Shown: positions 1 through 64,000 of the stretch, piece by piece
Layout: every line of letters begins with the position of its first letter
Position numbering within the stretch: the stretch's first letter is position 1
Assembly: GCA_035542975.1 (NCBI GenBank)
Contig: DATKKK010000040.1
Span: 13,857 to 77,856 of the forward strand
DNA from: Candidatus Bathyarchaeia archaeon
GTDB taxonomy: Archaea; Thermoproteota; Bathyarchaeia; Bathyarchaeales; Bathycorpusculaceae
Length of the DNA: 64,000 nt
Direction: 5' to 3'
The notes under the pieces: model-generated
The model's database searches: none
Seen by the model: the letters and a program-made list of their open reading frames with translations, nothing else
Told to the model about the DNA's origin: nothing
Program-made: the position numbers and the translations under genes

Positions 1-440
1 ACTATTATTGGAATTTGTTGAACATCTTCAATGGCATGCCCTCTTGCAGCTACAGCTTCTTTCAAGGCGGTAGCGGCTATTGCTGACATCAACGCCAAAT
101 GCTTTTCTTTCCTTGGGATTTGTTTCACGATTTTCTTTTCAGGCGTTGGCGGAAACGGTAATCGTCCTCCAACCATTCCTGGCGCGAAGGCTGCATTTCC
201 CGAGCCGCCTTTGATTCTGGGTACTCTGGATATGCCTGAACCTGTGCCTCGAGATTCAGCTGATGTTCTTTTTCCAGCCATGTAATCTCTGCCCTGAGGC
301 TGAAACCTGCTTGACTGTATTGCAAGAACTGCACGTTTTATGACATCAGGTCTCATTGGAGTCCCAAAAACTTTTGGGAGTTCTATTTTTCCAACAGCCT
401 TTCCTTCGAGGTTGAAAATTTTTGCAGTTTTCTTCGCCAT
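1..440 (-). CDS. rpl4: 50S ribosomal protein uL4 (L4), N-terminal ~146 codons; the gene runs off the window start
   Basis: Own minus-strand translation from ATG at 440-438: MAKKTAKIFNLEGKAVGKIELPKVFGTPMRPDVIKRAVLAIQSSRFQPQGRDYMAGKRTSAESRGTGSGISRVPRIKGGSGNAAFAPGMVGGRLPFPP... Lies immediately downstream of uL3, as in the archaeal L3-L4-L23-L2 operon. Missing from the ORF track because it is open-ended. Confidence 0.85.
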   Translation of the reverse strand, partial: MAKKTAKIFNLEGKAVGKIELPKVFGTPMRPDVIKRAVLAIQSSRFQPQGRDYMAGKRTSAESRGTGSGISRVPRIKGGSGNAAFAPGMVGGRLPFPPTPEKKIVKQIPRKEKHLALMSAIAATALKEAVAARGHAIEDVQQIPII

Positions 441-453
441 CGCTTTTCACGGC

Positions 454-1467
454 TCACTTTCCCTGCGGGGATTCTAAGGATATAAACGTGATTTGAGGCG
501 GTTCTTCCGGCGCGTTTCTCGGCACTCGTGCTGGATAGCGTAGTCGTATTGAACGTTTTTCGGGTCCGGCTATGGTGCCCTCTAGCAGCACGTATGGTCC
601 TTTGATTTCGCCGTATCGTGTGAAGCCTCCTTTTGGCGTTACCTCTTTGCCATCCGCGCCTATTTTGAGGATGCGCTTGTTGTATTCTGTTCTTTGATGA
701 TGCCCCATTTGTCCTGCTCTTGGGGTGCTGTAGGTTACGTGGTGTGGGTTCCATGGACCTAGAGTGGCGATGCCTCTTTTTGTTTTTCTTCCTTTAGCTT
801 GAAGTATGGTTACTCCCCAACGTTTTACAGGTCCCTGGAAGCCTTTTCCTGTGGACACTGATGCTACGTCGACATATTGTCCATCTTTAAACATTTCTGC
901 GGGAGGCACAGTCTTTCCAAGCAAGCCTTTTGCGTATTCAAATTGTTGTTGGATGGTGCCGCCGCCTATTTCTATCTCAGCTAAGTCAGGTTTTTTCTTT
1001 GGCACGCTGGTTTGTCTAGGTTGAGTTGTGGCTATGACGCGGATGTTGGTTATCTTTGCCAAGTTTTCTTCGATTTTTTTGAGGTTTTCATCTGTCTTGA
1101 ATTTTTCTGGAATCGTGAAAACTCGTTCCAAGTCATCTGGCGGATCTTTAAGCCAAGCTTCTGTTAAAGTGCGTAAGCCGTATGACGTTTTTGTGTATGC
1201 TTTTACTGCACAGATGAGTATTGGAGGGGTTTCTAGGACGGTGGCGGAGTGCATGACTTCTTTGCCGAAGTCTGGTGAGCGTTTTTTATCTTCTATCGTA
1301 AAAACATGCGTCATTCCCGCTTTGTAGCATATAAAACCTAATAATCTAGGGTTTGCCGCTTCGATTTTCGGCCAGAAACGGATTCGAGCCAACAAGTGTT
1401 TGGCGCGTTTCCTAGGTAAATATGCGAGCGAACCATGTCTTGGAGCGTGTGTTTTTCGGTGTCCCAT
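454..1467 (-). CDS. rpl3: 50S ribosomal protein uL3 (L3)
   Basis: 337-aa ORF, MGHRKTHAPRHGSLAYLPRKRA..., with TGKGFQGPVKRWG and QMGHHQRTEYNKRI motifs typical of archaeal uL3. Followed by uL4. Confidence 0.95.
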   Translation of the reverse strand: MGHRKTHAPRHGSLAYLPRKRAKHLLARIRFWPKIEAANPRLLGFICYKAGMTHVFTIEDKKRSPDFGKEVMHSATVLETPPILICAVKAYTKTSYGLRTLTEAWLKDPPDDLERVFTIPEKFKTDENLKKIEENLAKITNIRVIATTQPRQTSVPKKKPDLAEIEIGGGTIQQQFEYAKGLLGKTVPPAEMFKDGQYVDVASVSTGKGFQGPVKRWGVTILQAKGRKTKRGIATLGPWNPHHVTYSTPRAGQMGHHQRTEYNKRILKIGADGKEVTPKGGFTRYGEIKGPYVLLEGTIAGPEKRSIRLRYPARVPRNAPEEPPQITFISLESPQGK

Positions 1468-1613
1468 TGTTTCTCCGCTTCGCGTCTTCTAGCAATGAGA
1501 ACGATAAGTTATAAACATTACCGTTAAGATGCAATTTATCGTCTTTCCACGCGGATAAAACAGATGACGTTTATCGTTTTTCAGGCTCAAGCTTGGCTTT
1601 ATTAATCTGTTTT

Positions 1614-1733
1614 TGGCGGGTCCGCGGGGATTTGAACCCCGGTTCTCCGGCTTTCTTCCTCACATCGTCCGGAGGCTTGCGCACCACGTAGCCTTGTGGT
1701 TCGGCGCCTTAATCCGTGCTGGGCAACGGACCC
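1614..1733 (-). tRNA. tRNA gene, 120 nt with encoded CCA, carrying ~30-35 nt of extra internal sequence (intron/s); isotype unresolved
   Basis: Read on the minus strand. Acceptor GGGTCCG/CGGACCC plus discriminator G plus CCA. T-arm CGGGG-TTCAAAT-CCCCG. D-arm GCC-CAGCACGGATTAA-GGC (3-bp stem, long loop, class II-like). The middle ~60 nt contains helices CCAC/GTGG and CTCCGG/CCGGAG, but I could not place a canonical anticodon loop or a 37/38 bulge-helix-bulge intron. Confidence 0.75.
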
Positions 1734-1812
1734 ATGTTATTGTAGAATACACTTTAGCGCAACCAGAATTAACTATTACCCCTTTGCTTCGAGGTTTAAA
1801 TGTCAATGTTTG

Positions 1813-1834
1813 GTTCAACCTATTTATAGGGGGG
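1813..1834 (+). repeat. Copy 1 of the promoter-like repeat GTTSAACCTATTTATAGGGGGG
   Basis: gttcaacctatttatagggggg. Near-identical to 52543-52564 and, in reverse orientation, to 14381-14402. Lies 62 nt past the stop of the minus-strand DUF1805 gene and 80 nt upstream of the tRNA 5' end. Confidence 0.6.
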
Positions 1835-1895
1835 CTAGAGTAGTTTTTGAGCCCCTGGTCAATCTGTAGCTGTCTACCTGTCAACAAGCATGTCT

Positions 1896-2189
1896 TCAAC
1901 ACATACGTTTTAACGCGTCTACCCCTTTCATTCCTGCCTCAACTCCGAAGTTTTTCGCTTTAGAAGTTGCAGCCTTAACCTGTCCGTTAAGCACGTCTTC
2001 GAACGTTTTTACTCCGCTGACTACTGCGGCAGTTACGCCAAGCTTTTCTGCAGTTTCCATGTTCAGAAAACCGCACATTACGAAGCCTTTTTCTGCAATA
2101 ATCACGAGCAAAGGGGGTGAATCAGGAAGCTCAACCTTCACACCTAAACAGTTCTTATCATCAACCTTCACAGGTGCCACACTAATCAT
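1896..2189 (-). CDS. DUF1805 (YunC-like) small protein
   Basis: Real start is taken at the internal ATG (2189): MISVAPVKVDDKNCLGVKVELPDSPPLLVIIAEKGFVMCGFLNMETAEKLGVTAAVVSGVKTFEDVLNGQV... matches my recollection of the ~100-aa YunC/DUF1805 family. The upstream 43 codons of the track ORF look non-coding. Confidence 0.7.
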   Translation of the reverse strand: MISVAPVKVDDKNCLGVKVELPDSPPLLVIIAEKGFVMCGFLNMETAEKLGVTAAVVSGVKTFEDVLNGQVKAATSKAKNFGVEAGMKGVDALKRMC

Positions 2190-2266
2190 ACACAAACACC
2201 TCGTCCACAGATTTTGTCCCGTCCAGCTTAAATAAGAATTGCTAACATAAAAAAACAGAAGCCAAC

Positions 2267-2866
2267 ATGCTAACCAAACTAAAACAGCAAATCCAACAGA
2301 TGCTTGCAACCGAAGCAAGAATAGCCCATAGATTACGGCTGACGCCGAACAGGATAAGCATCATAGGCGTAATCCTAGCCCTTCTCGCCTCACTCGCATA
2401 TATGGAATGGCAAAGCAACAAGTTCTACTTGCTAGTTGCGGCTGTTTTGTTGTTGTTATCGGGTTTTTGTGACGCCCTAGATGGCGTGGTAGCTAGGCTA
2501 TACCAGCAAGCAACGCCTTTCGGCGGTTTTCTCGACTCGTTATTAGACAGGTATGCCGACGCTGCAGTTTACTTGGGCATAATCATAAGCGGGTTGTGTG
2601 ATGTTCTATGGGGTTCAGTCGCCATCATCGGGTCTCTGCTCGTAAGCTACAGTCGAGCGCGAGCAGAAGCAGCAGGGATAAAAATGGAGTCCGTAGGATT
2701 GGCAGAAAGAGCCGAACGCATAATCATTCTATTCATAGCCACTTTGGCAGCATTTATCTGGCAACCACAAACAATAATGAATTACAGCATGATTCTGCTT
2801 GCCATACTTTCAAACCTCACCGTTCTGCAACGAACCTATTACGCATACAAAAAATTGAGAAAATGA
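2267..2866 (+). CDS. CDP-alcohol phosphatidyltransferase family (archaeal polar-lipid headgroup synthase)
   Basis: Signature DALDGVVARLYQQATPFGGFLDSLLDRYAD (D-G-x2-A-R-x8-G-x3-D-x3-D) in a multi-TM 199-aa protein. Confidence 0.85.
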   Translation: MLTKLKQQIQQMLATEARIAHRLRLTPNRISIIGVILALLASLAYMEWQSNKFYLLVAAVLLLLSGFCDALDGVVARLYQQATPFGGFLDSLLDRYADAAVYLGIIISGLCDVLWGSVAIIGSLLVSYSRARAEAAGIKMESVGLAERAERIIILFIATLAAFIWQPQTIMNYSMILLAILSNLTVLQRTYYAYKKLRK

Positions 2867-2873
2867 GAAACTG

Positions 2874-3167
2874 CTAGAATCGTCTTCTCTTCATGCGCAT
2901 GTGCCGCTCGCTTTCCGCTCTGACTTTCACGATGCCCCTGTGAACCGCACACGAAACACAGTAATATTTCGTGTCTACAGGCGCAGCGATATACGTGCCC
3001 TTCTGGCGAAGCTCCTTCGCCAACTGAGCATCAACGATCGAAAGCCTGCGAGTTGATTTCTTAGCTTTGTCCCGCGGCACCATCGAACCGCAACCAGCGC
3101 ACTGTACAGTACCGCCGCTACCTTTACTGCCTTTGGATCTTCCACGACTTTTTCGTTTAAACGGCAA
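2874..3167 (-). CDS. rps26e: 30S ribosomal protein eS26
   Basis: MPFKRKSRGRSKGSKGSGGTVQCAGCGSMVPRDKA...YYCVSCAVHRGIV: basic N-terminus plus the CxxC...CxxC zinc ribbon typical of eS26. Confidence 0.85.
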   Translation of the reverse strand: MPFKRKSRGRSKGSKGSGGTVQCAGCGSMVPRDKAKKSTRRLSIVDAQLAKELRQKGTYIAAPVDTKYYCVSCAVHRGIVKVRAESERHMRMKRRRF

Positions 3168-3211
3168 ATTCTCGCCTCAAATTGACTCCACAACTAAATA
3201 TGGTGGCTTAT

Positions 3212-4099
3212 TTATATATCTGTTCTCAACTTCAGGAGCGCAGCAATGTTAGCCTGCGCATCAATCTTAGGAATAATCTTGCCGCTTGATGACGTAAACA
3301 ACGTCGTAACTCCTGGACCATGACCAGATGAAACACAGTTCGTATGCACGACGATGCCGACAGATACTGCGCCCTGTCGGTAAATTCTACCGTAAGAATG
3401 GTCTGCGTCTATAATAGCCACAAGGTCTCCTAACCGCAAACTTTCAAGCCCATACTGCTTGCTAACTCTTTTATCGAATAGCTGGATGTCTGAGTCGCCT
3501 GAATATGCTTGATTCATTCCCAGACCTGAACCTATTATCGCTGCTGGAACAATATGCGTGACTGGAACCTCCAGTTTATCGACTTTAGGCTTCGGTTTCA
3601 AAACTTTGAGAAAACGCGGGTCAAGGTTCATCACCGTTATCTCCGGAAAATCCAGAAACTTTAAGCCAACGCCAAAAGCCTTCACGAGAATCTTGTCGCC
3701 TAGCAAAAGCTTCTCAAGAGTTTCTGGAGCAAAGTCCATCAGCACGTGGTCTACTCCGCCGTGTTTTCCGGTAACCACACCTTTCGCGCCTTTTGCATCG
3801 CCCGTAACCACGGTTGCCTCGTTTCCAACGCATGAAAGCACGTTAAAAGCAGTGTTCGCACCCTGCCCAGAACGCGCATCGTTTTCCTTGTTTTCCACGC
3901 TTACGCCAGGCTCAACATGATCTGCCTGCCATCCGCACGCAGGGTCGCCGACTCTAACGTTGTAGGTGATTCCTCCGACGCTTGGCAAAACCATAGGCTT
4001 GCCTTCGGCAGAGACATTGTAGATGTTTTTGATAACTGGGCTGACTACTTCGCCGACGACTGAGAGTTTGACGAGTTTATTTTCGTTCGTTTTTAGCAT
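3212..4099 (-). CDS. Conserved hypothetical protein (DUF4438-like by recollection)
   Basis: 295-aa soluble ORF with clean coding character (...GITYNVRVGDPACGWQADHVEPGVSV...GKHGGVDHVLMDF...). The family name is unverified. Confidence 0.55.
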   Translation of the reverse strand: MLKTNENKLVKLSVVGEVVSPVIKNIYNVSAEGKPMVLPSVGGITYNVRVGDPACGWQADHVEPGVSVENKENDARSGQGANTAFNVLSCVGNEATVVTGDAKGAKGVVTGKHGGVDHVLMDFAPETLEKLLLGDKILVKAFGVGLKFLDFPEITVMNLDPRFLKVLKPKPKVDKLEVPVTHIVPAAIIGSGLGMNQAYSGDSDIQLFDKRVSKQYGLESLRLGDLVAIIDADHSYGRIYRQGAVSVGIVVHTNCVSSGHGPGVTTLFTSSSGKIIPKIDAQANIAALLKLRTDI

Positions 4100-4267
4100 G
4101 TTGTTGGTTCTCGCCTTGGTTTAGTGTTTTAGCAAGCAGATGCTAATAAAGCTCTCATTTGAAGGCGAAACTGTTTGTCTTTGTAGAACATGACAAGTTT
4201 TAAATGTGTGGTTTTTATTGAGTTGAGATGAAGTACAGTTTAGTGAGCTAACGCTTCGTTTGCGTGG

Positions 4268-4858
4268 TTGATTGCGATGGCAGACATTGGATTGAGGACA
4301 AAGATGCTGGTTAAGGATGTTATGAGTAGCCCAGTCGTGACTATAGATGAAGATGCACCGGTAAACCGTGTTGCAGAACTCATGGACAAAGATGATTTGG
4401 GCTGTATAATAATTACAGACAAAGAAGGAAAACCTCTGGGGATTTTGACTGAAAGAGATCTTGTTGTAAGAGTCTTGGCTAAAAATGTTCTACCTGACTC
4501 GGTGAAGACTAAGGAGGTTATGACTTCGCCACTGATCACGATAGAACCTGACGCAACAATAAACGATGCAGCTAGAAGAATGAGCAGACTGAACATCAGA
4601 AGACTGGGCGTAGTGTACAAGATGCGCCTTGTAGGGCTACTTTCAGCAAAAGACATTCTAGGCGTCATGCCTGAACTCATAGAAACTATTCAGGAACGCG
4701 CACTCATAGAAGGTGCGAGCAGAGAAGAAATCGAGAAGGAATCAGCCCCCTTGGCTGGAAACTGCGATCACTGCGGAGTTTGGTCTGACGACTTGCAGCA
4801 AGTTAACGGAGAATATCTTTGCGAAGACTGCAGAGTTGAGTTAGAAAGCGAGGAATGA
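4268..4858 (+). CDS. CBS-domain pair protein with a C-terminal zinc ribbon
   Basis: Two CBS repeats (VKDVMSSPVVTIDEDAPV..., TKEVMTSPLITIEPDATI...) plus CDHCGVWSDD...YLCEDC. TTG at 4268 or ATG at 4277. The stop overlaps the next start (ATGA). Confidence 0.85.
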   Translation: MIAMADIGLRTKMLVKDVMSSPVVTIDEDAPVNRVAELMDKDDLGCIIITDKEGKPLGILTERDLVVRVLAKNVLPDSVKTKEVMTSPLITIEPDATINDAARRMSRLNIRRLGVVYKMRLVGLLSAKDILGVMPELIETIQERALIEGASREEIEKESAPLAGNCDHCGVWSDDLQQVNGEYLCEDCRVELESEE

Positions 4859-5655
4859 GAGGCTATTCCTTGCGTGTCAAAGAAATCATGGATAACAAAC
4901 ATCCATTCATCTATGAAGACGACCTTGCAACCAAAGCCCGCGCAACGATAAGAAACTTCAGCTTAAGAATTCTCCCTGTAACAGACAAAAACAAAAAACT
5001 TTTAGGCGTAGTATCCCGCGGCGACATCTTAACCATTTCGTCCTCTGTTTCACCATTAAGAGCCAAAGGCGTAATGACTCTTCCTAAAAAAATAGCAACC
5101 ACAGAAGACGACGCCTACTCAACAGTCAAAGAGCTCATTCAGCTGGGCAAATGGTACGCGCCAGTTGTTAACTCAATCCAAGATAAGATTTACGTGGGAG
5201 TTTTAGGGCTTGAAAACTTCATCGAAGCCGTAATTAGGATAAATCCAGAAAAGCTGGCTAAACCTGTTTCGGAGATAATGTCAAAAGACGTCGCAACATG
5301 CTCGCCTGAGGATGAAATTGACAACATTTGGCGGTTGATGCAGACCAAAGCCGTGGCAGGATTGCCAGTTGTTAAAAAAGAAAAATTAGCAGGGATTGTA
5401 ACACAGAAAGACCTTCTTGACGGCGGAGAGACTTTGCCGACGTTTGAGGCGAAAAAAGGGCGTTTCAGAACTACCCGTCAAGTTTCTTCGATAATGAAGA
5501 CGGAAGTAATAACCGTGAATCCAGAGGTAAAAGTGATCAGCGTTGCAAAGGTTATGGTTTCAAAAGACATTGGACGAGTTCCAGTGACGGATAAGGAGAA
5601 AAGGCTAATTGGCATGGTTGATCGAGAAGACGTTGCCAGATTGCTTGTAACATGA
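4855..5655 (+). CDS. CBS-domain protein (four CBS repeats)
   Basis: Repeated CBS signatures (LPVTDKNKKLLGVVSRGDIL; GLPVVKKEKLAGIVTQKDLL; RVPVTDKEKRLIGMVDREDV). ATGA overlaps on both sides. Confidence 0.85.
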   Translation: MRGYSLRVKEIMDNKHPFIYEDDLATKARATIRNFSLRILPVTDKNKKLLGVVSRGDILTISSSVSPLRAKGVMTLPKKIATTEDDAYSTVKELIQLGKWYAPVVNSIQDKIYVGVLGLENFIEAVIRINPEKLAKPVSEIMSKDVATCSPEDEIDNIWRLMQTKAVAGLPVVKKEKLAGIVTQKDLLDGGETLPTFEAKKGRFRTTRQVSSIMKTEVITVNPEVKVISVAKVMVSKDIGRVPVTDKEKRLIGMVDREDVARLLVT

Positions 5656-6581
5656 TAGAAGGGAGAGATAAATTGAGCAGAGAAGGCTTCAGAAGAACTC
5701 TGAGAGAAAAAGGCCAACTTTCGCTGAAGGCTCATCCAACGAAAAAACGTGAAGGCGAAATCTTGCATGTTGCCAAAGGTTCAGTGATAACCATGCCGTC
5801 TACCACGACAATTTATGACGCGATAAAAATTATGGCGAAAGAAGGCTTCCGACGCATACCAATAGCGAACCCCTCCACAAAGCGTCTGGAAGGAATAGTA
5901 ACAGCCACAGACATAATTGACTATATTGGCGGCGGAGAAAAATTCGGGATTATTCAACAAAAGTTCGGGGGAAACTTCTTCAAAGCCATAAACGAACCGA
6001 TGAAACTTGTAATGACGAAAGAAGTCGTTTCAATCAAGGCCTCTGCGAAAGTTAGCGAAGCATTAGAGTTGATGAAAGCGAAAAACCTTGGTGGCTTGCC
6101 TGTGGTTGATGAGGATAACCGTGTGAAGGCGATAATCACGGAGCGAGACATCGCAATCATGTTTGCTGATAGAATGAGCGGCGTGAAAGTTGCCCAGTTG
6201 ATGTCGGAAAAACTGGTTACGGCGTTGCCTAGAACCACTATTTTTGAGGCTGAAAAAACGATGGTTGCGCAGGGGTTTAGAAGACTGCCTATAGTTTTTG
6301 ACGGCAAACTGATGGGCATAATAACCACCATGGACATTATACGGTTCTTCGGCTCTGGAGAAGTGTTCAAATACCTACGTTCAGGCACCATCATACAAGT
6401 CCTGAACACACCTGCACTTGAGATTGCAACGAAACAAGTGGCAACCATAACGCCAGACGCTGATGTTGGTCAAGCAGCCAAGGTGATGCAGGAGAAACAT
6501 ATAGGAGCTTTACCCGTTGTTAAAAACGAAAAACTTGCAGGCATGATAACAGAAAGAGACTTCTTCAAGATAATAGAGTAA
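5652..6581 (+). CDS. CBS-domain protein (four CBS repeats)
   Basis: RIPIANPSTKRLEGIVTATDII; GLPVVDEDNRVKAIITERDI; RLPIVFDGKLMGIITTMDII; ALPVVKNEKLAGMITERDF. Confidence 0.85.
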   Translation: MIEGRDKLSREGFRRTLREKGQLSLKAHPTKKREGEILHVAKGSVITMPSTTTIYDAIKIMAKEGFRRIPIANPSTKRLEGIVTATDIIDYIGGGEKFGIIQQKFGGNFFKAINEPMKLVMTKEVVSIKASAKVSEALELMKAKNLGGLPVVDEDNRVKAIITERDIAIMFADRMSGVKVAQLMSEKLVTALPRTTIFEAEKTMVAQGFRRLPIVFDGKLMGIITTMDIIRFFGSGEVFKYLRSGTIIQVLNTPALEIATKQVATITPDADVGQAAKVMQEKHIGALPVVKNEKLAGMITERDFFKIIE

Positions 6582-6612
6582 ACTTTAACACCCATTTTCC
6601 ACATTATTCTAG

Positions 6613-7971
6613 ATGACGAGAGAACCCGACTTGATAGCTGACCTAGTGCTAAACAATGCAAAAGCATACGTGAGAAACGAGGTAGTTGACTGCAGCATTG
6701 CGGTGGAAGAAGGAAAGATCTTCAAAATCGGCAAAGAAACCAACATGCCTAACGCGGATGAAAAAATCAACTTAGCACGCCTTCTAGTTTTACCTGGCTT
6801 GATAGACGCTCATGTGCATCTTAGGGATGAAGGAAAAACATACAAAGAGGATTTTTACAGCGGAACAGCCGCCGCAGCGGTAGGCGGAATAACAACGGTT
6901 CTGGATATGCCCAACAACGACCCCGTAACTATGAGCACTCTGACGTTAAGAAATCGGATGGATAAAGCTGAAAAGAAAATTTTGGTTAATGTTGGCTTCT
7001 TCTCCGAGTTTCCGAAAAACATGAACGAAATCAAGCAGATCGTCGAAGAAGGCGCAGTTGCCTTTAAACTTTTTATGGCGGAACAAGTCGGCGGATTGAA
7101 TATCGATGACGATTCGAAGTTGCTGGAAGTGTTCAAAATCGTCTGCAAATTGAATGTTCCTTTGGCGGTTCATGCTGAAGACAAGGAAATGTTGAAGAAG
7201 ACTGAGAATGAACTGAAACGTGCTAAACATAATGATATCGAAGCTTTTCTCAAGGCACATTCTGAAGAAGTTGAAGCAAAAGCAGTTAAACGTGTATTGA
7301 AAATCGCGAAGCAAGCAGGCGCACGTGTGCATTTTTGTCATGTAACCACGAAGAACGCTTTAGAAGCGGTAACTGAAGCTAAAAAATCTGGGGCACAAGT
7401 AACTTGCGAGACGACGCCGCACAACCTGCTTCTGTCTATTGATGATTTGAAACGGATAGGAACCCTTGCGATAACGATGCCACCTGTACGTAGTAGAACT
7501 CACGTTGAAGCTCTTTGGGAAGGCATTAGGAGCCATGGGGTTGACATTATCGGCTCTGACCATGCACCACATCTTTTGGATGAAAAACAAAACGAATCAG
7601 TTTGGAATGTGAAGGTCGGCATACCAGGCTTAGAAACCACTCTTCCGCTTCTGCTTACTGAGATAAAACGTGGTAAGTTGTCAATAGGCGACATAGTTAG
7701 GCTTATGGCTGAAAAACCCGCTGAAATCTACGGTTTGAAAGACAGAGGCGTCTTAAAGGCGGGCAATCGCGCGGATTTGACAGTTTTAGATTTGAGTCGA
7801 AAATACAAGATTGATGCCTCGCGTTTCAAGTCAAAAGCAAAGTACTCGCCATTTGACGGCTGGCCTGTTGAAGGAAAACCAGTTAAAACGTTCGTCAACG
7901 GTCACCTACTTTCTGATGACGGCGACATAGTTGCCAAAGCTGGAAGTGGAGAGGTAATTCGGAGAACCTAG
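6613..7971 (+). CDS. pyrC: Dihydroorotase (cyclic amidohydrolase superfamily)
   Basis: 452 aa; LPGLIDAHVHLRDEG metal-binding HxH motif, ...AFKLFMAE..., HAED, GSDHAPH. Typical archaeal PyrC length. Confidence 0.8.
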   Translation: MTREPDLIADLVLNNAKAYVRNEVVDCSIAVEEGKIFKIGKETNMPNADEKINLARLLVLPGLIDAHVHLRDEGKTYKEDFYSGTAAAAVGGITTVLDMPNNDPVTMSTLTLRNRMDKAEKKILVNVGFFSEFPKNMNEIKQIVEEGAVAFKLFMAEQVGGLNIDDDSKLLEVFKIVCKLNVPLAVHAEDKEMLKKTENELKRAKHNDIEAFLKAHSEEVEAKAVKRVLKIAKQAGARVHFCHVTTKNALEAVTEAKKSGAQVTCETTPHNLLLSIDDLKRIGTLAITMPPVRSRTHVEALWEGIRSHGVDIIGSDHAPHLLDEKQNESVWNVKVGIPGLETTLPLLLTEIKRGKLSIGDIVRLMAEKPAEIYGLKDRGVLKAGNRADLTVLDLSRKYKIDASRFKSKAKYSPFDGWPVEGKPVKTFVNGHLLSDDGDIVAKAGSGEVIRRT

Positions 7972-7974
7972 ATA

Positions 7975-8508
7975 TTGAAGTTCATTGCTGATGGAATGCT
8001 TGGAAGATTAACACGGTGGCTTCGACTGCTAGGCTATGACGTGAAATACTCGAGTAACATGGAAGACAAACAGTTAATCGCGATTGCAAAGAAGGAAAAA
8101 CGAATACTGCTCACCCGAGACTTTGAGCTTTACCAACAAGCCACGGCAAAAGGACTCGACACGTTTTATGTAACGGGACAAACACAAGACGAAAAGCTCG
8201 CCGAGCTTGCTAAAAGGTTTGGTATAAAGCTGGAAGTTGACATGTCAACATCCAGGTGTCCCAAATGCAATACAAAAGTTAAGCCGATCATGAAAGAAAA
8301 AATCGCAGAAAAAGTGGAAGAGAACACTTTTGCTCATTACAATGAGTTCTGGGCATGCCCAAAATGCAAGCAAATCTACTGGCAAGGAGCGCACTGGACA
8401 AAGATTCGAAAAACCCTAGACAAAGCAAACGAAATTCTTCTGATGATCAGTAAAAACATTAAAAGTAAAGACTTGGAAGAAATGAATTTTGAGGGTGATG
8501 ACGTTTGA
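7975..8508 (+). CDS. Mut7-C (DUF82) PIN-like RNase domain protein with a zinc ribbon
   Basis: (TTG)KFIADGMLGRLTRWLRLLGYDV...ILLTRD...CPKCNT...WACPKCKQIYWQGAHW is the family hallmark. Starts 3 nt after the pyrC stop. Confidence 0.8.
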   Translation: MKFIADGMLGRLTRWLRLLGYDVKYSSNMEDKQLIAIAKKEKRILLTRDFELYQQATAKGLDTFYVTGQTQDEKLAELAKRFGIKLEVDMSTSRCPKCNTKVKPIMKEKIAEKVEENTFAHYNEFWACPKCKQIYWQGAHWTKIRKTLDKANEILLMISKNIKSKDLEEMNFEGDDV

Positions 8509-9302
8509 ACGCTCAAAAGCTTTCTCATGAACTGACTATTGAAGAATCATTAACGATAACTTTAAACCTTTACGCAAACAATTTTGTAAAATTTTTCATA
8601 CCAATGCTCGTAGCTTCGTTAGTTTCTGGAGTCTCGAGCGCTATGCTTTCTGATTATTTTTCGTCAGTAGAGTTTCCTGAGGTTGGAGCGGGAACAGAAG
8701 CTTGGAATTTGTTTTTTAGCAACATAGTCGTACTGTTAATTGCTTCTCTCGCCTTCTTTGTAGTTGCGTTAATAGCAAGCGCGATAGCAGAAGGCGTGTG
8801 CATCAAGAACACTTCGAACCTCGTAGAAAAAAGAGCAACAAACACTGGAGAAGCGTTAACTTTCACGGTTCACAAGCTTCTGCCACTATTGGCAGCCTCA
8901 ATAATCACTGGAATATTAATAGGAGTCGGTCTTGTTTTGCTAGTGGTGCCCGGAATAATTTTTGCCATTATGTTTTCTCTGGCAATTCCATCGATAATTA
9001 TTGAAAACGTTGGCGTTGCCGACAGCCTTTCCATGAGCAGAAAACTCGTCAGCAACCGTTGGTTGAAAACATTCGCTTTCTTCATAATAATCGGCGTCAT
9101 AATTCTGTTTGTCGCTGTAATTGCCATCTTTGTCGCAGGACCATTTGGAGCGTTTGGTTCACTCGCAAAAAACATGGTGAACAGCATTGTAACCGCTTTT
9201 GCCGGGCCAGTCGTGCCGATAGCAGTAACCGTATACTACTATTCTATGAAGGGAAGAAAGCAACAGCAGCAGGTTCCTCCTCCGCCGCCTCCACCTTTCT
9301 AG
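8505..9302 (+). CDS. Polytopic membrane protein with a Gln/Pro tail
   Basis: 265 aa, about 6 hydrophobic helices, ends ...KGRKQQQQVPPPPPPPF. TTG start overlaps the preceding TGA. Confidence 0.6.
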   Translation: MNAQKLSHELTIEESLTITLNLYANNFVKFFIPMLVASLVSGVSSAMLSDYFSSVEFPEVGAGTEAWNLFFSNIVVLLIASLAFFVVALIASAIAEGVCIKNTSNLVEKRATNTGEALTFTVHKLLPLLAASIITGILIGVGLVLLVVPGIIFAIMFSLAIPSIIIENVGVADSLSMSRKLVSNRWLKTFAFFIIIGVIILFVAVIAIFVAGPFGAFGSLAKNMVNSIVTAFAGPVVPIAVTVYYYSMKGRKQQQQVPPPPPPPF

Positions 9303-9311
9303 AAAGCTTGG

Positions 9312-9575
9312 TTATTCTCCTTTCAGAAGCCACTTCAACGGAATATCTTGAAAAGTCTTGTCAGGCAGCGTTCTTCTAATCGTCATCGGAAGAATCCCTG
9401 AATCAAGCTCCTTTAACGCTATGTCTATCGGGCCTGGAAAGCCTTCTGGCACTTCAACAAGTATAGGTGCACCCATAGATATCTGCAGGGCTCTAGCGCC
9501 GACTATTCTTGCTTTCTCGAAGCGTGTAAGCTTTGGAGGACCTACGAGGGTTTTTTTGTCTTTTTCAGACGTGTT
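9312..9575 (-). CDS. rpoK: RNA polymerase subunit Rpo6/RpoK; the reading frame lacks a canonical start codon
   Basis: Own translation: [87 protein letters not shown]. [21 protein letters not shown] is the Rpo6 core. The frame opens right after the thermosome TAG. The only ATG lies inside the conserved core, which is why the ORF track missed it. Confidence 0.75.
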
Positions 9576-11231
9576 CTAATATTCCCCCATACCCGGGTAT
9601 CCACCGCCCGGCGGCATGCCGCCTGGAGGCATAGGAGGACCCTTGGTTTTGCCAGCGGCGATTACATCGTCTATTTTCAGTATCATTGAAGCCGCTTCGG
9701 TTGCGGATTTTATTATTTGTTTTTTGACGGATAATGGTTCGAAGACTCCTGCTTCTTTCATGTCTTCTACTTTTCCGTCGTTAACTTCGATTCCAGCCCA
9801 GACGTCGCCTTTTTCGTGTCTTGCACGCAACTCAGAAAGGACGTCGATTGGGTCTAAACCAGCATTTTCTGTCAGCGTCATCGGGATAATTTCAAGCGCT
9901 TCCGCAAAGACTTTCACGGCTAATTGCTCTCTTCCAGGAAGGGTTTCCGCGTATTTCTTAAGCATCCGCGAAACTTCAAGTTCTGGCGCTCCGCCTCCCG
10001 CCACGATTTTTGGTTCTTCAAATAAATCTCTGATCACGCATAAAGCGTCATGTATTGATCTTTCTGCTTCGTCTATTATGCGTTCTGTTGCGCCTCTGAT
10101 GAGTATTGTAACGGCTTTGGGGTGTTTGCATCCTTCTATGAAAGTCATCTTGTCTTCTCCTATCTTGCGTTCTTCAACCAAGTTTGCATAGCCCAAATCT
10201 ACCGCGCTTATTGCTTCCAAGTTGGTGATTATCTTTCCGCCAGTGGCTTTCGAAAGCTTCTCCATGTCTGACTTCTTGATTCTTCTAACTGCAAGTATTC
10301 CTTTGCGAGCGAGGAAATGCTGAACCATGTCGTCAACGCCTTTCTGACATAGCACTACGTTCGCGCCAGCGGCAACTATCTTGTCAACCATCTGTCGGAG
10401 CATTTCCTCTTCCTGCTTGAGAAAGCCCTCCATCTGCTCTGGGCTTTCAATGTTGATTTTCGCGTCAAACTCGGTTTTCTCAATCTCAAGCGAAGCATCA
10501 AGCAATGCGATTTTGGCTTTCTCCACTCTCTTAGGCATTCCAGAATGTGAAACATCCTTGTCTAAGACGATTCCTTGAATAAGCTTGGTTTCTCTTGTTG
10601 ATTCGCCTGTTTTCTTTTCAACTTTAACGTCGTCCAAATCCACTTTATATTTACTGTCGCTTTTTTCTGCAACTGCCAGAATTGCTTTAACAGCCAAGTC
10701 GGCCAGATACTCTCGGTATTCGGCTACAAGTTTGCTCGCCATTGAAGTCATCGCGGCTTTTTTGGCGTATTCTTCCAAGTCTGCGCCTGTTGATATGGCT
10801 ATTTTCTCCAAGACTTGGAGTGCTTTTTCTGAGGCTTTTTTGTAGCCGTCGATTATTACGGTTGGGTGGACGTTTTTGTTGACCAATTCTTCTGCTTTGT
10901 TCAGCAGTTCTCCAGACACGATTACGGCGGTTGTGGTTCCGTCGCCTGCTTCGTTGTCTTGTGTTTTTGCGACTTCCACCATCATTTTTGCGGCTGGATG
11001 TTGAATGTCCATTTCGTCTAGGATGGTGCGTCCGTCGCTCGTTATGGTTATGTCACCGAAGCTGTCGACGAGCATTTTGTCCATACCTTTCGGGCCGAGA
11101 GCGCTTTTTACGGTTTCCGCCACTATTTTTGCGGCTTCTATGTTAGTGTGTTGCGCTTCTCTTCCTCGAGAGCGGTTTGAGCCTTCTTTTAGAACTAGAA
11201 CGGGTACTCCACCAGCTTGTTGAGATGACAA
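9576..11231 (-). CDS. ths: Thermosome subunit (group II chaperonin)
   Basis: 551 aa; ...[27 protein letters not shown]...GDGTTTAVI...VAGGGAPE... with a [15 protein letters not shown] tail. TTG start 9 nt after AAAGGAGGT. Confidence 0.95.
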
Positions 11232-11276
11232 ACCTTAGTTAACCTCCTTTAATGCGCAACAATGAAAAAAGGCTTT

Positions 11277-11293
11277 CAAATATAAGTCTTTCG
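11277..11293 (-). promoter_or_regulatory. Putative BRE/TATA promoter of the thermosome gene
   Basis: The minus strand reads CGAAAGA-CTTATATTTG about 46-60 nt upstream of the TTG start, followed by a GGAGGT Shine-Dalgarno. Confidence 0.45.
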
Positions 11294-11330
11294 AAAAGAA
11301 GAAGCAAAGTTAGAATCAACTATGCACTCT

Positions 11331-12452
11331 TTAAGGTGTTAATGTTTTGCGTGGCTTAAGCGTGGTTTTCAAACCGTTGCCGGTGAGAATTATCACGGTT
11401 TTGCTATCTTTGAGAGGCTTTTTTTCTGGTTGTTTTTTGTAGGCGGCGTAAGCGACCGCTGAGCTGGGTTCGACAAAAAAACCGTTTCTGGCAAGCTCGA
11501 GGAAAGCAGCGTGTGTCTCGTTTTCCTCGACTAAAACCGCGTCGCCGTTCGCTTTTTTCAAGCAGTTAACCATGAGGTTTAGGAGTGGAGGGTTGATGCT
11601 GACTAGGGCATCAGCTATAGACGTTATCTTTTTTGGTGAATCGTAAGGTAAGTTTTTGAGATGGTGGTAGAGCGGAGAAACTTGTCTGGTTTGGCAGGCT
11701 ATTATGCGGGGCATGTGGTCTATCACGTCAGAGTCTGCTAGATGTTTAAACCCGTTTACCACGCCCAGCAATAGTGTTCCAGCGGAAGCGGGCAGATAGA
11801 TGTTCTCAGGCGCATGCCAGCCGCATTGTTCGGCTATTTCGTAGGCTAGGCTTCGTATGCCATCCCTGAACAAAGGATGAAGTATGTGTCCAACGTAAAA
11901 GCCGTTTTTGTTTGGTTTTTTGGCTTCTTCTGCGACTTTGCTTCGGCTGCCCTTGATTTTGACGACTTCTGCGCCGTAGAATTGGATTTGGTTGAATTTT
12001 GGGCCTGCAACGTTTTCTGGAACGTAGATTTTTGCTTTTAACCCTGCGCGTGCAGCATAAGCCGCTATGGAGGCTCCTGCGTTGCCTGAGGAATCTTCAG
12101 AGATGTAGCCGCGTGCTATTTTGATTTGTTCGTGTAGGCTGGATATTAAGGTGGTTGAGCCTCGATCTTTGAAGGAGCCTGTTGGGTTCAGGTTTTCAAG
12201 CTTGAAGTATGTGTTGTTTGAGAATTTGACGAGTGGTGTCCAGCCTTCTCCGAGCGTTATGATATCTGTTTTTTTAACATATGGGAAAGAGTTTGCGTAT
12301 CGCCAGACCGTGTAGTCATGTTTTTTGATTTTGGTTGTTTTGAAGTCGAAACCGAGCTTAACGTCGAGTGGTTGACTGCATGAAGGGCACTTGTAATCGA
12401 GTAGGTTTGTTGAGGTTTGGTGGCAGGATGAACAGGTGATTTTGTAGCTCAT
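11331..12452 (-). CDS. Threonine synthase-like PLP enzyme (fold type II) with an N-terminal zinc ribbon
   Basis: CSSCHQ...CPSCSQ, then NPTGSFKDRGST (PLP-lysine motif) and SSGNAGASIAAYAA. Confidence 0.75.
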   Translation of the reverse strand: MSYKITCSSCHQTSTNLLDYKCPSCSQPLDVKLGFDFKTTKIKKHDYTVWRYANSFPYVKKTDIITLGEGWTPLVKFSNNTYFKLENLNPTGSFKDRGSTTLISSLHEQIKIARGYISEDSSGNAGASIAAYAARAGLKAKIYVPENVAGPKFNQIQFYGAEVVKIKGSRSKVAEEAKKPNKNGFYVGHILHPLFRDGIRSLAYEIAEQCGWHAPENIYLPASAGTLLLGVVNGFKHLADSDVIDHMPRIIACQTRQVSPLYHHLKNLPYDSPKKITSIADALVSINPPLLNLMVNCLKKANGDAVLVEENETHAAFLELARNGFFVEPSSAVAYAAYKKQPEKKPLKDSKTVIILTGNGLKTTLKPRKTLTP

Positions 12453-12525
12453 TTTGGGTTCTCGGCTCTCTATGGTTTGTTTAAATTGTTCGGGTATTTA
12501 GGTTGAACGTTGTGGTGGGTGAAAG

Positions 12526-12540
12526 GAAACTATTTATATT
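12526..12540 (+). promoter_or_regulatory. Putative BRE/TATA promoter of etfBA
   Basis: GAAAC-TATTTATATT lies about 50 nt upstream of the TTG at 12588. Confidence 0.4.
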
Positions 12541-12587
12541 GTTTTGGCACCGTTTTATTTTTCCAATCAAGCGCGAGGCGGAATGGT

Positions 12588-13376
12588 TTGAAGAGGATTG
12601 TTGTCTGTTTGAAGCAGGCGGTTGATGTTTCGCAGCTGAAGGTTGATCCTGCGACGAGACAGTTGATTACGGCTGCAGCGCCTAAGAAGATTAGTGATTT
12701 TGACAAGAACGCTTTGGAAGAAGCCATACGGGTCAAGGAGAAGATGGGCGGCGTTGAGGTTGTTACGGTGACGATGAGTGCTGAGGATGCAAAGACAGTG
12801 CTTCGGGAAGCGTTGGCGATGGGCGCGGACAAGGCGTATCTTGTGAATGATTCTGGCTTGAAGGATGTGGACACGTTTGGCACGGCTTATGTTTTGGCTG
12901 AGGCGGTGAAGAAGGTTGGAGAGTTTGATTTGATTCTGGGTGGAGAGACTTCTTTAGATAGTTTTTCGGGGCTTGTGGGTGCTAGGATGGCGGAGTTGTT
13001 GGGTTTGCCGTATGTGTCTTCTGTTAGGAAGCTCGGTGTGGAGGGTGATTCTGTGGTTGCGGAGAGGAGTTTGGAGGAGTCTATTGAGACAGTGAAGGCG
13101 AAGATGCCTGCTTTGGTGACGGTTACGCGGGAGGTTAATCAGCCGAGGATTCCGTCTTTGATGATGATTATGAAGGCTTCGAAGAAGGAGATAGTGAATT
13201 GGACGTTAGCGGATTTGAACATTCAGAAAGACAAGCTCGTGGCTCGCATCGAGTTGGTTGAGGTTTTGGCACCTAAGACTGAGCGGAAAAAGATCAGGAT
13301 CACGGGTGAGAACGTTCAGGAGGTTGCGGACAAACTGGCTAGGGCGTTGATTCAGGAAGGCGTAGTTAAAAGGTGA
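12588..13376 (+). CDS. etfB: Electron transfer flavoprotein beta subunit
   Basis: (TTG)KRIVVCLKQAVDVSQLKVDP...VTVTMSAEDAKTVLREALAMGADKAYLV... The track ORF start at 12510 adds an implausible hydrophobic leader. Confidence 0.85.
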   Translation: MKRIVVCLKQAVDVSQLKVDPATRQLITAAAPKKISDFDKNALEEAIRVKEKMGGVEVVTVTMSAEDAKTVLREALAMGADKAYLVNDSGLKDVDTFGTAYVLAEAVKKVGEFDLILGGETSLDSFSGLVGARMAELLGLPYVSSVRKLGVEGDSVVAERSLEESIETVKAKMPALVTVTREVNQPRIPSLMMIMKASKKEIVNWTLADLNIQKDKLVARIELVEVLAPKTERKKIRITGENVQEVADKLARALIQEGVVKR

Positions 13377-14347
13377 CATGTATGAGTGAGCATAAGGGTG
13401 TTTGGGTTTTTTCAGAAAACTTTGATTTGATGTTGGAGATGCTTGGGAAGGGGCGCGAGGTTGCGGATAAGCTTGGGACTGAGCTTGCGGTTGTCTTGGT
13501 TGGAAAAGATTTGTCGGACAAAGCTGATGAGTTGTTTAGGTATGGGGCTGATAAGGTTTACGTTGTTGATAACGCGATGTTGGAGCATTTTCAGGCTGAA
13601 GGGTACTTGGGTGTCTTGTATGATTTGGTGTCTAATCACAAGCCAGAAGTTGTTTTGGTTGGTTCTACTCGGGATGGGAAGCCTTTGGCGGCGAGGCTTG
13701 CGACTCGTCTTGAAGCAGGTTGTGTGCCTGACTGTTACAGGCTGAGTGTTGATGAGAACGGAAGGTTGGCGGGTGAGAGGATTACGTATGGTGGGAACGC
13801 TTCTGCGAAGATAGTTTTCAAGACTAAACCGCAGATAGTGACTGTGCCTTCGAGGGCGTTCGAGAAGCCTGAGCCGAAAAACCATAACGGGCAAGTGGTG
13901 AAGGTGGATGCGAGGGTTGATGTGGCTAGGACTGAGGTTGTGGAGAGGAAGCCGCTTGAGTCTTCAAACGTGAGGATTGAGGATGCTGAGGTTATTGTGA
14001 GTTGCGGGAGAGGCTTGGAGAAGAAGGAAGACAAGGTTTTGTTGGATGAGTTGGCTAGTGTGTTGGGTGGTCAAGTGGGGAGTTCGAGGCCTTTGGCTGA
14101 GGATAGGAAGTGGTTTAGTGAGTGGGTTGGGTTGAGTGGGCATAAGGTTAAGCCGAAGTTGTATGTTGCGTGTGGGATTTCGGGCGTTATTCAGCATGTG
14201 GCTGGGATTAGGGATGCGAAGGTGATTGTGGCGATTAACAAGGATGAGCAGGCGCCGATTTTTGAGGTGGCTGATTATGGTGTTGTGGGTAACTTGTATG
14301 AGGTTTTGCCTGCACTGAAAGAAGCGCTGAAAAAACAGCTCCAGTAG
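13373..14347 (+). CDS. etfA: Electron transfer flavoprotein alpha subunit
   Basis: ...VVSCGRGL...LASVLGGQVGSSRPLAEDRKWFSEWVGLSGHKVKPKLYVACGISGVIQHVAG...AINKDEQAPIF. Overlaps the etfB stop. Confidence 0.9.
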   Translation: MTCMSEHKGVWVFSENFDLMLEMLGKGREVADKLGTELAVVLVGKDLSDKADELFRYGADKVYVVDNAMLEHFQAEGYLGVLYDLVSNHKPEVVLVGSTRDGKPLAARLATRLEAGCVPDCYRLSVDENGRLAGERITYGGNASAKIVFKTKPQIVTVPSRAFEKPEPKNHNGQVVKVDARVDVARTEVVERKPLESSNVRIEDAEVIVSCGRGLEKKEDKVLLDELASVLGGQVGSSRPLAEDRKWFSEWVGLSGHKVKPKLYVACGISGVIQHVAGIRDAKVIVAINKDEQAPIFEVADYGVVGNLYEVLPALKEALKKQLQ

Positions 14348-14352
14348 ACAGG

Positions 14353-14402
14353 CTGAGGCTGGCTCATCAATACCTACCCCCTCCCTTATTTATAGATTGA
14401 AC
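14353..14402 (-). repeat. Copy 3 (reverse orientation) of the promoter-like repeat, extended version
   Basis: The minus strand reads GTTCAATCTATAAATAAGGGAGGGGGTAGGTATTGATGAGCCAGCCTCAG. It shares GGGGGTAGGTA...GCCTCAG with the copy at 52543-52579 and begins 6 nt after the etfA stop. Confidence 0.55.
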
Positions 14403-14446
14403 TTCTGGTCTCGATTGATTACTTATGATAAGTTGACCAGAGTCAA

Positions 14447-14472
14447 GGTTTTGCGGAAAAGTTATACCTGAA
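14447..14472 (+). promoter_or_regulatory. Conserved 26-nt motif GGTTTTGCGGAAAAGTTATACCTGAA upstream of a methyltransferase gene (copy 1)
   Basis: Identical, apart from one inserted G, to 26219-26245. Ends 31 nt before the ATG at 14503. Contains BRE/TATA-like GCGGAAAAG-TTATAC. Confidence 0.6.
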
Positions 14473-14502
14473 GCCCCAGAGTTTTGGTTAGAGGTCGACG
14501 TT

Positions 14503-15321
14503 ATGAAGCCTGATTTTGTCAAGAGGCAATGGAATGAAGCCGCTAAGAGTTGGGTTAGGTTCGTCCGAGAAGGCAAGGACTACTACAGAGAATACTTGAA
14601 TGGTCCAGCATTAAAGCAGATGATGGGAGAAGTTGAAGGAAAAAAGGTTCTTGACATCGCTTGTGGTGAAGGCTATTTTTCACGGTTCTTTGCAAAGGCT
14701 GGAGCAAAAGTGACGGGTATTGACATAAGCGACTCTCTGGTCAACGAGGCAGTCGAAGAGGAGAAAAAACATCCTCTTGGAGTGAAGTATTTTGTAGCAG
14801 ATGCGGCGAACCTGAGTATGCTTGAATCTGGCAGTTTTGACTTTGCTTTCTGTTTTATGGCATTGATGGATATGCAAGACTACGAAGGAGCCGTATCGGA
14901 AGCGTCTCGACTTTTGAAGATGAACGGAAGTTTTGTTGCGGTGATTGAGCATCCTTGCTTTGTGAGGCATCGAGTTTTGAATGGAAAAACAGTTTGCGAC
15001 TGGAAGAAGCGTACAGGTGAAGGTGGATCAGAGAAATGGTTCGGCGTGTATTACTGGATTAGTGATTATTTCACGAGACACAGTTATGTCTCTGAATGGA
15101 AACACAGCCGATTGCAGTCAAGTTTTGTGACAACGGGTTTTCATAGAACTCTTTCAGACTATGTAAATGCGATGACAAAAAGTGGTTTAGTAATCACGAA
15201 ATTTGATGAGCCTCAGCCTCTGGAACAAGGGGTTAGGCTGCATTCGCCAATGGAAAAACACTACAGAATCCCTCATTCCATCATAATCAAAGCCATTAAA
15301 ACCCTCTCTTCACTCGGTTAA
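14503..15321 (+). CDS. Class I SAM-dependent methyltransferase
   Basis: Motif I VLDIACGEGYFSRFFAKAGAKVTGIDIS, post-I/II ...FDFAFCFMALMDM..., LLKMNGSFV. Confidence 0.85.
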   Translation: MKPDFVKRQWNEAAKSWVRFVREGKDYYREYLNGPALKQMMGEVEGKKVLDIACGEGYFSRFFAKAGAKVTGIDISDSLVNEAVEEEKKHPLGVKYFVADAANLSMLESGSFDFAFCFMALMDMQDYEGAVSEASRLLKMNGSFVAVIEHPCFVRHRVLNGKTVCDWKKRTGEGGSEKWFGVYYWISDYFTRHSYVSEWKHSRLQSSFVTTGFHRTLSDYVNAMTKSGLVITKFDEPQPLEQGVRLHSPMEKHYRIPHSIIIKAIKTLSSLG

Positions 15322-15342
15322 ATCTAATGCGTGCTTCGTCAT

Positions 15343-15377
15343 GTTTTGGTTGGATAAAACTTTGCCCCAACCAACCA
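15343..15377 (+). repeat. GGATAAAAC-type intergenic repeat with a hairpin (TTGGTTGG...CCAACCAA)
   Basis: gttttggttggataaaactttgccccaaccaacca. The core TTGGTTGGATAAAACTTT recurs at 16441-16466, with weaker copies at 29087-29106 and 1551-1561. Confidence 0.5.
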
Positions 15378-15458
15378 TAGCGGGCGCAGCCAGAGGTTTT
15401 TCAATGATTTTCGAAAAGTAGAAATCTGATATGTGGGTTCTTTGAAAGAGTAGAGATA

Positions 15459-16418
15459 ATGACATTGTTGAAAGAAGAATTGTCAAAGTGGCTGCTTGCG
15501 GGTGAGCCTTGGGTAGTTTATCATACGCTAACAGATCTTTTGGACAAAGATGAGAGAGATGAGGCAGTCGTGGCGGCGAAGAAAGCGATTCCACAGCATC
15601 CATTAATAAAGAAGATGTTCAGGGGATTGAACGAAGAAGGCTATTGGGGGACACCGAAAGACATTCACATATGGTGGCCAAAGAAAGATACAACTTTTTG
15701 GATATTGCCCATGCTTGCGGATTTCGGCTTCACAGTAGAAGATAGGAGGATTGCTCGAGCTTGCGAATACGTGTTTAGCACTCAACTTCCGAATGGTGGA
15801 TTCGGATGGGATCCGCCGACTATGGCTTTCGATTGCCACAGTGCAATCATAATAGAATCGTTGGCAAGGCTAGGTCTTCTAGAAGACTCGAGACTGCAAG
15901 GAGCTTATGATTGGCTAATCAACAGACAGCGTCTTGACGGGGGGTTTTGGTGTAAGAACACTGGGCAAATTGGTAGACCTAGAGAGAAGGAGCCAAGTTG
16001 CGCCATGGCTACAATGTTTGTGCTTGGAGCATTAGCTCAAAATCCTAAGCTCCAAAATAGCAAAGTCGCCATGAAGGGAGTTGACTTTCTATTTGAATGC
16101 TGGAGAAACAGGGGAAAGATACGGTATGCAGGGCATGACAGCCAAGTTGGGACTGATTGGGAGAAACTGAAATATCCGTTCACAGACTACAAGATCTTGA
16201 AGTTTCTGGATGTTCTTTCTCAGTTTGAATATGCCAAGCAGAGGCTTAGAGAATCAGAAATGGTGAAGCTGCTTTTTTCCAAACAAGATGATCGAGGAAG
16301 GTTTACATCAGAGTCAATTCATCAAATCTGGTCAAATTTCGACTTCGGACAAAAAGAAAAGCCTTCAAGATGGATCTCCTTCTTGGCTTTACGAATAGTT
16401 AAGAGGATCTACAAGTAG
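15459..16418 (+). CDS. Prenyltransferase / squalene-cyclase-like alpha-alpha toroid repeat protein
   Basis: ...QLPNGGFGWD...YDWLINRQRLDGGFWC... repeats typical of terpenoid cyclase/prenyltransferase beta-subunit folds. Confidence 0.6.
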   Translation: MTLLKEELSKWLLAGEPWVVYHTLTDLLDKDERDEAVVAAKKAIPQHPLIKKMFRGLNEEGYWGTPKDIHIWWPKKDTTFWILPMLADFGFTVEDRRIARACEYVFSTQLPNGGFGWDPPTMAFDCHSAIIIESLARLGLLEDSRLQGAYDWLINRQRLDGGFWCKNTGQIGRPREKEPSCAMATMFVLGALAQNPKLQNSKVAMKGVDFLFECWRNRGKIRYAGHDSQVGTDWEKLKYPFTDYKILKFLDVLSQFEYAKQRLRESEMVKLLFSKQDDRGRFTSESIHQIWSNFDFGQKEKPSRWISFLALRIVKRIYK

Positions 16419-16440
16419 AGCGTATACGTCAGTCGTTTTT

Positions 16441-16466
16441 TTGGTTGGTTGGATAAAACTTTACCT
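16441..16466 (+). repeat. GGATAAAAC-type intergenic repeat, copy 2
   Basis: ttggttggttggataaaactttacct; 18 contiguous nt identical to 15347-15364. Confidence 0.5.
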
Positions 16467-16571
16467 TCGGCATCAAAATGCCCATACTTCCAAGCTTTCT
16501 TGTATAGCGCGCGCTGTCGCTCAGTATCTGAGAAACGAGAAGAAATCGTGGAATCCTAGAATGGCTAGTTG

Positions 16572-16826
16572 TCATTGAAGTAAAGAAAGATGCATGTAAT
16601 AAATCCGAGGTATGCGGTCAGTTGTTAAAGCTGCGAGTATTAACCCTATGACTTCTGATATCAAAAACAGCAGAAAGAACGAGAAAACCAAACCTTCATC
16701 TTCAAAGTTGTCATCCAACTCGATCATTCCTGCTAGATTATTGAGAACAAAAACCATCATAAAGGATAACGTTATTGCAGAAAAGAGCAACCAAAGAGCG
16801 AGAATGACCTTATTGTATTTCTCCAT
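16572..16826 (-). CDS. Small membrane protein (2 TM), hypothetical
   Basis: 84 aa with two clear hydrophobic helices (VILALWLLFSAITLSFMMVFVL; LVFSFFLLFLISEVIGLILAAL). No family recognised. Confidence 0.4.
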   Translation of the reverse strand: MEKYNKVILALWLLFSAITLSFMMVFVLNNLAGMIELDDNFEDEGLVFSFFLLFLISEVIGLILAALTTDRIPRIYYMHLSLLQ

Positions 16827-16938
16827 TTTTCCTACCCATGACTATGTTACTATTGAGTTTTGAACTAATATATGTTCAGTTCTAACCAACCAACATTACT
16901 ATCCAACGGAAGAGGCACGCTAATAATTTATGTGCCAA

Positions 16939-17181
16939 TTAATCTGTAGTCAGCTTGTCTACTATCTTTCTTACAGCTGGAATTACTAGCAAGCTTGTCG
17001 GAAGTCCCACAGCAAATCCTACCAAAAAGCCTCCTGCAAATCTCATAGGAAAACCAGCATCGACCCCAGTCATTATTGCAGTCATTGTCACAGTTATGGT
17101 AAAATCCATAGCCAACGTCATGAACGTAGCAAATAGCAAAGTGGAATACTTCTTGTTCACTTTCACCATTATCACCAACAC
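16939..17181 (-). CDS. DUF2798-like small membrane protein
   Basis: 80 aa: KYSTLLFATFMTLAMDFTITVTMTAIMTGVDAGFPMRFAGGFLVGFAVGLPTSLLVIPAVRKIV fits my recollection of DUF2798. Confidence 0.55.
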   Translation of the reverse strand: MLVIMVKVNKKYSTLLFATFMTLAMDFTITVTMTAIMTGVDAGFPMRFAGGFLVGFAVGLPTSLLVIPAVRKIVDKLTTD

Positions 17182-17435
17182 AGCGCAATTAAAATAGACT
17201 CCGATAAGTGTTCACATATATTTTTCTTCTAGCGCACTCTTCAAAAAACGCAGATGAACCTTCTTTCTAGCTCTTCATCTCAACCGCTTCAAGTCATTAA
17301 TGCTGCACTCGCATTCGCTCGCGCTTCAGCCAGCAAAATTCAAAACGACAACAAGTAGGCGCTTACTATCTTCGGTTGCGCTCAACCGATTATCTTTTAT
17401 TTTTCTATCCTCATACTTCATAACGGTGCAAAGAG

Positions 17436-17876
17436 TTGAGCGAATTTCCAGATACTGAATTTCCTGAAAGGAAAGTGCTGAAAGATCTACTGACTAAACT
17501 CAAAAGCCACACCATATCTTCCGAAGAGGAGCTTAGGAAAGAAGAAGAACGTTTCATGAAACGTTTCGAAGAATCACACGAGAAATTGAAGATCTTGTCA
17601 AAAAAATGCGAAACAACGCCCAGCGTGAAGAATGCGGTTGATGTTTTTTCAGAAATCATAATTCGCATGGATCTGCTTGCGGAAGACTTTGCTAAGAGCG
17701 TTCATAGAAACGAAGAGAACGTGAAATTCTACATCGAGGCGCTTGAGGAATATTCAACAGAACTCGACGGAACCTTAACAGACATTTTCGAACGCGCCAG
17801 AAAAGACGCTGAAGAACAGATAAAACAACAAGAAGAAATGAGAAAACGAACAAGTCCAGACTCATACACAGCGTAA
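17436..17876 (+). CDS. Hypothetical acidic coiled-coil protein
   Basis: 146 aa, TTG start, Glu/Lys-rich heptad-like sequence. No family recognised. Confidence 0.45.
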   Translation: MSEFPDTEFPERKVLKDLLTKLKSHTISSEEELRKEEERFMKRFEESHEKLKILSKKCETTPSVKNAVDVFSEIIIRMDLLAEDFAKSVHRNEENVKFYIEALEEYSTELDGTLTDIFERARKDAEEQIKQQEEMRKRTSPDSYTA

Positions 17877-17987
17877 CAACACGCGCTGAAAAAAACGCGC
17901 TCTCAATCGAAGACCTATAGAACCCAAACAAAGAAAGTATGGGGAGATGCTCTATTCTTTAGGCTGCGGCGTTTCAAAAAGCTGCGT

Positions 17988-18140
17988 CTACTTCTTCAGT
18001 TTCTCTTCTAGAGCTTTCACGCGAGCATTTAGTTCATCAATCCTTTTCTTGTCCGCCTGTCTTGCCTCAGACATATGCTTCTTCATACTTTCTTCAAGTT
18101 CCTCGAATTTTTTCTTGATTTTCTCCATTTCATTGGACAC
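17988..18140 (-). CDS. Small (50 aa) coiled-coil protein, not in the ORF track
   Basis: Own translation: GGGAGGTGAAAAGTA-GTG then SNEMEKIKKKFEELEESMKKHMSEARQADKKRIDELNARVKALEEKLKK*. Strong SD at ideal spacing. Confidence 0.45.
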   Translation of the reverse strand: MSNEMEKIKKKFEELEESMKKHMSEARQADKKRIDELNARVKALEEKLKK

Positions 18141-18217
18141 TACTTTTCACCTCCCACTGACATATTAATCAAACTTGGAAATGACGCGCATGCTAACAGG
18201 GTCTTTCCGATAACAGA

Positions 18218-18904
18218 TTACTCTTCCCTCCTTTTTCCTAATAAATCCATTAGGTCCAAGAAAAGGTTCACGAAATCCAGATAGAGGTTAAGGGCACCTA
18301 GTATTTCTTTCTTTTTAATATCTTCATCGCTACCTATCAGAGTACGTTTGATATTTTGCGTGTCATAGGCTGCGAAGGCAGAAAAAACTGCGACACCAAT
18401 AATACTAAGTATCGTGTCAAGAACTGAATTTCTAATGAATAAATTAACGATTAATGCCAGAACAATCCCGATCAAGGCCATCGTTGCAATGTTGCCTACA
18501 GAAGTGAGATCTGCTTTTGTAACATATCCGTAGAGGCTCATAAAGCCAAACATGACGGCCGTAATCAAAACCACATAAGCAATGGAATATATTGAGAACT
18601 CCAAGAAGATTGATGAAAGGGTCAGCCCTGTGAGGAAGCAGTATAGCCCGAATGCGATTTCCGCAAGATTGTCAGGTATTCGTTTTATAAAAGCGAATAC
18701 AGTGACTATGGCCATAAACTGGGCGATTAATAACCCAAAAAAAACAATATCGTTACCCAGTATCACGTTGTATATATCTGGATCCTGCGAAACAACGTAG
18801 GCAGTAACGCTGGTTATCATTAAGCCTATGAACACCCAGAGAAACACTTTTTGAACATAGGTATTGATTGTTTCAATTCGGCTTGAAACGCAAGTGTTGG
18901 GCAA
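18218..18904 (-). CDS. Bax inhibitor-1 / YccA (TMBIM) family membrane protein
   Basis: 7-TM protein; N-terminus ...TYVQKVFLWVFIGLMITSVTAYVV and C-terminus ...GALNLYLDFVNLFLDLMDLLG are family-typical. TTG start. Confidence 0.8.
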   Translation of the reverse strand: MPNTCVSSRIETINTYVQKVFLWVFIGLMITSVTAYVVSQDPDIYNVILGNDIVFFGLLIAQFMAIVTVFAFIKRIPDNLAEIAFGLYCFLTGLTLSSIFLEFSIYSIAYVVLITAVMFGFMSLYGYVTKADLTSVGNIATMALIGIVLALIVNLFIRNSVLDTILSIIGVAVFSAFAAYDTQNIKRTLIGSDEDIKKKEILGALNLYLDFVNLFLDLMDLLGKRREE

Positions 18905-19101
18905 AACAGATCGCTTCGACGCAGTTCCCCTATCCTTTGTTTATCCATAAAAGGTTTAGCCATAAAAAGAAAAGCCGCGTTACAGAGTGCGCGCGAACAA
19001 GTCAGAAAGGAAAATATATGTTGAGGTTAAAATAAATATACTAGTTGAAGCAAGTTATCAAGAAATTAAAGAAAGACAGAAAAAGAAAAGGATGACGCAT
19101 C

Positions 19102-19572
19102 ATGCCAAAGAAACCGACTCTTGAAGATGCTAGGAAAAAGCTTGAAGCAAAAACTAGCGAAATTAAGGAAGAATATGAAAGGAAAATAAAAGAGCTAGAA
19201 GCGAAAATTGAACAGCACAAAGGGGAAAGAGATACTAGACTTATTAGGGCTGAAAAGCGGTTTCGCAAAGACTTTTGCGTAACTTTCAAAGGCGTTGTAG
19301 GAGAAGAAGACTATAATTGGCTCTCTGAATGGCTAATGAAAAACAGGGAAAAAGAAATCGAAGAAGCCGAAAAGAAGCACGAAACAAAGCGTGCAAACGA
19401 ATTGAAGGAGATGAGTGTTGAAGATTATCTCTTTCGCTATTTCAATTATCCGAAAATTGAAGGACGGTTAAAGAAAGATATGGAACAAAGCAAATCAGAA
19501 GAAGCCAAGCGACTTTCATTCATCCTTGCAAAATTGAAATTGGAGAAGCTGAGAGTGGAACGAACGACCTAA
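19102..19572 (+). CDS. Hypothetical Lys/Glu-rich coiled-coil protein
   Basis: 156 aa, MPKKPTLEDARKKLEAKTSEIKEEYERKIKELEAKIEQ... No family recognised. Confidence 0.45.
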   Translation: MPKKPTLEDARKKLEAKTSEIKEEYERKIKELEAKIEQHKGERDTRLIRAEKRFRKDFCVTFKGVVGEEDYNWLSEWLMKNREKEIEEAEKKHETKRANELKEMSVEDYLFRYFNYPKIEGRLKKDMEQSKSEEAKRLSFILAKLKLEKLRVERTT

Positions 19573-19759
19573 CCTATCTCCTCCCTGTTCTATTCAATAG
19601 CTGCGTATAGGCGTGCGAGCAAAGCAAAAGAGCGAATGCTTGAAGAGAAAGAATACTGGACGCTACTTCGCACAAACCTACCGTGTGAACTTGTCTTCGA
19701 GTAAGGTTTGAGGAAACGCATCCTGCTTGTATCATGGCCACCTTTCGCATCGTGTTTAT

Positions 19760-20323
19760 TCACTCTGACAGATCATTTGGGCTCAATTCTATTCCAGTTA
19801 TGCCCAAGATGATTTCTGCTATTCCGTTTGATAGATAACCGATGGAGAGTATGTAAACCAAGCTTAAGAAGCCAATAGGTATAGATACTAATGCTACTAC
19901 AGACAAAGTGAAGCTCAATAGACCAACTACTTCAAGCAAACTTCTGAGCGGACTTTGTAAGGTTCTGGTAAATCTGCCGATTAGAAAACTACTGGTTCCA
20001 TGAACCAACAGAGCAACTGAGAGCAGTTGAATCAACGTTTGGGTTATGTCTTGTGGGTACAACATGGCTGTGATCGTTATTACGATTTCTATTAGGCCTG
20101 CTCCCAAATTGATTTCCCTTAACCTAGCTGAAAGGTTTTCGGCGAATGCTCCAACCATAATTCTTGCGAGCCCAACAAATAATAGAGCACCCGCGAGTAT
20201 GAGAATTAGTGTCAAGATATCAAGGCTGGGGTACGCCAAAACCACGGCTGACAGCAGGACACATATAAGCCCGAACACTATGCGTAAGCCACGCAACCAA
20301 CCTTGAACCTTCGTTTCACTCAT
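19760..20323 (-). CDS. HdeD/DUF308-family membrane protein
   Basis: GWLRGLRIVFGLICVLLSAVVLAYP... repeated about 3 times; 6 TM. Confidence 0.65.
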   Translation of the reverse strand: MSETKVQGWLRGLRIVFGLICVLLSAVVLAYPSLDILTLILILAGALLFVGLARIMVGAFAENLSARLREINLGAGLIEIVITITAMLYPQDITQTLIQLLSVALLVHGTSSFLIGRFTRTLQSPLRSLLEVVGLLSFTLSVVALVSIPIGFLSLVYILSIGYLSNGIAEIILGITGIELSPNDLSE

Positions 20324-20436
20324 ACCGGGATCCCCTCAAGACATCGTTGCGTCAATTTTTTCATCCATTATTCATTGTTTACGCACGTAGGCGCGCGCTT
20401 GCATCTATTAAACCAACAGGGGGGAAGGGACGACAG

Positions 20437-21021
20437 TTATCTCCTTTCCATTTCATCCGTTGCAGCTTTCACAAATTCTCCAAGCCATGTGCGGCCAACC
20501 GCCCCAGACACGATCATCTCAGCTCCACTCACGAGCAGAGCCACCGAGAGAATGGCTGCGAGCGTCAGCAGTGCGAGATCGGGGAGAACGAGTACGATAA
20601 ACGATAGAATGATGTCGAGCACACCCACTGCAATCATCATACCTCTAATCCAGCCTGCCGTCTTCTTAAGTGTGGAGGCGATGAATATCCTTCCGAATCC
20701 GTACGCAATGAGGCCAAACGACACGAGCATTAACAGACTCAGCTCGCCATACCCTGGAAACAGTGCGACCAACGCTGCAAGAATCAGAGACATGATTCCC
20801 AATATCGCGCTCAGTGCCCTCAGTCCCATGGAGAGACTACTATAACCTATGAGGGCGATCGACCTGATTCCAGCAAAGAAAAGACCGATCGAGAGCAGCA
20901 AGATGAGAGTCTCGATACCCCAATCTGGATAGACGAGCACCAGAACTCCGAATACCATGGCCAATAAGCCGGTTACTATCTCTAAGGCGCGGAGCCAACC
21001 TGGTTGCTTCAATAGGTTCAA
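20437..21021 (-). CDS. HdeD/DUF308-family membrane protein (paralogue)
   Basis: GWLRALEIVTGLLAMVFGVLVLVYP...; same architecture as 19760-20323. Its start overlaps the stop of the DUF1269 gene. Confidence 0.65.
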   Translation of the reverse strand: MNLLKQPGWLRALEIVTGLLAMVFGVLVLVYPDWGIETLILLLSIGLFFAGIRSIALIGYSSLSMGLRALSAILGIMSLILAALVALFPGYGELSLLMLVSFGLIAYGFGRIFIASTLKKTAGWIRGMMIAVGVLDIILSFIVLVLPDLALLTLAAILSVALLVSGAEMIVSGAVGRTWLGEFVKAATDEMERR

Positions 21022-21857
21022 TCCAAGTCCTCCTCATTCACGGTTTTCACCCGATCTCTCAATAGAGTGTCCGCTCGCATGTCCACCTGGAGCATTTCAA
21101 TGCTATCTTGCGACTCTTTCCGTTTCTTTTTTATGTCGGCGATCCTTGCTTCAATATTCGCTTTGGCTTCACCCCTGGTCTTCGCTGTTTTCTTTTTCAA
21201 GGCATCCACTTTAGCTTTGGCTTCTTTTTCTTGTTGTTCTAACCCCAGCTTCGCCTGCTCTAGCCTAGCATGCAACTTCTTATTCAAGTTGTCAATTTTC
21301 GACTGAATCTTGGTCTTTTGTTCTGCGCTCGACTTAGCTTGCTCTGCCTTCAACTGAGCAATGTCCGCTTTCAGAGCTGCCACACTTTTTGCGTCTTGTT
21401 CGTGTTCGACACTATGGCGTGTGGTGCGAAACACGGTGCCGCCCAGCGCAGCCATTCGCGTATCAACTGGAGTTATCCACTCTTCGCTGATGTCTGAAAC
21501 TATCGCCCATTTGCCAGGCGTAAGCTTCTTGTAAACGTCGTCAAGAAACTCCGCGTTGACCCCAGCCCGATTCATATCCAAGATGCTCCCCGCAAAAGTT
21601 CCGGCTACGGCTCCAATGCCTAAGCCGATTGGTCCGCCTAGAAGTCCGATTAGAGCACCGATTGCTGTTCCTCCAACTGTGCGAATTGGAAAATCGTCTC
21701 CCTTCTGCTTTACGGTAACCTTTCCTTCATCATCCTTTTTTATCACAGCTTGTGCGTGGATGGAAATGCTCCCTTCGGAATCGAGTTCGGTCAGAGCTTT
21801 AAATCCGTCGTACGCTTTTAATTCGTTGTCAAAAACTACTACCAACATTCGTTCCAT
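21018..21857 (-). CDS. DUF1269 glycine-zipper membrane protein fused to a ~130-aa Lys/Ala coiled coil
   Basis: MLVVVFDNELKAYDGFKALTELDSEGSISIHAQAVIKKDDEGKV...GGTAIGALIGLLGGPIGLGIGAVAGTFAGS...PGKWAIVSD, then a QLKAEQAKSSAEQKTKIQSKIDNL... coiled coil. Confidence 0.7.
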   Translation of the reverse strand: MERMLVVVFDNELKAYDGFKALTELDSEGSISIHAQAVIKKDDEGKVTVKQKGDDFPIRTVGGTAIGALIGLLGGPIGLGIGAVAGTFAGSILDMNRAGVNAEFLDDVYKKLTPGKWAIVSDISEEWITPVDTRMAALGGTVFRTTRHSVEHEQDAKSVAALKADIAQLKAEQAKSSAEQKTKIQSKIDNLNKKLHARLEQAKLGLEQQEKEAKAKVDALKKKTAKTRGEAKANIEARIADIKKKRKESQDSIEMLQVDMRADTLLRDRVKTVNEEDLD

Positions 21858-22111
21858 TTAGAAATTCACCTTTCATAACCTAGTTTTAGTGAACGCCTTA
21901 TAAAACTTGCGAATTCAGGTCCGCAACTCTGGTCGTCTAACCAAACTGGTTAAGATTAAAGATTTATCTCGGTTTGCTGGTGGGACTCGAGCACACGCTA
22001 CTTTGTACCTTCTATCGAGTGTGAACATTTTGAAGCGGGCACAATGCCATCCCACATTGGCCCATTAAAGGCTGGGACAATCGGTCTACAAAACGCAATC
22101 TGGAGCGGTCT

Positions 22112-22597
22112 TTAGAATGGGGAGAAATCCATTCTTTCCCATTTGAAACCTACCGTTATATGATAAGAACCTGTTTCTAGTTTGGCGAGAGCCTTATACA
22201 GGCTGGCTATCGTTGCACCTTCATTGCCTCTCTCGCATATCAATAATGCAACAGCTTGTACCTCGCCGTAGCATCTCCACAGAAACTTTACGTGTGGAAG
22301 TGTTTGAATGTTTTCAAAGACTTTTTCAGCGTCATCATAGGCAGCAGACAGCCCTACGATTATTGCAGATAGATTTAAGACATTGAAATTTGGTATTGCC
22401 ATGATTTTTCTATCGATGGCATGACTTTGTTCGAGTTTTTCTATTCGCCTATATATCGTGCTTCTTGTTACGTTCAACTTTTTGGCCAAATCATCATAAG
22501 AATAGATTCCCGTGCAGATTTCATGCAAAATCTTCTTGTCCAGGTCATCAAAAACAACGGACAAAACGATACCCAACCCAATTCCACTTATTAACAA
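22112..22597 (-). CDS. Lrp/AsnC-family transcriptional regulator
   Basis: DDLDKKILHEICTGIYSYDDLAKKLNVTRSTIYRRIEKLEQSHAI (HTH) plus a C-terminal RAM-like domain. The likely true start is the TTG at 22567 (MSVVFDDLDKKIL). Confidence 0.8.
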   Translation of the reverse strand: MLISGIGLGIVLSVVFDDLDKKILHEICTGIYSYDDLAKKLNVTRSTIYRRIEKLEQSHAIDRKIMAIPNFNVLNLSAIIVGLSAAYDDAEKVFENIQTLPHVKFLWRCYGEVQAVALLICERGNEGATIASLYKALAKLETGSYHITVGFKWERMDFSPF

Positions 22598-22780
22598 GCT
22601 CCTTAAATAATATTCTATTCCAGCCTAACTTTGTTTCAATGAAATCGCGAAAAAATCTTGAAAAAAACCATTTCAGCGACGTTCATTCCATAAAACGCTT
22701 AAGAAACATAATTTTGTATCACGCGTTAAATATTAATTGCACGCTCAGGCTCAAATTCTCCAGAAAAGGAGATTTCGTGT

Positions 22781-23278
22781 GTGAAAGAAAAAAACCTACA
22801 AGACAAACATAATCCCTCTTTTGGAAACGGAATTTCCCCCGAAGAAAAGGGAAAGATTCGGCGGAGTTATTCTGTTCAAGAAGAATCTTTGCATATTTTA
22901 CACGTTGATGGTGACGCTTCATTCTTACAAGTTTCGAAGGGGATTTTGGAGGCAGAGAACAAGTTTGAGATTGACACGGCAACCTCTGTTGATGAGGCTT
23001 TCGACAAACTGAAAACGCGTTCGTATGATGCAGTTGTTTCTGATTACGAAATGCCCCTGAAAAGTGGTTTGGATTTTCTGAAGAAACTTCGAGAACAAAA
23101 AAACAGCATTGCGTTTATTTTTTTCACAAGCGAAGACCTAGAAGTAGTTACGGTTAGAGCTTTAAACTTGGGCGCGGATCAATGCATTAACAAGATAGGT
23201 TCTCCTGAAGTAGTATACACTGAATTGGCAGATGCAATACGCAAAATAGTGAATGCAAGAAAGCAAGCGCGTACTTAA
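22781..23278 (+). CDS. Stand-alone response-regulator receiver domain protein
   Basis: ILHVDGDASFLQ...YDAVVSDYEMPLKSGLDFLKKLR...FIFFTSED...ALNLGADQCINK: CheY-like with acceptor Asp in VVSDYEMP. No output domain, and no kinase in the window. Confidence 0.8.
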   Translation: MKEKNLQDKHNPSFGNGISPEEKGKIRRSYSVQEESLHILHVDGDASFLQVSKGILEAENKFEIDTATSVDEAFDKLKTRSYDAVVSDYEMPLKSGLDFLKKLREQKNSIAFIFFTSEDLEVVTVRALNLGADQCINKIGSPEVVYTELADAIRKIVNARKQART

Positions 23279-23433
23279 GGAAGTCTGAATTCCACGAGCG
23301 CGCGCCTTCGTTTGTGCAATATTTTTTTGTACTAAACTCGGTCATATTTGTTTTGACTCGTAGCCCACGCTGAAGCGCACGGCATCAACATGACTTATGA
23401 ACTTAAAGTGGTTCGTTTTTGTTTTGGAATTTT

Positions 23434-23931
23434 CTAGACAAGCGGTCTTTTTGCAGTGAAATTTGTGAATGGACCATTGTAGAGAGTTGAATTGCTCATT
23501 ATGACGATGTGGCCTTCGCTGGTCTTGAGCCAAGTGGCTCGGAAACTCAATTTGATGACGGTTCCCTTAACTGTTCCGAGTTCTATTTTATCGCCCAAAC
23601 GTAGCACGTTCTCGCGCAAAAGCCATATTCCAGATAAAAGGTTTGAGAACGTTGATTGTAATGCCAGTGTTATGCCTAAGCCTATTATTCCCGAGAGAGT
23701 AAGGGAAGATGAAAGTGAAGTAAAGCCAAGACTCTGAAGTATCCATGCAACCGTCAACCCCAACCATATTATCAATATGCCTTCCTGCACGTCTCGAATA
23801 CTACCCTTAGGAAGCTGTGATCGCTCAGCTGCATTCGAAATTGCTTTGATAATTATCAACGATATGAATAGCGAAATACCGACAAAGGCAGCCAATCCGC
23901 CGAGAAGAGCAAGAAATGACGTGTCTGACAT
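23434..23931 (-). CDS. Small MscS-like mechanosensitive channel family protein
   Basis: Start taken at the ATG at 23931 (MSDTSFLALLGGLAAFVGISLF...). TM3-beta domain signature LSGIWLLRENVLRLGDKIELGTVKGTVIKLSFRATWLKTSEGHIVIMSNSTL. Short (165 aa) for the family. Confidence 0.7.
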   Translation of the reverse strand: MSDTSFLALLGGLAAFVGISLFISLIIIKAISNAAERSQLPKGSIRDVQEGILIIWLGLTVAWILQSLGFTSLSSSLTLSGIIGLGITLALQSTFSNLLSGIWLLRENVLRLGDKIELGTVKGTVIKLSFRATWLKTSEGHIVIMSNSTLYNGPFTNFTAKRPLV

Positions 23932-24448
23932 AGCTTGTGTTTTTTGATGTTTGATATATAAAGTTAGTTGCAACCGTTTCTGCTTGAACGAGCATGTCGC
24001 TGGCAACGACGGATGTCTTTGCTGATGCAGAAACAAGCCAGTATGGGACTAGGCTCAGGCTCATCTCCTCGAGCGTCGAGTTTTCCTGAAGATGTCTGTG
24101 CAGCAAACCTCTGTCCATGAGACTGTGAATCTCGGTGAGAACAGGGTCTTTTTCTGCGAACTTCAGCGGGAGCATGGTCTGTTTTCGTATGCCTGCTCAG
24201 CCCTCATTTCCTAGGGTTATTCCTGTTCCGCAGTATTCGCAGGTTATAACCATCTCGCCGAATCTGGGTGAAATCGGTGCGCCACAGTGTGGGCAGTTTA
24301 GGGATGTTACGCCTAAAGGAGCCAGAATCGGTCATGTTGAAGCAGCAGCCTGCTTCGGTGGTGGTGCGGCAACGCTAGTTCCGCATTTTGTGCAGAAGAC
24401 GGCGTCGTCTGGAAGTTGTGCGCCGCATTTGTGACAGTACAAGGTCAA
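23825..24448 (-). pseudogene. Double zinc-ribbon gene interrupted by two in-frame TGA codons (probable pseudogene)
   Basis: One continuous frame from the TTG at 24448: TLYCHKCGAQLPDDAVFCTKCGTSVAAPPPKQAAAST-TGA(24334-24332)-PILAPLGVTSLNCPHCGAPISPRFGEMVITCEYCGTGITLGNEG-TGA(24199-24197)-AGIRKQTMLPLKFAEKDPVLTEIHSLMDRG...LVPYWLVSASAKTS... The tail runs into the MscS start. Confidence 0.5.
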
Positions 24449-24606
24449 ATCACCTTTTTCCTCACATTATTGGGAAGAGTAGTCTTTGCCTAATACGCCT
24501 TTTTACTTTTTCTAACTCGATGCACGTGTTTGTTAACGAAAAACTAGCGTGCGCCCGTTAAGGTCAAGTTTTATCTACAGCGTTTGTGTAATTAGAACCT
24601 TTTGAG

Positions 24607-25542
24607 ATGGGTTCTGTGGGAATTGAGATTCTGGCTTACAGCGAATTGAAGCAAAGGAATGCTTTGCTTCCGTTGATGGAACAGGCTTTCGGATGGCCAT
24701 TCGACCCAGCCGAATTCGAGAAGAGCATCAGAATGGATCCGAGATTAAGAAGTGGCAGTGTCGGGTTCTGCGCCTTGAAGGAAGGAAAGGTGGTTGGGTA
24801 TGCTGGCGTGATGGATTTCACTTTGAGAACTGTTTCTGGAGCAGAAGAGAAGGTTGGTGGTCTTTACGGAGTTGCGACCCATCCTTCATGTACTAGGCAG
24901 GGGATTTGCACGGCGCTGGTGAATCGTTCGCATGAATATTTTATGGCGAAAGGCTATCGTTTTTCGCTTCTCACGACCAGCCCGACGATCGTGGCTCACG
25001 GTTTGTACGGGAAGCTGGGTTACTTTGACGTTGCGCCGTTCCTGTCGGCGTACTTGGGGGTGCGGAAGAAAAAGGTGGAAGTTTCAAAGTGCAGGATTGT
25101 TTTTAAGCTGGATTATGATGGGCTGCTTGAGTTTTTCCGCGAGTACGTCAAGGGCAGAACGGGTTTTGTGATTAGAGATAAAGAGTATTTGAGGATGCTC
25201 TTCAAACAGTACGGGATTTCTGCCAAAGATTGTATAATGATTGAAGAAGGATACGTTATTTTCAAGAAGGAAAAAGAGTCTGTGAGAATTAGAGAGCTTG
25301 TCGCCCGCGATAGTGGTGAAATGAACAGGCTTATCGGGTTGGTGGAAAATAAAACGCAAAAGGCTGTTGTTGGCAGGCTGGGGATTTCAGACTGTAGTGT
25401 AGGTCGAGTATACGCATCGCGGGGCTTCACAGTTCTTGAAGCTGGGCATGGTGTTCTGATGGCTAAGGAATTGGTAGCTGATGCTTCATTCAATGATTGC
25501 TTTGGCAACAGGTTTTATATGAGCGCACTAGACCACTTCTAA
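24607..25542 (+). CDS. GNAT-family N-acetyltransferase (Eis-like two-domain architecture)
   Basis: ...GYAGVMDFTL...LYGVATHPSCTRQGICTALVNRSHEYFMAKGYRFSLL (acetyl-CoA binding motif A) in a 311-aa protein. Confidence 0.7.
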   Translation: MGSVGIEILAYSELKQRNALLPLMEQAFGWPFDPAEFEKSIRMDPRLRSGSVGFCALKEGKVVGYAGVMDFTLRTVSGAEEKVGGLYGVATHPSCTRQGICTALVNRSHEYFMAKGYRFSLLTTSPTIVAHGLYGKLGYFDVAPFLSAYLGVRKKKVEVSKCRIVFKLDYDGLLEFFREYVKGRTGFVIRDKEYLRMLFKQYGISAKDCIMIEEGYVIFKKEKESVRIRELVARDSGEMNRLIGLVENKTQKAVVGRLGISDCSVGRVYASRGFTVLEAGHGVLMAKELVADASFNDCFGNRFYMSALDHF

Positions 25543-25628
25543 CTTGCGCTTCGACATTATGCCTTCATTTTCTCGGTCGGAAGGCTTTAATTCCATAAGC
25601 TCTCAACAGAAAGCAAGGTAGATGAAAA

Positions 25629-26087
25629 ATGAGTGAGCAAACACAGCCTAAAGAGTTACACAAGAAGTTTGCCATTGATTTATTCAATCTCACATGGAGT
25701 CTGCTTGACAAGAAAGACAGAACACCAGACGAAGATGACAAGATGGTTCATGCCGCTCACGCTTCTCGTTTCCACTGGGGCGAAATAGGAACACCCTTAG
25801 AGTTTGAAAGGGGCGAATGGCAAATATCCAGAGTGTATTCGGTTCTGAAAAGAAGCGAGCCAGCCCTTTATCATGCCAAGAGATGCCTTGAAATCTGCAA
25901 AAAGAACAACATAGGAGACTTCGACATCGCCTTTGCCTATGAAGCACTGGCAAGAGCGTACGCCATTGCAGGACTGAAAGCGCAGTGCAAAGAAAACATG
26001 GAACTAGCCGGAAAAGCTGCAGAGCAGATCAAAAAAGAAGATGACAAAAAGTATTTCCTAAATGAACTTAAAACGATTCAATGCTAG
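25629..26087 (+). CDS. Conserved hypothetical helical protein
   Basis: 152 aa with clean coding signal (…HAAHASRFHWGEIGTPLEFERGEWQISRVYSVLKRSEPALYHAKRCLEIC…). No family recognised. Confidence 0.5.
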   Translation: MSEQTQPKELHKKFAIDLFNLTWSLLDKKDRTPDEDDKMVHAAHASRFHWGEIGTPLEFERGEWQISRVYSVLKRSEPALYHAKRCLEICKKNNIGDFDIAFAYEALARAYAIAGLKAQCKENMELAGKAAEQIKKEDDKKYFLNELKTIQC

Positions 26088-26218
26088 ATCGCAACAAACG
26101 CAATTGCAACTTTTGGCCTTTCAATTTGACAATCTTTTTGGCTGACCATTAGCATTCTTCAAGCTACCTAATCAATTGCCTAAAATTGAGAAAAGTGAAA
26201 TCAGACCTCTCAGGTTGT

Positions 26219-26245
26219 GGTTTTGCGGAAAAGGTTATACCTGAA
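26219..26245 (+). promoter_or_regulatory. Conserved motif GGTTTTGCGGAAAAGGTTATACCTGAA upstream of a second methyltransferase gene (copy 2)
   Basis: Matches 14447-14472 apart from one inserted G. Ends 32 nt before the ATG at 26277, nearly the same spacing as copy 1. Confidence 0.6.
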
Positions 26246-26276
26246 CTGAGACCTGACATAGTTAGGGAATGAGCAG

Positions 26277-26795
26277 ATGTCTGATTTCGGCTTTAAAGCT
26301 ATGGCTTTCACTTTCAAGATTCGGGATTTCTTTAGACCACGTAAGGATATTGTCAAAGAAGTAGGGATAGAAGAAGGATTTCACGTTCTGGATTATGGCT
26401 GTGGATCGGGAAGTTACATAAAAGCCGTTGCTGAACTGGTCGGAAAATCAGGGACGGTTTATGCTTTAGACATTCATCCGCTTGCTATTGAGATGGTTAA
26501 GAAGATTACTTCGAAGAACCAGCTGACGAATGTGAAAACGATTTTGTCAGACCGCAAAACTGGATTGCCAGACAATAGCATAGACGTAGTCCTGCTATAC
26601 GATGTTTTTCATGACTTGACAGATCCTGATGGCGTTTTAGAAGAACTGCATCGAGTGTTAAAGCCGGATGGAGTCCTATCATTTAGTGACCATCACATGA
26701 AAGAGAACGAAATAGTATCAGACTTGACTAAGAGAGGATTATTTGGTCTGTCGAGAAAAGGAGAAAGGACATACAGTTTTGTGAAAGTAAAGTAG
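26277..26795 (+). CDS. Class I SAM-dependent methyltransferase
   Basis: Motif I VLDYGCGSGSYI, ...VYALDIHP..., VVLLYDVFHDL, LKPDGVLSF. Not a close paralogue of 14503-15321. Confidence 0.85.
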   Translation: MSDFGFKAMAFTFKIRDFFRPRKDIVKEVGIEEGFHVLDYGCGSGSYIKAVAELVGKSGTVYALDIHPLAIEMVKKITSKNQLTNVKTILSDRKTGLPDNSIDVVLLYDVFHDLTDPDGVLEELHRVLKPDGVLSFSDHHMKENEIVSDLTKRGLFGLSRKGERTYSFVKVK

Positions 26796-26845
26796 CGAAA
26801 GAAGAATAGAGCACGCGATCAGACCACGAGCATCCACAAATCTGC

Positions 26846-27286
26846 CTATTTGTTCCCGTTGTGGCACATCTTGCAAATGCCGTAAATATCCAAACGTTGC
26901 CCCGTGCGTGTGAATTCTGCTTTGACAGTTATTCTTGCAACCATTTCACGTGTAGCAGGATCATCTAAATCCTGAATGTTGCCACATCGCAGACAGACTA
27001 AATTTATGTGAGGCTTCACGTAAGAGTCAAACCTTGCCTGGCTTTCTGGAAAATCCAGTTCTTGGATTAGTCCGTGTTCTGTCAGAATTTGAAGTGTTTT
27101 ATAGACTGTTGCAAGGCTGACTGTTGGATAAACTTTCCTGACTTCATCGTAGATTCTCTGCGCGGTTGGATGATCTCGACTGTGGAGTGCAAATCGGCAA
27201 ATCGCTATTCTTTGTGGAGTTGCCTTGTATCCTTTTTGGCGGAGAGTTTCGATTATCGGTGCGTCTGATTTCTGAGAGTGACTCAT
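26846..27286 (-). CDS. Fur-family metalloregulator, PerR-like by context
   Basis: TPQRIAICRFALHSRDHPTAQRIYDEV...VSLATVYKTLQILTEHGLI...HINLVCLRCGNI...GICKMC (CxxC x2). Divergent from catalase. Confidence 0.8.
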   Translation of the reverse strand: MSHSQKSDAPIIETLRQKGYKATPQRIAICRFALHSRDHPTAQRIYDEVRKVYPTVSLATVYKTLQILTEHGLIQELDFPESQARFDSYVKPHINLVCLRCGNIQDLDDPATREMVARITVKAEFTRTGQRLDIYGICKMCHNGNK

Positions 27287-27291
27287 AGCTT

Positions 27292-27305
27292 TTATTAGAT
27301 AATAA
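27292..27305. promoter_or_regulatory. AT-rich inverted repeat TTATTA-GA-TAATAA (Fur/PerR-box-like)
   Basis: Lies in the 93-nt spacer between the Fur-family gene and catalase, 6 nt from the Fur start. Resembles the TTATAATnATTATAA PerR/Fur box. Confidence 0.45.
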
Positions 27306-27379
27306 TAAGTCTTAAATAAACCTTAGGCAGTCAGATTCTTAGAAATCATAACAGCGCATAGAAGGAGGTGTAGTGAATT

Positions 27380-28828
27380 ATGAAAGATGAACATCTTACG
27401 ACGAACCAGGGTGTTCCTGTCTCCGACAACCAGAACTCACTCACCGCTGGCGAGCGAGGGCCTGTGTTGCTTCAGGACGTTCACCTGATTGAGAAACTCG
27501 CACACTTTGATCGTGAACGCATCCCTGAGCGTGTGGTTCACGCCAAGGGAGCCGGTGCACATGGAAACTTCCATGTATATAAGAGTATGGCAAAGTACAC
27601 GTGCGCGAAGTTCCTTCAAGATCCGAAGAAAAAGACGCCTGTCTTTGTCCGTTTCTCCACAGTAGTTGGCGCACGAGGATCTGCTGACACGGCTCGTGAT
27701 CCCAGGGGTTTTGCCGTCAAGTTCTACACTGAAGACGGCAACTATGATCTGGTAGGGAATAATCTGCCCGTCTTTTTCATACGAGACGCCATTAAATTCC
27801 CGGATATGGTACACGCTTTCAAACCTGCACCAAACACAGGATTTCCCACAAGCTCATCAGCAAACAGCCGCTTCTGGGATTTCATCTCGCTGACCCCGGA
27901 ATCCACTCACATGATCACATGGCTCTTTTCAGATCGAGGAACAGTCAAGAGCTACCGAAGAATGGAAGGCTTCGGCGTCAATACATACAAATGGGTGAAT
28001 GCAAAAGGCAAGGCCGTCTATGTCAAGTACCACTGGAAGCCAAAAGCAGGAATAGAGACAATCGACCGCCACGAGGCAACTCGTCTTGCTGGAGAAGACC
28101 CCGACATTGCGACCCGCGACCTGTACGAAACAATCGCTTCAGGAAAGACAGCGGAATACGAACTGTATGTCCAGATCATGGAAATCGCTGATGAGTTAAA
28201 GCAAGATTTCGACCCGCTTGATGCCACAAAGACATGGCCTGAGGACAAGTTTCCGCTTATGCTGGTGGGTAAGATGGTGTTGAACCGCAACCCCGAAAAC
28301 TTCTTTGCAGAAACAGAGCAAGCTGCTTTTTGCCCAGCCTCCATAATACCAGGAATCGATTTCTCCGTTGACAAGCTGTTGCAGGGTAGGGTCTTCTCAT
28401 ACGCGGACACACAGCGACATCGACTTGGTCCCAATTACCTGCAACTTCCAATCAATCGTCCACAGGCACCTGCTAACAACAACCAGCGCGACGGTGCAAT
28501 GCAGTACGCGCCTTACGGTGGAGGAACAGTCAACTACGAACCCAACACTCTGGCTGGCGGAAAACCCCATGAGGCAACGGCTACACCGACTGAAGATTAC
28601 AGTGTCAAAGGGAAAGTGATTCGACAAAAGATCAGCCTAACCAACGATTTTCAGCAGGCAGGTGAACGCTACCGCTCGCTAGGCAAAGTTGACCAAGAAC
28701 ACTTAATCGACAACATTGTCGATTCTTTGGGAAAAGCTGACAAGCCGATTCAGCAACGCATGGTCGAAAATCTAGCCAAAGCTGACCCAGAGTTTGGCAG
28801 AAGAGTGAGAAGGGGATTAAAACTCTAG
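27380..28828 (+). CDS. katA: Monofunctional heme catalase (small-subunit type)
   Basis: ...FDRERIPERVVHAKGAGAHG...RFSTV...RDPRGFAVKFYTEDGNYDLVGNN.PVFFIRD...GRVFSYADTQRHRLGPNY. Strong SD GAAGGAGGTG. Confidence 0.95.
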   Translation: MKDEHLTTNQGVPVSDNQNSLTAGERGPVLLQDVHLIEKLAHFDRERIPERVVHAKGAGAHGNFHVYKSMAKYTCAKFLQDPKKKTPVFVRFSTVVGARGSADTARDPRGFAVKFYTEDGNYDLVGNNLPVFFIRDAIKFPDMVHAFKPAPNTGFPTSSSANSRFWDFISLTPESTHMITWLFSDRGTVKSYRRMEGFGVNTYKWVNAKGKAVYVKYHWKPKAGIETIDRHEATRLAGEDPDIATRDLYETIASGKTAEYELYVQIMEIADELKQDFDPLDATKTWPEDKFPLMLVGKMVLNRNPENFFAETEQAAFCPASIIPGIDFSVDKLLQGRVFSYADTQRHRLGPNYLQLPINRPQAPANNNQRDGAMQYAPYGGGTVNYEPNTLAGGKPHEATATPTEDYSVKGKVIRQKISLTNDFQQAGERYRSLGKVDQEHLIDNIVDSLGKADKPIQQRMVENLAKADPEFGRRVRRGLKL

Positions 28829-29086
28829 AGCGCGCTAATCCCAGCGCCATTTTTCTGTGTTGTGTTAGGATTGTATTTAGTTTTCTCAGGTTTTCTTCTT
28901 GGTTTTGCCCTTCTTCCATGTTGCCTATTAGGGTTGCCAGAAGCCGTTTCTTTTAGGCTGTCTTTTGGGGAGAAGATATTCTATCTTGCTGTTATTTCTT
29001 TGATAGATTATGGCTTCAGCCTGTATTGGCATCCGCATGGGAAAAAGAATAATGGCTGAGGCTAAAAACTATTTGGAGAAACCTGC

Positions 29087-29106
29087 GTGTTTGGGATAAA
29101 ACCCTA
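29087..29106 (+). repeat. Degenerate GGATAAAAC-type repeat, copy 3
   Basis: gtgtttgggataaaaccctacatcaaa aligns with 16449-16478 (ggataaaac..tac...catcaaa). About 125 nt upstream of the cupin gene. Confidence 0.35.
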
Positions 29107-29227
29107 CATCAAACCCGATTACGTTTACACTCGCAACATCTGTTCTCTTGCAGTCACTTGACGTGCGATAGCGCAACAACCTCGAACGATCAACTTATTA
29201 GCGAGGCGTGACGAATCCTAGGTTAGG

Positions 29228-29635
29228 GTGTCATGCATGAAAGGTTTCAAGTCCAATGTCGAGAAGGATACTTTGGGCAACAGTGATTTTAGACGTGTGC
29301 TATACACTGGTAAATACAGTCAGCTTGTACTGATGAACCTCAAGCCTGGTGAAGAAATAGGCGAAGAGATCCATAAAACCATCGACCAGTTTCTTAGGTT
29401 TGAGAAAGGAGAGGGTGTGGTTTCTATAGACGGCGTGAAGCACAAGGTCGTTGATGGAGACGCTGTAATAGTGCCTGCTGGTGCAAGACACAACGTGACA
29501 AATACATCCAAGAATACGGAACTGAAGTTGTACACGATATACTCGCCGCCTGAACATCAAGACGGTACTGTACGCAAGACGAAAGCGGACGCGCTAGCGA
29601 AGCCAGAGGAGTTCGACGGCAAAACTACGGAATGA
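29228..29635 (+). CDS. Cupin-domain protein
   Basis: ...LMNLKPGEEIGEEIHKTIDQFLRFEKGEGVVSIDGVKHKVVDGDAVIVPAGARHNVTN: two-motif cupin signature. GTG at 29228 or ATG at 29237. Confidence 0.75.
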   Translation: MSCMKGFKSNVEKDTLGNSDFRRVLYTGKYSQLVLMNLKPGEEIGEEIHKTIDQFLRFEKGEGVVSIDGVKHKVVDGDAVIVPAGARHNVTNTSKNTELKLYTIYSPPEHQDGTVRKTKADALAKPEEFDGKTTE

Positions 29636-29825
29636 ACCCCCCCTCATTTTCTTTCCATGCGCCAAAGTACTGCTGAATGTTTGTTCGAATAGCAGTTTTC
29701 TCCAAGGACAAGGTTGCTATACAAATTGTTCACGGCAAGCTAGTGTCTTTTGATGTAAGTCTTTCAAAGGAAGGTCTATTCAGGGCATTGGAGGTCTCGT
29801 GACCGTTTACGCGTCGGATTGCGCG

Positions 29826-30242
29826 TTATTTTGACATTACTTCGAATTCCACTTTTAAGGGAATAGGTTCTTTGAATATTGACAACACTGGACAGTTTGC
29901 TTCGGTTCTTCTCCAAGCAGCCTCGAGCAGTTCCTTCCTTGCCGTCGCATAGACTTTGGTTGTAATCGTGACTCCATTGAGTTTGGGCGAGTCAGCAGGT
30001 TTTTCTGCCTCAGCTACAACCTCAACTTTGCTGAGTTCAATTTTACTCTGCTTGCACACATCAGCAAATATCGTTACTGCACAATCTGCTAAAGCCATTA
30101 TCGCCAATTCAATAGCTGTTGGACCTGTGTCATTTCCGCCTGCAGCCGTAGAAAGGTCACAAACTACACTGTGCGTTCTCGAATTGTCGACCACTGAACG
30201 GACATTCTCAATCCATTTAGCCGTAACCTTGTATTTTGGCAT
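29826..30242 (-). CDS. OsmC/Ohr-family peroxiredoxin-like protein
   Basis: ...GPTAIELAIMALADCAVTIFADVC...RTEANCPVLSIF: the two conserved Cys contexts of OsmC. Confidence 0.8.
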   Translation of the reverse strand: MPKYKVTAKWIENVRSVVDNSRTHSVVCDLSTAAGGNDTGPTAIELAIMALADCAVTIFADVCKQSKIELSKVEVVAEAEKPADSPKLNGVTITTKVYATARKELLEAAWRRTEANCPVLSIFKEPIPLKVEFEVMSK

Positions 30243-30284
30243 TTTATCACTGAAAATAACTTGTTCTGCTGGAGAATTTAAGAG

Positions 30285-31013
30285 TTATTGCTCAGGCACT
30301 CGCATCTGTCCCTTATGTGAATCATAGAGTTTACGTTTGTAGTATCCTCGCGCAGTGTACAGCGCCCCAACAGGGTTGTGACATAAGACGCGATCCTTGG
30401 CAACCAAAACTGTCACAGGGGCTTCAGAATATTTGATGAAAGCAGAATCATGCCCTACGCAAAGTCCCACAATTATGTTCAACTCTGTTTTCGCCTTGTT
30501 CATGATCAGTGCTTGTGCTACAGGATTGCAGATCGGCTCGAACGTGCCTGGACGCACTTTCTCACCGTCTTTCAGTCCTAGCTCTTCTTTTGAAACACCG
30601 CCAGTCTTGCAAAAAACGGAAGTCACTTCAAAACCGTTGGATTCAAGGATATCCGTCAGCACTTTTCCCTCTTGAGCCAATCCTACACAGCAGGCAACAC
30701 CGAGCCTTACGAAATTCATCCTTCTGGCAAATTCCATCGTGTCCTCGACTCGAGTCCACTTCATGTAACCCTCTGCCTCCACCAGAGCCGAAGCACGAGC
30801 TAATTTTCCTACATCAGGTTTTTCGTACTCTTTCCTAGCTTTTGCCAGAATATCTTTCTCAATGTTCATCGGACAAAAATCCAACTTGGAAGTAACTCCG
30901 GCCTGTTCAGGGTGTTCGCACACGAAAACGGTACACTTGCTGCACTTAACCAAGATCTCTCCTCTCGAATAGCATGACGTTGTTTTTGTAAGACTTATGT
31001 CTTCCCTGTGCAT
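30285..31013 (-). CDS. DUF1847 Cys-rich metal-binding protein
   Basis: ...GVACCVGLAQEGKVLTDILESNGFEVTSVFCKTGG...CNPVAQA...IVGLCVGHDSAFIKYSEAPVTVLVAKDRVLCHNP matches my recollection of DUF1847. Confidence 0.7.
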   Translation of the reverse strand: MHREDISLTKTTSCYSRGEILVKCSKCTVFVCEHPEQAGVTSKLDFCPMNIEKDILAKARKEYEKPDVGKLARASALVEAEGYMKWTRVEDTMEFARRMNFVRLGVACCVGLAQEGKVLTDILESNGFEVTSVFCKTGGVSKEELGLKDGEKVRPGTFEPICNPVAQALIMNKAKTELNIIVGLCVGHDSAFIKYSEAPVTVLVAKDRVLCHNPVGALYTARGYYKRKLYDSHKGQMRVPEQ

Positions 31014-31077
31014 GTCATTAAGTTTTCATGTCTTCGGCATGTTGTGTTTCCCGCGTGTTATGCGAAACGTTTAAAAG

Positions 31078-31101
31078 AGTTATGAATGTTTATTCATAAC
31101 T
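31078..31101. promoter_or_regulatory. Perfect inverted repeat AGTTATGAAT-GTTT-ATTCATAACT abutting the DUF134 start codon
   Basis: 10-bp arms with a 4-nt spacer, ending 1 nt before the ATG at 31103, in the divergent DUF1847/DUF134 spacer. TTTAAAAG lies just upstream. Confidence 0.6.
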
Positions 31102-31102
31102 T

Positions 31103-31585
31103 ATGCCTAGACCAAGAATCTGCCGACGAGTTTACTGTGAACCAGACGTAACCTACTTCAAGCCAAGAGGTGTTCCGATGATTTCCTTGGAAAGCGTTAG
31201 CCTAACCGTGGATGAATTCGAGGCGATACGGTTGAAAGATGTTGAGGGATTAGAGCAGACAGCCGCGGCTGACAGCATGCACATATCGCAACCTACCTTC
31301 CACAGAGTAATAGAAGCAGCAAGAAAGAAAGTGGCAGATGCTTTGGTTAATGGCAAAGCCATACGAATAGAAGGAGGAGATTACGTGTCAAACACGAATA
31401 GAAAATTCAAGTGCCTCAACTGTAACCATGAATGGGAAGAACCTCATGGAAGAAGGAGACCCAAAGCATGCCCCAAATGCGGAAGTAAGAATATTCACAG
31501 ATCTCCAGAGGACAGAGGGTATGCTAGACTTGGAAGAGGTTCGCAGGGGATCATTGAATTGATGAAAAAGGAGGTGACGCAATGA
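31103..31585 (+). CDS. DUF134 (UPF0251) predicted DNA-binding protein with a C-terminal zinc ribbon
   Basis: MPRPRICRRV...YFKPRGVP...VSLTVDEFEAIRLKDVEGLEQTAAADSMHISQPTFHRVIEAARKKVADALVNGKAIRIEGG, plus CLNCNH...CPKCGS. Confidence 0.8.
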   Translation: MPRPRICRRVYCEPDVTYFKPRGVPMISLESVSLTVDEFEAIRLKDVEGLEQTAAADSMHISQPTFHRVIEAARKKVADALVNGKAIRIEGGDYVSNTNRKFKCLNCNHEWEEPHGRRRPKACPKCGSKNIHRSPEDRGYARLGRGSQGIIELMKKEVTQ

Positions 31586-31956
31586 AGTCTAAAGTTGTTG
31601 TTCCAGTTTCGGACAAGAATGGTTTGAATGCAAGAATAGCGGAACATTTTGGAAGAGCATCCTTCTATGTCGTTGTAGAATTGGAGAACGGCGGAAAAAT
31701 CAAGAGCATCGAAACTTTGGAAAACAATGGTGAGCATTTCGGAGGTCAGGGACATATGCATGAACACATATTGGAGCAGAAACCGAACGCGATAATAACC
31801 TATGGAATGGGTCCAAGAGGGTTAGTCGGGTTTCAAGAAGCAGGAGTAGCGGTGCTAAAAGCTGACGCAGATACTGTTAAAGACGTGATTGTCTCCTACA
31901 ATGATGACAAGTTGCAAGAGTTAACTGAAGGTTGCCATCATGCACACCATCACTGA
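31582..31956 (+). CDS. NifB/NifX-type (dinitrogenase FeMo-cofactor-binding fold) small protein with a His-rich tail
   Basis: VVVPVSDKNGLNARIAEHFGRASFYVVVEL...NAIITYGMGPRGLVGFQEAGVAV...; ends CHHAHHH. Confidence 0.7.
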   Translation: MKSKVVVPVSDKNGLNARIAEHFGRASFYVVVELENGGKIKSIETLENNGEHFGGQGHMHEHILEQKPNAIITYGMGPRGLVGFQEAGVAVLKADADTVKDVIVSYNDDKLQELTEGCHHAHHH

Positions 31957-32016
31957 GACAAGAAACGCACGCGTGCGCATTACTCATAGATTCAATAGAT
32001 TTCGCGAGGCAGAGAG

Positions 32017-32409
32017 GTGAATGGTATAAGAAAATTGACAGTGGTTGTTCCAACCGAAGAATACGATGGTTTGGAAGATGTTGTTTCTGAAGTATTCAGC
32101 AAAGCTAAAACTTTCACCATAGCAGATGTTGAAGAAAACAATGTCAAAAACGTAATGGTATTTGAAAATCCAGCGTCCTCTTACAAGCATGGTTCTGGGC
32201 CAATCGTGGCAAATAAGTTAGCTGAACTCAAAGTAAATTTGGTTCTGACTGCTAAACTCGGTTTAGAGGTTTCTGAATTGCTTAAACAGCATAACATAAA
32301 AACAATCTCGGTTAGACCAGGCACAAGAGTCTTAGATTCAATAAAAGAAGCCATGTTCAAATCAGAAACCAAAGGCATAGGCAAAGCACGACGCAAAAGC
32401 AACAATTAA
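32017..32409 (+). CDS. NifB/NifX-type small protein (second copy)
   Basis: LTVVVPTEEYDGLEDVVSEVFSKAKTFTIADVE...VNLVLTAKLGLEVSELLKQHNIKTI; GTG start. Confidence 0.6.
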   Translation: MNGIRKLTVVVPTEEYDGLEDVVSEVFSKAKTFTIADVEENNVKNVMVFENPASSYKHGSGPIVANKLAELKVNLVLTAKLGLEVSELLKQHNIKTISVRPGTRVLDSIKEAMFKSETKGIGKARRKSNN

Positions 32410-32528
32410 TTCTATCATTCGCGCGTGTGCGTACTCTGTAATATCCAGAGTTTGTTAGTGCTTGAGTAGTATGAGCAGGTAATAGTAGAAGTAGAAGCTT
32501 AAGATAGGCAAGCCAGTAGTTTGTCGTT

Positions 32529-33746
32529 TTATTTGTATGGTATATATTCTTTTCCTAGCAGTTCACGTGCAATAACCGTTCTCTGAATATTACTTGCTCC
32601 TTCCGCACCCACACAGTAACTCATTATTCCTCGCAAACCCATCTCCAGCGGGCATTCCTTCGTATATCCGTAAGCTCCCATCCAAACCATCGCATGCTTA
32701 TACACATCAAAAGCCAAATGCGGCGCAATCAACTTGCACGCAGCAATGTACCTGCCAACCTCCAACGCTGAAAACCTGTTATGCTTGTACTTCATGTCAT
32801 TCATCCAAGCTGTACGATAAGTAAGCGATTTCAAACTCTCAAGCTGCGCCCAATCATCAGCCAACTCAAACTGAATCCCCTCAAACTTGCCAATCGGCCT
32901 ACCAAACGCCTTACGCTCCTTAATATACTCCATCCCAATGTCCAACGCACGCCTAGCCGCACCCACACAAACCGCCGCAATCAAAATACGCGCATTATCA
33001 AACCCCTCCATCGTTAAGTAGAAGCCTTTATCCACTTCACCGATGCGGTTAGCATCAGGAACCTTAACATTCTCCATCTTGAAACCGCCCGTCGAAATCG
33101 CCATCCGCCCCATGTCCTCAAAACGCTTGTTAATCTCCACACCTGCCGCGTTCATGGGCAAATAAAAACCCGTCATACCCCTATGCGCTGCTTCAACAGG
33201 CGCAGACGAAGTCCGAGCGATAACAAAATAGCCACCACCAAGCTTCTTCGCTTCTTCCGTGCCGCTGATGTACATCTTCTCGCCGTTCAAAACCCAACCA
33301 TTACCATCCTTCTTTGCAGTGGACTTGAAAGCCGCAACATCCGAACCCCCACCAGACTCAGTAGAAGCAATGCCTATGAAAGCGTCACCCTTGAACGCCT
33401 TACGCATAACTTCTTCTCTCACTTTCTCACTGCAGTACCTGTCAACCACAAAACCCCAAGAAGACTCAACAAGCCAAAGCACCGGCAAAGCAATACTCAC
33501 ATCCGCATAACCAAGCTCCTCCGCAGCAATACATGCCATAACCCAATCCGCACCTGTGGCACCATGCTCTTGAGGAGCCGTCATAACAAGCAAACCCATA
33601 TCCGCCATGCTCTTCAAAACTTCACGAGGAATCTCGCCTTTACTATCCATCTCCCGAATCTTCTCTAACGGCAAATTCTTCATGCACCATTCACGTATGG
33701 CGTTCCTGAAAAGCTCCTGTTCTTCCGTGAAACCGAAATCAACCAT
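32529..33746 (-). CDS. Acyl-CoA dehydrogenase
   Basis: 405 aa; ...IASTESGGGSDVAAF...GEKMYISG..., C-terminal ...YCVGAEGASNIQRTVIAREL. Last gene of the hdrACB cluster. Confidence 0.9.
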   Translation of the reverse strand: MVDFGFTEEQELFRNAIREWCMKNLPLEKIREMDSKGEIPREVLKSMADMGLLVMTAPQEHGATGADWVMACIAAEELGYADVSIALPVLWLVESSWGFVVDRYCSEKVREEVMRKAFKGDAFIGIASTESGGGSDVAAFKSTAKKDGNGWVLNGEKMYISGTEEAKKLGGGYFVIARTSSAPVEAAHRGMTGFYLPMNAAGVEINKRFEDMGRMAISTGGFKMENVKVPDANRIGEVDKGFYLTMEGFDNARILIAAVCVGAARRALDIGMEYIKERKAFGRPIGKFEGIQFELADDWAQLESLKSLTYRTAWMNDMKYKHNRFSALEVGRYIAACKLIAPHLAFDVYKHAMVWMGAYGYTKECPLEMGLRGIMSYCVGAEGASNIQRTVIARELLGKEYIPYK

Positions 33747-33807
33747 GACCTTTCACCCTTTTGAACCAGAACTACAGGAACAAAAGAATATAAAAGTTGC
33801 CCGAAAA

Positions 33808-34683
33808 CTAGCACAAAACCTTTGACAAAAGCAAGTCAACAGGGCTCTGGTTAAGATGCAAACCAAGTTTCTGCTGTTCAACGCCCAACGCCAAACCCAG
33901 CAACTGCGTGTAATAAACAACAGGAAGATTCAGCTTCGCGCCCACGGTTGTCGCGGCTTCTTTCTGTTTAGCATCAAACATCAACGCACAATCAGGACAA
34001 GAAACAACCAACCCATCCACCGACAAATTCTGCAAAGCCTTAAGCTTACTCCCAGCAAGCGAAAGCGCCGAATCAACATGACTATACGTCAAAGCAGAAC
34101 CGCAACAATCCAGCTTCTCAGCATAATCCACACTCTCCACGCCCAATGCACCAACCAACTCATCAAGCTTCCGAGGGCTTTCTGCATCATCCGCCCTTCC
34201 AAGATCACTGTAACGAACAAGCTGACACCCCACATGACTCGCCAGTTTCAAACCCTTAAGCGGCTTAACCACCGCCTCCTTAACCGCCTTCAAGCCAACA
34301 CCGTCATGTAACAAATCAATAACATGCCAAACCTTAACATCAGAACGATACTCCAAACCCTCCTCCTTCAACAAGCCAGCAACTTTCTGCCTAACCCTTT
34401 CATCCCTCTCAAAAACCCTTTTCGCCTCTGAAATCACGAAGTGACAACGATTACAAGGAACAAGCAAATCAGCTAGCCCTGTTGATCCAGCCAAAGCCAA
34501 AACCCGCACGCCAAGATACGTAGCCGCAAAATCATTAACACTCTTAACAGGATCACCACAACACACCGCCTCGGGCAAGTCAACAAGCTCAACACCAAGC
34601 CGCGGCAAAACTTCCCGAACCGACAACTCATACGCATATTGACTCGTCAGAATCCTACAACCCCAAAAGACTGCGACTTTCAC
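33808..34683 (-). CDS. hdrB: Heterodisulfide reductase subunit B-like (two CCG domains)
   Basis: MKVAVFWGCRI...PEAVCCGDP...CNRCH...ASHVGCQLV...LDCCGSAL...VSCPDCALMF. Confidence 0.85.
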   Translation of the reverse strand: MKVAVFWGCRILTSQYAYELSVREVLPRLGVELVDLPEAVCCGDPVKSVNDFAATYLGVRVLALAGSTGLADLLVPCNRCHFVISEAKRVFERDERVRQKVAGLLKEEGLEYRSDVKVWHVIDLLHDGVGLKAVKEAVVKPLKGLKLASHVGCQLVRYSDLGRADDAESPRKLDELVGALGVESVDYAEKLDCCGSALTYSHVDSALSLAGSKLKALQNLSVDGLVVSCPDCALMFDAKQKEAATTVGAKLNLPVVYYTQLLGLALGVEQQKLGLHLNQSPVDLLLSKVLC

Positions 34684-35177
34684 GTTCCCCGCTCCTCCAA
34701 GGCTTTAAGAAAAACCGCCTGAAAACTCTCCTTAGGACCCGCAAGCTTAGGCAACCCTAGGCTTTCACGGTTAAACGTCTCCATCTTCCTCGAAGTAACC
34801 TTCTGACAAGCCTCCGCCAACCCGCTCTCAAGAACCAGCGACAGCGCTTTCATGTAAGCCTCAGGCACTTTCACTTCTCTTTCCACAGCCAAATTCCTCA
34901 AAGCCATTATCACATGGTAAGGCGACGCCTTCTGAGGACATCGCTGAACGCATTTCAAACACGTCACACAAGTCCAAATAATATCCGAAGAAGCTAACTC
35001 ATCAACAAAACCCAAGTTAACAAGCTTCTCAACCTCATGAGGCTTCAATTCCAAAAGCTTCAACGCCGTACATCCGCTCGTACATTTAATACATTGAAAA
35101 CAATTCACAAGCTCCCTGCCGCGCAACTTCGCTAAAATCTTCTCGCGTGATTCACGATTTGGCTTAGCCATCGACAT
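34680..35177 (-). CDS. hdrC: Heterodisulfide reductase subunit C-like (4Fe-4S dicluster)
   Basis: Start taken at the ATG at 35177 (MSMAKPNRES...). CFQCIKCTSGC and CVTCLKCVQRCP cluster motifs. The longer track ORF would overlap hdrA. Confidence 0.8.
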   Translation of the reverse strand: MSMAKPNRESREKILAKLRGRELVNCFQCIKCTSGCTALKLLELKPHEVEKLVNLGFVDELASSDIIWTCVTCLKCVQRCPQKASPYHVIMALRNLAVEREVKVPEAYMKALSLVLESGLAEACQKVTSRKMETFNRESLGLPKLAGPKESFQAVFLKALEERGT

Positions 35178-35197
35178 CAAATCAACCAAACTCAAAA

Positions 35198-37192
35198 TCA
35201 ACTTCCTCCCTTCGCTTCCGCCTCGGCAAACGCCGCCCGAACCTGAGCCACAACCTGCTTGCTCCCATACTGCTGAATCGTAATGGCGCCAGTCGGACAC
35301 GCTGCACTACACAAACCACAACCTTGGCACATAGCCTCAACAACCTCCGCCCTAAGCGCGTCGCCTTCACTCTTCATCTCAATAGCCACAAACGGACACA
35401 GCGACTCACAAACCCTGCACCCGCTGCACAAGTCTTTGTCCACAACCGCCTTCAAAGGCTCAAGCTCAATCTCACCCTTCGACAACAAATCAATAACCTT
35501 AGCAGCCGCGCCACTCGCTTGAGCCACCGTGTCTGGGATGTCCTTCGGTCCTTGACACGCGCCTGCGAGAAATACGCCTGCTGTTGAGCTTTCCAGCGGA
35601 CGCAGTTTTGGATGAGCCTCCAACAGAAAACCATCCGCACTCCTGCATGCATGGAACAACTCGTTAATCTTTGCAAGGTCGGCGTTAGGCACGAGCCCAT
35701 TGGCAAGCACCACCATGTCAGCGTGCATCTCCAGAAGCTTGTTAGTTCCCCTCTCGTAAACATCAAAGTAGAGCGACCCATCTGTAGCGCCGCGAACGTC
35801 AGACGGGATACCTGCCACAAAATTAATGCCTAAATCCCTAGCACGCCTGTAGAATTCCTCGTATCCCTTGCCGAAAGACCGCAAGTCATTAAAACAAACG
35901 TAGATATCCACGTCTTCGCCGAGCTTTTCATGAGCGAGAATCGCCTGCTTCAACGTCACCATGCAACCGACACGACAGCAATACTCGTGGAAACGCTTGT
36001 CCCTAGAACCCACACATTGAACGAAAACAATAGTCTTAGGCGGCTTGCCCGTTTTTGGAGACAGAATCTTGCCGCCAGTCGGTCCTGACGCGTCTGAGAT
36101 TCTTTCAAACTCGATGTTAGATATCACGTTTGGAAACCTGCCATAACCAAACTCCGCCATCTTTGACGCATCGAAAACTTCCGAACCCACCGCGATGACT
36201 ATTCCGCCCACTTTAAGCTGTACGGTTTTAGGCTTCTGCTTAAAATCTACGGCTTTAGCCTCGCATGCTTCAAGGCATTTGCCGCACACATCCTTCTTAA
36301 GCTTCAGCCTAAGACAATAATCAGGGTTTATGACTGCTACTTTCGGCACGGCGTGCGAAGAATAGATGGATACTGCACGTGTCTGGCTTAGGTTTTCGTT
36401 AAACTTGTCAGGAACTTTAACAGGACAGACTTTAACGCATAGTTCGCAGCCTACACACTTGTTTTCAGCCACATAACGTGGCTTCTTTAGGATTGAAACT
36501 TCATAGTTTCCGACAAAACCCTTCACATCAATAACTTCGGAATTCGTCAGCAACGTAATATTCGGGTGTTTAGCAACATCAACCATCTTAGGCGTCAAAA
36601 TACACGCACTGCAATCAAGCGTGGGAAACGTCTTGTCCAACTGCGCCATACGCCCGCCAATGCTAGGTTCCTTCTCTACAAGGTAAACCTTGAAGCCTGC
36701 ATCAGCCAAATCAAGCGAAGCCTGTATCCCAGCAATCCCGCCGCCAACAACCAGAACATTCTTCTCAACGCTGACCTTGCGCTTTTCCAACGACTCCAAC
36801 AACCTAACGCGCGCCACACCCATCCTCACAAGCGCCTTAGCCTTCTCCGTCGCTCTCTTAGGTTCCTGAGCATGAGGCCAAGAAACCTGCTCCCGCAAAT
36901 TAACAATCTCAACCAAATAGGGGTTCAATCCTGCTTCTGCAACCGCATTGCGGAACGTTTCTTCATGCATCCGCGGCGAACACGTTGCGATGACAATCCT
37001 GTCAAGCTTATGAGCCTTAATGTCCTTCTGGATCATGCGTTGGCCTAGTTCAGAACACATGTAAGTGTAATGCTTAGCTAGGGCAACATCTGGAAGGCTC
37101 TTGGCGTATTCTGTAACTTTTTCAACGTCTACCGTGCCAGCGATGTTTAAGCCGCAGTGACAGACGTAGACGCCTATGTTGACCATATGCAA
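35198..37192 (-). CDS. hdrA: Heterodisulfide reductase subunit A-like flavoprotein
   Basis: VYVCHCGLNIAG..., FAD motif VLVVGGGIAGIQASLDLADAGFKVYLVEK, several CxxCxxCxxxCP ferredoxin motifs. Confidence 0.9.
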   Translation of the reverse strand: MHMVNIGVYVCHCGLNIAGTVDVEKVTEYAKSLPDVALAKHYTYMCSELGQRMIQKDIKAHKLDRIVIATCSPRMHEETFRNAVAEAGLNPYLVEIVNLREQVSWPHAQEPKRATEKAKALVRMGVARVRLLESLEKRKVSVEKNVLVVGGGIAGIQASLDLADAGFKVYLVEKEPSIGGRMAQLDKTFPTLDCSACILTPKMVDVAKHPNITLLTNSEVIDVKGFVGNYEVSILKKPRYVAENKCVGCELCVKVCPVKVPDKFNENLSQTRAVSIYSSHAVPKVAVINPDYCLRLKLKKDVCGKCLEACEAKAVDFKQKPKTVQLKVGGIVIAVGSEVFDASKMAEFGYGRFPNVISNIEFERISDASGPTGGKILSPKTGKPPKTIVFVQCVGSRDKRFHEYCCRVGCMVTLKQAILAHEKLGEDVDIYVCFNDLRSFGKGYEEFYRRARDLGINFVAGIPSDVRGATDGSLYFDVYERGTNKLLEMHADMVVLANGLVPNADLAKINELFHACRSADGFLLEAHPKLRPLESSTAGVFLAGACQGPKDIPDTVAQASGAAAKVIDLLSKGEIELEPLKAVVDKDLCSGCRVCESLCPFVAIEMKSEGDALRAEVVEAMCQGCGLCSAACPTGAITIQQYGSKQVVAQVRAAFAEAEAKGGS

Positions 37193-37342
37193 AGCCGACC
37201 GAAATCATGTTTAAAATAGCTTGAGGGTTAAACCCTTCTATTATCCTTTATGCGTCAAAACGTAAAATTACGATGAAGCTTCTTCTAGGCGTTCTGCATT
37301 AACCATAAGACTAATTATCGAAGAAAGCATACCATCTGTGTC

Positions 37343-38455
37343 ATGGACAAGATGATTAAGATCAACGCACCACAAATCGACAGAAAAGAAATCGACGCAG
37401 TCACCAAGGTCTTGAAAAGCGGCGGGCTAACCCACGGAATCGGCGCAGGTCCGATGGTCACTGAATTCGAAAAATCCTTCGCAAGCTTTGTCAAAGCAAA
37501 ACATGGAATAGCCGTGAACACGGGAACCGCAGCCTTGCACGCGGCACTTGCGATGGCAGGCGTTAAAGCAGGCGATGAAGTAGTCCTGCCTAGCTTCACT
37601 TTCGTCGCCACGGCCGAAGTTGTCGCGTTAATCGGCGCAAAACCAGTCTTCGCCGACATCGACCCCGACACCTATGACGTTTCACCTAAAGCCATTGAAA
37701 AAACGATAACGAAAAAGACGAAAGCCATCATGCCTGTTGACCTTTACGGCTTATCTGCTGACATGAAACCCATCAGAGAAATAGCCGACAAACATGGGTT
37801 GAAAATCATAGAAGACGCGGCACAAGCGCACGGAGCAACTTACTATGGAAAGCCTCCAGGAGCGTATGCTGACGCTGCTTGTTGGAGTTTCTATGGAAGC
37901 AAGAACATGACTACCGGCGAAGGCGGAATGATAACCACGAACGATGCTGAAATCGCGGAAAAAGCGCGTTACATGCGAAGCCACGGTGAAAAAGTGAAGT
38001 ACGAATCGCTCATGCTTGGACACAACTATCACATGCCCGAAATCGAAGCGGCAATAGGCATTGCTCAACTGAAAAAACTGCCGAAGTTCGTTGCCAAGAG
38101 ACGCGAAAACGCAAAAAAACTCACTAGACTTTTGCAGAAGACGAAGAAACTGCAAACACCAATAGAGCCGAAGGGCTTCAAGAGCAGCTGGTACATGTAC
38201 ACTGTCCGACTTAAGAACGCAAAGCGCGAAAAAAGAGACAAATTTGTGGAGCAACTGAAGCAAAACGGCATAGGCACGCTTGTATGCTACGTGAACCCTA
38301 TACATCTCATGCCGTACTACCGCAAGTTTGGAAAATACAGGCTTCCAGTAACAGAGAAAGCGGCGGCGCAAGTGTTTTCCTTGCCCGTTCATCCAGGCGT
38401 AACTGCGGAGCAGATTGACTTTATCGGAGAAACGGTTCTTCATCTGTTACGTTAG
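37343..38455 (+). CDS. DegT/DnrJ/EryC1/StrS-family PLP-dependent sugar aminotransferase
   Basis: ...FEKSFASFVKAKHGIAVNTGTAALHAAL...IIEDAAQAHGA...FYGSKNMTTGEGGMITTND... Confidence 0.9.
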   Translation: MDKMIKINAPQIDRKEIDAVTKVLKSGGLTHGIGAGPMVTEFEKSFASFVKAKHGIAVNTGTAALHAALAMAGVKAGDEVVLPSFTFVATAEVVALIGAKPVFADIDPDTYDVSPKAIEKTITKKTKAIMPVDLYGLSADMKPIREIADKHGLKIIEDAAQAHGATYYGKPPGAYADAACWSFYGSKNMTTGEGGMITTNDAEIAEKARYMRSHGEKVKYESLMLGHNYHMPEIEAAIGIAQLKKLPKFVAKRRENAKKLTRLLQKTKKLQTPIEPKGFKSSWYMYTVRLKNAKREKRDKFVEQLKQNGIGTLVCYVNPIHLMPYYRKFGKYRLPVTEKAAAQVFSLPVHPGVTAEQIDFIGETVLHLLR

Positions 38456-38494
38456 ACTTTCCACGCTAGATTTAAATAGAATCGGAGGCAAGTA

Positions 38495-39862
38495 TTGAAC
38501 CCTAATCGGGGTTTTAATGAGGAATCTAACATGGAGAAGGTTAAAGTTATTATAATGGGCGCGGCTGGTAGAGATTTCCATAACTTCAACGTCTTCTTCA
38601 GAAACAACGACGCCTACGAAGTTGTGGCGTTCACAGCCACGCAGATTCCGGGGATAGAAGGACGAACCTATCCAACCGAGCTTGCAGGTCCAAACTATCC
38701 GAACGGAATACCCATCTATCCCGAAGAAGAGCTTCCAAAACTGATAAAGGAACACGACATCGACCAAGTGATTTTTGCCTACAGCGACGTCTCACACGAA
38801 ACCGTCATGCACAAAGCTTCAATAGTTCTGGCAAACGGCGCCGACTTCCGCCTGATGGGACCGAAGACGACGATGCTGAAATCAAAGGTTCCGATAGTTT
38901 CGGTGTGCGCGGTTAGAACAGGTTCGGGAAAAAGTCAGACTTCACGGCAAGTCGCAAAAATCCTGAAAAACAAAGGGTTACGAGTAGCCGCTATCAGGCA
39001 TCCGATGCCCTACGGAGACCTCCGAGAACAGGTTTGGGAACGTTTTGCCTCGTACGAGGATTTGGACAAGTACAAATGCACGATAGAAGAAAGAGAAGAG
39101 TACGAACCGCACATTGACAACGGCATAGTCGTTTACGCGGGCGTTGACTACGAAAAAATCCTGAGGGAAGCTGAAAAAGAGGCAGACATCATAGTCTGGG
39201 ATGGAGGCAACAACGACACCTCGTTCTACAAGCCAGATTTAAACATCGTCGTAGCCGACCCACACAGAGCTGGACATGAACTTACCTATCATCCTGGAGA
39301 ACAGAACATTCGGATGGCAGACGTTATAATAATAAACAAGGTGGACACGGCTGACCCTGAGAAAGTGAGACGAGTTAAAGAAAACATAAAGATGGTTAAT
39401 CCTGACGCCAAAGTTTTGGATGCTGCCTCACCAGTAACCGCTGACAAACCCGAGTTGGTTAGGGGAAAACGCGTGTTGGTAATCGAGGACGGACCAACAT
39501 TGACGCATGGTAGCATGCCCTACGGAGCAGGAACGATAATGGCTAAGAACTCTGGCGCGAGCGAAATCGTTGACCCGAAGCCTTACGCAGTCGGCTCGAT
39601 AAAAGAGACTTACAAGAAATACACGCATTTAGGCTCGATCCTTCCAGCGTTGGGCTATAGTGAGAAACAGGTGGCTGAGCTCAAAGAAACGATTGACCAT
39701 GTTCCATGCGACGTGGTAATCATCGGCACGCCAATCGACTTAAGAAGAGTCATAACCATCAACAAACCAACCGTCAGAGTGAAATACGAACTAAAAGTTT
39801 TAGGTCCAATCTCGCTGGAGCAGGTTTTAGAAGAGTTTCTTCAAAGAGGCAAGAAAGATTGA
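38495..39862 (+). CDS. COG2403-type P-loop protein (cyclic 2,3-diphosphoglycerate synthetase-like)
   Basis: KVIIMGAAGRDFHNFNVFFR...VCAVRTGSGKSQTSRQVA... The likely start is the ATG at 38531 (MEKVKVII). The family assignment is from memory. Confidence 0.6.
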   Translation: MNPNRGFNEESNMEKVKVIIMGAAGRDFHNFNVFFRNNDAYEVVAFTATQIPGIEGRTYPTELAGPNYPNGIPIYPEEELPKLIKEHDIDQVIFAYSDVSHETVMHKASIVLANGADFRLMGPKTTMLKSKVPIVSVCAVRTGSGKSQTSRQVAKILKNKGLRVAAIRHPMPYGDLREQVWERFASYEDLDKYKCTIEEREEYEPHIDNGIVVYAGVDYEKILREAEKEADIIVWDGGNNDTSFYKPDLNIVVADPHRAGHELTYHPGEQNIRMADVIIINKVDTADPEKVRRVKENIKMVNPDAKVLDAASPVTADKPELVRGKRVLVIEDGPTLTHGSMPYGAGTIMAKNSGASEIVDPKPYAVGSIKETYKKYTHLGSILPALGYSEKQVAELKETIDHVPCDVVIIGTPIDLRRVITINKPTVRVKYELKVLGPISLEQVLEEFLQRGKKD

Positions 39863-40248
39863 GCACCGAAGAAACAGAAATCTCCCGTGTCAAAGTAAAG
39901 TTCATAATCGAAGGCTTGGGCGACGCTGAAGGAGAGCTGGTGCGTTTTCTAGCACCCAGAACAGTAGACATGATCGTTAGAAAATTACCTATTGAAGGCA
40001 GAGCCGCCCTGTACAAGGAAGAAATCTATTTCGAGACGCCCATAAAGATGGGAGAAGAAAAAGCAAAGAGCACGGTGGAAAAAGGAACAATTGCTTTCTG
40101 GCCGATGGGAAGCGCCGTATGCATTTTCTACGGCGAATCGCAGCCATACAGCCCCGTGAGTAACTTGGGTAAGATAACCAAAAACCTAGAATTGTTCAGC
40201 CAACTTAAGAGCGGAACCAAAGTTAGGATGGAGCTTCTAGTAAGCTAG
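39859..40248 (+). CDS. Cyclophilin-like fold protein (TM1367-like)
   Basis: TTG overlapping the upstream TGA. ...LAPRTVDMIVRKLPIEGRAALYKEEIYFETPIKMGEEKAKSTVEKGTIAFWPMGSAVCIFYGESQPYSPVSNLGKI. Confidence 0.6.
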   Translation: MSTEETEISRVKVKFIIEGLGDAEGELVRFLAPRTVDMIVRKLPIEGRAALYKEEIYFETPIKMGEEKAKSTVEKGTIAFWPMGSAVCIFYGESQPYSPVSNLGKITKNLELFSQLKSGTKVRMELLVS

Positions 40249-40767
40249 GGAACTTTCACTCCAAAACCTCAAAAGCCTATCACACTCAGCCACAACTTCT
40301 TCCTCTCTACTTTTTGTTTTTAGCACATTGAGAAATTCGATGCGTTTCTTAACCGAACGTTTTTCTGCAGTGCCGCCGTAGTAAAGCTTGCCTTCCAGAT
40401 ACTCTTTCATGCCGTTTGCTTTTTGCACAAAAAGACTGGCAGCATCCACAGGGTTTTGCACGGCGTATTCGTTTGCCCAGATTGTCGCATCGGCTTCGCG
40501 AAGCTGGGTCAAACCGTCAATCTCTACTATGCTACGCAAGTAAGTTCTAAAGAAGTCATAGTAACCTGCCACCTTGACAAGCTCAAGAACGCGCTCGACT
40601 TTCCGCTTGAATTTCGGCTTTCCTGTTATCGTGATTTGATGCTTGTAGCCTTTGTCAACGAGCTCTTTGGCTTTTTTAACCTCATCAGTAGTGTAGATTC
40701 TTTCGGGAAAACCCATTAAGATTCCTAGTTTCCTAGAAGCCGTGTGAAACAGAAAAGGTTTGTTCAA
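40237..40767 (-). CDS. Hypothetical protein
   Basis: 176-aa ORF with coding-like composition. No family recognised; may start at an internal Met (MGFPERIY). Confidence 0.4.
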   Translation of the reverse strand: MNKPFLFHTASRKLGILMGFPERIYTTDEVKKAKELVDKGYKHQITITGKPKFKRKVERVLELVKVAGYYDFFRTYLRSIVEIDGLTQLREADATIWANEYAVQNPVDAASLFVQKANGMKEYLEGKLYYGGTAEKRSVKKRIEFLNVLKTKSREEEVVAECDRLLRFWSESSLAY

Positions 40768-40776
40768 ATGCGAAGC

Positions 40777-41100
40777 TTAGTCAACTTTGTAGATTTTGAT
40801 GCTGTGGCTACCGGAGACAAGTTGGATTTTGCCGTTTTCTTCCAGTTGTTCCAGATAATCTTTCGCCGCGCTCATGCGTATTCCAAGGCGCGAAGCCACG
40901 GAGTATGGTGTTAAAACGTTCATCTTCTTTAGTTCGCTGAAGATTTTTTCGTTTTTAATATCTGGCGCGAGTATGCTAAGCATTTTCTTTTCTTTCGGCG
41001 GTCCGGTCTTTTCCTTTTTCTTCTTCTCTTTGTCTTCCTCGTCTTTCTTATCTTGCATGCGTTCCATTTGCTTTAGGTTAAGCTTCTTTTTGCCACCCAT
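40777..41100 (-). CDS. rps25e: 30S ribosomal protein eS25
   Basis: Lys/Glu-rich N-terminus, then ...ELKKMNVLTPYSVASRLGIRMSAAKDYLEQLEENGKIQLVS (winged helix of S25e). Confidence 0.8.
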   Translation of the reverse strand: MGGKKKLNLKQMERMQDKKDEEDKEKKKKEKTGPPKEKKMLSILAPDIKNEKIFSELKKMNVLTPYSVASRLGIRMSAAKDYLEQLEENGKIQLVSGSHSIKIYKVD

Positions 41101-41225
41101 TTTTTCTCAGCTTCTATCTTTGAATGATTTCCTCGTGGTTCTTTAGGTTTTCTATGAATAAACAAAACTTAGTTATTTCAACTTTATGCTTGACTTGACA
41201 AAAAGAAAAGAGAAACTGGGGAAAG

Positions 41226-41447
41226 TTATCTGTTCATAACTTTCTTCGCAGCGATTTCGATGTCTTCTGCTTTGATGGTTTTTCTTCCAGCGTGCATTGC
41301 GAAATCTAAGGCTTCTTTAGCGATTTTTACGCCGATCTCTTCTAATGCTTTTGCAAGTTCTTTTGCTGCGGCTTCGCTGACTCTGTCAGCTCCAGCTTTT
41401 TTGCACAGTCGATGCATTGGAGCTACAGCTAATTCTAATTCAACCAT
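41226..41447 (-). CDS. Archaeal histone (HMf family)
   Basis: 73 aa: [64 protein letters not shown]. Confidence 0.9.
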
Positions 41448-41606
41448 AAAGGGTTCTCCGTAGCCTCTTTTTGTATTTACAGCAATATTTAACGTTTATT
41501 GTTGTTCGCTTGCCAAAAACAGTCGTGTATACCCAAAACTATTCAGACGAAAAGGGAAATTATAAATGCGCTTTATAGTCTAGTTTTCTGAAAGCCGTGA
41601 CTTAAC

Positions 41607-42386
41607 ATGAGATTCGTTGACGCGCATATACATCTTTCAGACGAAGAATATTCCAATATCGTTGATGAAATCATAGCTGATGCCAAAAACGCGAACGTAG
41701 TGGCTCTAGTTTCAAACTCTATGGACCTGAAAACAAGCATCGAAAGCCTGAAGCTGGCTGAAAAAAACGAAGGAACAGTCTATGCTGCTCTGGGGGTTCA
41801 CCCATGGAACGTGCAAGCTTTAACAGAAACTGAGCTTCAGCAAACATTAGATTTCATCTTAAACCAAAAAGGACACAAGGAACTCGCTGCAATCGGCGAG
41901 ATAGGACTCGATTTCAAGTATGAGAAGATATGGGACAAACAGATGAAAGTCTTCGACGACATGTTACATCTAGCTGAAAAGCTAGATTTGCCCGCCATAA
42001 TCCATTCCCGAGGCACTACTGCGCAGATCGTCGACATGCTTCCATCATACAAGCTGAAAAAAGTCTTGCTACATTGGTTCAGCAACCCGATAAGCGTGTT
42101 GTTCAAAGCTGTGGAAAAAGGATACTACATCACCGAAGGAGCTCCAACAGCGTACTCGAACGGCATACGCGACGTCGTAAGACGAGTACCGTTAACTAAT
42201 TTACTGACTGAAACAGACGGGCCGGTACGCTTTTTCAAGTCACCCTTCGACGGCAAAAGGACCACGCCTGCCTTCATTCCAACGGTCGTCAAAGCCATTG
42301 CTGAGATAAAGAAGATGAATGTGGAAGAGGTTGCAGAGCAGATAATAAGTAACTTTGAAAGCTTTTTTGAGGTAAGGTTAAATTAG
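41607..42386 (+). CDS. TatD-family metal-dependent hydrolase
   Basis: MRFVDAHIHLSD..., GEIGLDF..., IIHSRG..., HWFSN..., ETDGP. Confidence 0.85.
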   Translation: MRFVDAHIHLSDEEYSNIVDEIIADAKNANVVALVSNSMDLKTSIESLKLAEKNEGTVYAALGVHPWNVQALTETELQQTLDFILNQKGHKELAAIGEIGLDFKYEKIWDKQMKVFDDMLHLAEKLDLPAIIHSRGTTAQIVDMLPSYKLKKVLLHWFSNPISVLFKAVEKGYYITEGAPTAYSNGIRDVVRRVPLTNLLTETDGPVRFFKSPFDGKRTTPAFIPTVVKAIAEIKKMNVEEVAEQIISNFESFFEVRLN

Positions 42387-42438
42387 TCTTATGTTTTATG
42401 AGTGACTGTATTTATACGATGGAGTAGAGGGGAAACGC

Positions 42439-42675
42439 TTGGGAAACGTGCGGACAGACCAAGTTAAGCGTACAGCGAAGGAACTTGTTAGGCGATTCCC
42501 TGACAAATTCTCTGACAATTTTGAAAATAATAAGCGTCTTGTTAACTTGCTTTTGCAGGGAACCACGATGAAAATTAGAAATCAGATTGCTGGTTACATA
42601 ACACATTCTCTTATTGCACCAGAGATGGAGTCTGAAGAGGAGACTGTTGAGGAAGAAGGCGAAGAAGCCGACTGA
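42439..42675 (+). CDS. rps17e: 30S ribosomal protein eS17
   Basis: (TTG)GNVRTDQVKRTAKELVRRFPDKFSDNFENNKRLV...IRNQIAGYITH, with an acidic tail. Confidence 0.9.
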   Translation: MGNVRTDQVKRTAKELVRRFPDKFSDNFENNKRLVNLLLQGTTMKIRNQIAGYITHSLIAPEMESEEETVEEEGEEAD

Positions 42676-42716
42676 CCCTTATTATAAAATGCAGAAACTG
42701 AAAGGACTATGCCAAT

Positions 42717-43091
42717 ATGATGGATGAATACAGAAAAGGATGGGCACTGCGATACTTGCGGGAAGCAAAAGCTGAGCTTCAAGCAGCAAGAAAAATGCCC
42801 TATATGGCACCAAGCCTCATCCTAGAAGCCATAAGAAAAGCGCGAAACGCCATCTACTATAGCCTAGGAGAACCCGCCTTCGTAGAAATCGCCGTAAGAG
42901 AAACAGCAGAAAAAACACAAACAATCGAAGACCCCGTTCTAAAAACCTTGATAGATATCGAGGGTATAATACAACAGCTGTCTCAAGTGGAGGAAGTGAA
43001 CGGAGAAATAGCCATCAAACAAGCCGACAGCTTAGTGCAATTAGCCTCAGACATAGTTGAAACCGTGATTGGCGAAAAAATAGAAGATTGA
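42717..43091 (+). CDS. Hypothetical all-helical protein
   Basis: 124 aa. The N-terminus GWALRYLREAKAELQAARK is reminiscent of HEPN/PaREP1-type helical domains, but no catalytic motif is visible. Confidence 0.4.
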   Translation: MMDEYRKGWALRYLREAKAELQAARKMPYMAPSLILEAIRKARNAIYYSLGEPAFVEIAVRETAEKTQTIEDPVLKTLIDIEGIIQQLSQVEEVNGEIAIKQADSLVQLASDIVETVIGEKIED

Positions 43092-43099
43092 GGGAAGGT

Positions 43100-44275
43100 T
43101 CAGCGTTTTTCAAGAGCCTTTGCTATACGATCCAAAGCTTTTTTGATGTTTTCAACCGAATTGGCAAAAGATAACCGCAGATAGCCTTCACCGTATTTTC
43201 CAAATGAAGTGCCTGGCAGAACAGCAACGCCTCCGTTGTAAAGCAGATGATCTCCAAGTTTGCGGCAATCCATTCCTGTTCCCGTTATGTTCGGAAACAC
43301 GTAGAAAGCTCCACGCGGTTTCTTGCATGTAAAGCCTTTAATGTTGTTCAAACCTGAAACTATTACTTCTCGACGTTTCTTGAATTCAGCCACCATTTTT
43401 TCAGGCTCTGTTTGTGGTCCTTTTAAGGCTTCAACGCCCGCCATTTGAGTAAACGTGGAGGTACAAGAGTTTGAGTTGGTCATGAGTTGTGCACATTTCT
43501 GAGCCAAATCTTTGCGCATCACACCATAGCCTAGACGCCAGCCTGTCATGGCGTAAGTCTTTGAAAAGCCATCTAGTAGTATTGTTTTTTCCTTCATGCC
43601 CGGAAACTGGGTGATGCTTTCATGCCTACCCTCGTATATTATCCTGCTGTAAATCTCGTCAGCAAGCACGAACACGTCGTCTCTGTTCGCAACGCAGTCA
43701 GCTATAACACGCAAGTCTTCTTTGCTCAAGACGCCGCCTGTCGGGTTTTCTGGCGAGTTAATGATTATCATCTTGGTTTTCTTCGTTATCTTCTGCTTGA
43801 TGTCTTCTGGGTTCATGCTGAAGTCGTTCTCTTCTTTGAGTTGAATGGGTATTGGCTTAGCGCCAACAAAGTTTATCAAGGATTCGTAGATTGGAAAACC
43901 AGGGTTTGGGTACAAGACTTCCTCGCCTTGGTTGACTAAGGCTAGTATGCTGAAGAACATGACTGGCTTGCCGCCTGGTGTTACGACAACTTCGTCTGCT
44001 GTGACGTTTAGGTTTCTGGTTTTTGAGATGTATTCAGCTATGGTTTGTCTGAGTTCTGGTGTTCCTGCAGATGGTGTATAATGCGTGTAGCCTGAGTTGA
44101 GTGCTTTTATTGCCGCGTCTATGATGTTTCTCGGCGTGTCAAAATCTGGTTCGCCGATTTCCAAGTGTACAACGTCTTTTCCTTGTTTTTCAAGTGCTTT
44201 TGCTTTTGCGAGCACTTCGAAGGCGGTTTCGGTTCCTAAGGTTTCCATTCTTTTTGCAAAGACGGAATCCAACAT
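43100..44275 (-). CDS. Class I/II PLP-dependent aminotransferase (aspartate aminotransferase family)
   Basis: ...YPNPGFPIYE...IIINSPENPTGGV...LADEIYSRIIY...DGFSKTYAMTGWRLGY...LRLSFA. Confidence 0.9.
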   Translation of the reverse strand: MLDSVFAKRMETLGTETAFEVLAKAKALEKQGKDVVHLEIGEPDFDTPRNIIDAAIKALNSGYTHYTPSAGTPELRQTIAEYISKTRNLNVTADEVVVTPGGKPVMFFSILALVNQGEEVLYPNPGFPIYESLINFVGAKPIPIQLKEENDFSMNPEDIKQKITKKTKMIIINSPENPTGGVLSKEDLRVIADCVANRDDVFVLADEIYSRIIYEGRHESITQFPGMKEKTILLDGFSKTYAMTGWRLGYGVMRKDLAQKCAQLMTNSNSCTSTFTQMAGVEALKGPQTEPEKMVAEFKKRREVIVSGLNNIKGFTCKKPRGAFYVFPNITGTGMDCRKLGDHLLYNGGVAVLPGTSFGKYGEGYLRLSFANSVENIKKALDRIAKALEKR

Positions 44276-44359
44276 AAATCACCTTTATTTTGGAGGAACT
44301 TAAAAGTAAAAAGTGGGAGGTATTTAACTATTACACTGCAACGGTTTGCAATTTGATGT

Positions 44360-45376
44360 TTAGAACAGTTTTGACAGCGGTCGTACCTTCAGCACGTCAA
44401 GGTTAACTAGGTTCGGCGGCTTTCTTCCTTCAAAGAACGAGACTAAGTTGTCAGCGACCATCTCGGACATTTTTGAACGAGTCTCCAGGCTTGCGCTTGA
44501 AATATGCGGCGCAACAACCACGTTCTCAAGCTTTAGCAACGGATTATCCATGGGCGTGGGTTCCTGTTCGAACACGTCGAGCCCTGCACCAGCGATTTTT
44601 CCTTCCTTCAAAGCCTCGTACAACGCTTTCTCGTCAACAACAGGTCCACGTGAATTATTGATAAGGTAGGCAGTTTTCTTCATGAGCTTGAGTTTCTCCG
44701 CGTTTATCAAGTGGTGTGTTTCTTTCATGAGTGGAACGTGTATGCTCACGTAATCTGATTCTTTCAAGAGGGTGTCAAGGTCAACTTTTTTGGCGTTAAA
44801 GTCCTTCTCGATTTCTGGTCTCGGCATGACATCGTAGAAGAGTATTTTCATGTTAAACCCCGTCGCTCTTTTCGCCACAGCGTATCCTATTCTTCCTGCG
44901 CCGACCACTCCTATTGTCGCGTTGAAAACGTCTCTGCCAGCCAGCATGTTTGGGTGCCAGCCGACCTTCCATTTGCCCCCACGAACGTACCTGTCTGCTT
45001 CAGCCACACGTCTTGCAACCGCCATGAGTAGAGCCCAAGCAAAATCCGCCGTGGTGTCTGTCAAGACTTCAGGCGTGTTCGTAACGTAGATTCCTCTTTT
45101 CGTGGCTTCAGCGATGTCTATGTTATCGAAGCCCACAGCCAACTGCGAAACAATCTTCAGTTTAGGCGCGGCATTGAAGACCTCGGCGTCTATCTTGTCA
45201 GACAAGAGCGAAGCCAAAGCGTCAACGTTCTTGGCTTTTTCGATAATTACGTTTTTCGGCGGCGGAGCGTATTCCGGCCAAACTTCCGTGTCAAAATGTT
45301 TTTTTATGATGTTTAAGCCTCTTTCCGGAAGCTCTCGAGTGACGTAGATTTTAGGTTTAGGCATACGGTTCACCAT
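44360..45376 (-). CDS. D-isomer-specific 2-hydroxyacid dehydrogenase (glyoxylate/hydroxypyruvate reductase type)
   Basis: ...GVVGAGRIGYAVAKRA...HVPL...NNSRGPVVDE...AGLDVFEQEP. Confidence 0.9.
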   Translation of the reverse strand: MVNRMPKPKIYVTRELPERGLNIIKKHFDTEVWPEYAPPPKNVIIEKAKNVDALASLLSDKIDAEVFNAAPKLKIVSQLAVGFDNIDIAEATKRGIYVTNTPEVLTDTTADFAWALLMAVARRVAEADRYVRGGKWKVGWHPNMLAGRDVFNATIGVVGAGRIGYAVAKRATGFNMKILFYDVMPRPEIEKDFNAKKVDLDTLLKESDYVSIHVPLMKETHHLINAEKLKLMKKTAYLINNSRGPVVDEKALYEALKEGKIAGAGLDVFEQEPTPMDNPLLKLENVVVAPHISSASLETRSKMSEMVADNLVSFFEGRKPPNLVNLDVLKVRPLSKLF

Positions 45377-45478
45377 TATTTGGTTGTTTGCGGCATTCTT
45401 TATTAGTCTTAATTCCGCGAATGCAATACTTTCATTATAACAGTTAAATAAGTTTTCGTAGAATCTGGCGCGCTTTGA

Positions 45479-48226
45479 CTATGGTCCTTTCTGTCCGTAA
45501 TGCGCTATTATTGTAACGAGATCGAGGATGTCAATTTTTCCATGTGGAGATGCTATATCTGCTTTCGAATTCCAGTTTGATTCTCCCAATGTGGAGCCAT
45601 ATATTCCTGATACTATGACTACATCTTGAATGTTAACGACTCCATCATTGTTCAAGTCGCCAAGTATCAGTGAAGCTCGAGTCAGAAACTCGCTTTGAGT
45701 AAGTTCACTATTCGAAGTGAAAATATATTCGAAGTTGCCATCACCATTTGGATCCACTCTAACGATAACACCTTTTTCACCACGAGAAAGAGCATTCCAA
45801 TCAATAGTGTATTGATAGATTACATCAGTTGTTACAGGGATCTCGATGGCAGTAAACGCAGAGAATTTTTGATTGTCGTCTTCTTCTGTCAGATTTCCTA
45901 AAAAGGCAGATAAATTGTATACACCAACATCAGTGCCTTTCAGAAAAACTTGGTAGTTGCCAGCAACAGGGAGAGGAATTTCTATTAATTGTGGAGAAAT
46001 CCCATGACCGCTATAAAATGCCTCAGGTATTTCGTTGACCTCTCGTTGGGTCATGAAGTCAAAACCTACACGTCTTCCTTTGCTATCCACAACCAACAGA
46101 TCTGCTGATGAATCTGCCATTACATGCAAAAACTTTTCGCAGAGAACAGTGGGTGCAGGTCCGGATGTTAATTCCATTCGGTCTATGCGCACTTCCGTAA
46201 GATCAATTGTCAGGTTGCCGTCAGAAACACTTTCACCCATGTCTGATACCTTTGCCCACGTATAGAGTTGTGCTTCGAAAATCCAACTGTACTTATGACC
46301 TACTTCAAGATTTAAGAGACCTTGAATAACGTATTGAGAATCATTGAAACTCTTTGAATCTCCACCATAACTGTCTAAGGACGCGAATTCTTGGTCTGAT
46401 TGATAGTGGTAAATGTCCAAATCCTCTTTCCAAATTTCTGTTGAAGTTGTCTCGTCGTAGACTCGAAGACTGGCGTTGAAAAACAACCCTTGGCTTATCG
46501 TGCTAGCTGAAAGTTTGGATGTGAAAGAGATAGCTGACCACGTTATAAGTCCATTGACATTGAATGTTGCTTTTGCTCTTGATTCCCCAAACCAATTATT
46601 GACCCACGAATCTTCAAATGCTACAGTTGCAAAAGCTCTGCTATCTCCTCCAAGGGCTGACCATGTCCGCGCTACAATCTTTCCTTTTCCACTTGACTCA
46701 TCAACCGCCAAATCATGCGACGCTTGTGCCGCTCCGAAGGATTCATGCCATCCTGTTCCAGGTGGTGTTGAAAGTTGAAAGGGTGGATTGAACGTTTTGA
46801 GGGCAGGTGTGGCGTTCAAGGAAATTGGGGTTGTGTGTGAAAGAGTGCCGCTGGTTCCTGTCACGTTTAGTGTATAGACTCCAAGCGTTGCTGTGTTTTC
46901 AAGGGCGACCGTCAGAGTGGAGGTTTTTGAGCCTCCTATTTCGGGTGTAACAAACTGAGCACTTAATGATGCCGTAATCTTTGATGGTGTACCTGTTAGG
47001 TCTAGTTCGACTTGGTGGTTAAAGCCGAACATTGAGGTTATGGTAATAGTTGATGCACTTGAATTGCCTTGCTGAATTGATAACAAAGCTGGAAAAGCCG
47101 TGACTAAGAAGTCTGGCGTTGGTTTCCATGGGTTTGTGAGAGGGTAGCGATCTTTGTTTATTCCGCCTATTTTGTAGGAATGATCTAATATGCCATCACT
47201 GCCTGTTTCATTTTGATACGATCCGCTATATGAGTCCACATCTGCATAGTCACTCCAATAGTTTCCGCCAGATGGATAGTCGTTGTCCCAAGCGTTTGCA
47301 TAAGCTCCAGCCTGAGATTCTAAACGCACTTGTTGCGAGTTACTTACTAGATTGTTATGGTAAATGTTGTTGTTGTATGGATATTCAGGTCCGTAGAGCC
47401 AGATACCCTTTGAATTGTGCGTTATATTGTTTCCAAAAATGTTATTGTCCCAGCAACATGCAAGCCAGATTCCGTAACCACTGTTTGCAAACGTATTTCC
47501 GAAGATATTATTGTGCATAGATACCAACACTATGATGGCCTCTTCACTGCCTGCTACATTGTTTCCATAAAGGAGGTTGTAATTCGAAAAACTCCACACC
47601 GCGATGCCTCGATTATTGCTTTTTATAGTGTTGCCATATACGATGTTGTGTTTCGAGCTGGAAATAAAGAGACCTGCACTATTACTTGCTATTGTGTTTC
47701 CAGAGACACTATTGTCTGAAGAAGAACCAAAAGCGATGCCGTAATCCCTGTTTGCTGTTATGTTGTTTCCACAAATACTATTACTTGAAGAGGAAGCAAA
47801 GTAGATGCCTTCATTATTGTTTGTTATGTTATTTCCAGAAATGAGGTTGCTTGAAGAGGTTCTAAAATCGATGCCATAGTTAAAACCTTTTATGTTCACG
47901 TTTTGAATTGTCACATTGTTTATTCCGGATAAATAGAATCCGTCCCCGCTTCCAGAGCCTTGAAGGATGTAGCCGTTTCCGTCAATTTTTATGTTTTTTT
48001 TCTCAACCACAATAGAACCATTAATGTTATCAGCGAAGGTGTAGGTAATATTGTCGACGGTTGAGATGGGAATGCCTGAAGGGTCGATGCTTCCATCCAC
48101 CCTAATATAAATGACTCCACTCGCTCTGACCGGCTCAACCTTGAAAGCTACTTCCAAAATTCCAATAATAAGAATAAATAGAATTATCCCGGAAGTGGCT
48201 CTCTTAACCAAGTCTTCTCTCTCCAA
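45479..48226 (-). CDS. Large secreted/surface protein: signal anchor, parallel beta-helix (PbH1/NosD-like) repeats, Ig-like and beta-rich middle, C-terminal dockerin-like module
   Basis: 915 aa, TTG start. GIILFILIIGILEVAF anchor. About 10 repeats of the type NNITNNNEGIYFASSSSNSICGNNITANRDYGIAFGSS. C-terminus GDLNNDGVVNIQDVVIV...GKIDILDLVTIIAHYGQKGP. Confidence 0.8.
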   Translation of the reverse strand: MEREDLVKRATSGIILFILIIGILEVAFKVEPVRASGVIYIRVDGSIDPSGIPISTVDNITYTFADNINGSIVVEKKNIKIDGNGYILQGSGSGDGFYLSGINNVTIQNVNIKGFNYGIDFRTSSSNLISGNNITNNNEGIYFASSSSNSICGNNITANRDYGIAFGSSSDNSVSGNTIASNSAGLFISSSKHNIVYGNTIKSNNRGIAVWSFSNYNLLYGNNVAGSEEAIIVLVSMHNNIFGNTFANSGYGIWLACCWDNNIFGNNITHNSKGIWLYGPEYPYNNNIYHNNLVSNSQQVRLESQAGAYANAWDNDYPSGGNYWSDYADVDSYSGSYQNETGSDGILDHSYKIGGINKDRYPLTNPWKPTPDFLVTAFPALLSIQQGNSSASTITITSMFGFNHQVELDLTGTPSKITASLSAQFVTPEIGGSKTSTLTVALENTATLGVYTLNVTGTSGTLSHTTPISLNATPALKTFNPPFQLSTPPGTGWHESFGAAQASHDLAVDESSGKGKIVARTWSALGGDSRAFATVAFEDSWVNNWFGESRAKATFNVNGLITWSAISFTSKLSASTISQGLFFNASLRVYDETTSTEIWKEDLDIYHYQSDQEFASLDSYGGDSKSFNDSQYVIQGLLNLEVGHKYSWIFEAQLYTWAKVSDMGESVSDGNLTIDLTEVRIDRMELTSGPAPTVLCEKFLHVMADSSADLLVVDSKGRRVGFDFMTQREVNEIPEAFYSGHGISPQLIEIPLPVAGNYQVFLKGTDVGVYNLSAFLGNLTEEDDNQKFSAFTAIEIPVTTDVIYQYTIDWNALSRGEKGVIVRVDPNGDGNFEYIFTSNSELTQSEFLTRASLILGDLNNDGVVNIQDVVIVSGIYGSTLGESNWNSKADIASPHGKIDILDLVTIIAHYGQKGP

Positions 48227-48317
48227 ATGATACTCAAGTTAGCCCAGATAGATAACACTTTTGAAACAATCTTCTATCGAATTGAAAAGAAGTTGCTTTT
48301 GTATTCACAACAAAATC

Positions 48318-48335
48318 CTAGTTGAGCTCAACTAG
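48318..48335. promoter_or_regulatory. Perfect 18-bp palindrome CTAGTTGAGCTCAACTAG in a divergent promoter spacer
   Basis: Seen directly, between the start of the 915-aa surface protein (48226) and the glycerate kinase start (48445). Confidence 0.5.
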
Positions 48336-48444
48336 TGCTCAAAATGTAGCGCGCGGCAGACTAAATAATCACATTGTTAAGTTTATTAGCATTAACTTAT
48401 TACACTTACGCATCAACCATGAAAAACCTTAACATGGGTTACAC

Positions 48445-49821
48445 ATGATAACGATAGAAAACAAACAACAACTCATCGAAAACGGCGAGACACCGTTAAA
48501 CCGAAAAGCCAGAAAGCTAGCTCTCGAAAGCTTCGAAGCCGCGTTGAACGCTGTTGACTCGAAGAAAATAGTAAAATCAAGGCTTCATCTGAAAGATTCG
48601 ATGCTCAAAGTGGACGGTTACTCTTTTGACTTGGAAAAATTTAAGCACGTTTACGTGGTGGGTGGTGGCAAAGCAAGTGGTTCGATGGCTGAAGGGTTGG
48701 AAGAGGTTTTAGGCAATCGGATAACGAAGGGAATCGTGAATGTGCCAAAGGGAAGCAAACTGAAAACACGAACAATATTGCTCCACGAAGCCAGTCATCC
48801 GATGCCTGATGAACATGGCGTGGACGGCACGCGTCGCATTGTGGAGATTGCCGAGCAAGCAGAAAAAAACGATTTGATTATTTGTTTGATTTCAGGTGGC
48901 GGCTCAAGCCTCATGCCGTTGCCACGTGGAGGAATCTCGATCTCCGACAAGAGGCTGATTACAGACGCTCTGCTCAAGAGCGGAGCCACGATAAACGAGA
49001 TTAACACTGTTCGCAAACACACATCTGATTTTAAAGGCGGCTGGCTTGCGAAAAAAGCCTATCCCGCTACCATCCTGAACTTGATTCTTTCGGATGTGGT
49101 TGGCGACCCGCTAGATTTTATTGCCTCAGGTCCTACGGTTCCTGATTCCACGACATTTAGTGACGCGTTGAATATTCTGAAAAAGTACAAGTTATGGGAG
49201 AAAACGCCAGAATCAATAAAGAATGTGCTGCTGGAAGGAGAAAAAGGCATAATTCCTGAAACGCCTAAAGCAGGTGACGAAGCCTTCAAGAATGTTGTCA
49301 ATGTTGTCATCGGCAACAACAGAGTCGCAGGTTTAGCAGCTTGTCAACAAATGAAAACTTTGGGTTTAAACACGTCATTGTTGACGGCGACGATGGAAGG
49401 CGAGGCTCGCCAAGTGGCAAAACTGCTAGCATCAATCGCCCGTGAAGCTTCTATTTCAAACAATCCTGTTGCGAAACCAGCAGGCATAGTTGCAGGCGGA
49501 GAAACGACCGTGACGGTTGTTGGGAAAGGTCGGGGCGGCAGGAATCAGGAGCTGGCTTTGGCTGTCGCGTTGAAGTTGAAAGGTTTGGATGGTGTGGTTC
49601 TGGCTTCGCTGAGCACGGATGGTGTTGACGGTCCGACGGATGCGGCTGGAGCGATAGTGGATGGAAAAACGCTTGCCCGAGCAGAAAAGATGGGGTTAAA
49701 CGCGGAAAAGTTTCTAGCTAACAACGATTCATTCACGTTCTTTTCCAAGCTTGGTAACCTTATCTTTACTGGGCCTACAGGCACGAACGTCAACGACATC
49801 ACCGTGATGGTGTCCGTGTAG
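48445..49821 (+). CDS. Glycerate 2-kinase (MOFRL / DUF4147 family)
   Basis: ...VYVVGGGKASGSMAE...LISGGGSSL...(MOFRL) ...GGETTVTV.GKGRGGRNQELALA...LASLSTDGVDGPTDAAGAIVD. Confidence 0.85.
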   Translation: MITIENKQQLIENGETPLNRKARKLALESFEAALNAVDSKKIVKSRLHLKDSMLKVDGYSFDLEKFKHVYVVGGGKASGSMAEGLEEVLGNRITKGIVNVPKGSKLKTRTILLHEASHPMPDEHGVDGTRRIVEIAEQAEKNDLIICLISGGGSSLMPLPRGGISISDKRLITDALLKSGATINEINTVRKHTSDFKGGWLAKKAYPATILNLILSDVVGDPLDFIASGPTVPDSTTFSDALNILKKYKLWEKTPESIKNVLLEGEKGIIPETPKAGDEAFKNVVNVVIGNNRVAGLAACQQMKTLGLNTSLLTATMEGEARQVAKLLASIAREASISNNPVAKPAGIVAGGETTVTVVGKGRGGRNQELALAVALKLKGLDGVVLASLSTDGVDGPTDAAGAIVDGKTLARAEKMGLNAEKFLANNDSFTFFSKLGNLIFTGPTGTNVNDITVMVSV

Positions 49822-49841
49822 GTTTCGAGGAGTAGAACGCG

Positions 49842-50111
49842 GTGATTGTGTCAGTCAAGTTTGTCGGCGTCTTCCGTAGCCTATCTGGCAAGAGCAAACT
49901 TGGTCTCAAACTTGCAAAGAACACGATTTTGAGGGAGGTTATAAAGAAGATAATTGAGGAATCACCCCAGCTTACGCAGGCGTTGAGTAATCCTAAACCA
50001 AATATGCTTGTCCTCGTTAACGGAAGAGAGATTAGCGTTTTAAACGGGTTAGAAACTGTTGTTAAAGCAGGAGACGAGCTGGTTTTTGTTCCTGTCATGC
50101 ATGGAGGCTAA
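49842..50111 (+). CDS. MoaD/ThiS-family ubiquitin-like small protein ending in Gly-Gly
   Basis: 89 aa, GTG start after GAGGAG. ...MLVLVNGREISVLNGLETVVKAGDELVFVPVMHGG*. The stop overlaps the start of the next gene. Confidence 0.75.
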   Translation: MIVSVKFVGVFRSLSGKSKLGLKLAKNTILREVIKKIIEESPQLTQALSNPKPNMLVLVNGREISVLNGLETVVKAGDELVFVPVMHGG

Positions 50112-50901
50112 GAAGCGGTTGAGGCTTTATGCAGTAAAGACAAAAACCATAACGGTCAATGACAACCTCACAGAAGTGATTCTTGAAGCGTTGAAAAAGC
50201 AAGACTTGCAGTTGGAAGATAACGACGTGCTTGCCTTAGCCTCAAAGATCGTGTCCTACGCTGAAGGACGACTGATAAAATTAAGTGAGATTAAGCCTTC
50301 TGGAAAAGCCAAAGAACTCGCAACACAATATTCATTGAAGCCAGAATTTGTCCAGCTAATCTTACGTGAAGCGGAGAAAATTTATGGCGGAGTCGAGAAG
50401 GCTGTTTTGACGCTTAAGAATAGTGTTTTGACGGCTAACGCGGGAATCGATAACAAGAATGTGCCTGAGGACTATGTAGTTTTGTGGCCAAGCGAGCCAG
50501 AAAAATCGGCGAAACGCATCAAGGAAGAGATTCGGCGCAAAACGGGAAGACGAGTCGCTGTTTTGATCGTGGACAGTGGTCTGATGCCGCTTCGCATTGG
50601 AACGGTTGGGTTGGCTTTGGCTGTTGCTGGGTTCAAGCCGATAAGAGACCACAGGGGTAAAAGGGACATTTATGGAAAACCGATAATGATTACGAGGCAT
50701 GCAGTTGCAGATGATTTGGCTTGTTCGGCGCATTTGCTGATGGGCGAGGCGACCGAGAAAACTCCAGTGGTCTTGATTAAGGATGCGCCAGTAGATTTTG
50801 ATGAAGGAATATATGGTTCAAAAGACTTGATGATTCCGTTCAACGAATGCCTGTTCATGTCTACTTTTCTTCGCAGCTTGCATGGTTCAGAACAGGCATG
50901 A
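50101..50901 (+). CDS. CofE-like (F420-0:gamma-glutamyl ligase family) protein
   Basis: Start taken at the ATG at 50101 (MEAKKRLRLYAV...). ...DVLALASKIVSYAEGRLIKL...LTANAGIDNKNVP...LWPSEPEKSAKRI...VAVLIVDSGLMPLRIGTVGLALAVAGF...ADDLACSAHLLMGEATEKTPVVLIKD. Confidence 0.75.
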   Translation: MEAKKRLRLYAVKTKTITVNDNLTEVILEALKKQDLQLEDNDVLALASKIVSYAEGRLIKLSEIKPSGKAKELATQYSLKPEFVQLILREAEKIYGGVEKAVLTLKNSVLTANAGIDNKNVPEDYVVLWPSEPEKSAKRIKEEIRRKTGRRVAVLIVDSGLMPLRIGTVGLALAVAGFKPIRDHRGKRDIYGKPIMITRHAVADDLACSAHLLMGEATEKTPVVLIKDAPVDFDEGIYGSKDLMIPFNECLFMSTFLRSLHGSEQA

Positions 50902-51595
50902 GTTTTGCATCCTTCAAAACCTTATGCAACGAAACTCCAATCAAGGCTGAGAAAACTGCGATTATTGCTCTTTCTACTGGATAGTAAACCATGGTAACTC
51001 CCCATGTGCTTAGCCAATAGCTTAAGTCGGCTGTCAAAATCAGCTCGAAAGTTAAAGAACCTGCAATTTGGCCTGCTAAGGTTGAGGTCAGACAGGTTAC
51101 TAGGAATGCGACGACAAGTTTTGAATCGTTAGTCGAGTTTAGTGTTTTAGTAGATGTGAATGGTAAAGGCAACGTTAGTATGACTAGCCCGATTATTTGA
51201 AACCATAAGTACATGGGAAGAAGCCAAAGTGGTCCAATAGTGGGATAGAAAGCGAGAAAAAGCAGAAGCAAAAGATAGAAAATTACTGAGACGGTTCGCT
51301 TGCTGATGCGAATCATACCGCTACAGAACGTAGCGGCAACGCCTGAAGCAAGACTTGGCAGAGCAAAGGAACCAAAGAAAAACCCTATTATCCCGCCAAA
51401 CAACGCTGACAACGTGCCTATGTAAGGACCTAGGATTATGCCTACCAACGGCGCCATCATCGCCGCCGCAGTTATCGCTTGCCCGGGTAAGCCGATTATC
51501 GGAGAGATTCTGATAAAGCCAAAAACAACGTACAATGCCGTGAAGGTCACGGTTAGGGCTAAATTCTTCGCTGAAAGCCTCGCTTGCGCGGTCAT
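50861..51595 (-). CDS. Polytopic membrane protein (ECF-transporter S-component-like)
   Basis: 244 aa, about 6 TM; N-terminus LALTVTFTALYVVFGFIRISPIIGLPGQAITAAAMMAPLVGIILGPYIG. The assignment is tentative. Confidence 0.5.
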   Translation of the reverse strand: MTAQARLSAKNLALTVTFTALYVVFGFIRISPIIGLPGQAITAAAMMAPLVGIILGPYIGTLSALFGGIIGFFFGSFALPSLASGVAATFCSGMIRISKRTVSVIFYLLLLLFLAFYPTIGPLWLLPMYLWFQIIGLVILTLPLPFTSTKTLNSTNDSKLVVAFLVTCLTSTLAGQIAGSLTFELILTADLSYWLSTWGVTMVYYPVERAIIAVFSALIGVSLHKVLKDAKLMPVLNHASCEEK

Positions 51596-51662
51596 TTTGT
51601 CGTCAACCCTGTGTTTTTTGTGGAAAGCTAATATTTTGAAACCCTTTTATAAATGAAACATT

Positions 51663-52457
51663 ATGCCTCGCTCAATAGTTACTTTGACGACGGATTTTGG
51701 GTTGAGAGACTCTTACGTGGCAGAGATGAAAGCCGTAATTCTGAGCATAAACCCAAGCACGGTTATTGTGGATGTGTCGAATGAAATAGAAAAATTCAAC
51801 ATAAGAATGGGCGCGTACACGTTGGCTTGTGCAGCTCCTTACTTTCCAACGGGCACGATTCACGTAGCGGTCGTAGACCCTAATGTTGGAACAAAACGCA
51901 AAGCCATACTGGTGCAAACTGAGCGAGCATATTTCATCGGACCCGACAACGGTATACTAGCTCTTGCAGCAAGAAATCAGAGCATAAGGCATGTTTATGA
52001 AGTATCGAACAGAAAACTGATGCTGTCTAAGGTGTCAGGCACTTTTCATGGAAGGGATATTTTTGCACCCGCAGCCGCCTATCTGGCAAATGGCGTTCCT
52101 CCAGAAGATTTTGGAACAGAATTGAGGGAAATCGAAAAACCAGCCTTCGCAAACGTAATCAGACAAACTAACAGGTTGATAGGCGAAGTTGTTCACATAG
52201 ATGGTTTTGGTAACGTGATAACAAGTTTTTTGGTAGAAGATGTTGAGTCCATGAAAGCAAAAGCTGTCGTAAACATCAAGCTTAACGATGTCCGCTTCAA
52301 ATTAAGGCTTTGTGAGACGTACGCAGACGCAAAGAAGCAGGAACTGTTTGCCATAATAGGAAGTCACGGCTTTCTAGAAATTTCAGCGAACAAAGGCAAC
52401 GCCGCTCAGAAATTTAAAGTTAAAAGCGGAGACAAAATCTCTCTGCTTACCCCTTAA
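51663..52457 (+). CDS. SAM hydrolase / SAM hydroxide adenosyltransferase (DUF62) family
   Basis: IVTLTTDFGLRDSYVAEMKAVILSINP...IHVAVVDPNVGT...FIGPDNGIL...FHGRDIFAPAAAYL. Confidence 0.85.
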   Translation: MPRSIVTLTTDFGLRDSYVAEMKAVILSINPSTVIVDVSNEIEKFNIRMGAYTLACAAPYFPTGTIHVAVVDPNVGTKRKAILVQTERAYFIGPDNGILALAARNQSIRHVYEVSNRKLMLSKVSGTFHGRDIFAPAAAYLANGVPPEDFGTELREIEKPAFANVIRQTNRLIGEVVHIDGFGNVITSFLVEDVESMKAKAVVNIKLNDVRFKLRLCETYADAKKQELFAIIGSHGFLEISANKGNAAQKFKVKSGDKISLLTP

Positions 52458-52542
52458 ACCTAAAACCGCAAATCATGTTCAAGGATTAACCGAAATATCA
52501 TCGTGCTTGAGCAAATTCCAAGCATTGGAATTAGAAGCATCA

Positions 52543-52579
52543 GTTGAACCTATTTATAGGGGGGGGTAGGTAGCCTCAG
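52543..52579 (+). repeat. Copy 2 of the promoter-like repeat, extended version
   Basis: gttgaacctatttataggggggggtaggtagcctcag, in the convergent spacer between DUF62 (end 52457) and nadM (stop 52604). Confidence 0.6.
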
Positions 52580-52603
52580 AGAGAGTAGGTGAACGCAGAA
52601 AAA

Positions 52604-53128
52604 CTAGATTTTGTCGCTTTTGTTCAAGTCTTTAAGCCTATTAATTCCGTCTATCTCTTTTATAAACGCAGCCACACTTTTCGGAATCAGCTTCTCCCAA
52701 CTTTCATCTCTGATCATTTTTTCTCTGATCTGGGTTGAAGAGTAAACTTTCCTGTCATAAAACTCGACTTTCTTAACCTTGTAGCCAGCTTCCATGAACA
52801 GTCGATGCGTCAACGGCTCATTAGAAAAAACTACTTGAAACTTTGGCGTGTAGCCTTCGAGCGCTGAAACCCACATCATGTGCAGACGCACGTCAGGAAC
52901 AGGCACAATCCAAACTCGATCGCCATCAATTTTAGCCTCCTCCAAAGCCCTGCGAACCATGACCAACCGTTCGCCAGCCGTAAACGGGTTAGCAAGCTCA
53001 TGACTGTACTGAGCACTGCCGATGACGATTACAGCTTCGTCAACTTCTTCCAGAATCTTCTTCACTACGCTGAGATGTCCAAGGTGAAAAGGCTGAAACC
53101 TCCCGACATAAAGCCCACGCTTAACCAT
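52604..53128 (-). CDS. nadM: Nicotinamide-nucleotide adenylyltransferase (archaeal NadM type)
   Basis: Start taken at the ATG at 53128: MVKRGLYVGRFQPFHLGHLSVVKKILEEVDEAVIVIGSAQYSHELANPFTAGER. Confidence 0.85.
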   Translation of the reverse strand: MVKRGLYVGRFQPFHLGHLSVVKKILEEVDEAVIVIGSAQYSHELANPFTAGERLVMVRRALEEAKIDGDRVWIVPVPDVRLHMMWVSALEGYTPKFQVVFSNEPLTHRLFMEAGYKVKKVEFYDRKVYSSTQIREKMIRDESWEKLIPKSVAAFIKEIDGINRLKDLNKSDKI

Positions 53129-53168
53129 CAAACACCACTGTTTCCACGTACTAGCCGCCGAGCTTTTA

Positions 53169-53762
53169 TCATTTGCGATAATCAACCTTTTTCAGCACAA
53201 GCTCAACAGGAAAAACCTGCAACTTCCCATCTTTCAAAGCAACCTCCCGTTTAGAAGTGTAGCCCCTCTTCTCCCGCCTCAACAACGCAACCTTCATGGG
53301 TAAACCACCACCATATCCGCCTAGACTAAAATCAGAACAAACAACCCTATGGCACGGAACAAGCGGCGCAAAAGGATTCCTAGCATTAACGTTGCCAACT
53401 GCTCTTGCGCCTCCACCAACCGCCTTGGCAATCAGACCGTATGAAGTGGCATAGCCTATTGGAATCGAATACACTGCTCCAAGCACTTTCCCAGTATACT
53501 TCGGCAAATGTTCCATAGCAAAAGAAAAACGTGAAGAAACATCCTTTCCATCATACACATTCTTCAAAACAGCAACCACACGGTTACCGAAAGCCGAAGG
53601 CTTTTCAACTTTCTGAAAAGTAATCTTGCGTGGCATGCTTCTCAGAAGGCCTTCCTCGGTTTCCTTTCTATCTGGATCAAACCACGTTGCAAAAATCTTT
53701 TCCCTTTTGTAGGCAACTCCAAACCAGACGTTTTCAGCTTCTTTGACGTAAACCTCTACCAA
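53169..53762 (-). CDS. ogt: Methylated-DNA--protein-cysteine methyltransferase (Ogt/MGMT family)
   Basis: C-terminal domain ...ATSYGLIAKAVGGGARAVGNVNARNPFAPLVPCHRVV (PCHRV active site). TTG start. Confidence 0.8.
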   Translation of the reverse strand: MVEVYVKEAENVWFGVAYKREKIFATWFDPDRKETEEGLLRSMPRKITFQKVEKPSAFGNRVVAVLKNVYDGKDVSSRFSFAMEHLPKYTGKVLGAVYSIPIGYATSYGLIAKAVGGGARAVGNVNARNPFAPLVPCHRVVCSDFSLGGYGGGLPMKVALLRREKRGYTSKREVALKDGKLQVFPVELVLKKVDYRK

Positions 53763-53790
53763 ACAGCTTCACCCGTCACAGTATCTGTAG

Positions 53791-53810
53791 GACATTAAGT
53801 TTAATAGTTT
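53791..53810 (+). repeat. Left 20-nt direct repeat GACATTAAGTTTAATAGTTT (putative att core)
   Basis: Perfectly repeated at 55991-56010. The preceding GTA is also shared. Confidence 0.85.
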
Positions 53811-53956
53811 AGCGTTGGCGGCATCGCCCACAAATTCCCCTCTTTCTGGCGCGCGCAACCGAGTATTAGAAAATCGACTTAAAGACAGAAAAATGGGTAT
53901 TTTACTGAGCTATTATGGTGAGGTAAAACTCTATCATAAAAAGAAGAAAAAAAGGG

Positions 53957-55240
53957 CTATTGGTGTTCTCCGTAATGCGCTGTACAGGTGACTAGGTCGA
54001 GTATGTCTATTTTTCCATATGGAACAACTAAGTCTGCTTCTGGAATCCAGTTCCGCTCTCCTTCTTTACAGCCGTAAATTGACGCTATGGCAACTATGTC
54101 GAGTATGTTAACGGCATCATCGAAATTTACATCTCCAAATAGGAACTTTGGGACACCCTCGACACTACTTGGAAGGTCCACGGCACAATCTAATCCGTTC
54201 CACGGTGGCCAGGGGTTCCCTGGGTGTGGGAACCCGCTGATGGTTAAGTCGATTATGCCTAATTGAAGTGCATCAACTGTGAATGACGGGGGAAGTTCGC
54301 ATGTAGCGTTGAAGTGCACTACGGCTATGCGTCCCTGCCCCTCGACTGGTGTGTGGGTTCCGTCGGCAGCTGGAAGTCCGATGAAGCATATCCAAGCCAA
54401 GCCCGTTGCGTCGTTGGTTTCGTTTTTGATTATGAATACTCCCCCCGGCCAAAATGAAGCGAACCAGCTGTCAGGGTCAACTGTAACGCCTAGCCCATGT
54501 AAAAGAGTTGAGTTGTAAGTCAACTTGAACTCGAAGCCTGCAACATCCCATTCTGGGCTTAGGTCTCCGTGGAGTAGATTCATCAGCGGTATGTTCACAT
54601 TGAATGTGTGGTTATAGACAGGGTGATAGGTGGTTGGTGATACTTTGAGCAATGGTTCTGGCGAGTAGATGTGTTCTAGTGGAAGAATTGTAACCTGCAT
54701 GCTAACGTCGTCATGGGGTATTGGGTTACCACTAGCGTCTGCGAGTGTGGCTGAGGTTATTTGTACATTGAAAACAGCCGCGTCTTCACCTGGAGCTGGT
54801 TGCTTTACGATCACAAACTCCATGTCGAAGCAACTTGCTGTACCAGTGAATGGTGCAGCAGGTGACAATGAAGCTTCAGCAACCCAGTACATGGTTCCAG
54901 CTGCGGAACCCGGCATGTTTGCTGTTTCGTCAACGTCGTTTTTGAGTGGGGTCGTAGGCGAGTTTAGCGGTAGGCGCTTGTTGTGGCCAACGTAGTTTAT
55001 CCATTCTGGGTTCCAGCCAATCTGGATGTCAACACCGTAGAGTCCAGTGACGTTTATCCATCCGTCAATCGTGAAGTGAGTTCCAACGCATGAGGCCGAT
55101 CCGAAGACTTCTGTGGTAAGACCTGTTGTGTGATCTCTGATTTTGAATGATGGGTTTGGTCCTGCTTTGGTGATTTGTATGCCAATCATTAAGGCACTCA
55201 CTTGAAGCATTATTATCATACATAATGTTTTCTTCGACAA
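53957..55240 (-). CDS. Secreted protein with two cohesin-like modules and a C-terminal dockerin-like module
   Basis: Start taken at the TTG at 55240 ((M)SKKTLCMIIMLQVSALMIGIQITKA signal peptide; ATG alternative at 55219). Two ~150-aa beta-rich modules. C-terminus GDVNFDDAVNILDIVAI...GKIDILDLVTCTAHYGEHQ. The upstream 74 codons of the track ORF look non-coding. Confidence 0.7.
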   Translation of the reverse strand: MSKKTLCMIIMLQVSALMIGIQITKAGPNPSFKIRDHTTGLTTEVFGSASCVGTHFTIDGWINVTGLYGVDIQIGWNPEWINYVGHNKRLPLNSPTTPLKNDVDETANMPGSAAGTMYWVAEASLSPAAPFTGTASCFDMEFVIVKQPAPGEDAAVFNVQITSATLADASGNPIPHDDVSMQVTILPLEHIYSPEPLLKVSPTTYHPVYNHTFNVNIPLMNLLHGDLSPEWDVAGFEFKLTYNSTLLHGLGVTVDPDSWFASFWPGGVFIIKNETNDATGLAWICFIGLPAADGTHTPVEGQGRIAVVHFNATCELPPSFTVDALQLGIIDLTISGFPHPGNPWPPWNGLDCAVDLPSSVEGVPKFLFGDVNFDDAVNILDIVAIASIYGCKEGERNWIPEADLVVPYGKIDILDLVTCTAHYGEHQ

Positions 55241-55588
55241 TTTCCTCTCCCCTACTAATATCTGTAGTTCAATCAATACATAAAAATTGCGGATAAATGT
55301 TCTATATAACCTCGCATACGCAGATATCTGGCTTTTGAAACAAAGTTCTATCATGGCTGCATCATCTAAGGCGTAAACGTTCGTTAGCGCGCGCGTCGTC
55401 ATGGTGTTAAAATATATAGTGTTGGGATAAATAGTGAGAGGTAAAAGGACGTGAACGCACAAGCTAACATAATTGCATTAACGTATCCCGAAAACATGGC
55501 AACCCAAGGATGATTACGGTTGCTAAGGAAAGCATCGACTTGCTTATGGCTATGTCGAAGATTCATGAATGTACATCTTTTGCCCTAG

Positions 55589-55970
55589 GAGAACGCTTAC
55601 GATGCAGCTTTGTACTCCGTGCGCAAGATAATTGCGAAGAAGGCGAATAGGCTGCAATACCTAAAGATACATTTCCACACCTTCAGACACTTCCGAGGAA
55701 CCTTCGGCGTGTAGAACGGCGTGCCGCTTCCCGACATGCAATACAAACTTGGTCATAAAACTTTGATGGCAACTGGAAAATACGTTCATTGGGTGCAAGG
55801 AACTTTCCCACCCGACAAACAATAACTACAAATTCGCAGCCGTAGACACGCTTGAGGCTGTGGGCAAACTTGTCGAAACTGGTTGGCAATACGTTACGAA
55901 CATGGACGACGGTGGAAAGATAAAGGAGTCTTTCGGCGTCCAGCATGATAAACAATGTCGCCACAAGTAA
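55589..55970 (+). pseudogene. Tyrosine recombinase/integrase fragment (C-terminal catalytic half; stops and a frameshift)
   Basis: Own translation: ...IAKKANRLQYLKIHFHTFRHFRGTFGV*(TAG 55712)NGVPLPDMQYKLGHKTLMATGKYVHWVQGTFPPDKQ*(TAA 55823), then shifted frame ...YKFAAVDTLEAVGKLVETGWQYVTNMDDGGKIKESFGV... to 55970. HxxR and LGH-x9-Y box II motifs are present; the N-terminal half is absent. Confidence 0.7.
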
Positions 55971-55990
55971 ACTATTACGCACACGAGTAC

Positions 55991-56010
55991 GACATTAAGT
56001 TTAATAGTTT
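55991..56010 (+). repeat. Right 20-nt direct repeat GACATTAAGTTTAATAGTTT
   Basis: Identical to 53791-53810; lies 25-34 nt upstream of the psmB start. Confidence 0.85.
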
Positions 56011-56034
56011 GTCCGTGCATAACAACGCAAAAAG

Positions 56035-56664
56035 GTGTCAAGCATGGAAAAGCAGTCACAACAAGGTGAATACATGTGGATTCCTGGCGCCACTACTGTG
56101 GGCGTAGCAGTCAAAAGCGGTGTCATATTAGCCTCTGAAAAACGAGTCTCATACGGCAACATGATCATGAGCAGAGGAGGCAAAAAAGTGTTCAAGATAA
56201 CCGACCGCATAGGCGTAGCGTGCGCTGGACTAGTTTCCGACATGCAAATCCTATCACGCGAAGTAGAAGCATACACCAGCCTGTTCAACCTTGACGTTGG
56301 CAGACAAATATCCGTGCGTTCAGCAGCCAAACTCATGTCAAATCTTCTCTTCGGCAGACGACTCGCACCATTAATCACGAACACTATCGTCGGAGGAGTA
56401 GACAGCGAAGGCCCATCCATCTACGTACTGGACGTTCTAGGCTCAGTAATCCCCGACAAATACGCGGTCGTGGGTTCTGGAACAGAAATCGCCATAGGAG
56501 TGGTCGAGGAAGGATACAAAGAAGACATGAACCTCGAAGAGGCAAAGGAACTGGTCACGAGAGCAATTAAATCCGCCATAAGCCGAGACGTCATGAGCGG
56601 TGACGGAATAGACTTTCTCACAATAACCAAGGAAGGCACGGCTGAAGAATCGATAAAATTCTAA
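56035..56664 (+). CDS. psmB: Proteasome beta subunit
   Basis: Propeptide, then GATTVGVAVKSGVILASEKRVS... (Thr1 context), ...GLVSDMQ..., ...VGSG. GTG at 56035 or ATG at 56044. Confidence 0.9.
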   Translation: MSSMEKQSQQGEYMWIPGATTVGVAVKSGVILASEKRVSYGNMIMSRGGKKVFKITDRIGVACAGLVSDMQILSREVEAYTSLFNLDVGRQISVRSAAKLMSNLLFGRRLAPLITNTIVGGVDSEGPSIYVLDVLGSVIPDKYAVVGSGTEIAIGVVEEGYKEDMNLEEAKELVTRAIKSAISRDVMSGDGIDFLTITKEGTAEESIKF

Positions 56665-56739
56665 AACCGCAACTCTTTTTGAAAAGCTTAAACCCTGTTC
56701 GCAACAAACAATCATTCACCCTCTAACGGTGAAAAAAGG

Positions 56740-57366
56740 TTGTCATTCGAGCTAACCCAGAAAGAAGGCGAAACACTAGTTAGGCTCGCACGAAAGGCTG
56801 TAGAAGAATACCTGAAAACCCGAAAGCAAATAAATGTTCCAGCAGACATCCCCAAGAAATTTCTGCAGCCATGCGGAGTATTCGTCACTATAAACAGTAT
56901 CAAAAAAGGAGAAAAAGAACTGAGAGGATGCATCGGCTACCCGTATCCAACTGCACCACTAGCCCAAGCAGTCATCGACTCAGCTATCAACGCCGCCACC
57001 CAAGACCCTCGTTTCGAACCGCTCACGTTAGCTGAGCTTAACAACGTGGTTTTCGAAGTGAGTGTGCTCACACCGCCTGAGGTGGTGGAAGCAAAGAAGG
57101 CAAATGAGTATCCTTCTAAAATCAAGGTTGGAAAAGACGGGTTGATCGTTGAAAGAGGCATGTTCAAAGGGTTGCTGTTGCCTCAGGTGCCTGTTGAGTG
57201 GGAATGGAATGAAGAAGAATTCCTATGCCAATGCAGCATCAAAGCAGGCTTACCGCCCGATTGCTGGCTTATGAACGGCACCAGAATCTACAGGTTTCAA
57301 GCCATAATCTTTGAAGAGAAAACACCTAAAGGCGAAATCGAAAGCAAACCCCTCGGCGGGAAATAA
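56740..57366 (+). CDS. AMMECR1-domain protein
   Basis: ...PCGVFVTINSIKKGEKELRGCIGYPYPTAPLAQAVIDSAINAATQDPRFEPL...LLLPQVP...; TTG start. Confidence 0.85.
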   Translation: MSFELTQKEGETLVRLARKAVEEYLKTRKQINVPADIPKKFLQPCGVFVTINSIKKGEKELRGCIGYPYPTAPLAQAVIDSAINAATQDPRFEPLTLAELNNVVFEVSVLTPPEVVEAKKANEYPSKIKVGKDGLIVERGMFKGLLLPQVPVEWEWNEEEFLCQCSIKAGLPPDCWLMNGTRIYRFQAIIFEEKTPKGEIESKPLGGK

Positions 57367-57370
57367 CTCG

Positions 57371-58546
57371 ATGCGGGTCTACTTCGCTCCATGCGGCATC
57401 GGTCTAGGACATGTCGGAAGAGCAGTTCCAATAGCAAAAAGACTGGCAGAGAAAAACGCCGAAATAGTTTTTTCCACTTACCGAGAAGGAGCATCTTACA
57501 TCAAAAAAGAAAAGCTACCGCTCATCGAAGCCCCACCCATCGGCTTCCAAGTAAAACCAGACGGAACAATAGACTTCAGACAGACAGCCATCAACCCAGG
57601 CCCGTTTCTAACTTACTTCATCGTGTTAAAGCAGGTTGGCGCTGAAATCAACGCCATTGAAAGATTCAAGCCTGACATCATCGTGTCAGATTCTCGTATC
57701 TCACCGCTTCTAGCCGCAAGAGCGCTGCGAATACCCAGAATCTGCGTACTAAACCAGTTTCAAGTAATAATTCCGAGAAAAAAGCGTTTTCTGCGTCTGG
57801 CACGGCTTGCAGACTTCGGAACGCTTACGCTCGTTGGTAAAATGTGGACAAGCGGCAACACGGTGCTGATACCAGACTTTCCTCCACCGTACACGATATG
57901 CATGGGTAATCTGCACATTCCCAAAAACTACAAGAAAAACGTCAAACTGATAGGACCAATACTGCCCACACATCCAGATAAACTGCCAACTCAAGAAACG
58001 CTTCGCGCGAAGCTAAAATTGCCATCTGAGAAACCAGTTGTTTTCGTGCCAATAAGCGGTCCCATAAAAGAAAGAGCTTTCCTCACGGGAATTTTAAGGA
58101 AGCTGCTTCTAGAATTCCCAGAAAAATATGAAGTGATCGTGTCGCTTGGTTATCCAAATGCTAGTGATAAATCTATCCATCATGGCAACGTAACCATGTA
58201 CAATTGGATTTCCAACCGCTTTGAATACTTGAAGGCTTGCGACATGGTGATAGCACGCGCGGGGCACGGCACTATAACACAGTGCATGTGCTACGGCAAA
58301 CCAATGATACTCATACCCACACCAAGTCACACAGAACAGCTCAGCAATGCGAAACAAGCCGCTGACCTAGGCGTCGCCAAGATTATTCAGCAAGAAAACG
58401 TTACCAAAGAGAAACTTTTAGAAAAAGTAGAGCAAATACTCGAAAGTGATATGCGTGAAAAGCTTGCCGAAATGCAGAAAGAAGTGCTAAAGTATAATGG
58501 CTTAGAAAACGCCGTCAACACCATAACGCAGATTGCTGAAAAATAA
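57371..58546 (+). CDS. GT-B glycosyltransferase (MurG/GT28-GT1-like)
   Basis: Start taken at the ATG at 57371: MRVYFAPCGIGLGHVGRAVPIAKRL...; C-terminal ...ARAGHGTITQCMCYGKPMILIPTPSHTEQLSNA. Confidence 0.75.
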   Translation: MRVYFAPCGIGLGHVGRAVPIAKRLAEKNAEIVFSTYREGASYIKKEKLPLIEAPPIGFQVKPDGTIDFRQTAINPGPFLTYFIVLKQVGAEINAIERFKPDIIVSDSRISPLLAARALRIPRICVLNQFQVIIPRKKRFLRLARLADFGTLTLVGKMWTSGNTVLIPDFPPPYTICMGNLHIPKNYKKNVKLIGPILPTHPDKLPTQETLRAKLKLPSEKPVVFVPISGPIKERAFLTGILRKLLLEFPEKYEVIVSLGYPNASDKSIHHGNVTMYNWISNRFEYLKACDMVIARAGHGTITQCMCYGKPMILIPTPSHTEQLSNAKQAADLGVAKIIQQENVTKEKLLEKVEQILESDMREKLAEMQKEVLKYNGLENAVNTITQIAEK

Positions 58547-58583
58547 GCAAGTGTTTTAAGTTGACAAATAAAGAGTAAATTAT

Positions 58584-59450
58584 ATGTTCTTGCCGCGAAA
58601 GATTTTGGAAAAGAAGCTTCAAGCAATGCTTGCAGAAGACTTGGGACAAGGAGACATAACTACCGCACTAATCATCCCACCAGAATGTATCTCAGAAGCA
58701 GAAGTAAGAGCAAAAGAGGCAGGAATCGCAGCAGGAATCGAAGAAGCAACAATTCTGCTCGAAAGCCTAGGACTAAAGGTTGAGGTACAAGCTGTTGACG
58801 GAGACAAAATCAAACCAAAACAAGCATTGATGAAGGTTTCAGGAAACACGCGCACCATACTCTCTGCAGAACGGACAACCCTAAACATTATTTCGCGTAT
58901 GAGCGGAATCGCAACCATTACTCTAAGGCTCGTGGAAAAACTACAAAAGAGCAAACTCGAAACCAAAGTTGCATGTACACGAAAAACTGCGCCAGGTCTT
59001 CTGTACTTCGACAAGAAAGCTGTATTCATAGGCGGCGGCGATGCACACAGGCTTCATCTGGACGACATGATTCTAATAAAAGATAATCATCTTGCCGTGG
59101 CTGGGAGTGTTGAAAAAGCTGTAGGACAAGTTAAAGCAAAAGCATCTTTCACTAAGAAAGTGGAGGTTGAAGTGTCAAACGTTGAAGACGCTCTGGTAGC
59201 AGCAGAAGCAGGCGTAGACATAATCATGTTTGACAATTTCTCTCCAAAACAGATAGAAAAGACTATCAGATTGATGAAGAAGAAGGGGTTGTTTGGAAAA
59301 GCCTTGCTTGAAGCCAGTGGTGGAATAACCGAAGAAAACATCCTTTCATTTGCTCGAACTGGCGTTGATGTTGTAAGTTTAGGCGAAATAACTCACAGTC
59401 CCAAGGCACTGAACATGAGTTTGGATATTACGAAAACCAAGAAAAACTGA
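58584..59450 (+). CDS. nadC: Nicotinate-nucleotide pyrophosphorylase (quinolinate phosphoribosyltransferase)
   Basis: ...ERTTLNIISRMSGIAT...TRKTAPGLL.FDKKAV.IGGGD.HRL.L.D..LIKDNH...MFDNF...EASGGI. Confidence 0.9.
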   Translation: MFLPRKILEKKLQAMLAEDLGQGDITTALIIPPECISEAEVRAKEAGIAAGIEEATILLESLGLKVEVQAVDGDKIKPKQALMKVSGNTRTILSAERTTLNIISRMSGIATITLRLVEKLQKSKLETKVACTRKTAPGLLYFDKKAVFIGGGDAHRLHLDDMILIKDNHLAVAGSVEKAVGQVKAKASFTKKVEVEVSNVEDALVAAEAGVDIIMFDNFSPKQIEKTIRLMKKKGLFGKALLEASGGITEENILSFARTGVDVVSLGEITHSPKALNMSLDITKTKKN

Positions 59451-59463
59451 TTTGGACAAGGTT

Positions 59464-60024
59464 TCAATCGAGCGCTTTTATTATAACCATCTCTATTAAT
59501 GCGGCTGCCAGAAGTATAACCATGCAAACCAGAATCAGAATCAAAGCGTTTACCAATTCATTCTTAGCTCTGCGTTTTATAATAGACCAAGCAAGCCAAA
59601 CGCTCTCAGAAAACGCAATAGAATACGCCAAAAACTCCATCCAAGTAAACGGATAGAAAAACAAAAGAAGCAAAACAAGGACAGGAGACAAATTGAAACC
59701 CTCTGCATAGGTTTCAGCACCAATCACTAACCCTGTGTTGTACATTACCATGGCTCCGAAAATCGGTCCCACAAAAGGTATGAAAGTTACCAAACTTATC
59801 ACAAAATTGTTCCTAAAAATGTATAGAGTACCAGATAGCAAAGATGTGTTCCGAACCTGTTGCCGGGTTTCGTTAAGACTGTTGTTTTCTTCTTCAGCCT
59901 GTTGCAGACTCATAGGAGTAAGTGCTCCCGCTGCCGCAACAACTATAAGAAGGATGAAAGCTACTCCAACAGCCAATAACCTTTTTCTGCGCGAGGAAGA
60001 AGCTTTCCAGAATTCAATAGCCAA
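59464..60024 (-). CDS. SpoIIM-like (DUF95) membrane protein
   Basis: ...LYIFRNNFVISLVTFIPFVGPIFGAMVMYNTGLVIG... with 5 TM. Confidence 0.65.
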   Translation of the reverse strand: MAIEFWKASSSRRKRLLAVGVAFILLIVVAAAGALTPMSLQQAEEENNSLNETRQQVRNTSLLSGTLYIFRNNFVISLVTFIPFVGPIFGAMVMYNTGLVIGAETYAEGFNLSPVLVLLLLFFYPFTWMEFLAYSIAFSESVWLAWSIIKRRAKNELVNALILILVCMVILLAAALIEMVIIKALD

Positions 60025-60040
60025 TTTTTGTTTCTGCTCC

Positions 60041-60742
60041 TCATTTTTTCGGGTTTATTTCAAGTATTCTAAAGCCTCTTGCAGTTGGATTTAACATTTC
60101 CATGATATTAACCTTCTTCAAAATTTCTTGTGTATCCTCCGCGTGTCCTCTAACATCATGCTCTGCGGTTATAAGAGAGTAAAGATAAACACTCTTCTCA
60201 GTTAGCCTAGGCTGACATTTAGAAGGCAACCCCAATAAAACTGGTTGATTTTCTTTCATGGCTCTTTCGCAAGTATATAGAATCGCATGTGCTCCTGACG
60301 TTAACTCCGCAATCCTTACAGGAATGCTTTCTTTTCCGATAGCTAAAACCTCAGCATCATATTTTTGAGTGATTTCACCAGCAATCCGTCTCAACCTGGG
60401 CAAAATCTTCAACAGATGATGCTTCGCTTTCCCAGAAAGCCTCATGTTAGAAAACTCGATCGGAGACAACTGTTCAAGCGGCATCGCGCCTAACGACATA
60501 TCCAGATGCACGACATCAGCTTTCACCTTTCCCATCAAGTCTCTGCAAAGCTCAGCCTCATGCACGATGACCTCTTGACCCTTCTCAGCTGGCACGAATA
60601 TGGGTTCAGCCAAAACTGCGCTATTCTCTCTGTATGGTGGATTGACTAACACGGATGCAGCTGCAACGATGGATAATGGTTCAAACTTGTCATTCAATAT
60701 GGCAGCTGAGGAGTCTGCTGCGATTATCCTCAATTGTTTCAC
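60041..60742 (-). CDS. Conserved archaeal hypothetical protein
   Basis: 233 aa, soluble, good coding signal (…ADVVHLDMSLGAMPLEQL…AILYTCERAM…). Family not confidently recognised. Confidence 0.5.
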   Translation of the reverse strand: MKQLRIIAADSSAAILNDKFEPLSIVAAASVLVNPPYRENSAVLAEPIFVPAEKGQEVIVHEAELCRDLMGKVKADVVHLDMSLGAMPLEQLSPIEFSNMRLSGKAKHHLLKILPRLRRIAGEITQKYDAEVLAIGKESIPVRIAELTSGAHAILYTCERAMKENQPVLLGLPSKCQPRLTEKSVYLYSLITAEHDVRGHAEDTQEILKKVNIMEMLNPTARGFRILEINPKK

Positions 60743-60787
60743 CTTGCTTCCTATAAAGCTGCTTTAGCAGAATTTAGCTTTGCTGTT

Positions 60788-61405
60788 TCAATCCACTGAA
60801 GGTTTAAAACCCATGGCTAGAATGAACATTTCTGAGCTTTTGGCTCGGCTTGCCTGAGGCTTTATCACCTTCACAACGTCAAAATGCCTCTTGACTTTCT
60901 GAACAAAGTCGTCTAGCATGTCTCCTTGGAAAACTTTGACGAAAAAGTTGCCCGAAGGTTGGAGCGTCTCTGAAGCAATTTCCAGCGCTCGCTGTGCCAG
61001 ATCAATCTGGCGTGCATGGTCAACTTCCCATATTCCAGAAATGTTAGGTGATGCGTCTGAGGTTATAACGTCAGCTTTTCTGGGCAGCATCTCCAAGATT
61101 TGTTGGCATGTTTCTGGTTCGGTTATGTCGCCCATTATTGTTCGAATATAGTCTTGAGGAAAAGGTTCGATGTCTCTTAAGTCAACTCCCAAGATGAAGC
61201 CTTTGTTTCCGATGATTTTTTTTGCAACTTGAATCCAGCCGCCTGGTGCTGCACCTAAATCCAGAACAACGTCGCCGTATTTTATGAAGTGGTATTTGTT
61301 GTTGGCTTGCGAGAGCTTGTAGGATGCTCTTGAACGGTATTTTTCTTCCTTAGCCTTCTGGTAATAGTAGTCTCTTTTTCTATCCTGTATCCATGCTTTG
61401 GGCAC
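60788..61405 (-). CDS. rlmE: 23S rRNA 2'-O-methyltransferase RlmE/FtsJ
   Basis: ...YRSRASYKLSQANNKYHFIKYGDVVLDLGAAPGGWIQVA...DVITSDASPNISG...VKVFQG; GTG start. Confidence 0.9.
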   Translation of the reverse strand: MPKAWIQDRKRDYYYQKAKEEKYRSRASYKLSQANNKYHFIKYGDVVLDLGAAPGGWIQVAKKIIGNKGFILGVDLRDIEPFPQDYIRTIMGDITEPETCQQILEMLPRKADVITSDASPNISGIWEVDHARQIDLAQRALEIASETLQPSGNFFVKVFQGDMLDDFVQKVKRHFDVVKVIKPQASRAKSSEMFILAMGFKPSVD

Positions 61406-61407
61406 GA

Positions 61408-61809
61408 CTAGCTGTCACCCACTCCTTCAGGCGTGTCTTTAGCGATGTACAGAAGCCATTCGGTTAGTCGTTCGCATGTTTGCGGTGAGATTGTGCTGGA
61501 TGGGTCACATCGGGGGTTGTCGTGGCACATCAGACAGGGGCAGTCTGATATTGTTTCTATCGAAGCAGGAAGCCGTTTAGGAAAAAGCCTATACGTCCAT
61601 CTTCCTTCGCAAAGCTCCTTCTGTCTGCGAATTAGTCCTTTATTCTCTAGTTTTATAGAGATTCTTGAGCCTTCTCGGCTGCTTGCGCTAAGTTCACGCC
61701 ACAAGTCCGATTGAAGCACGCCCTCAAAACCTGTGTTCATCACAAATTGGAGCGCTTTTTGTTCCAAGTCATTCCGTTTCGGCATCTTTACCAGTTCCAA
61801 GCCTTCCAT
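61408..61809 (-). CDS. Winged-helix DNA-binding protein with a C-terminal Cys cluster
   Basis: ...GVLQSDLWRELSASSREGSRISIKLENKGLIRRQKE... plus CPCLMCHDNPRC. Ends 3 nt before the rlmE start. Confidence 0.55.
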   Translation of the reverse strand: MEGLELVKMPKRNDLEQKALQFVMNTGFEGVLQSDLWRELSASSREGSRISIKLENKGLIRRQKELCEGRWTYRLFPKRLPASIETISDCPCLMCHDNPRCDPSSTISPQTCERLTEWLLYIAKDTPEGVGDS

Positions 61810-61865
61810 CCTAATATATATACGATTTTGGATAAAAAGATGTATGTTTAGAACATAAAAAGTTC

Positions 61866-62906
61866 ATGTTGAAGGACGCGAGAATGACAACGAAAAAAAC
61901 AGACAAAGCTTGCTGTTTAGGGATCGAGTCAACAGCAGACGACTTTGGCGTTGGAATAGCCACGTTTAAAGGAGAGATTCTGGCAAATGTGAGAAGCGAT
62001 TATGTTCCACCCGAAGGCGGCATCCACCCACGCGAAGCAGCAAGACACCATGCGGAAGTCGCAGACAAAGCGTTGGAAGAAGCTTTTGCAAAGTCAAAAA
62101 TCAAACCTAAGAATTTAACTGCCATAGCGTTTTCTCAAGGACCAGGATTAGGTCCATGCCTTCGAACGGGTGCCACAGTGTCCCGTGCCTTGTCTTCTTA
62201 TCTTGATCTTCCGCTTGTCGGGGTTAACCATTGTGTGGCGCATATTGAGATTGGAAAACTGAAGACTGGCGCTGTGGATCCTGTGACGCTTTATGTTTCT
62301 GGAGGGAACACGATTGTTGCGGCTTTTGAGGGAGGGCGTTACAGGGTTTTTGGTGAGACGTTGGACATTGCTCTTGGAAACTGTTTGGACGTGTTCGCAA
62401 GAGAGGCTGGGCTGCGGCAAGCGTCGGGTATGCCTTTTGGGGCAGTTATCGAAAAACTTGCGGTAGACGGAAAGAAGCTGATTCCATTGCCTTATGCCGT
62501 TAAGGGCATGGATCTTTCTTTAAGCGGTTTGCTGACCGCGGCAGTTAACCTGTTCAAGAAGAAAAAATGTAGGCTTGAGGATTTGTGTTACAGTCTTCAG
62601 GAGACGGCGTTTTCTATGGTCACTGAGGTTACTGAAAGAGCTCTGGCGCATACTGAAAAAAAGGAAGTTCTGCTGACTGGTGGTGTGGCTTCTAACAAGA
62701 GGTTGCAGTCGATGATTAATGACATTGCGAAAGAGCATAATGCTAGTTTTTGTGTTGTGCCTAGTGAGTTTGCCGTTGACAACGGTGCCATGGTTGCGTG
62801 GACTGGAGTTTTGACTTACACACATGGTGTGGTGACGCCTGTAGAGAAGAGTTTTGTTAAACTGCGGTGGCGACTGGAAGAGGTTGAGGTCCCTTGGGTG
62901 AAATGA
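61866..62906 (+). CDS. kae1: tRNA N6-adenosine threonylcarbamoyltransferase Kae1
   Basis: ...CLGIESTADDFGVGI...HPREAARHH...FSQGPGLGPCLRTG...VNHCVAHIE...VSGGNT...GGVASN. Not fused to Bud32. Confidence 0.95.
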   Translation: MLKDARMTTKKTDKACCLGIESTADDFGVGIATFKGEILANVRSDYVPPEGGIHPREAARHHAEVADKALEEAFAKSKIKPKNLTAIAFSQGPGLGPCLRTGATVSRALSSYLDLPLVGVNHCVAHIEIGKLKTGAVDPVTLYVSGGNTIVAAFEGGRYRVFGETLDIALGNCLDVFAREAGLRQASGMPFGAVIEKLAVDGKKLIPLPYAVKGMDLSLSGLLTAAVNLFKKKKCRLEDLCYSLQETAFSMVTEVTERALAHTEKKEVLLTGGVASNKRLQSMINDIAKEHNASFCVVPSEFAVDNGAMVAWTGVLTYTHGVVTPVEKSFVKLRWRLEEVEVPWVK

Positions 62907-63559
62907 AACCGCCAGTTTTGATGAAAAAAGGAGCTGAAGCGAGCCTTTACCTTGCAGATTGGCATGGACGAAAAGTTGTCATTAAGAAACGTTTGCCTAA
63001 ACAGTATCGTCCGTCAGAGTTAGACACGCAGATTCGAACTTATCGGACAATCCATGAACCACAGTTGATGCATGAAGCAAAAGTGGCTGGCGTGCCCACA
63101 CCAACAATCTTCTTGGTAGACTTGAAAGACTCCAGCATAACCATGGAGTACGTGGAAGGGGAACAGATTAAGCGATTGCTGAATAAAGTTTCAAAAAACG
63201 AAAGACAACGGCTTTGCTTCAAGATTGGCGAATTAACAGGCAAGCTTCATGAATACGGCTTGATTCATGGTGACTTGACTACTTCAAACATGATTCTAAA
63301 CTCGGAAGGAAAAATCTTCTTCGTGGATTTTGGGCTTGGCGAAAAAAGTAAAGAGCTTGAAGCGAGAGGGGTTGATTTGCATCTCATGAAAAGGGCTTTG
63401 CAGAGCACGCATTTCCGTTTTGCAGATGAATGTTTTGACGCGGTGATGAAAGGGTACACTAGTGTTTTGAGAACAGAACCTTTGAGAAATGTTTTAGACA
63501 AGGTTAAGGAAATAGAGAAGAGAGGGCGTTATGTTGCTGAGAGGCGGGAAAAAGAATGA
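62894..63559 (+). CDS. bud32: Bud32 (Kae1-associated) atypical kinase
   Basis: ...GAEASLYLADWHGRKVVIKKRLPKQYR...LIHGDLTTSNMIL...FVDFGLG. Overlaps kae1 by 13 nt. Confidence 0.9.
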   Translation: MGEMKPPVLMKKGAEASLYLADWHGRKVVIKKRLPKQYRPSELDTQIRTYRTIHEPQLMHEAKVAGVPTPTIFLVDLKDSSITMEYVEGEQIKRLLNKVSKNERQRLCFKIGELTGKLHEYGLIHGDLTTSNMILNSEGKIFFVDFGLGEKSKELEARGVDLHLMKRALQSTHFRFADECFDAVMKGYTSVLRTEPLRNVLDKVKEIEKRGRYVAERREKE

Positions 63560-63616
63560 GTGAGACAGTTTGGCGCGTAGCTTCTTATGTTTTGGATCGA
63601 AGAAAGCGTGAGTAAA

Positions 63617-64000
63617 GATGAATTTTAAGCTTCAAGGTAAAGTCGTATTCTTTGCAACGAATAACATAAACAAATTTAATGAAGCTCGCAAAGTTTTGGC
63701 TGAATATAAAATCGCGGTAGGCATGCTTAGAGTTAAAGCTTTAGAGATTCAAAATGATGGCTTGAGAGAAATCGCGGAATCAAGCGTAATAGACGCGTTT
63801 AAAAAAGCCAAACTGCCTATTATCGTGGAAGATGCTGGGTTGTTTGTGGATGCGTTAGATGGTTTTCCTGGACCATACGCGGCTTATGTTTACAAGACCA
63901 TAGGCAACAAGGGCTTGCTTCGGCTTATGGAAAGGGTTGAAGATAGGAATGCAAGTTTCCATTCTGTGATAGCTTATTTTTCGAACGAGTTAGAGTCGCC
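63617..64000 (+). CDS. Non-canonical purine NTP pyrophosphatase (HAM1/RdgB/ITPase), 5' part; runs off the window end
   Basis: Own translation: MNFKLQGKVVFFATNNINKFNEARKVLAEYKIAVGMLRVKALEIQNDGLREIAESSVIDAFKKAKLPIIVEDAGLFVDALDGFPGPYAAYVYKTIG... Not in the track (open-ended). Confidence 0.8.

Follow-up and report, generated by a model that had tools for sequence, protein, structure and literature searches.

Two secreted proteins with cohesin and dockerin modules as candidate components of a surface assembly in Candidatus Bathyarchaeia

Two secreted proteins and an integrated element

In the window, by which we mean the whole 64-kb stretch of DNA analysed, two minus-strand genes encode proteins that end in closely related modules. 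Protein A (45479..48226, minus strand) is an open reading frame of 915 aa comprising, in order, a signal peptide, a NosD-like beta-helix, an Ig-like domain, a stretch at aa 475-694, a beta-sandwich at aa 695-850 and a C-terminal dockerin module (45482..45670, minus strand; aa 853-915). A hydrophobic segment and then VRA/SG mark its N-terminus. The NosD/PbH1-type right-handed beta-helix (47117..48118, minus strand; about aa 37-370) is matched by Pfam NosD (E 1.7e-34) and Beta_helix (E 2.1e-23), best over aa 67-229, and by the PDB entry 7o0y of NosD (E 2e-5, aa 117-331), in keeping with its description in an earlier note on this DNA as a PbH1/NosD-type protein; its probable function is glycan binding, adhesion or action on polysaccharides. 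Two stretches of A align to one relative, P0189: aa 32-369, which take in the beta-helix of A, and aa 695-850, which we labelled a beta-sandwich by eye and which align to a C-terminal stretch of P0189. The Ig-like repeat domain (46805..47116, minus strand; about aa 371-474) is 39-50% identical to at least eight copies arranged in tandem in P0188 (1583 aa), in which PF00963 is also found, and there is a weak NCBIfam 'invert_tail' match at aa 432-470. More than 2175 relatives of A were found at E<=1e-10, and PF00404 occurs in 36 of 120 among the matches listed.

Protein B (53957..55240, minus strand) is 427 aa long when read from a TTG start. The open reading frame that holds it runs upstream to 55462, and the 427-aa start is the same in the homologs P0002 and P0003 and in the NCBI gene call. 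A signal peptide is followed by two modules that we identify below as cohesins (module 1, 54677..55153, about aa 30-188; module 2, 54158..54655, about aa 196-361) and by a dockerin module (53960..54145, aa 366-427), all on the minus strand, which is the architecture of an adaptor scaffoldin. Sixty-six homologs of B were found.

The gene for B lies in a 2.2-kb element bounded by two copies of a 24-nt direct repeat, attL (53787..53810, GTAGGACATTAAGTTTAATAGTTT) and attR (55987..56010, GTACGACATTAAGTTTAATAGTTT), which agree at 23 of 24 positions where no such pair is expected by chance. The junctions align with an empty site in a ~90%-identical relative (L020), from which B is absent. The right copy sits 25 nt upstream of the GTG start of the proteasome gene, and a 20-nt att core is kept upstream of that gene in other metagenome contigs. 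Between the repeats are the cohesin gene and the C-terminal fragment of a tyrosine-recombinase (integrase) pseudogene (55589..55825, plus strand), interrupted by a stop codon, whose translation includes the motifs HTFRH and LGHKTLMATGKYVH and which scores 30.2 bits against Pfam Phage_integrase (cut-off 27.1; E 4.6e-7; profile positions 114-167 of 172). Integrase fragment, att repeats and empty site are together those of a site-specific integrative element of the tyrosine recombinase type, and since the integrase is a C-terminal remnant with a stop, the element is defective. B was thus acquired on a small integrated element by a recent insertion; the repeats and the empty site substantiate the earlier remark that one component is carried on a mobile-element remnant. 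Considering that B is absent from so close a relative, A does not depend on it.

Dockerin tails and cohesin modules

The tails of A and B are identical at 33 of 60 positions (55%; BLASTP E 1e-24), precisely the figure of about 55% that had been estimated by eye for 45482-45670 and 53960-54145, and their second helices are near-identical; tblastn and HMM scans of the 64-kb window found no copies of the tail beyond these two. The first Ca loop (DLNNDGVVNIQD in A, DVNFDDAVNILD in B) fits the canonical Ca-binding pattern in both, as expected from the earlier reading of this half as a Ca-binding F-hand. Of the two F-hand repeats of a regular dockerin, each with a 12-residue loop (ligands at positions 1, 3, 5, 9 and 12) and a helix, this first repeat is the only canonical one. 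The second loop (DIASPHGKIDILD in A, DLVVPYGKIDILD in B) is a 13-residue variant with a Pro and with neither Asp nor Asn at positions 3 and 5, so that the earlier label of an atypical dockerin with a degenerate second repeat was apt. The loop follows the pattern D-[LIV]-A-x-P-[YW]-G-x-I-D, derived from an archaeal sample, and occurs on different cargoes in 55 of the 207 modules sampled; some members of the same dockerin family (P0030, P0053) have a canonical second loop. Given the extra residue, the Pro and the missing ligands at 3 and 5 of the variant loop, the dockerin is probably asymmetric, and we infer a single Ca site and a single binding orientation. Loss of two ligands might impair function; the recurrence of the variant on different cargoes we count in favour of selection on it.

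How far these tails belong among the dockerins depends on the tool applied. In the full-length proteins, Pfam Dockerin_1 scores 11.8 bits in A and 13.6 bits in B against a gathering score of 22.9, and the tail of A alone scores 21.8 bits against the same cut-off. Since both proteins fall below it, the assignment depends on family profiles and on the predicted structure. PF00404 is matched at E<=1 by 25 of 26 family tails (best 4e-8), a profile of the 26 tails (A2) aligns along the whole length of solved dockerins (2y3n_B, E 9e-9; 2b59_B, E 3e-8), and the tail of B reaches 116 bits with this profile. A phmmer search of A against the PDB likewise finds the dockerin 2y3n_B (E 4.5e-6, aa 854-912). 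The AF2 model of the tail of A (pLDDT 92.5) has the two expected helices and the dockerin fold; its best 18 Foldseek matches are all dockerins, on the best of which it superposes at an rmsd of 1.5-1.6 Å over 58-60 residues (TMq 0.71-0.74); the small size of the domain limits the E-values to 1e-3 to 1e-2. By profile and predicted fold, the tail is a dockerin homolog.

A similar situation exists for the two beta-rich modules of B, in which the motifs quoted in the earlier note are indeed present. B itself has no match to PF00963 in the Pfam HMM search, even at E<=1 and hence short of the gathering score, so that its cohesin membership also rests on family profiles and predicted structure. Yet 30 of 50 aligned homologs of B match PF00963 (best 9e-20), and each module is homologous to proteins that do: the equivalent of module 1 in P0016 scores 35.1 bits, and those of module 2 in P0050, P0019 and P0054 score 30-32 bits (P0050 31.9), against a cut-off of 24.1. 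The family profile matches the ScaB cohesins 3l8q (E 1e-4) and 1qzn over positions 37-182 (module 1) and the cohesins 2vn5_A and 1g1k_A over positions 204-265 (module 2). In the AF2 model of B (overall pLDDT 83.8; cohesin modules >95, with module 1 at 94-98 and module 2 mostly >90), both modules are flattened beta-sandwiches of the jelly-roll type that superpose on solved cohesins. The best Foldseek match, spanning both, is the solved cohesin dyad 3l8q (E 2e-13), followed by many single cohesins, including 2xdh of A. fulgidus (TMt 0.64-0.70); cohesins dominate the list, in which some integrin and adhesin beta-sandwiches are also present. On family-level Pfam matches and predicted fold, both modules are cohesins, as had been proposed from their strand pattern. 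The same single-chain model places B's own dockerin at low confidence (pLDDT 31-54) and is uninformative on docking.

Taken over the Pfam families that the earlier note had named, the searches gave strong NosD and Beta_helix matches in A, whereas PF00963 was not matched in B and PF00404 stayed below cut-off in both proteins. One outcome which that note had named as fatal to its proposal, a lack of any cohesin or dockerin similarity in HMMs or structure, did not occur, as family profiles and Foldseek match both.

A proposed surface assembly and its competitors

All named relatives belong to Candidatus Bathyarchaeia or Bathyarchaeota, which confirms the archaeal origin ascribed to the pair, and the names of Bathyarchaeia proteins at NCBI already include 'cohesin domain-containing' and 'dockerin type I domain-containing'. 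In this lineage the two kinds of gene are linked: 16 dockerin ORFs lie in 98.9 kb around cohesin-family genes as compared to a single one in control loci of related genomes that total 109.6 kb, an enrichment of ~18-fold, and tandem arrays of cohesin and dockerin genes occur at four loci (L001, L005, L006, L007). Cohesin fusions with this dockerin recur (P0002, P0003, P0006, P0015, P0040-P0048), and five paralogs of B (P0024, P0029, P0032, P0039, P0055) end in a hydrophobic helix and basic tail. Dockerin-bearing cargo in relatives includes M14 carboxypeptidase-CARDB-Doc, NosD-Doc and PKD-CARDB-Doc proteins. With such cargo (NosD, PKD/CARDB, M14 peptidase), and with domain searches of A and B negative for GH and CBM, we reject a cellulosome, the polysaccharide-degrading multi-enzyme complex that bacteria assemble from such plug-and-socket modules and that is marked by dockerin-bearing glycoside hydrolases and by a scaffoldin with a carbohydrate-binding module.

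We think it likely, with good confidence, that A and B are two components of a non-cellulosomal cohesin–dockerin system that assembles proteins on the Bathyarchaeia cell surface. Both would be exported via their N-terminal signal peptides. B, whose two cohesin sockets in tandem precede a dockerin plug of its own, would serve as an adaptor scaffoldin, and A as cargo, with a NosD-like beta-helix, Ig-like domains and a dockerin of B's type at its end. Dockerins of cargo such as A would insert into the cohesins of B-type proteins; subsequently, another scaffoldin, be it a further B or a membrane-anchored Coh-Coh paralog of the kind found in relatives, would receive the dockerin of B in one of its cohesins, and several cargoes would thereby be tethered to the cell. 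An HMM scan found no anchoring scaffoldin in the 64-kb window. As A and B share one dockerin subtype, a strict hierarchy from enzyme to adaptor to anchor in which each level has its own specificity, as in cellulosomes, is not evident.

These binding partners, like the biological role, are read from module content and gene context, and it is quite possible, if somewhat less than even, that the modules are true cohesins and dockerins while A and B are not each other's partners, each binding proteins encoded elsewhere and lying near the other by coincidence. The recent arrival of B on its element speaks for this, as do the roughly 5.7 kb of housekeeping genes that separate the two genes and the near-identical copies of A in other assemblies, one of which shares a contig with the window's aminotransferase; in relatives, moreover, each cluster has many cohesin and dockerin genes, which makes many alternative partners probable. 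Against it, the two dockerins are of one subtype with a near-identical second helix, and the cohesins of B are orthologous to ones that adjoin same-family dockerin proteins in other loci.

Alternatively, B may polymerise with itself into chains or a lattice through its own dockerin, A-type cargo competing for the same sockets. The shared subtype, the composition of two sockets and one plug, and the lack of a distinct adaptor-type dockerin among the 207 modules sampled are all consistent with this; we nonetheless consider it unlikely, as more conventional acceptors are at hand in paralogs that carry a membrane anchor or a C-terminal domain. A wider idea, to which we give similarly little credence, combines several of these elements: a lineage-specific Bathyarchaeia dockerin, with one Ca site, a 13-residue Pro loop and a single orientation, would be used on adaptors and cargo alike, Coh-Coh-Doc proteins would self-assemble into extended surface networks, and adaptor genes would move between strains on small elements targeting the proteasome promoter region. 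If such adaptor genes are mobile, the composition of the cell-surface 'toolkit' would be horizontally exchangeable.

A wall-attachment or stabilising role is suspected for many orphan dockerins, and many of these are not known to have a recognisable cohesin partner. That the present tail binds no cohesin and is instead a Ca-binding stabilising or wall-anchoring module for S-layer or glycans, for which its degenerate second Ca loop could be cited, is very improbable given that cohesins are present with dockerin genes enriched beside them, that cohesin fusions with this dockerin recur and that the tail has neither a hydrophobic segment nor a sorting motif.

Relation to known systems

Archaeal cohesin–dockerin surface assemblies are of an already known kind, to which the Bathyarchaeia pair adds another member. 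In ANME, a genome may contain up to about 80 cohesin domains and up to 149 dockerin domains, some of them in proteins that combine a single dockerin with several cohesins, at most 5 (PMC5244752, PMC9012536), and the many dockerin-bearing surface proteins of ANME have been proposed to act in adhesion or display (Timmers 2017, PMC5244752; Chadwick 2022, PMC9012536). In view of these counts and of the NCBI names for Bathyarchaeia proteins, the rarity of archaeal pairs stated in the earlier note is an outdated view. ANME have also been described to encode NosD-like proteins adjacent to dockerin domains; they belong to a different phylum, and their main described cargoes are ABC transporter substrate-binding proteins. 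The system of A. fulgidus is likewise archaeal and non-cellulosomal, with its modules on secreted proteins lacking a glycoside hydrolase, and its cohesin 2xdh aligns to the model of B (TMt 0.70, E 3.4e-6); the present case differs in its Bathyarchaeia lineage, in the two tandem cohesins plus dockerin of B, in the degenerate second Ca loop and in its NosD-like cargo. A literature search found no paper that describes this family in Bathyarchaeia, the variant loop or the transport of a family gene by an integrative element.

Asymmetric dockerins with a single binding mode are found in bacteria such as Ruminococcus flavefaciens. In those dockerins and in the tails described here, one repeat departs from the canonical F-hand and the internal two-fold symmetry is broken; the 13-residue loop sets the present tails apart, although this pattern comes from an archaeal sample and may not be specific to archaea. 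With bacterial cellulosome adaptor scaffoldins, B shares the order of cohesins followed by a C-terminal dockerin. The dyad that best matches B in structure comes from such a scaffoldin of Acetivibrio cellulolyticus, and the X-dockerin of C. thermocellum CipA (2b59, 3kcp) is among the best dockerin matches. Unlike these bacterial counterparts, B has no CBM, X module, SLH anchor or glycoside-hydrolase cargo, and adaptor and cargo carry the same dockerin type; the cohesins share only 9-18% sequence identity with the bacterial scaffoldin modules and the dockerin 25-32%.

Dockerin and cohesin modules of proteins A and B

The two reading frames described in the earlier note are both present in the window: protein A, a 915-aa ORF at 45479-48226 (minus strand), and protein B, a 427-aa ORF with a TTG start at 53957-55240 (minus strand). 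A longer reading frame extends upstream around B, and one gene caller chose a start 54 codons earlier; the 427-aa start agrees with the close homologs P0002 and P0003 and with the NCBI annotation of the source contig (80.6 kb). From this start B opens with a typical signal peptide, MSKKTLCMIIMLQVSALMIGIQITKA/GP, and the N-terminus of A carries a hydrophobic segment followed by VRA/SG; secretion of both proteins is part of the best-supported model. The NosD-type assignment proposed for A holds. A is one of a very numerous group of NosD-like beta-helix surface proteins, with more than 2175 relatives found at E<=1e-10; PF00404 is present in 36 of 120 relatives among the matches listed. The Ig-like domain of A (PDF…TGTSGTLSH; 46805-47116, aa 371-474) recurs in at least 8 copies in P0188, a cohesin-bearing protein of 1583 aa encoded on a 340-kb contig; the domain looks like a common stalk module of such surface proteins.

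The C-terminal tails of A (45482-45670) and B (53960-54145) are one shared module, identical at 33 of 60 residues (BLASTP E 1e-24); no third copy of it turned up in the 64-kb window, either by tblastn or by profile scans in six frames. Pfam Dockerin_1 (PF00404) scores the full-length proteins below its cut-off of 22.9 bits (A 11.8, B 13.6; tail A on its own, 21.8), but 25 of 26 tails drawn from homologs match it at E<=1, the best at 4e-8. Used as a profile, the same 26 tails match solved dockerins along their whole length, led by 2y3n_B (E 9e-9), from the Bacteroides cellulosolvens type II cohesin-dockerin complex, and 2b59_B (E 3e-8), the C. thermocellum CipA dockerin; phmmer with protein A alone also finds 2y3n_B (E 4.5e-6). 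For tail A, AlphaFold2 with an alignment of 66 sequences gives a model of pLDDT 92.5 that has two helices where expected. Dockerins fill all 18 top places in a Foldseek comparison of this model with the PDB (for the best, rmsd 1.5-1.6 Å over 58-60 residues, TMq 0.71-0.74); the small size of the domain keeps the E-values at 1e-3 to 1e-2. The family profile and the predicted fold thus make the supposed dockerin-like tail a dockerin. A protein search with the tail profile returned only short fragments of 45-114 aa. That the tail is instead a sorting signal we reject, given its confident dockerin fold, its lack of a hydrophobic segment and its internal occurrence in a 610-aa protein of the related locus L001.

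The first calcium loop is canonical in both proteins (DLNNDGVVNIQD in A, DVNFDDAVNILD in B). The second (DIASPHGKIDILD in A, DLVVPYGKIDILD in B) is degenerate, as had been suspected: it contains one residue more than the canonical loop, includes a proline and lacks Asp/Asn at ligand positions 3 and 5, with positions 1, 9 and 12 still in register. Among the 207 dockerin modules gathered in this analysis, the second loop is canonical, with 12 residues, in 130; in 55, borne by many kinds of cargo protein, it is the 13-residue variant D-[LIV]-A-x-P-[YW]-G-x-I-D-I-L-D. The canonical loop also occurs inside the same family, for example in P0030 (ADLDNDGKIDILD). Since the variant recurs on so many cargoes alongside canonical family members, it is a conserved, derived sub-type, not the product of decay in one gene. 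Such a dockerin would have lost one calcium site and would bind in a single orientation.

The two beta-rich modules that the earlier note had likened to cohesins are cohesins by the matches of their homologs and by predicted fold. Pfam cohesin (PF00963) does not match B itself, but is matched by 30 of 50 aligned homologs (from 66 found by database search; best 9e-20), above the gathering score for module 1 in P0016 (35.1 bits) and for module 2 in P0050, P0019 and P0054 (about 30-32 bits). The B family profile matches solved cohesins for each of the two modules (3l8q, E 1e-4). AlphaFold2 on the homolog alignment gives pLDDT above 95 in both modules, and the top PDB match of the model, spanning both, is the cohesin dyad 3l8q (E 2e-13); many single cohesins, including Archaeoglobus fulgidus 2xdh, align at TMt 0.64-0.70. 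We assign no cohesin type to B, since the 3l8q match reflects two-module coverage, and single modules of B fit type I and A. fulgidus cohesins at least equally well. The dockerin part of the full-length B model has pLDDT 31-54, so that this model is uninformative on docking in cis; the tail was modelled apart with a deeper alignment. Cohesin 1 of B (window about 54950-55000, aa about 90-95) lacks 8-11 residues kept in all 15 closest homologs, the alignment of the 16 closest sequences reading …RLP-----------LNSPT in B and …IPVE---TYPDGILHSPT in the homologs.

Site-specific integration of gene B

Gene B is bracketed by a 24-nt direct repeat, GTA[G/C]GACATTAAGTTTAATAGTTT, at 53787-53810 (attL) and 55987-56010 (attR), of which the 64-kb window holds exactly two copies (0 expected by chance). 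The 2176 bp between them contain only B and the C-terminal fragment of a tyrosine recombinase (55589-55825, plus strand; Phage_integrase 30.2 bits), which has an internal stop and retains the motifs HTFRH and LGH...Y.H. On L020, a 126-kb metagenome contig whose identity to the window is about 90% in the left flank and 91.5% in the right, the empty site (3150-3290) has a single copy of the repeat, and a DNA_binding_1-family (methyltransferase-like) gene, labelled from the near-identical contig L003, adjoins the proteasome gene. The three-way alignment of the junctions has the shape expected for attL, attB and attR. From the bracketing repeats, the empty site and this alignment it follows that B was gained by site-specific integration, most of the element's integrase having been lost since; the mobile-element remnant noticed earlier is thereby borne out. 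The GC content of the element, 0.463, does not set it apart from its surroundings. The contigs carrying P0002 and P0015, too short to be informative, show neither an integrase nor the att core.

The 20-nt att core GACATTAAGTTTAATAGTTT (window 55991-56010) is conserved without a change upstream of the proteasome gene in contigs L009-L025, where the flanks are only about 65-78% identical. A TATA-like TTTAATA within it, some 30 nt before the proteasome start codon, makes it probable that the core is the promoter of that gene and doubles as an integration site. The site is not a tRNA gene, as scans of the 64-kb window returned neither a tRNA gene nor any Rfam family at gathering threshold. On another Bathyarchaeia contig, L011 (974-1244), the core is followed after 24 nt by a 75-aa truncated-dockerin ORF (…AKWNPNADINGNGNVSLSDLSIMAKYFNQHYP) in place of the proteasome gene, perhaps the mark of another, different insertion at this site, seen on 1.8 kb of contig.

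Gene linkage, cargo and proposed pairing

The 64-kb window holds no second cohesin-family protein (tblastn and profile scans, six frames). In related loci, cohesin and dockerin genes lie close together: seven of them, 98.9 kb in all, contain 16 dockerin-bearing and 21 cohesin-family ORFs around cohesin-family genes, against 1 dockerin ORF and 0 cohesins in 16 control loci of related genomes (109.6 kb, fetched for an unrelated reason). This is an enrichment of dockerins of about 18-fold, or about 15-fold minus the two seed proteins that bear both modules. Tandem arrays occur in L001, L005, L006 and L007; L001 encodes a TM-anchored Coh-Coh protein, Coh-Doc fusions, PKD-CARDB-Doc proteins and small dockerin proteins. 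In L002 (7954-11599), the Coh-Coh-Doc gene P0006 is followed by a 112-aa gene and then by an M14 zinc carboxypeptidase-CARDB-Doc, and other dockerin cargo in relatives includes NosD-Doc and PKD-CARDB-Doc proteins. Linkage and cargo together make the strongest indirect case for a joint function of these cohesins and dockerins. The carboxypeptidase hints at peptidases among the cargo, which would be consistent with the protein-degrading lifestyle proposed for Bathyarchaeia. A cellulosome is rejected, as neither A and B nor the cargo of their relatives include a glycoside hydrolase or a CBM.

The observation in the earlier note is thus confirmed, and homology, fold and linkage support its interpretation as a cohesin-dockerin system. 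In such a system, cargo proteins, A among them, would fill both cohesins of B-type proteins with their dockerins, and B's own dockerin would engage a cohesin elsewhere, on a paralog anchored in the membrane or at the surface or on a second B. Considering that one dockerin sub-type is common to A and B, no strict hierarchy with separate specificities is apparent, and self-association of B is possible. A direct, obligatory partnership between A and B is uncertain, and somewhat less likely than not, because B is an accessory gene missing from a close relative.

Known systems and family architectures

As far as the summary in PMC9012536 goes, specific bonds have been verified for the non-cellulosomal cohesin-dockerin pairs of A. 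fulgidus. In ANME archaea a single genome can encode as many as about 80 cohesin and 149 dockerin domains, and some of the proteins join one dockerin to as many as five cohesins (PMC5244752, PMC9012536), an arrangement resembling the Coh-Coh-Doc of B; an ANME-related viral contig encodes a NosD-like protein beside a dockerin domain (PMC13452462). A scan of viral contigs found no relatives of B, and hence no sign of a virus-borne family. We found no paper on a Bathyarchaeia cohesin-dockerin system, on the variant loop or on carriage by an integrative element; some homologs already bear the NCBI names 'cohesin domain-containing protein' and 'dockerin type I domain-containing protein'.

The system reveals no new principle and will not surprise a specialist; the case for it is well founded, and it is tractable by experiment and open to direct test with recombinant modules. 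The catalogue of non-cellulosomal cohesin-dockerin systems gains from it a large family, a dockerin variant that recurs, and a clear example of how an adaptor gene was acquired on an integrative element. Bathyarchaeia are among the most abundant archaea of anoxic sediments, are largely uncultured and are thought to feed on extracellular polymers. If the proposed scheme is true, a modular plug-and-socket system would organise their extracellular functions without a conventional cell wall, by keeping beta-helix and PKD/CARDB proteins, as well as at least one carboxypeptidase, attached to the cell.

The archaeal origin claimed for the assembly extends to the family: all organism-named homologs, and all five loci in GTDB species genomes from a related-loci search built on the 16 closest sequences, are Candidatus Bathyarchaeia or Bathyarchaeota. 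A full-profile search of 1.84 billion representative proteins returned 2217 clusters at E<=1e-3 and 388 at E<=1e-30, partly through the C-terminal domain alone. The family takes three main forms. In the majority, of about 620 aa, Coh-Coh is followed by a C-terminal domain of about 240 aa; in the second (P0024, P0029, P0032, P0039, P0055), by a C-terminal hydrophobic helix and a basic tail; and in the third (B, P0002, P0003, P0006, P0015), by a dockerin. The 240-aa domain (columns about 440-708 of the 16-sequence alignment; motifs PWPCDDPEY and IPKFARAG), which replaces the dockerin in most Coh-Coh paralogs, has no PDB or solid Pfam match, only weak ones to MG2 and CARDB. It is also found at the end of many unrelated proteins about 1000 aa long, and in L001 (3657-5486) it follows an internal dockerin; it may be a surface-anchoring module.

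Follow-up and report, generated by a model that had tools for sequence, protein, structure and literature searches.

In a Bathyarchaeia genome, the divergent genes ogt and psmB are separated by a 2.2-kb segment that carries a secreted-protein gene and a broken recombinase gene between two copies of a direct repeat. We were interested in how this segment came to lie between the two genes and what kind of element it once was. A preliminary description of the 64-kb window (the whole stretch of DNA analysed here, 64,000 nucleotides) had proposed site-specific integration into the promoter spacer shared by ogt and psmB. The empty sites in close relatives, a match of the enclosed recombinase remnant to PF00589 and the specificity of the target promoter all support this proposal. 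We consider it highly probable (roughly 0.88) that a tyrosine recombinase integrated an element site-specifically at the psmB promoter, and that the element then decayed in place with its cargo retained. All sequences compared are metagenome assemblies.

Layout of the insertion

The features of the locus, from left to right, are as follows.

53169..53762, minus strand: ogt, O6-methylguanine-DNA methyltransferase family, left host flank (PF01035, E 5.5e-24)
53787..53810, plus strand: attL, left copy of the direct repeat (20-mer perfect at 53791-53810; one mismatch over 24 nt)
53811..53956: non-coding left arm of the element, with the small palindrome GGCGGCATCGCC and a (CG)4 tract at 53849-53856
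53957..55240, minus strand: cargo gene, 427 aa, TTG start (signal peptide, two cohesin-fold modules, dockerin-like tail)
55241..55447: region upstream of the cargo gene, with the probable deletion junction (TATA-like promoter, 21-nt motif, (CG)4)
55448..55968, plus strand: tyrosine-integrase pseudogene (PF00589), corresponding to the L019 integrase (415 aa) from residue 251 to 409 or beyond
55969..55977, plus strand: arm-type inverted copy AAACTATTA of the core right half TAATAGTTT
55987..56010, plus strand: attR, direct-repeat copy on the right, probably the native psmB promoter (from repeat comparison and promoter conservation)
56044..56664, plus strand: psmB, proteasome beta subunit, right host flank (PF00227, E 1.8e-53)

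The 20-mer GACATTAAGTTTAATAGTTT occurs in exact copies at 53791-53810 and 55991-56010, spaced 2200 bp, as the preliminary description had stated. The pair is unique in the 64-kb window, where no further match was found with three mismatches allowed and shuffled sequences gave an expectation of 0. Allowing one mismatch extends the direct repeat to 24 nt (GTA[G/C]GAC...), so that the GTA described as shared is indeed present before both 20-mers, parted from them by the one differing base. Within the repeat, the TATA-like octamer TTTAATAG lies at 53800-53807 in attL, 37 nt from the ogt start codon, and at 56000-56007 in attR, with the psmB ATG 36 nt downstream. The profile matches to PF01035 and PF00227 bear out ogt and psmB as divergent neighbours. 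Of the two psmB starts offered earlier (56035/56044), the ATG at 56044 is the better one, with AGGTG as its ribosome-binding site; the GTG at 56035 falls within that site.

The non-coding arms of the element show no homology to other DNA except in the stretch coding for HFHTFRH, and homology of the left arm (53811-53956) to other loci was not found. An Rfam search of 53000-56800 yielded no RNA family. The 64-kb window is devoid of tRNA genes, and integration targeted to a tRNA gene is therefore ruled out.

The same window holds a second insertion of 3 kb (45407-48381), located at a different TATA-like site and encoding another dockerin protein. It lacks an integrase or any other recombinase and is bounded by an 8-nt repeat only. 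A 21-nt motif at 55332-55352, upstream of the cargo gene, is also found upstream of this second dockerin gene. The (CG)4 tract reported near each end of the cargo gene is present, at 53849-53856 and 55387-55394, and the 45407-48381 insertion has a matching layout with GCGCGC tracts just inside both ends. The association of (CG)n tracts with insertion ends amounts to 4 of 4 here; no common flanks were found around the tracts beyond TCTGGCGCGC at two left ends.

Empty and filled sites among relatives

In three close relatives (L165, L166, and L167), ogt and psmB are direct neighbours and the 20-mer is present once, which is the empty site that the preliminary description had predicted. Their sequences read ...CACAGTATCT(G/C)TAG GACATTAAGTTTAATAGTTT GTCCGTGCATAAC... 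and correspond exactly to the left flank of the window, a single repeat, and the right flank; the sequence left of attL is collinear with all three. In L166, ogt is 97% identical at the amino acid level, and the flanks show 97.5% and 94.9% DNA identity to the window. One BLAST segment between L166 and the window ends at 53810, the other starts at 55987, and their overlap is exactly the 24-nt repeat. L165 shows ~91% DNA identity to the window and full synteny along a 126-kb contig. The empty site reconstructed for the window locus reads ...CTGTAGGACATTAAGTTTAATAGTTTGTCCGTG.... The empty-site spacer between ogt and psmB measures 72 nt if counted to the GTG and 81 nt if counted to the ATG, instead of the 250-300 nt expected earlier. 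Among more distant Bathyarchaeia genomes, ogt and psmB are 69-208 nt apart with one motif copy in about 40 of 80.

The locus is polymorphic, being empty in L166, L165, and L167 and filled in the window and in L082, which comes from a second sample, is 99.8% identical and carries a pseudogene identical to the window copy. The filled insertion is stable in the window/L082 lineage, and it is younger than the split from L166 (~3-5% flank divergence).

About 20 relatives with widened ogt-psmB gaps were considered as further carriers of elements and rejected, as the gap in most of them is taken up by unremarkable, co-directional genes (226 and 428 aa) and contains the motif just once. In L002 and L041, the promoter is present again, in diverged form, upstream of the 428-aa gene.

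No circular form or attP junction of the element was found, and in IMG/VR neither the exact 20-mers of the core nor the L019 integrase, an intact family member (see below), had a match. A degenerate 18-mer gave 51 matches in IMG/VR, all attributable to chance, in AT-rich viral contigs without integrase or psmB. A missing circular or attP form is expected because the window element is dead; the circle junction is predicted to read ...CACGAGTACGACATTAAGTTTAATAGTTTAGCGTTGG....

The repeat coincides with the probable psmB promoter

In 77 of the 80 Bathyarchaeia genomes, psmB is preceded at constant spacing by a nearly invariant 18-nt block around the TATA-like octamer; in 74 of these 77, the block is found 33-39 nt before the ATG. 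The 18 positions are 70-100% conserved (12 at >=97%), and the rest of the spacers is unconserved. Judging from this position and conservation, the repeat most likely is the psmB promoter. The preliminary description had raised the possibility that the 20-mer is a common genome-wide promoter word, which would have spoken against integration; the conservation identifies it instead as specific to the promoter of psmB. The same promoter may serve ogt and psmB bidirectionally.

An integrase pseudogene and its intact relatives

The stitched translation of ~55448-55968 scores 28.8 bits against Pfam PF00589 (cut-off 27.1), and its recombinase-like character is thus upheld by an integrase model. The fragment keeps HTFRH, LGH, and the tyrosine of KYVHW (HxxR, H, Y) but is without Arg-I and ~250 N-terminal residues; its end lies 22 nt before attR. 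The decay noted previously stands as regards the remaining motifs, the TAG at 55712, and the missing N-terminal half. It is to be amended in two respects. The TAG is the sole in-frame premature stop, since the TAA at 55823 is met only in a frame already abandoned by then, and at least three frameshifts are present rather than one, near 55490, 55580, and 55795 (by eye against L087 and L019). With an incomplete catalytic set and a broken reading frame, the window integrase is a pseudogene.

Used as a protein query, the stitched pseudo-integrase gave two weak matches only, and relatives were found instead by querying with the L019 protein, which is intact, and with a small alignment. Among the 80 metagenomic family members and L019, the pseudogene best matches L087, L019, L085, and L086, three of which are located at the ogt/psmB site. 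In L019, the 415-aa integrase (62.4 bits against PF00589) is followed by 45 nt, then GACATTAAGTTTAATAGG and psmB; the genes upstream in this element include an Orc1/Cdc6-like ATPase and ORFs resembling, by eye, a type III restriction-modification system. The L019 element is found on contig CAVTAO010000003.1, upstream of position ~1,404,000, and its attL is predicted to be another copy of GACATTAAGTTTAATAGG beside ogt or a different gene. The L087 integrase precedes the motif and psmB by 48 nt, and the L085 integrase, in inverted orientation, is followed by the inverted motif and then ogt. Intact relatives of the integrase, as envisaged in the preliminary description, are thus present at the very same site. 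In L086 (56% identity to L019) and in the next 77 family members (<=49%), the motif is absent beside the integrase gene, and no convincing flanking repeat marks an att site in L086. The nearest integrase is only ~42% identical over the window fragment, and no close intact relative of the window element was found. By its best matches, the pseudogene belongs to the L019/L087/L085 integrase clade. The family is characterized by a zinc ribbon of the IS1/IS1595 type at the N-terminus and by a C-terminal extension that is conserved (...KLIETGW...FRKPK).

Two other relatives are occupied at this site by independent elements: L044 has a 9.4-kb element that encodes Rep, lacks an integrase and has this repeat at its ends, and L010 has a decayed integrase remnant. 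Elements in at least five other genomes use the psmB-promoter sequence, and in three of these cases an intact same-clade integrase ends 45-50 nt away from it; the orientation and spacing of the integrase relative to the core are conserved. Close to attR, 17 nt separate the arm copy AAACTATTA from the palindromic core ATTAA-GT-TTAAT, an arrangement with its equivalents AACCTATT and AATAGGTT in L019 and L085; this arm copy is a putative integrase-binding site.

This recurrent use of one sequence bears on a different explanation, in which the repeat would be the target-site duplication left by a transposase or casposase, or the product of illegitimate recombination or of a segmental duplication of the promoter, with the integrase fragment being incidental. 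An insert flanked by direct repeats would fit such an origin, as would the second insertion with its short repeat and no recombinase, and weak inverted-repeat similarity exists near the ends. However, 20-24 nt far exceeds the typical length of a target-site duplication, neither a transposase nor a Cas1 gene lies between the repeats, and the inverted-repeat similarity comes down to one weak 23-nt repeat of 78% identity. The reuse of the site beside intact integrases of one clade, in conserved orientation and spacing, also speaks against it. We regard a duplication of this kind as highly improbable.

It is also conceivable that the 2.2-kb unit integrated nearly as it is now. It would then not be the remnant of a larger element but an integrase-defective, att-flanked mini-element, moved in trans and still excisable, comparable to the cis-mobilisable elements of streptococci. 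The perfect 20-mers of both att copies, the retained arm-type repeat beside attR and the recent date of the insertion relative to the L166 split are in line with this idea, and integrase is lacking altogether in two other cases, the second, single-gene insertion of the window and the L044 element, which occupies this att site. On the other hand, a truncated and frameshifted integrase is what decay in place predicts, and one stop with a few indels in 520 nt is expected at ~5% neutral divergence. The identical state is fixed in two samples, and a second copy, a circular junction, and a donor were all looked for and none found. We consider a mini-element unlikely, and decay in place after integration of a larger element remains our preferred account.

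The cargo gene

The cargo protein has cohesin-fold modules at residues ~30-185 and ~195-362, followed at its C-terminus by a dockerin-like segment (~366-427). Its structure model reaches a pLDDT above 90 over residues 30-360 and falls below 50 in the tail. The top Foldseek matches of the model are cohesin dyads and modules (E 4e-13 to 1e-5), with 2xdh among the cohesin matches, which confirms a cohesin fold for the predicted structure. Pfam Cohesin (PF00963) is matched by 22 of 32 members of the cargo family, the window protein itself being below threshold. Against the Pfam dockerin model (PF00404) it remains below the cut-off (E 0.08, 13.6 bits); two DxNxDxxxxxxD-like repeats are visible by eye, and a homologue, P0032, has a precomputed PF00404 (Dockerin_1) match. 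The earlier view of a secreted gene with cohesin- and dockerin-like modules therefore holds for the signal peptide and the cohesin fold, and the dockerin assignment stays tentative. Among the dockerin proteins of this genome is a 915-aa beta-helix protein.

A TATA-like promoter of its own precedes the gene at ~55300-55310 on the minus strand. The cargo gene is intact, and its dN/dS of 0.34 against the homologue in L083 indicates purifying selection. Decay of the integrase would have fixed the cargo at this locus; since neither att copy is damaged, a related integrase supplied in trans may still be able to excise the element. The cargo had been called unusual for such an element, but it appears less so, as the 3-kb insertion in the window also carries a dockerin-bearing secreted protein and the L044 element, which uses the same att site and is unrelated to the window element, carries one or more.

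The L083 gene is the closest cargo homologue (72% aa, 80% nt identity) and sits in an ordinary chromosomal context. The homology is confined to 53939-55340, inside the att repeats, and the cargo could therefore have entered separately. It would in that case be no passenger but a later gene cassette, possibly (CG)n-bounded, that replaced the interior of an already decayed element. The (CG)4 tracts on either side of the L083-homologous block, together with the similar GCGCGC layout and common 21-nt upstream motif of the 45407-48381 dockerin insertion, agree with such a course. Because L165, L166, and L167 are all cleanly empty, it would nevertheless require two insertions and a deletion on a short terminal branch; furthermore, no mechanism or enzyme for cassette movement has been identified, and L044 exemplifies dockerin proteins travelling as passengers of elements at this att site. 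Separate entry is in our view somewhat doubtful, and the cargo probably arrived together with the element.

A broader scheme would unite the 2.2-kb element and the 45407-48381 insertion in one cassette-shuttling system. The Bathyarchaeia zinc-ribbon integrase clade would cross over at the TATA/BRE promoter core, primarily that of psmB in either orientation and occasionally at secondary TATA octamers, and would move (CG)n-marked, integrase-less units with a single dockerin gene in trans. Every insertion would leave the promoter in two copies, and both neighbour genes would thus stay expressed. We judge this scheme to be distinctly unlikely.

Proposed history of the element

According to our preferred account of integration and decay in place, a circular Bathyarchaeia mobile element would have integrated by tyrosine-recombinase site-specific recombination into attB, the conserved promoter midway in the 81-nt divergent ogt/psmB spacer, whose near-palindromic core ATTAA-GT-TTAAT overlaps the TATA-like octamer TTTAATAG. 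Two identical copies, attL and attR, would have resulted because attP shared the same ~20-24 nt. With the repeat duplicated, ogt (37 nt) and psmB (36 nt) would each have kept a promoter copy at the native distance. Cleavage is predicted to occur within ATTAAGTTTAATAG, and the ogt and psmB transcripts are each predicted to start ~25 nt from their own TATA copy. The integrase gene would originally have been psmB-proximal and read towards attR, like its intact relatives. A later deletion would have taken everything from the cargo upstream region to about codon 250 of the integrase, and the leftover fragment would then have gained its stop and frameshifts, while the cargo stayed intact with its own promoter. 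The recombination chemistry, the crossover position, and the order of the decay events are those we infer.

Relation to known systems and significance

The element resembles the archaeal pNOB8-type non-partitioning integrase elements in its attL/attR direct repeats arising from site-specific integration, in an integrase gene that lies beside one att site and is whole when integrated (L019, L085, L087), and in the combination of plasmid-like replication genes (Orc1/Cdc6-like, Rep) with accessory cargo. It differs from them in its target, which is the core of the psmB promoter instead of a tRNA gene or a gene's 3' end, and in its bathyarchaeial host. The integrases described here also bear the IS1/IS1595-type zinc ribbon and the C-terminal extension, and the window copy is a 2.2-kb remnant. 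Among thaumarchaeal integrated elements, intergenic targets account for 15 of 68 (Krupovic et al. 2019, PMC6563490).

In the sequence of the catalytic domain, with its R-H-R-H-Y type active site, the closest match is to XerA/XerC-XerD-like recombinases (PDB 4a8e, 5hxy; NF040815), the integrase family giving E 1.7e-12 against 4a8e and E 6e-18 against the XerA model. Identity with XerA was rejected at 62-78 bits versus the NF040815 equivalog cut-off of 220. Unlike XerA, the Bathyarchaeia integrases possess a zinc ribbon and a C-terminal tail, reside on mobile elements, and use a promoter site instead of dif. The SSV-type (fusellovirus) integrases are likewise archaeal tyrosine integrases of mobile elements that make att direct repeats. 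Their attP is internal to the integrase gene, which integration breaks in two, whereas here att is located 45-50 nt past the stop codon. An SSV-type split as the cause of the missing N-terminal half is ruled out because the integrated relatives L019, L085, and L087 carry whole integrase genes.

CIMEs and other decayed bacterial integrative elements are flanked by att sites and have lost a functional integrase while keeping their cargo. The window element is similar in all three respects and differs in the domain of life and the integrase family. Its cargo resembles archaeal non-cellulosomal cohesin/dockerin proteins, such as the Archaeoglobus fulgidus cohesin (PDB 2xdh), in the predicted fold; unlike these, it falls below Pfam thresholds and has a dockerin-like tail modelled at low confidence.

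The locus is a clear instance of site-specific integration, though not a particularly unusual one. To our knowledge, the mobilome of the Bathyarchaeia, an abundant sediment lineage, is barely described. Here, a Bathyarchaeia integration site is documented with filled, empty, intact, and decayed states. Its target is an 18-nt promoter block as conserved as a tRNA gene, and integration duplicates the shared promoter, so that ogt and psmB are not disrupted. The locus illustrates how surface cohesin/dockerin proteins may be gained by horizontal transfer and kept once the vehicle is dead. The att core and the integrase clade can be used to find further Bathyarchaeia elements and might, in principle, be turned into a tool for site-specific integration in members of this group that are uncultured or newly cultured.

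Empty and filled states of the ogt/psmB site

The preliminary description of this region from an uncultured Bathyarchaeia archaeon, which placed an integrated-element remnant between ogt and psmB, proved right in all essentials. Gene order at the site is nmnat, ogt (minus), then psmB and an AMMECR1 gene (plus), and the proposed identity of the flanking genes ogt and psmB is borne out by matches to PF01035 and PF00227, respectively. The 2.2-kb element (53791-56010) contains the following features.

53791-53810 and 55991-56010: exact copies of the 20-mer GACATTAAGTTTAATAGTTT (attL and attR)
53849 and 55387: GCGCGCGC tracts between the repeat copies
53957-55240, minus strand: cargo ORF of 427 aa with a TTG start and a signal peptide
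55448-55968, plus strand: tyrosine-recombinase fragment, whose stitched translation passes Pfam PF00589

The 20-mer is indeed perfect in both copies and unique: with up to three mismatches allowed, GACATTAAGTTTAATAGTTT has no further copy in the window (shuffled sequences gave none). The identity of the repeats stretches to 24 nt with one mismatch.

The reference set comprised the 80 psmB loci in reference genomes that come closest to the window, almost all from Bathyarchaeia MAGs and at 75-84% protein identity; the psmB product of the window has an exact match on contig k141_1455996 of ENA ERZ27256600. With ogt as the query we found closer relatives, namely L165 (a 126-kb contig with ~91% DNA identity to the window and complete synteny on both sides), L166 (97% protein identity in ogt; DNA identity of 97.5% across the ogt flank and 94.9% across the psmB flank) and L167 (75% identity in ogt). 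All three read ...CACAGTATCT(G/C)TAG-GACATTAAGTTTAATAGTTT-GTCCGTGCATAACAACGCAAAAAGGTG..., which equals the left flank of the window, a single repeat and the right flank, as anticipated for an empty site. BLAST segments between L166 and the window end at 53810 and start at 55987, and their overlap in L166 is the 24-nt repeat. The empty spacer measures 72 nt to GTG or 81 nt to ATG rather than the predicted 250-300 nt, and the TATA octamer lies at the centre of this short divergent spacer, with 37 nt between it and the ogt start and 36 nt between it and the psmB ATG. The filled state recurs in a second sample (L082, JGI 3300032829) with 99.8% identity to the window, an identical integrase pseudogene and only two adjacent substitutions across 2.2 kb. 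Because the relatives are empty and L082 carries a near-identical copy, the insertion is lineage-specific, younger than the split from L166 and stable in its lineage.

The direct repeat corresponds to a conserved block, the probable psmB promoter

About 40 of the 80 related genomes have ogt and psmB side by side in divergent orientation with a gap of only 69-208 nt, each spacer containing one copy of (G)ACATTAAGTTTAATAG(G/T)TTG. When the sequences upstream of psmB were aligned across the 80 genomes, the motif was present in 77; its end lies 33-39 nt ahead of the psmB ATG in 74. The block ATTAAGTTTAATA(G/A)(G/T)TTG (window 55994-56011) is conserved at 70-100% over 18 positions, 12 of which reach at least 97%, and the adjoining spacer is not conserved. 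It contains a TATA-like octamer and the near-palindrome ATTAA-GT-TTAAT; an AGGTG ribosome-binding site and the psmB ATG come after it with appropriate spacing. From this conservation, the fixed position before the ATG, the octamer and the properly spaced translation signals, we infer that the block is the psmB promoter. Such conservation at a fixed ATG distance in 77/80 Bathyarchaeia is unusually strong for an archaeal promoter and, together with the near-palindrome, suggests an additional regulator-binding site. The 20-mer is not a generic promoter word, as near matches to the motif are very rare elsewhere in 1.4 Mb of related loci.

A decayed integrase and its intact relatives

The stitched recombinase translation scores 28.8 bits against PF00589 (threshold 27.1). 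The C-terminal recombinase part, the in-frame TAG and the missing N-terminal half described previously were all recovered; read against the integrases of L087 (a metagenomic locus) and L019 (a reference psmB locus), the frame changes number at least three, not one. The pseudogene aligns to residues 251-409 of the L019 integrase with 39-45% identity, starts just past the Arg-I motif and keeps HxxR, the second His and the Tyr. The 250 N-terminal residues have left no trace anywhere in the window. Its best matches are the integrases of L087, L019 and two further metagenomic loci, L085 and L086.

At L019, an intact 415-aa integrase gene stops 45 nt before GACATTAAGTTTAATAGG, which is followed by psmB. 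Upstream are an Orc1/Cdc6-like ATPase gene, a gene for a large unassigned protein and two ORFs that by eye resemble type III restriction-modification methylase and helicase subunits. Since ogt is absent within 10 kb, the L019 locus represents a large integrated element. Scanning metagenomes with a small alignment of the integrase family yielded 80 members. Among those closest to L019, the L087 integrase (54% identical to that of L019) is followed by 48 nt, the motif and psmB, and the L085 integrase (60%) by the reversed motif and ogt; the motif is absent beside the integrase gene in L086 (56%) and in 77 members with ≤49% identity to L019.

The integrase thus adjoins attR/psmB in L019 and attL/ogt in L085, where the element is inverted. 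These 60%-identical integrases share the same core in opposite orientations (L085:1549-1700 and L019:9913-9975), and the arm motif (A/G)CAACCTATT keeps a constant position relative to the integrase gene in both loci. The near-palindromic core may allow integration in either orientation. In L019, L085 and the window, the right half of the core recurs beside the integrase stop codon as an 8-10-nt copy, at a distance of 17 nt from the palindrome. This copy co-varies with the core (AACCTATT pairs with AATAGGTT, and AAACTATT with AATAGTTT) and is a putative arm-type binding site. The family combines an N-terminal IS1/IS1595-type zinc ribbon, a catalytic domain that is XerA-like yet scores far below the XerA cut-off, and a conserved C-terminal extension. 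Unlike SSV-type integrases, it is of the non-partitioning type, because the integrase genes stay whole when integrated.

Other elements at the same site

Another insert occupies the same spacer in a reference genome.

L044:501-9969: 9.4 kb of inserted DNA separating ogt from psmB, with GACATTAAGTTTAATGGGTT and TCATTAAGTTTAATAGGTTG as its boundaries

Its genes code for a rolling-circle-type Rep (8997-9872, minus strand) and beta-helix/dockerin proteins (1363-3056), one beta-helix protein ending in a Pfam-significant dockerin; palindromic GGAGA..TCTCC sequences lie near both ends, and no integrase was found in the 9.4 kb. The remnant at the reference locus L010 is 1.1 kb long and includes a further C-terminal integrase fragment, oriented toward ogt, and the right ends of L010 and L044 are homologous. 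Because independent elements use the same site, the ogt/psmB promoter is a hot spot of repeated integration throughout the class. The repeat length of 20-24 nt, the recurrence of the site and the matching integrase clade adjoining it make a transposon-type target duplication or a plain segmental duplication, which would also produce direct repeats, very unlikely.

Two further loci have wide ogt-psmB gaps with the motif not duplicated: 4.5 kb in L047 (5508-9992), with an IS1-like zinc-finger transposase-type ORF seen by eye, and 5.8 kb in L078 (4156-9992), with unassigned ORFs. Between ogt and psmB, L002 (8322-10001) and L041 (4834-6339) carry an apparently ordinary 428-aa gene with ATGATTAAGCTTAAT ahead of it; this sequence nearly matches the psmB promoter ATGATTAAGTTTAAT, a hint that older gene gains may also have duplicated the promoter. 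The ogt-psmB locus is generally plastic.

The cargo protein

Nearly all of the 66 homologues of the cargo are Bathyarchaeia proteins that lack annotation, and 22 of 32 aligned homologues pass Pfam Cohesin. The AlphaFold model of the cargo is confident over residues 30-360, and its best PDB matches are cohesins, both dyads and single modules, among them the one from Archaeoglobus. Of the cohesin-like and dockerin-like modules proposed for this secreted protein, the cohesin is therefore confirmed by fold and family matches. The dockerin is probable: the C-terminal 60 residues contain two dockerin-like repeats below the Pfam threshold (E 0.08), which fold at low confidence.

The closest homologue, L083 (72% aa and 80% nt identity), resides in an ordinary chromosomal context, and a dN/dS of 0.34 between the two marks the cargo as a functional gene. 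Homology to L083 is limited to 53939-55340, which would fit secondary entry of the cargo by later cassette replacement. That reading is the less likely one; arrival of the cargo with the element is the simplest history, because all three close relatives are cleanly empty.

A second insertion and shared sequence motifs

Comparison with L165 revealed a second insertion, also specific to this lineage.

44360-45376, minus strand: 2-hydroxyacid dehydrogenase gene, left flank
45399-48389 (interior 45407-48381): second insertion, ~2.98 kb
45479-48226, minus strand: 915-aa secreted beta-helix protein, sole gene of the insertion
48445-49821, plus strand: glycerate kinase gene, right flank

The insertion is absent from L165 and 38 other genomes, where the dehydrogenase and glycerate kinase genes are adjacent. 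It is flanked by the 8-nt direct repeat TTTATTAG, a TATA-like octamer, its right junction GTTAAGTTTATTAG is similar to the psmB att core, and it contains no integrase. The C-terminal dockerin of its protein closely resembles that of the cargo. A 21-nt motif, CTTTTGAAACAA(NN)TTCTATC, has just two copies in the window against 0.09 expected (48258-48278 and 55332-55352), one upstream of each dockerin-protein gene, and may be a shared regulatory element.

The (CG)4 tracts noted near both ends of the cargo gene are present. GCGCGCGC is over-represented in the window (5 observed against 0.76 expected; 16507, 20391, 23298, 53849 and 55387), and GCGCGC occurs at 45468 and 48349, just inside both ends of the second insertion. 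The (CG)3-4 tracts fall between long ORFs and, in both window-specific insertions, just within the ends; within the 20 kb alignable to L165, all four GCGCGC sites lie in inserted DNA. Such tracts also occur at L010:8958 (a junction), in L041 ahead of the left motif copy at a distance of 14 nt, and at L044:3856 and 4591, flanking one gene within the L044 element. In L165, a separate 3.5-kb insertion (11227-14736) lies between nmnat and a SAM_HAT gene, with none at the corresponding window position (52464-52540); it carries an IS240-type DDE transposase, MazE, an N6/N4 methyltransferase and a DpnII-like gene.

Origin of the 2.2-kb element

Integration into the promoter spacer with core duplication and later integrase decay, as first proposed, is supported with its details corrected. 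The integrase would have recombined attP with the promoter attB and duplicated the core, so that ogt and psmB would each retain a promoter copy; internal deletion and point decay of the integrase would have followed, with the cargo kept. We give this account a probability of nearly nine in ten. A less likely alternative is that the 2.2-kb unit moved as a small integrase-defective element, mobilized in trans. Archaeal elements in intergenic regions are already documented (15/68 in Thaumarchaeota; PMC6563490), and Bathyarchaeia proviruses with integrases are known (PMC10848311). The 2.2-kb element is a well-resolved example of such integration and introduces no new principle; what distinguishes it is that the target is a conserved promoter.
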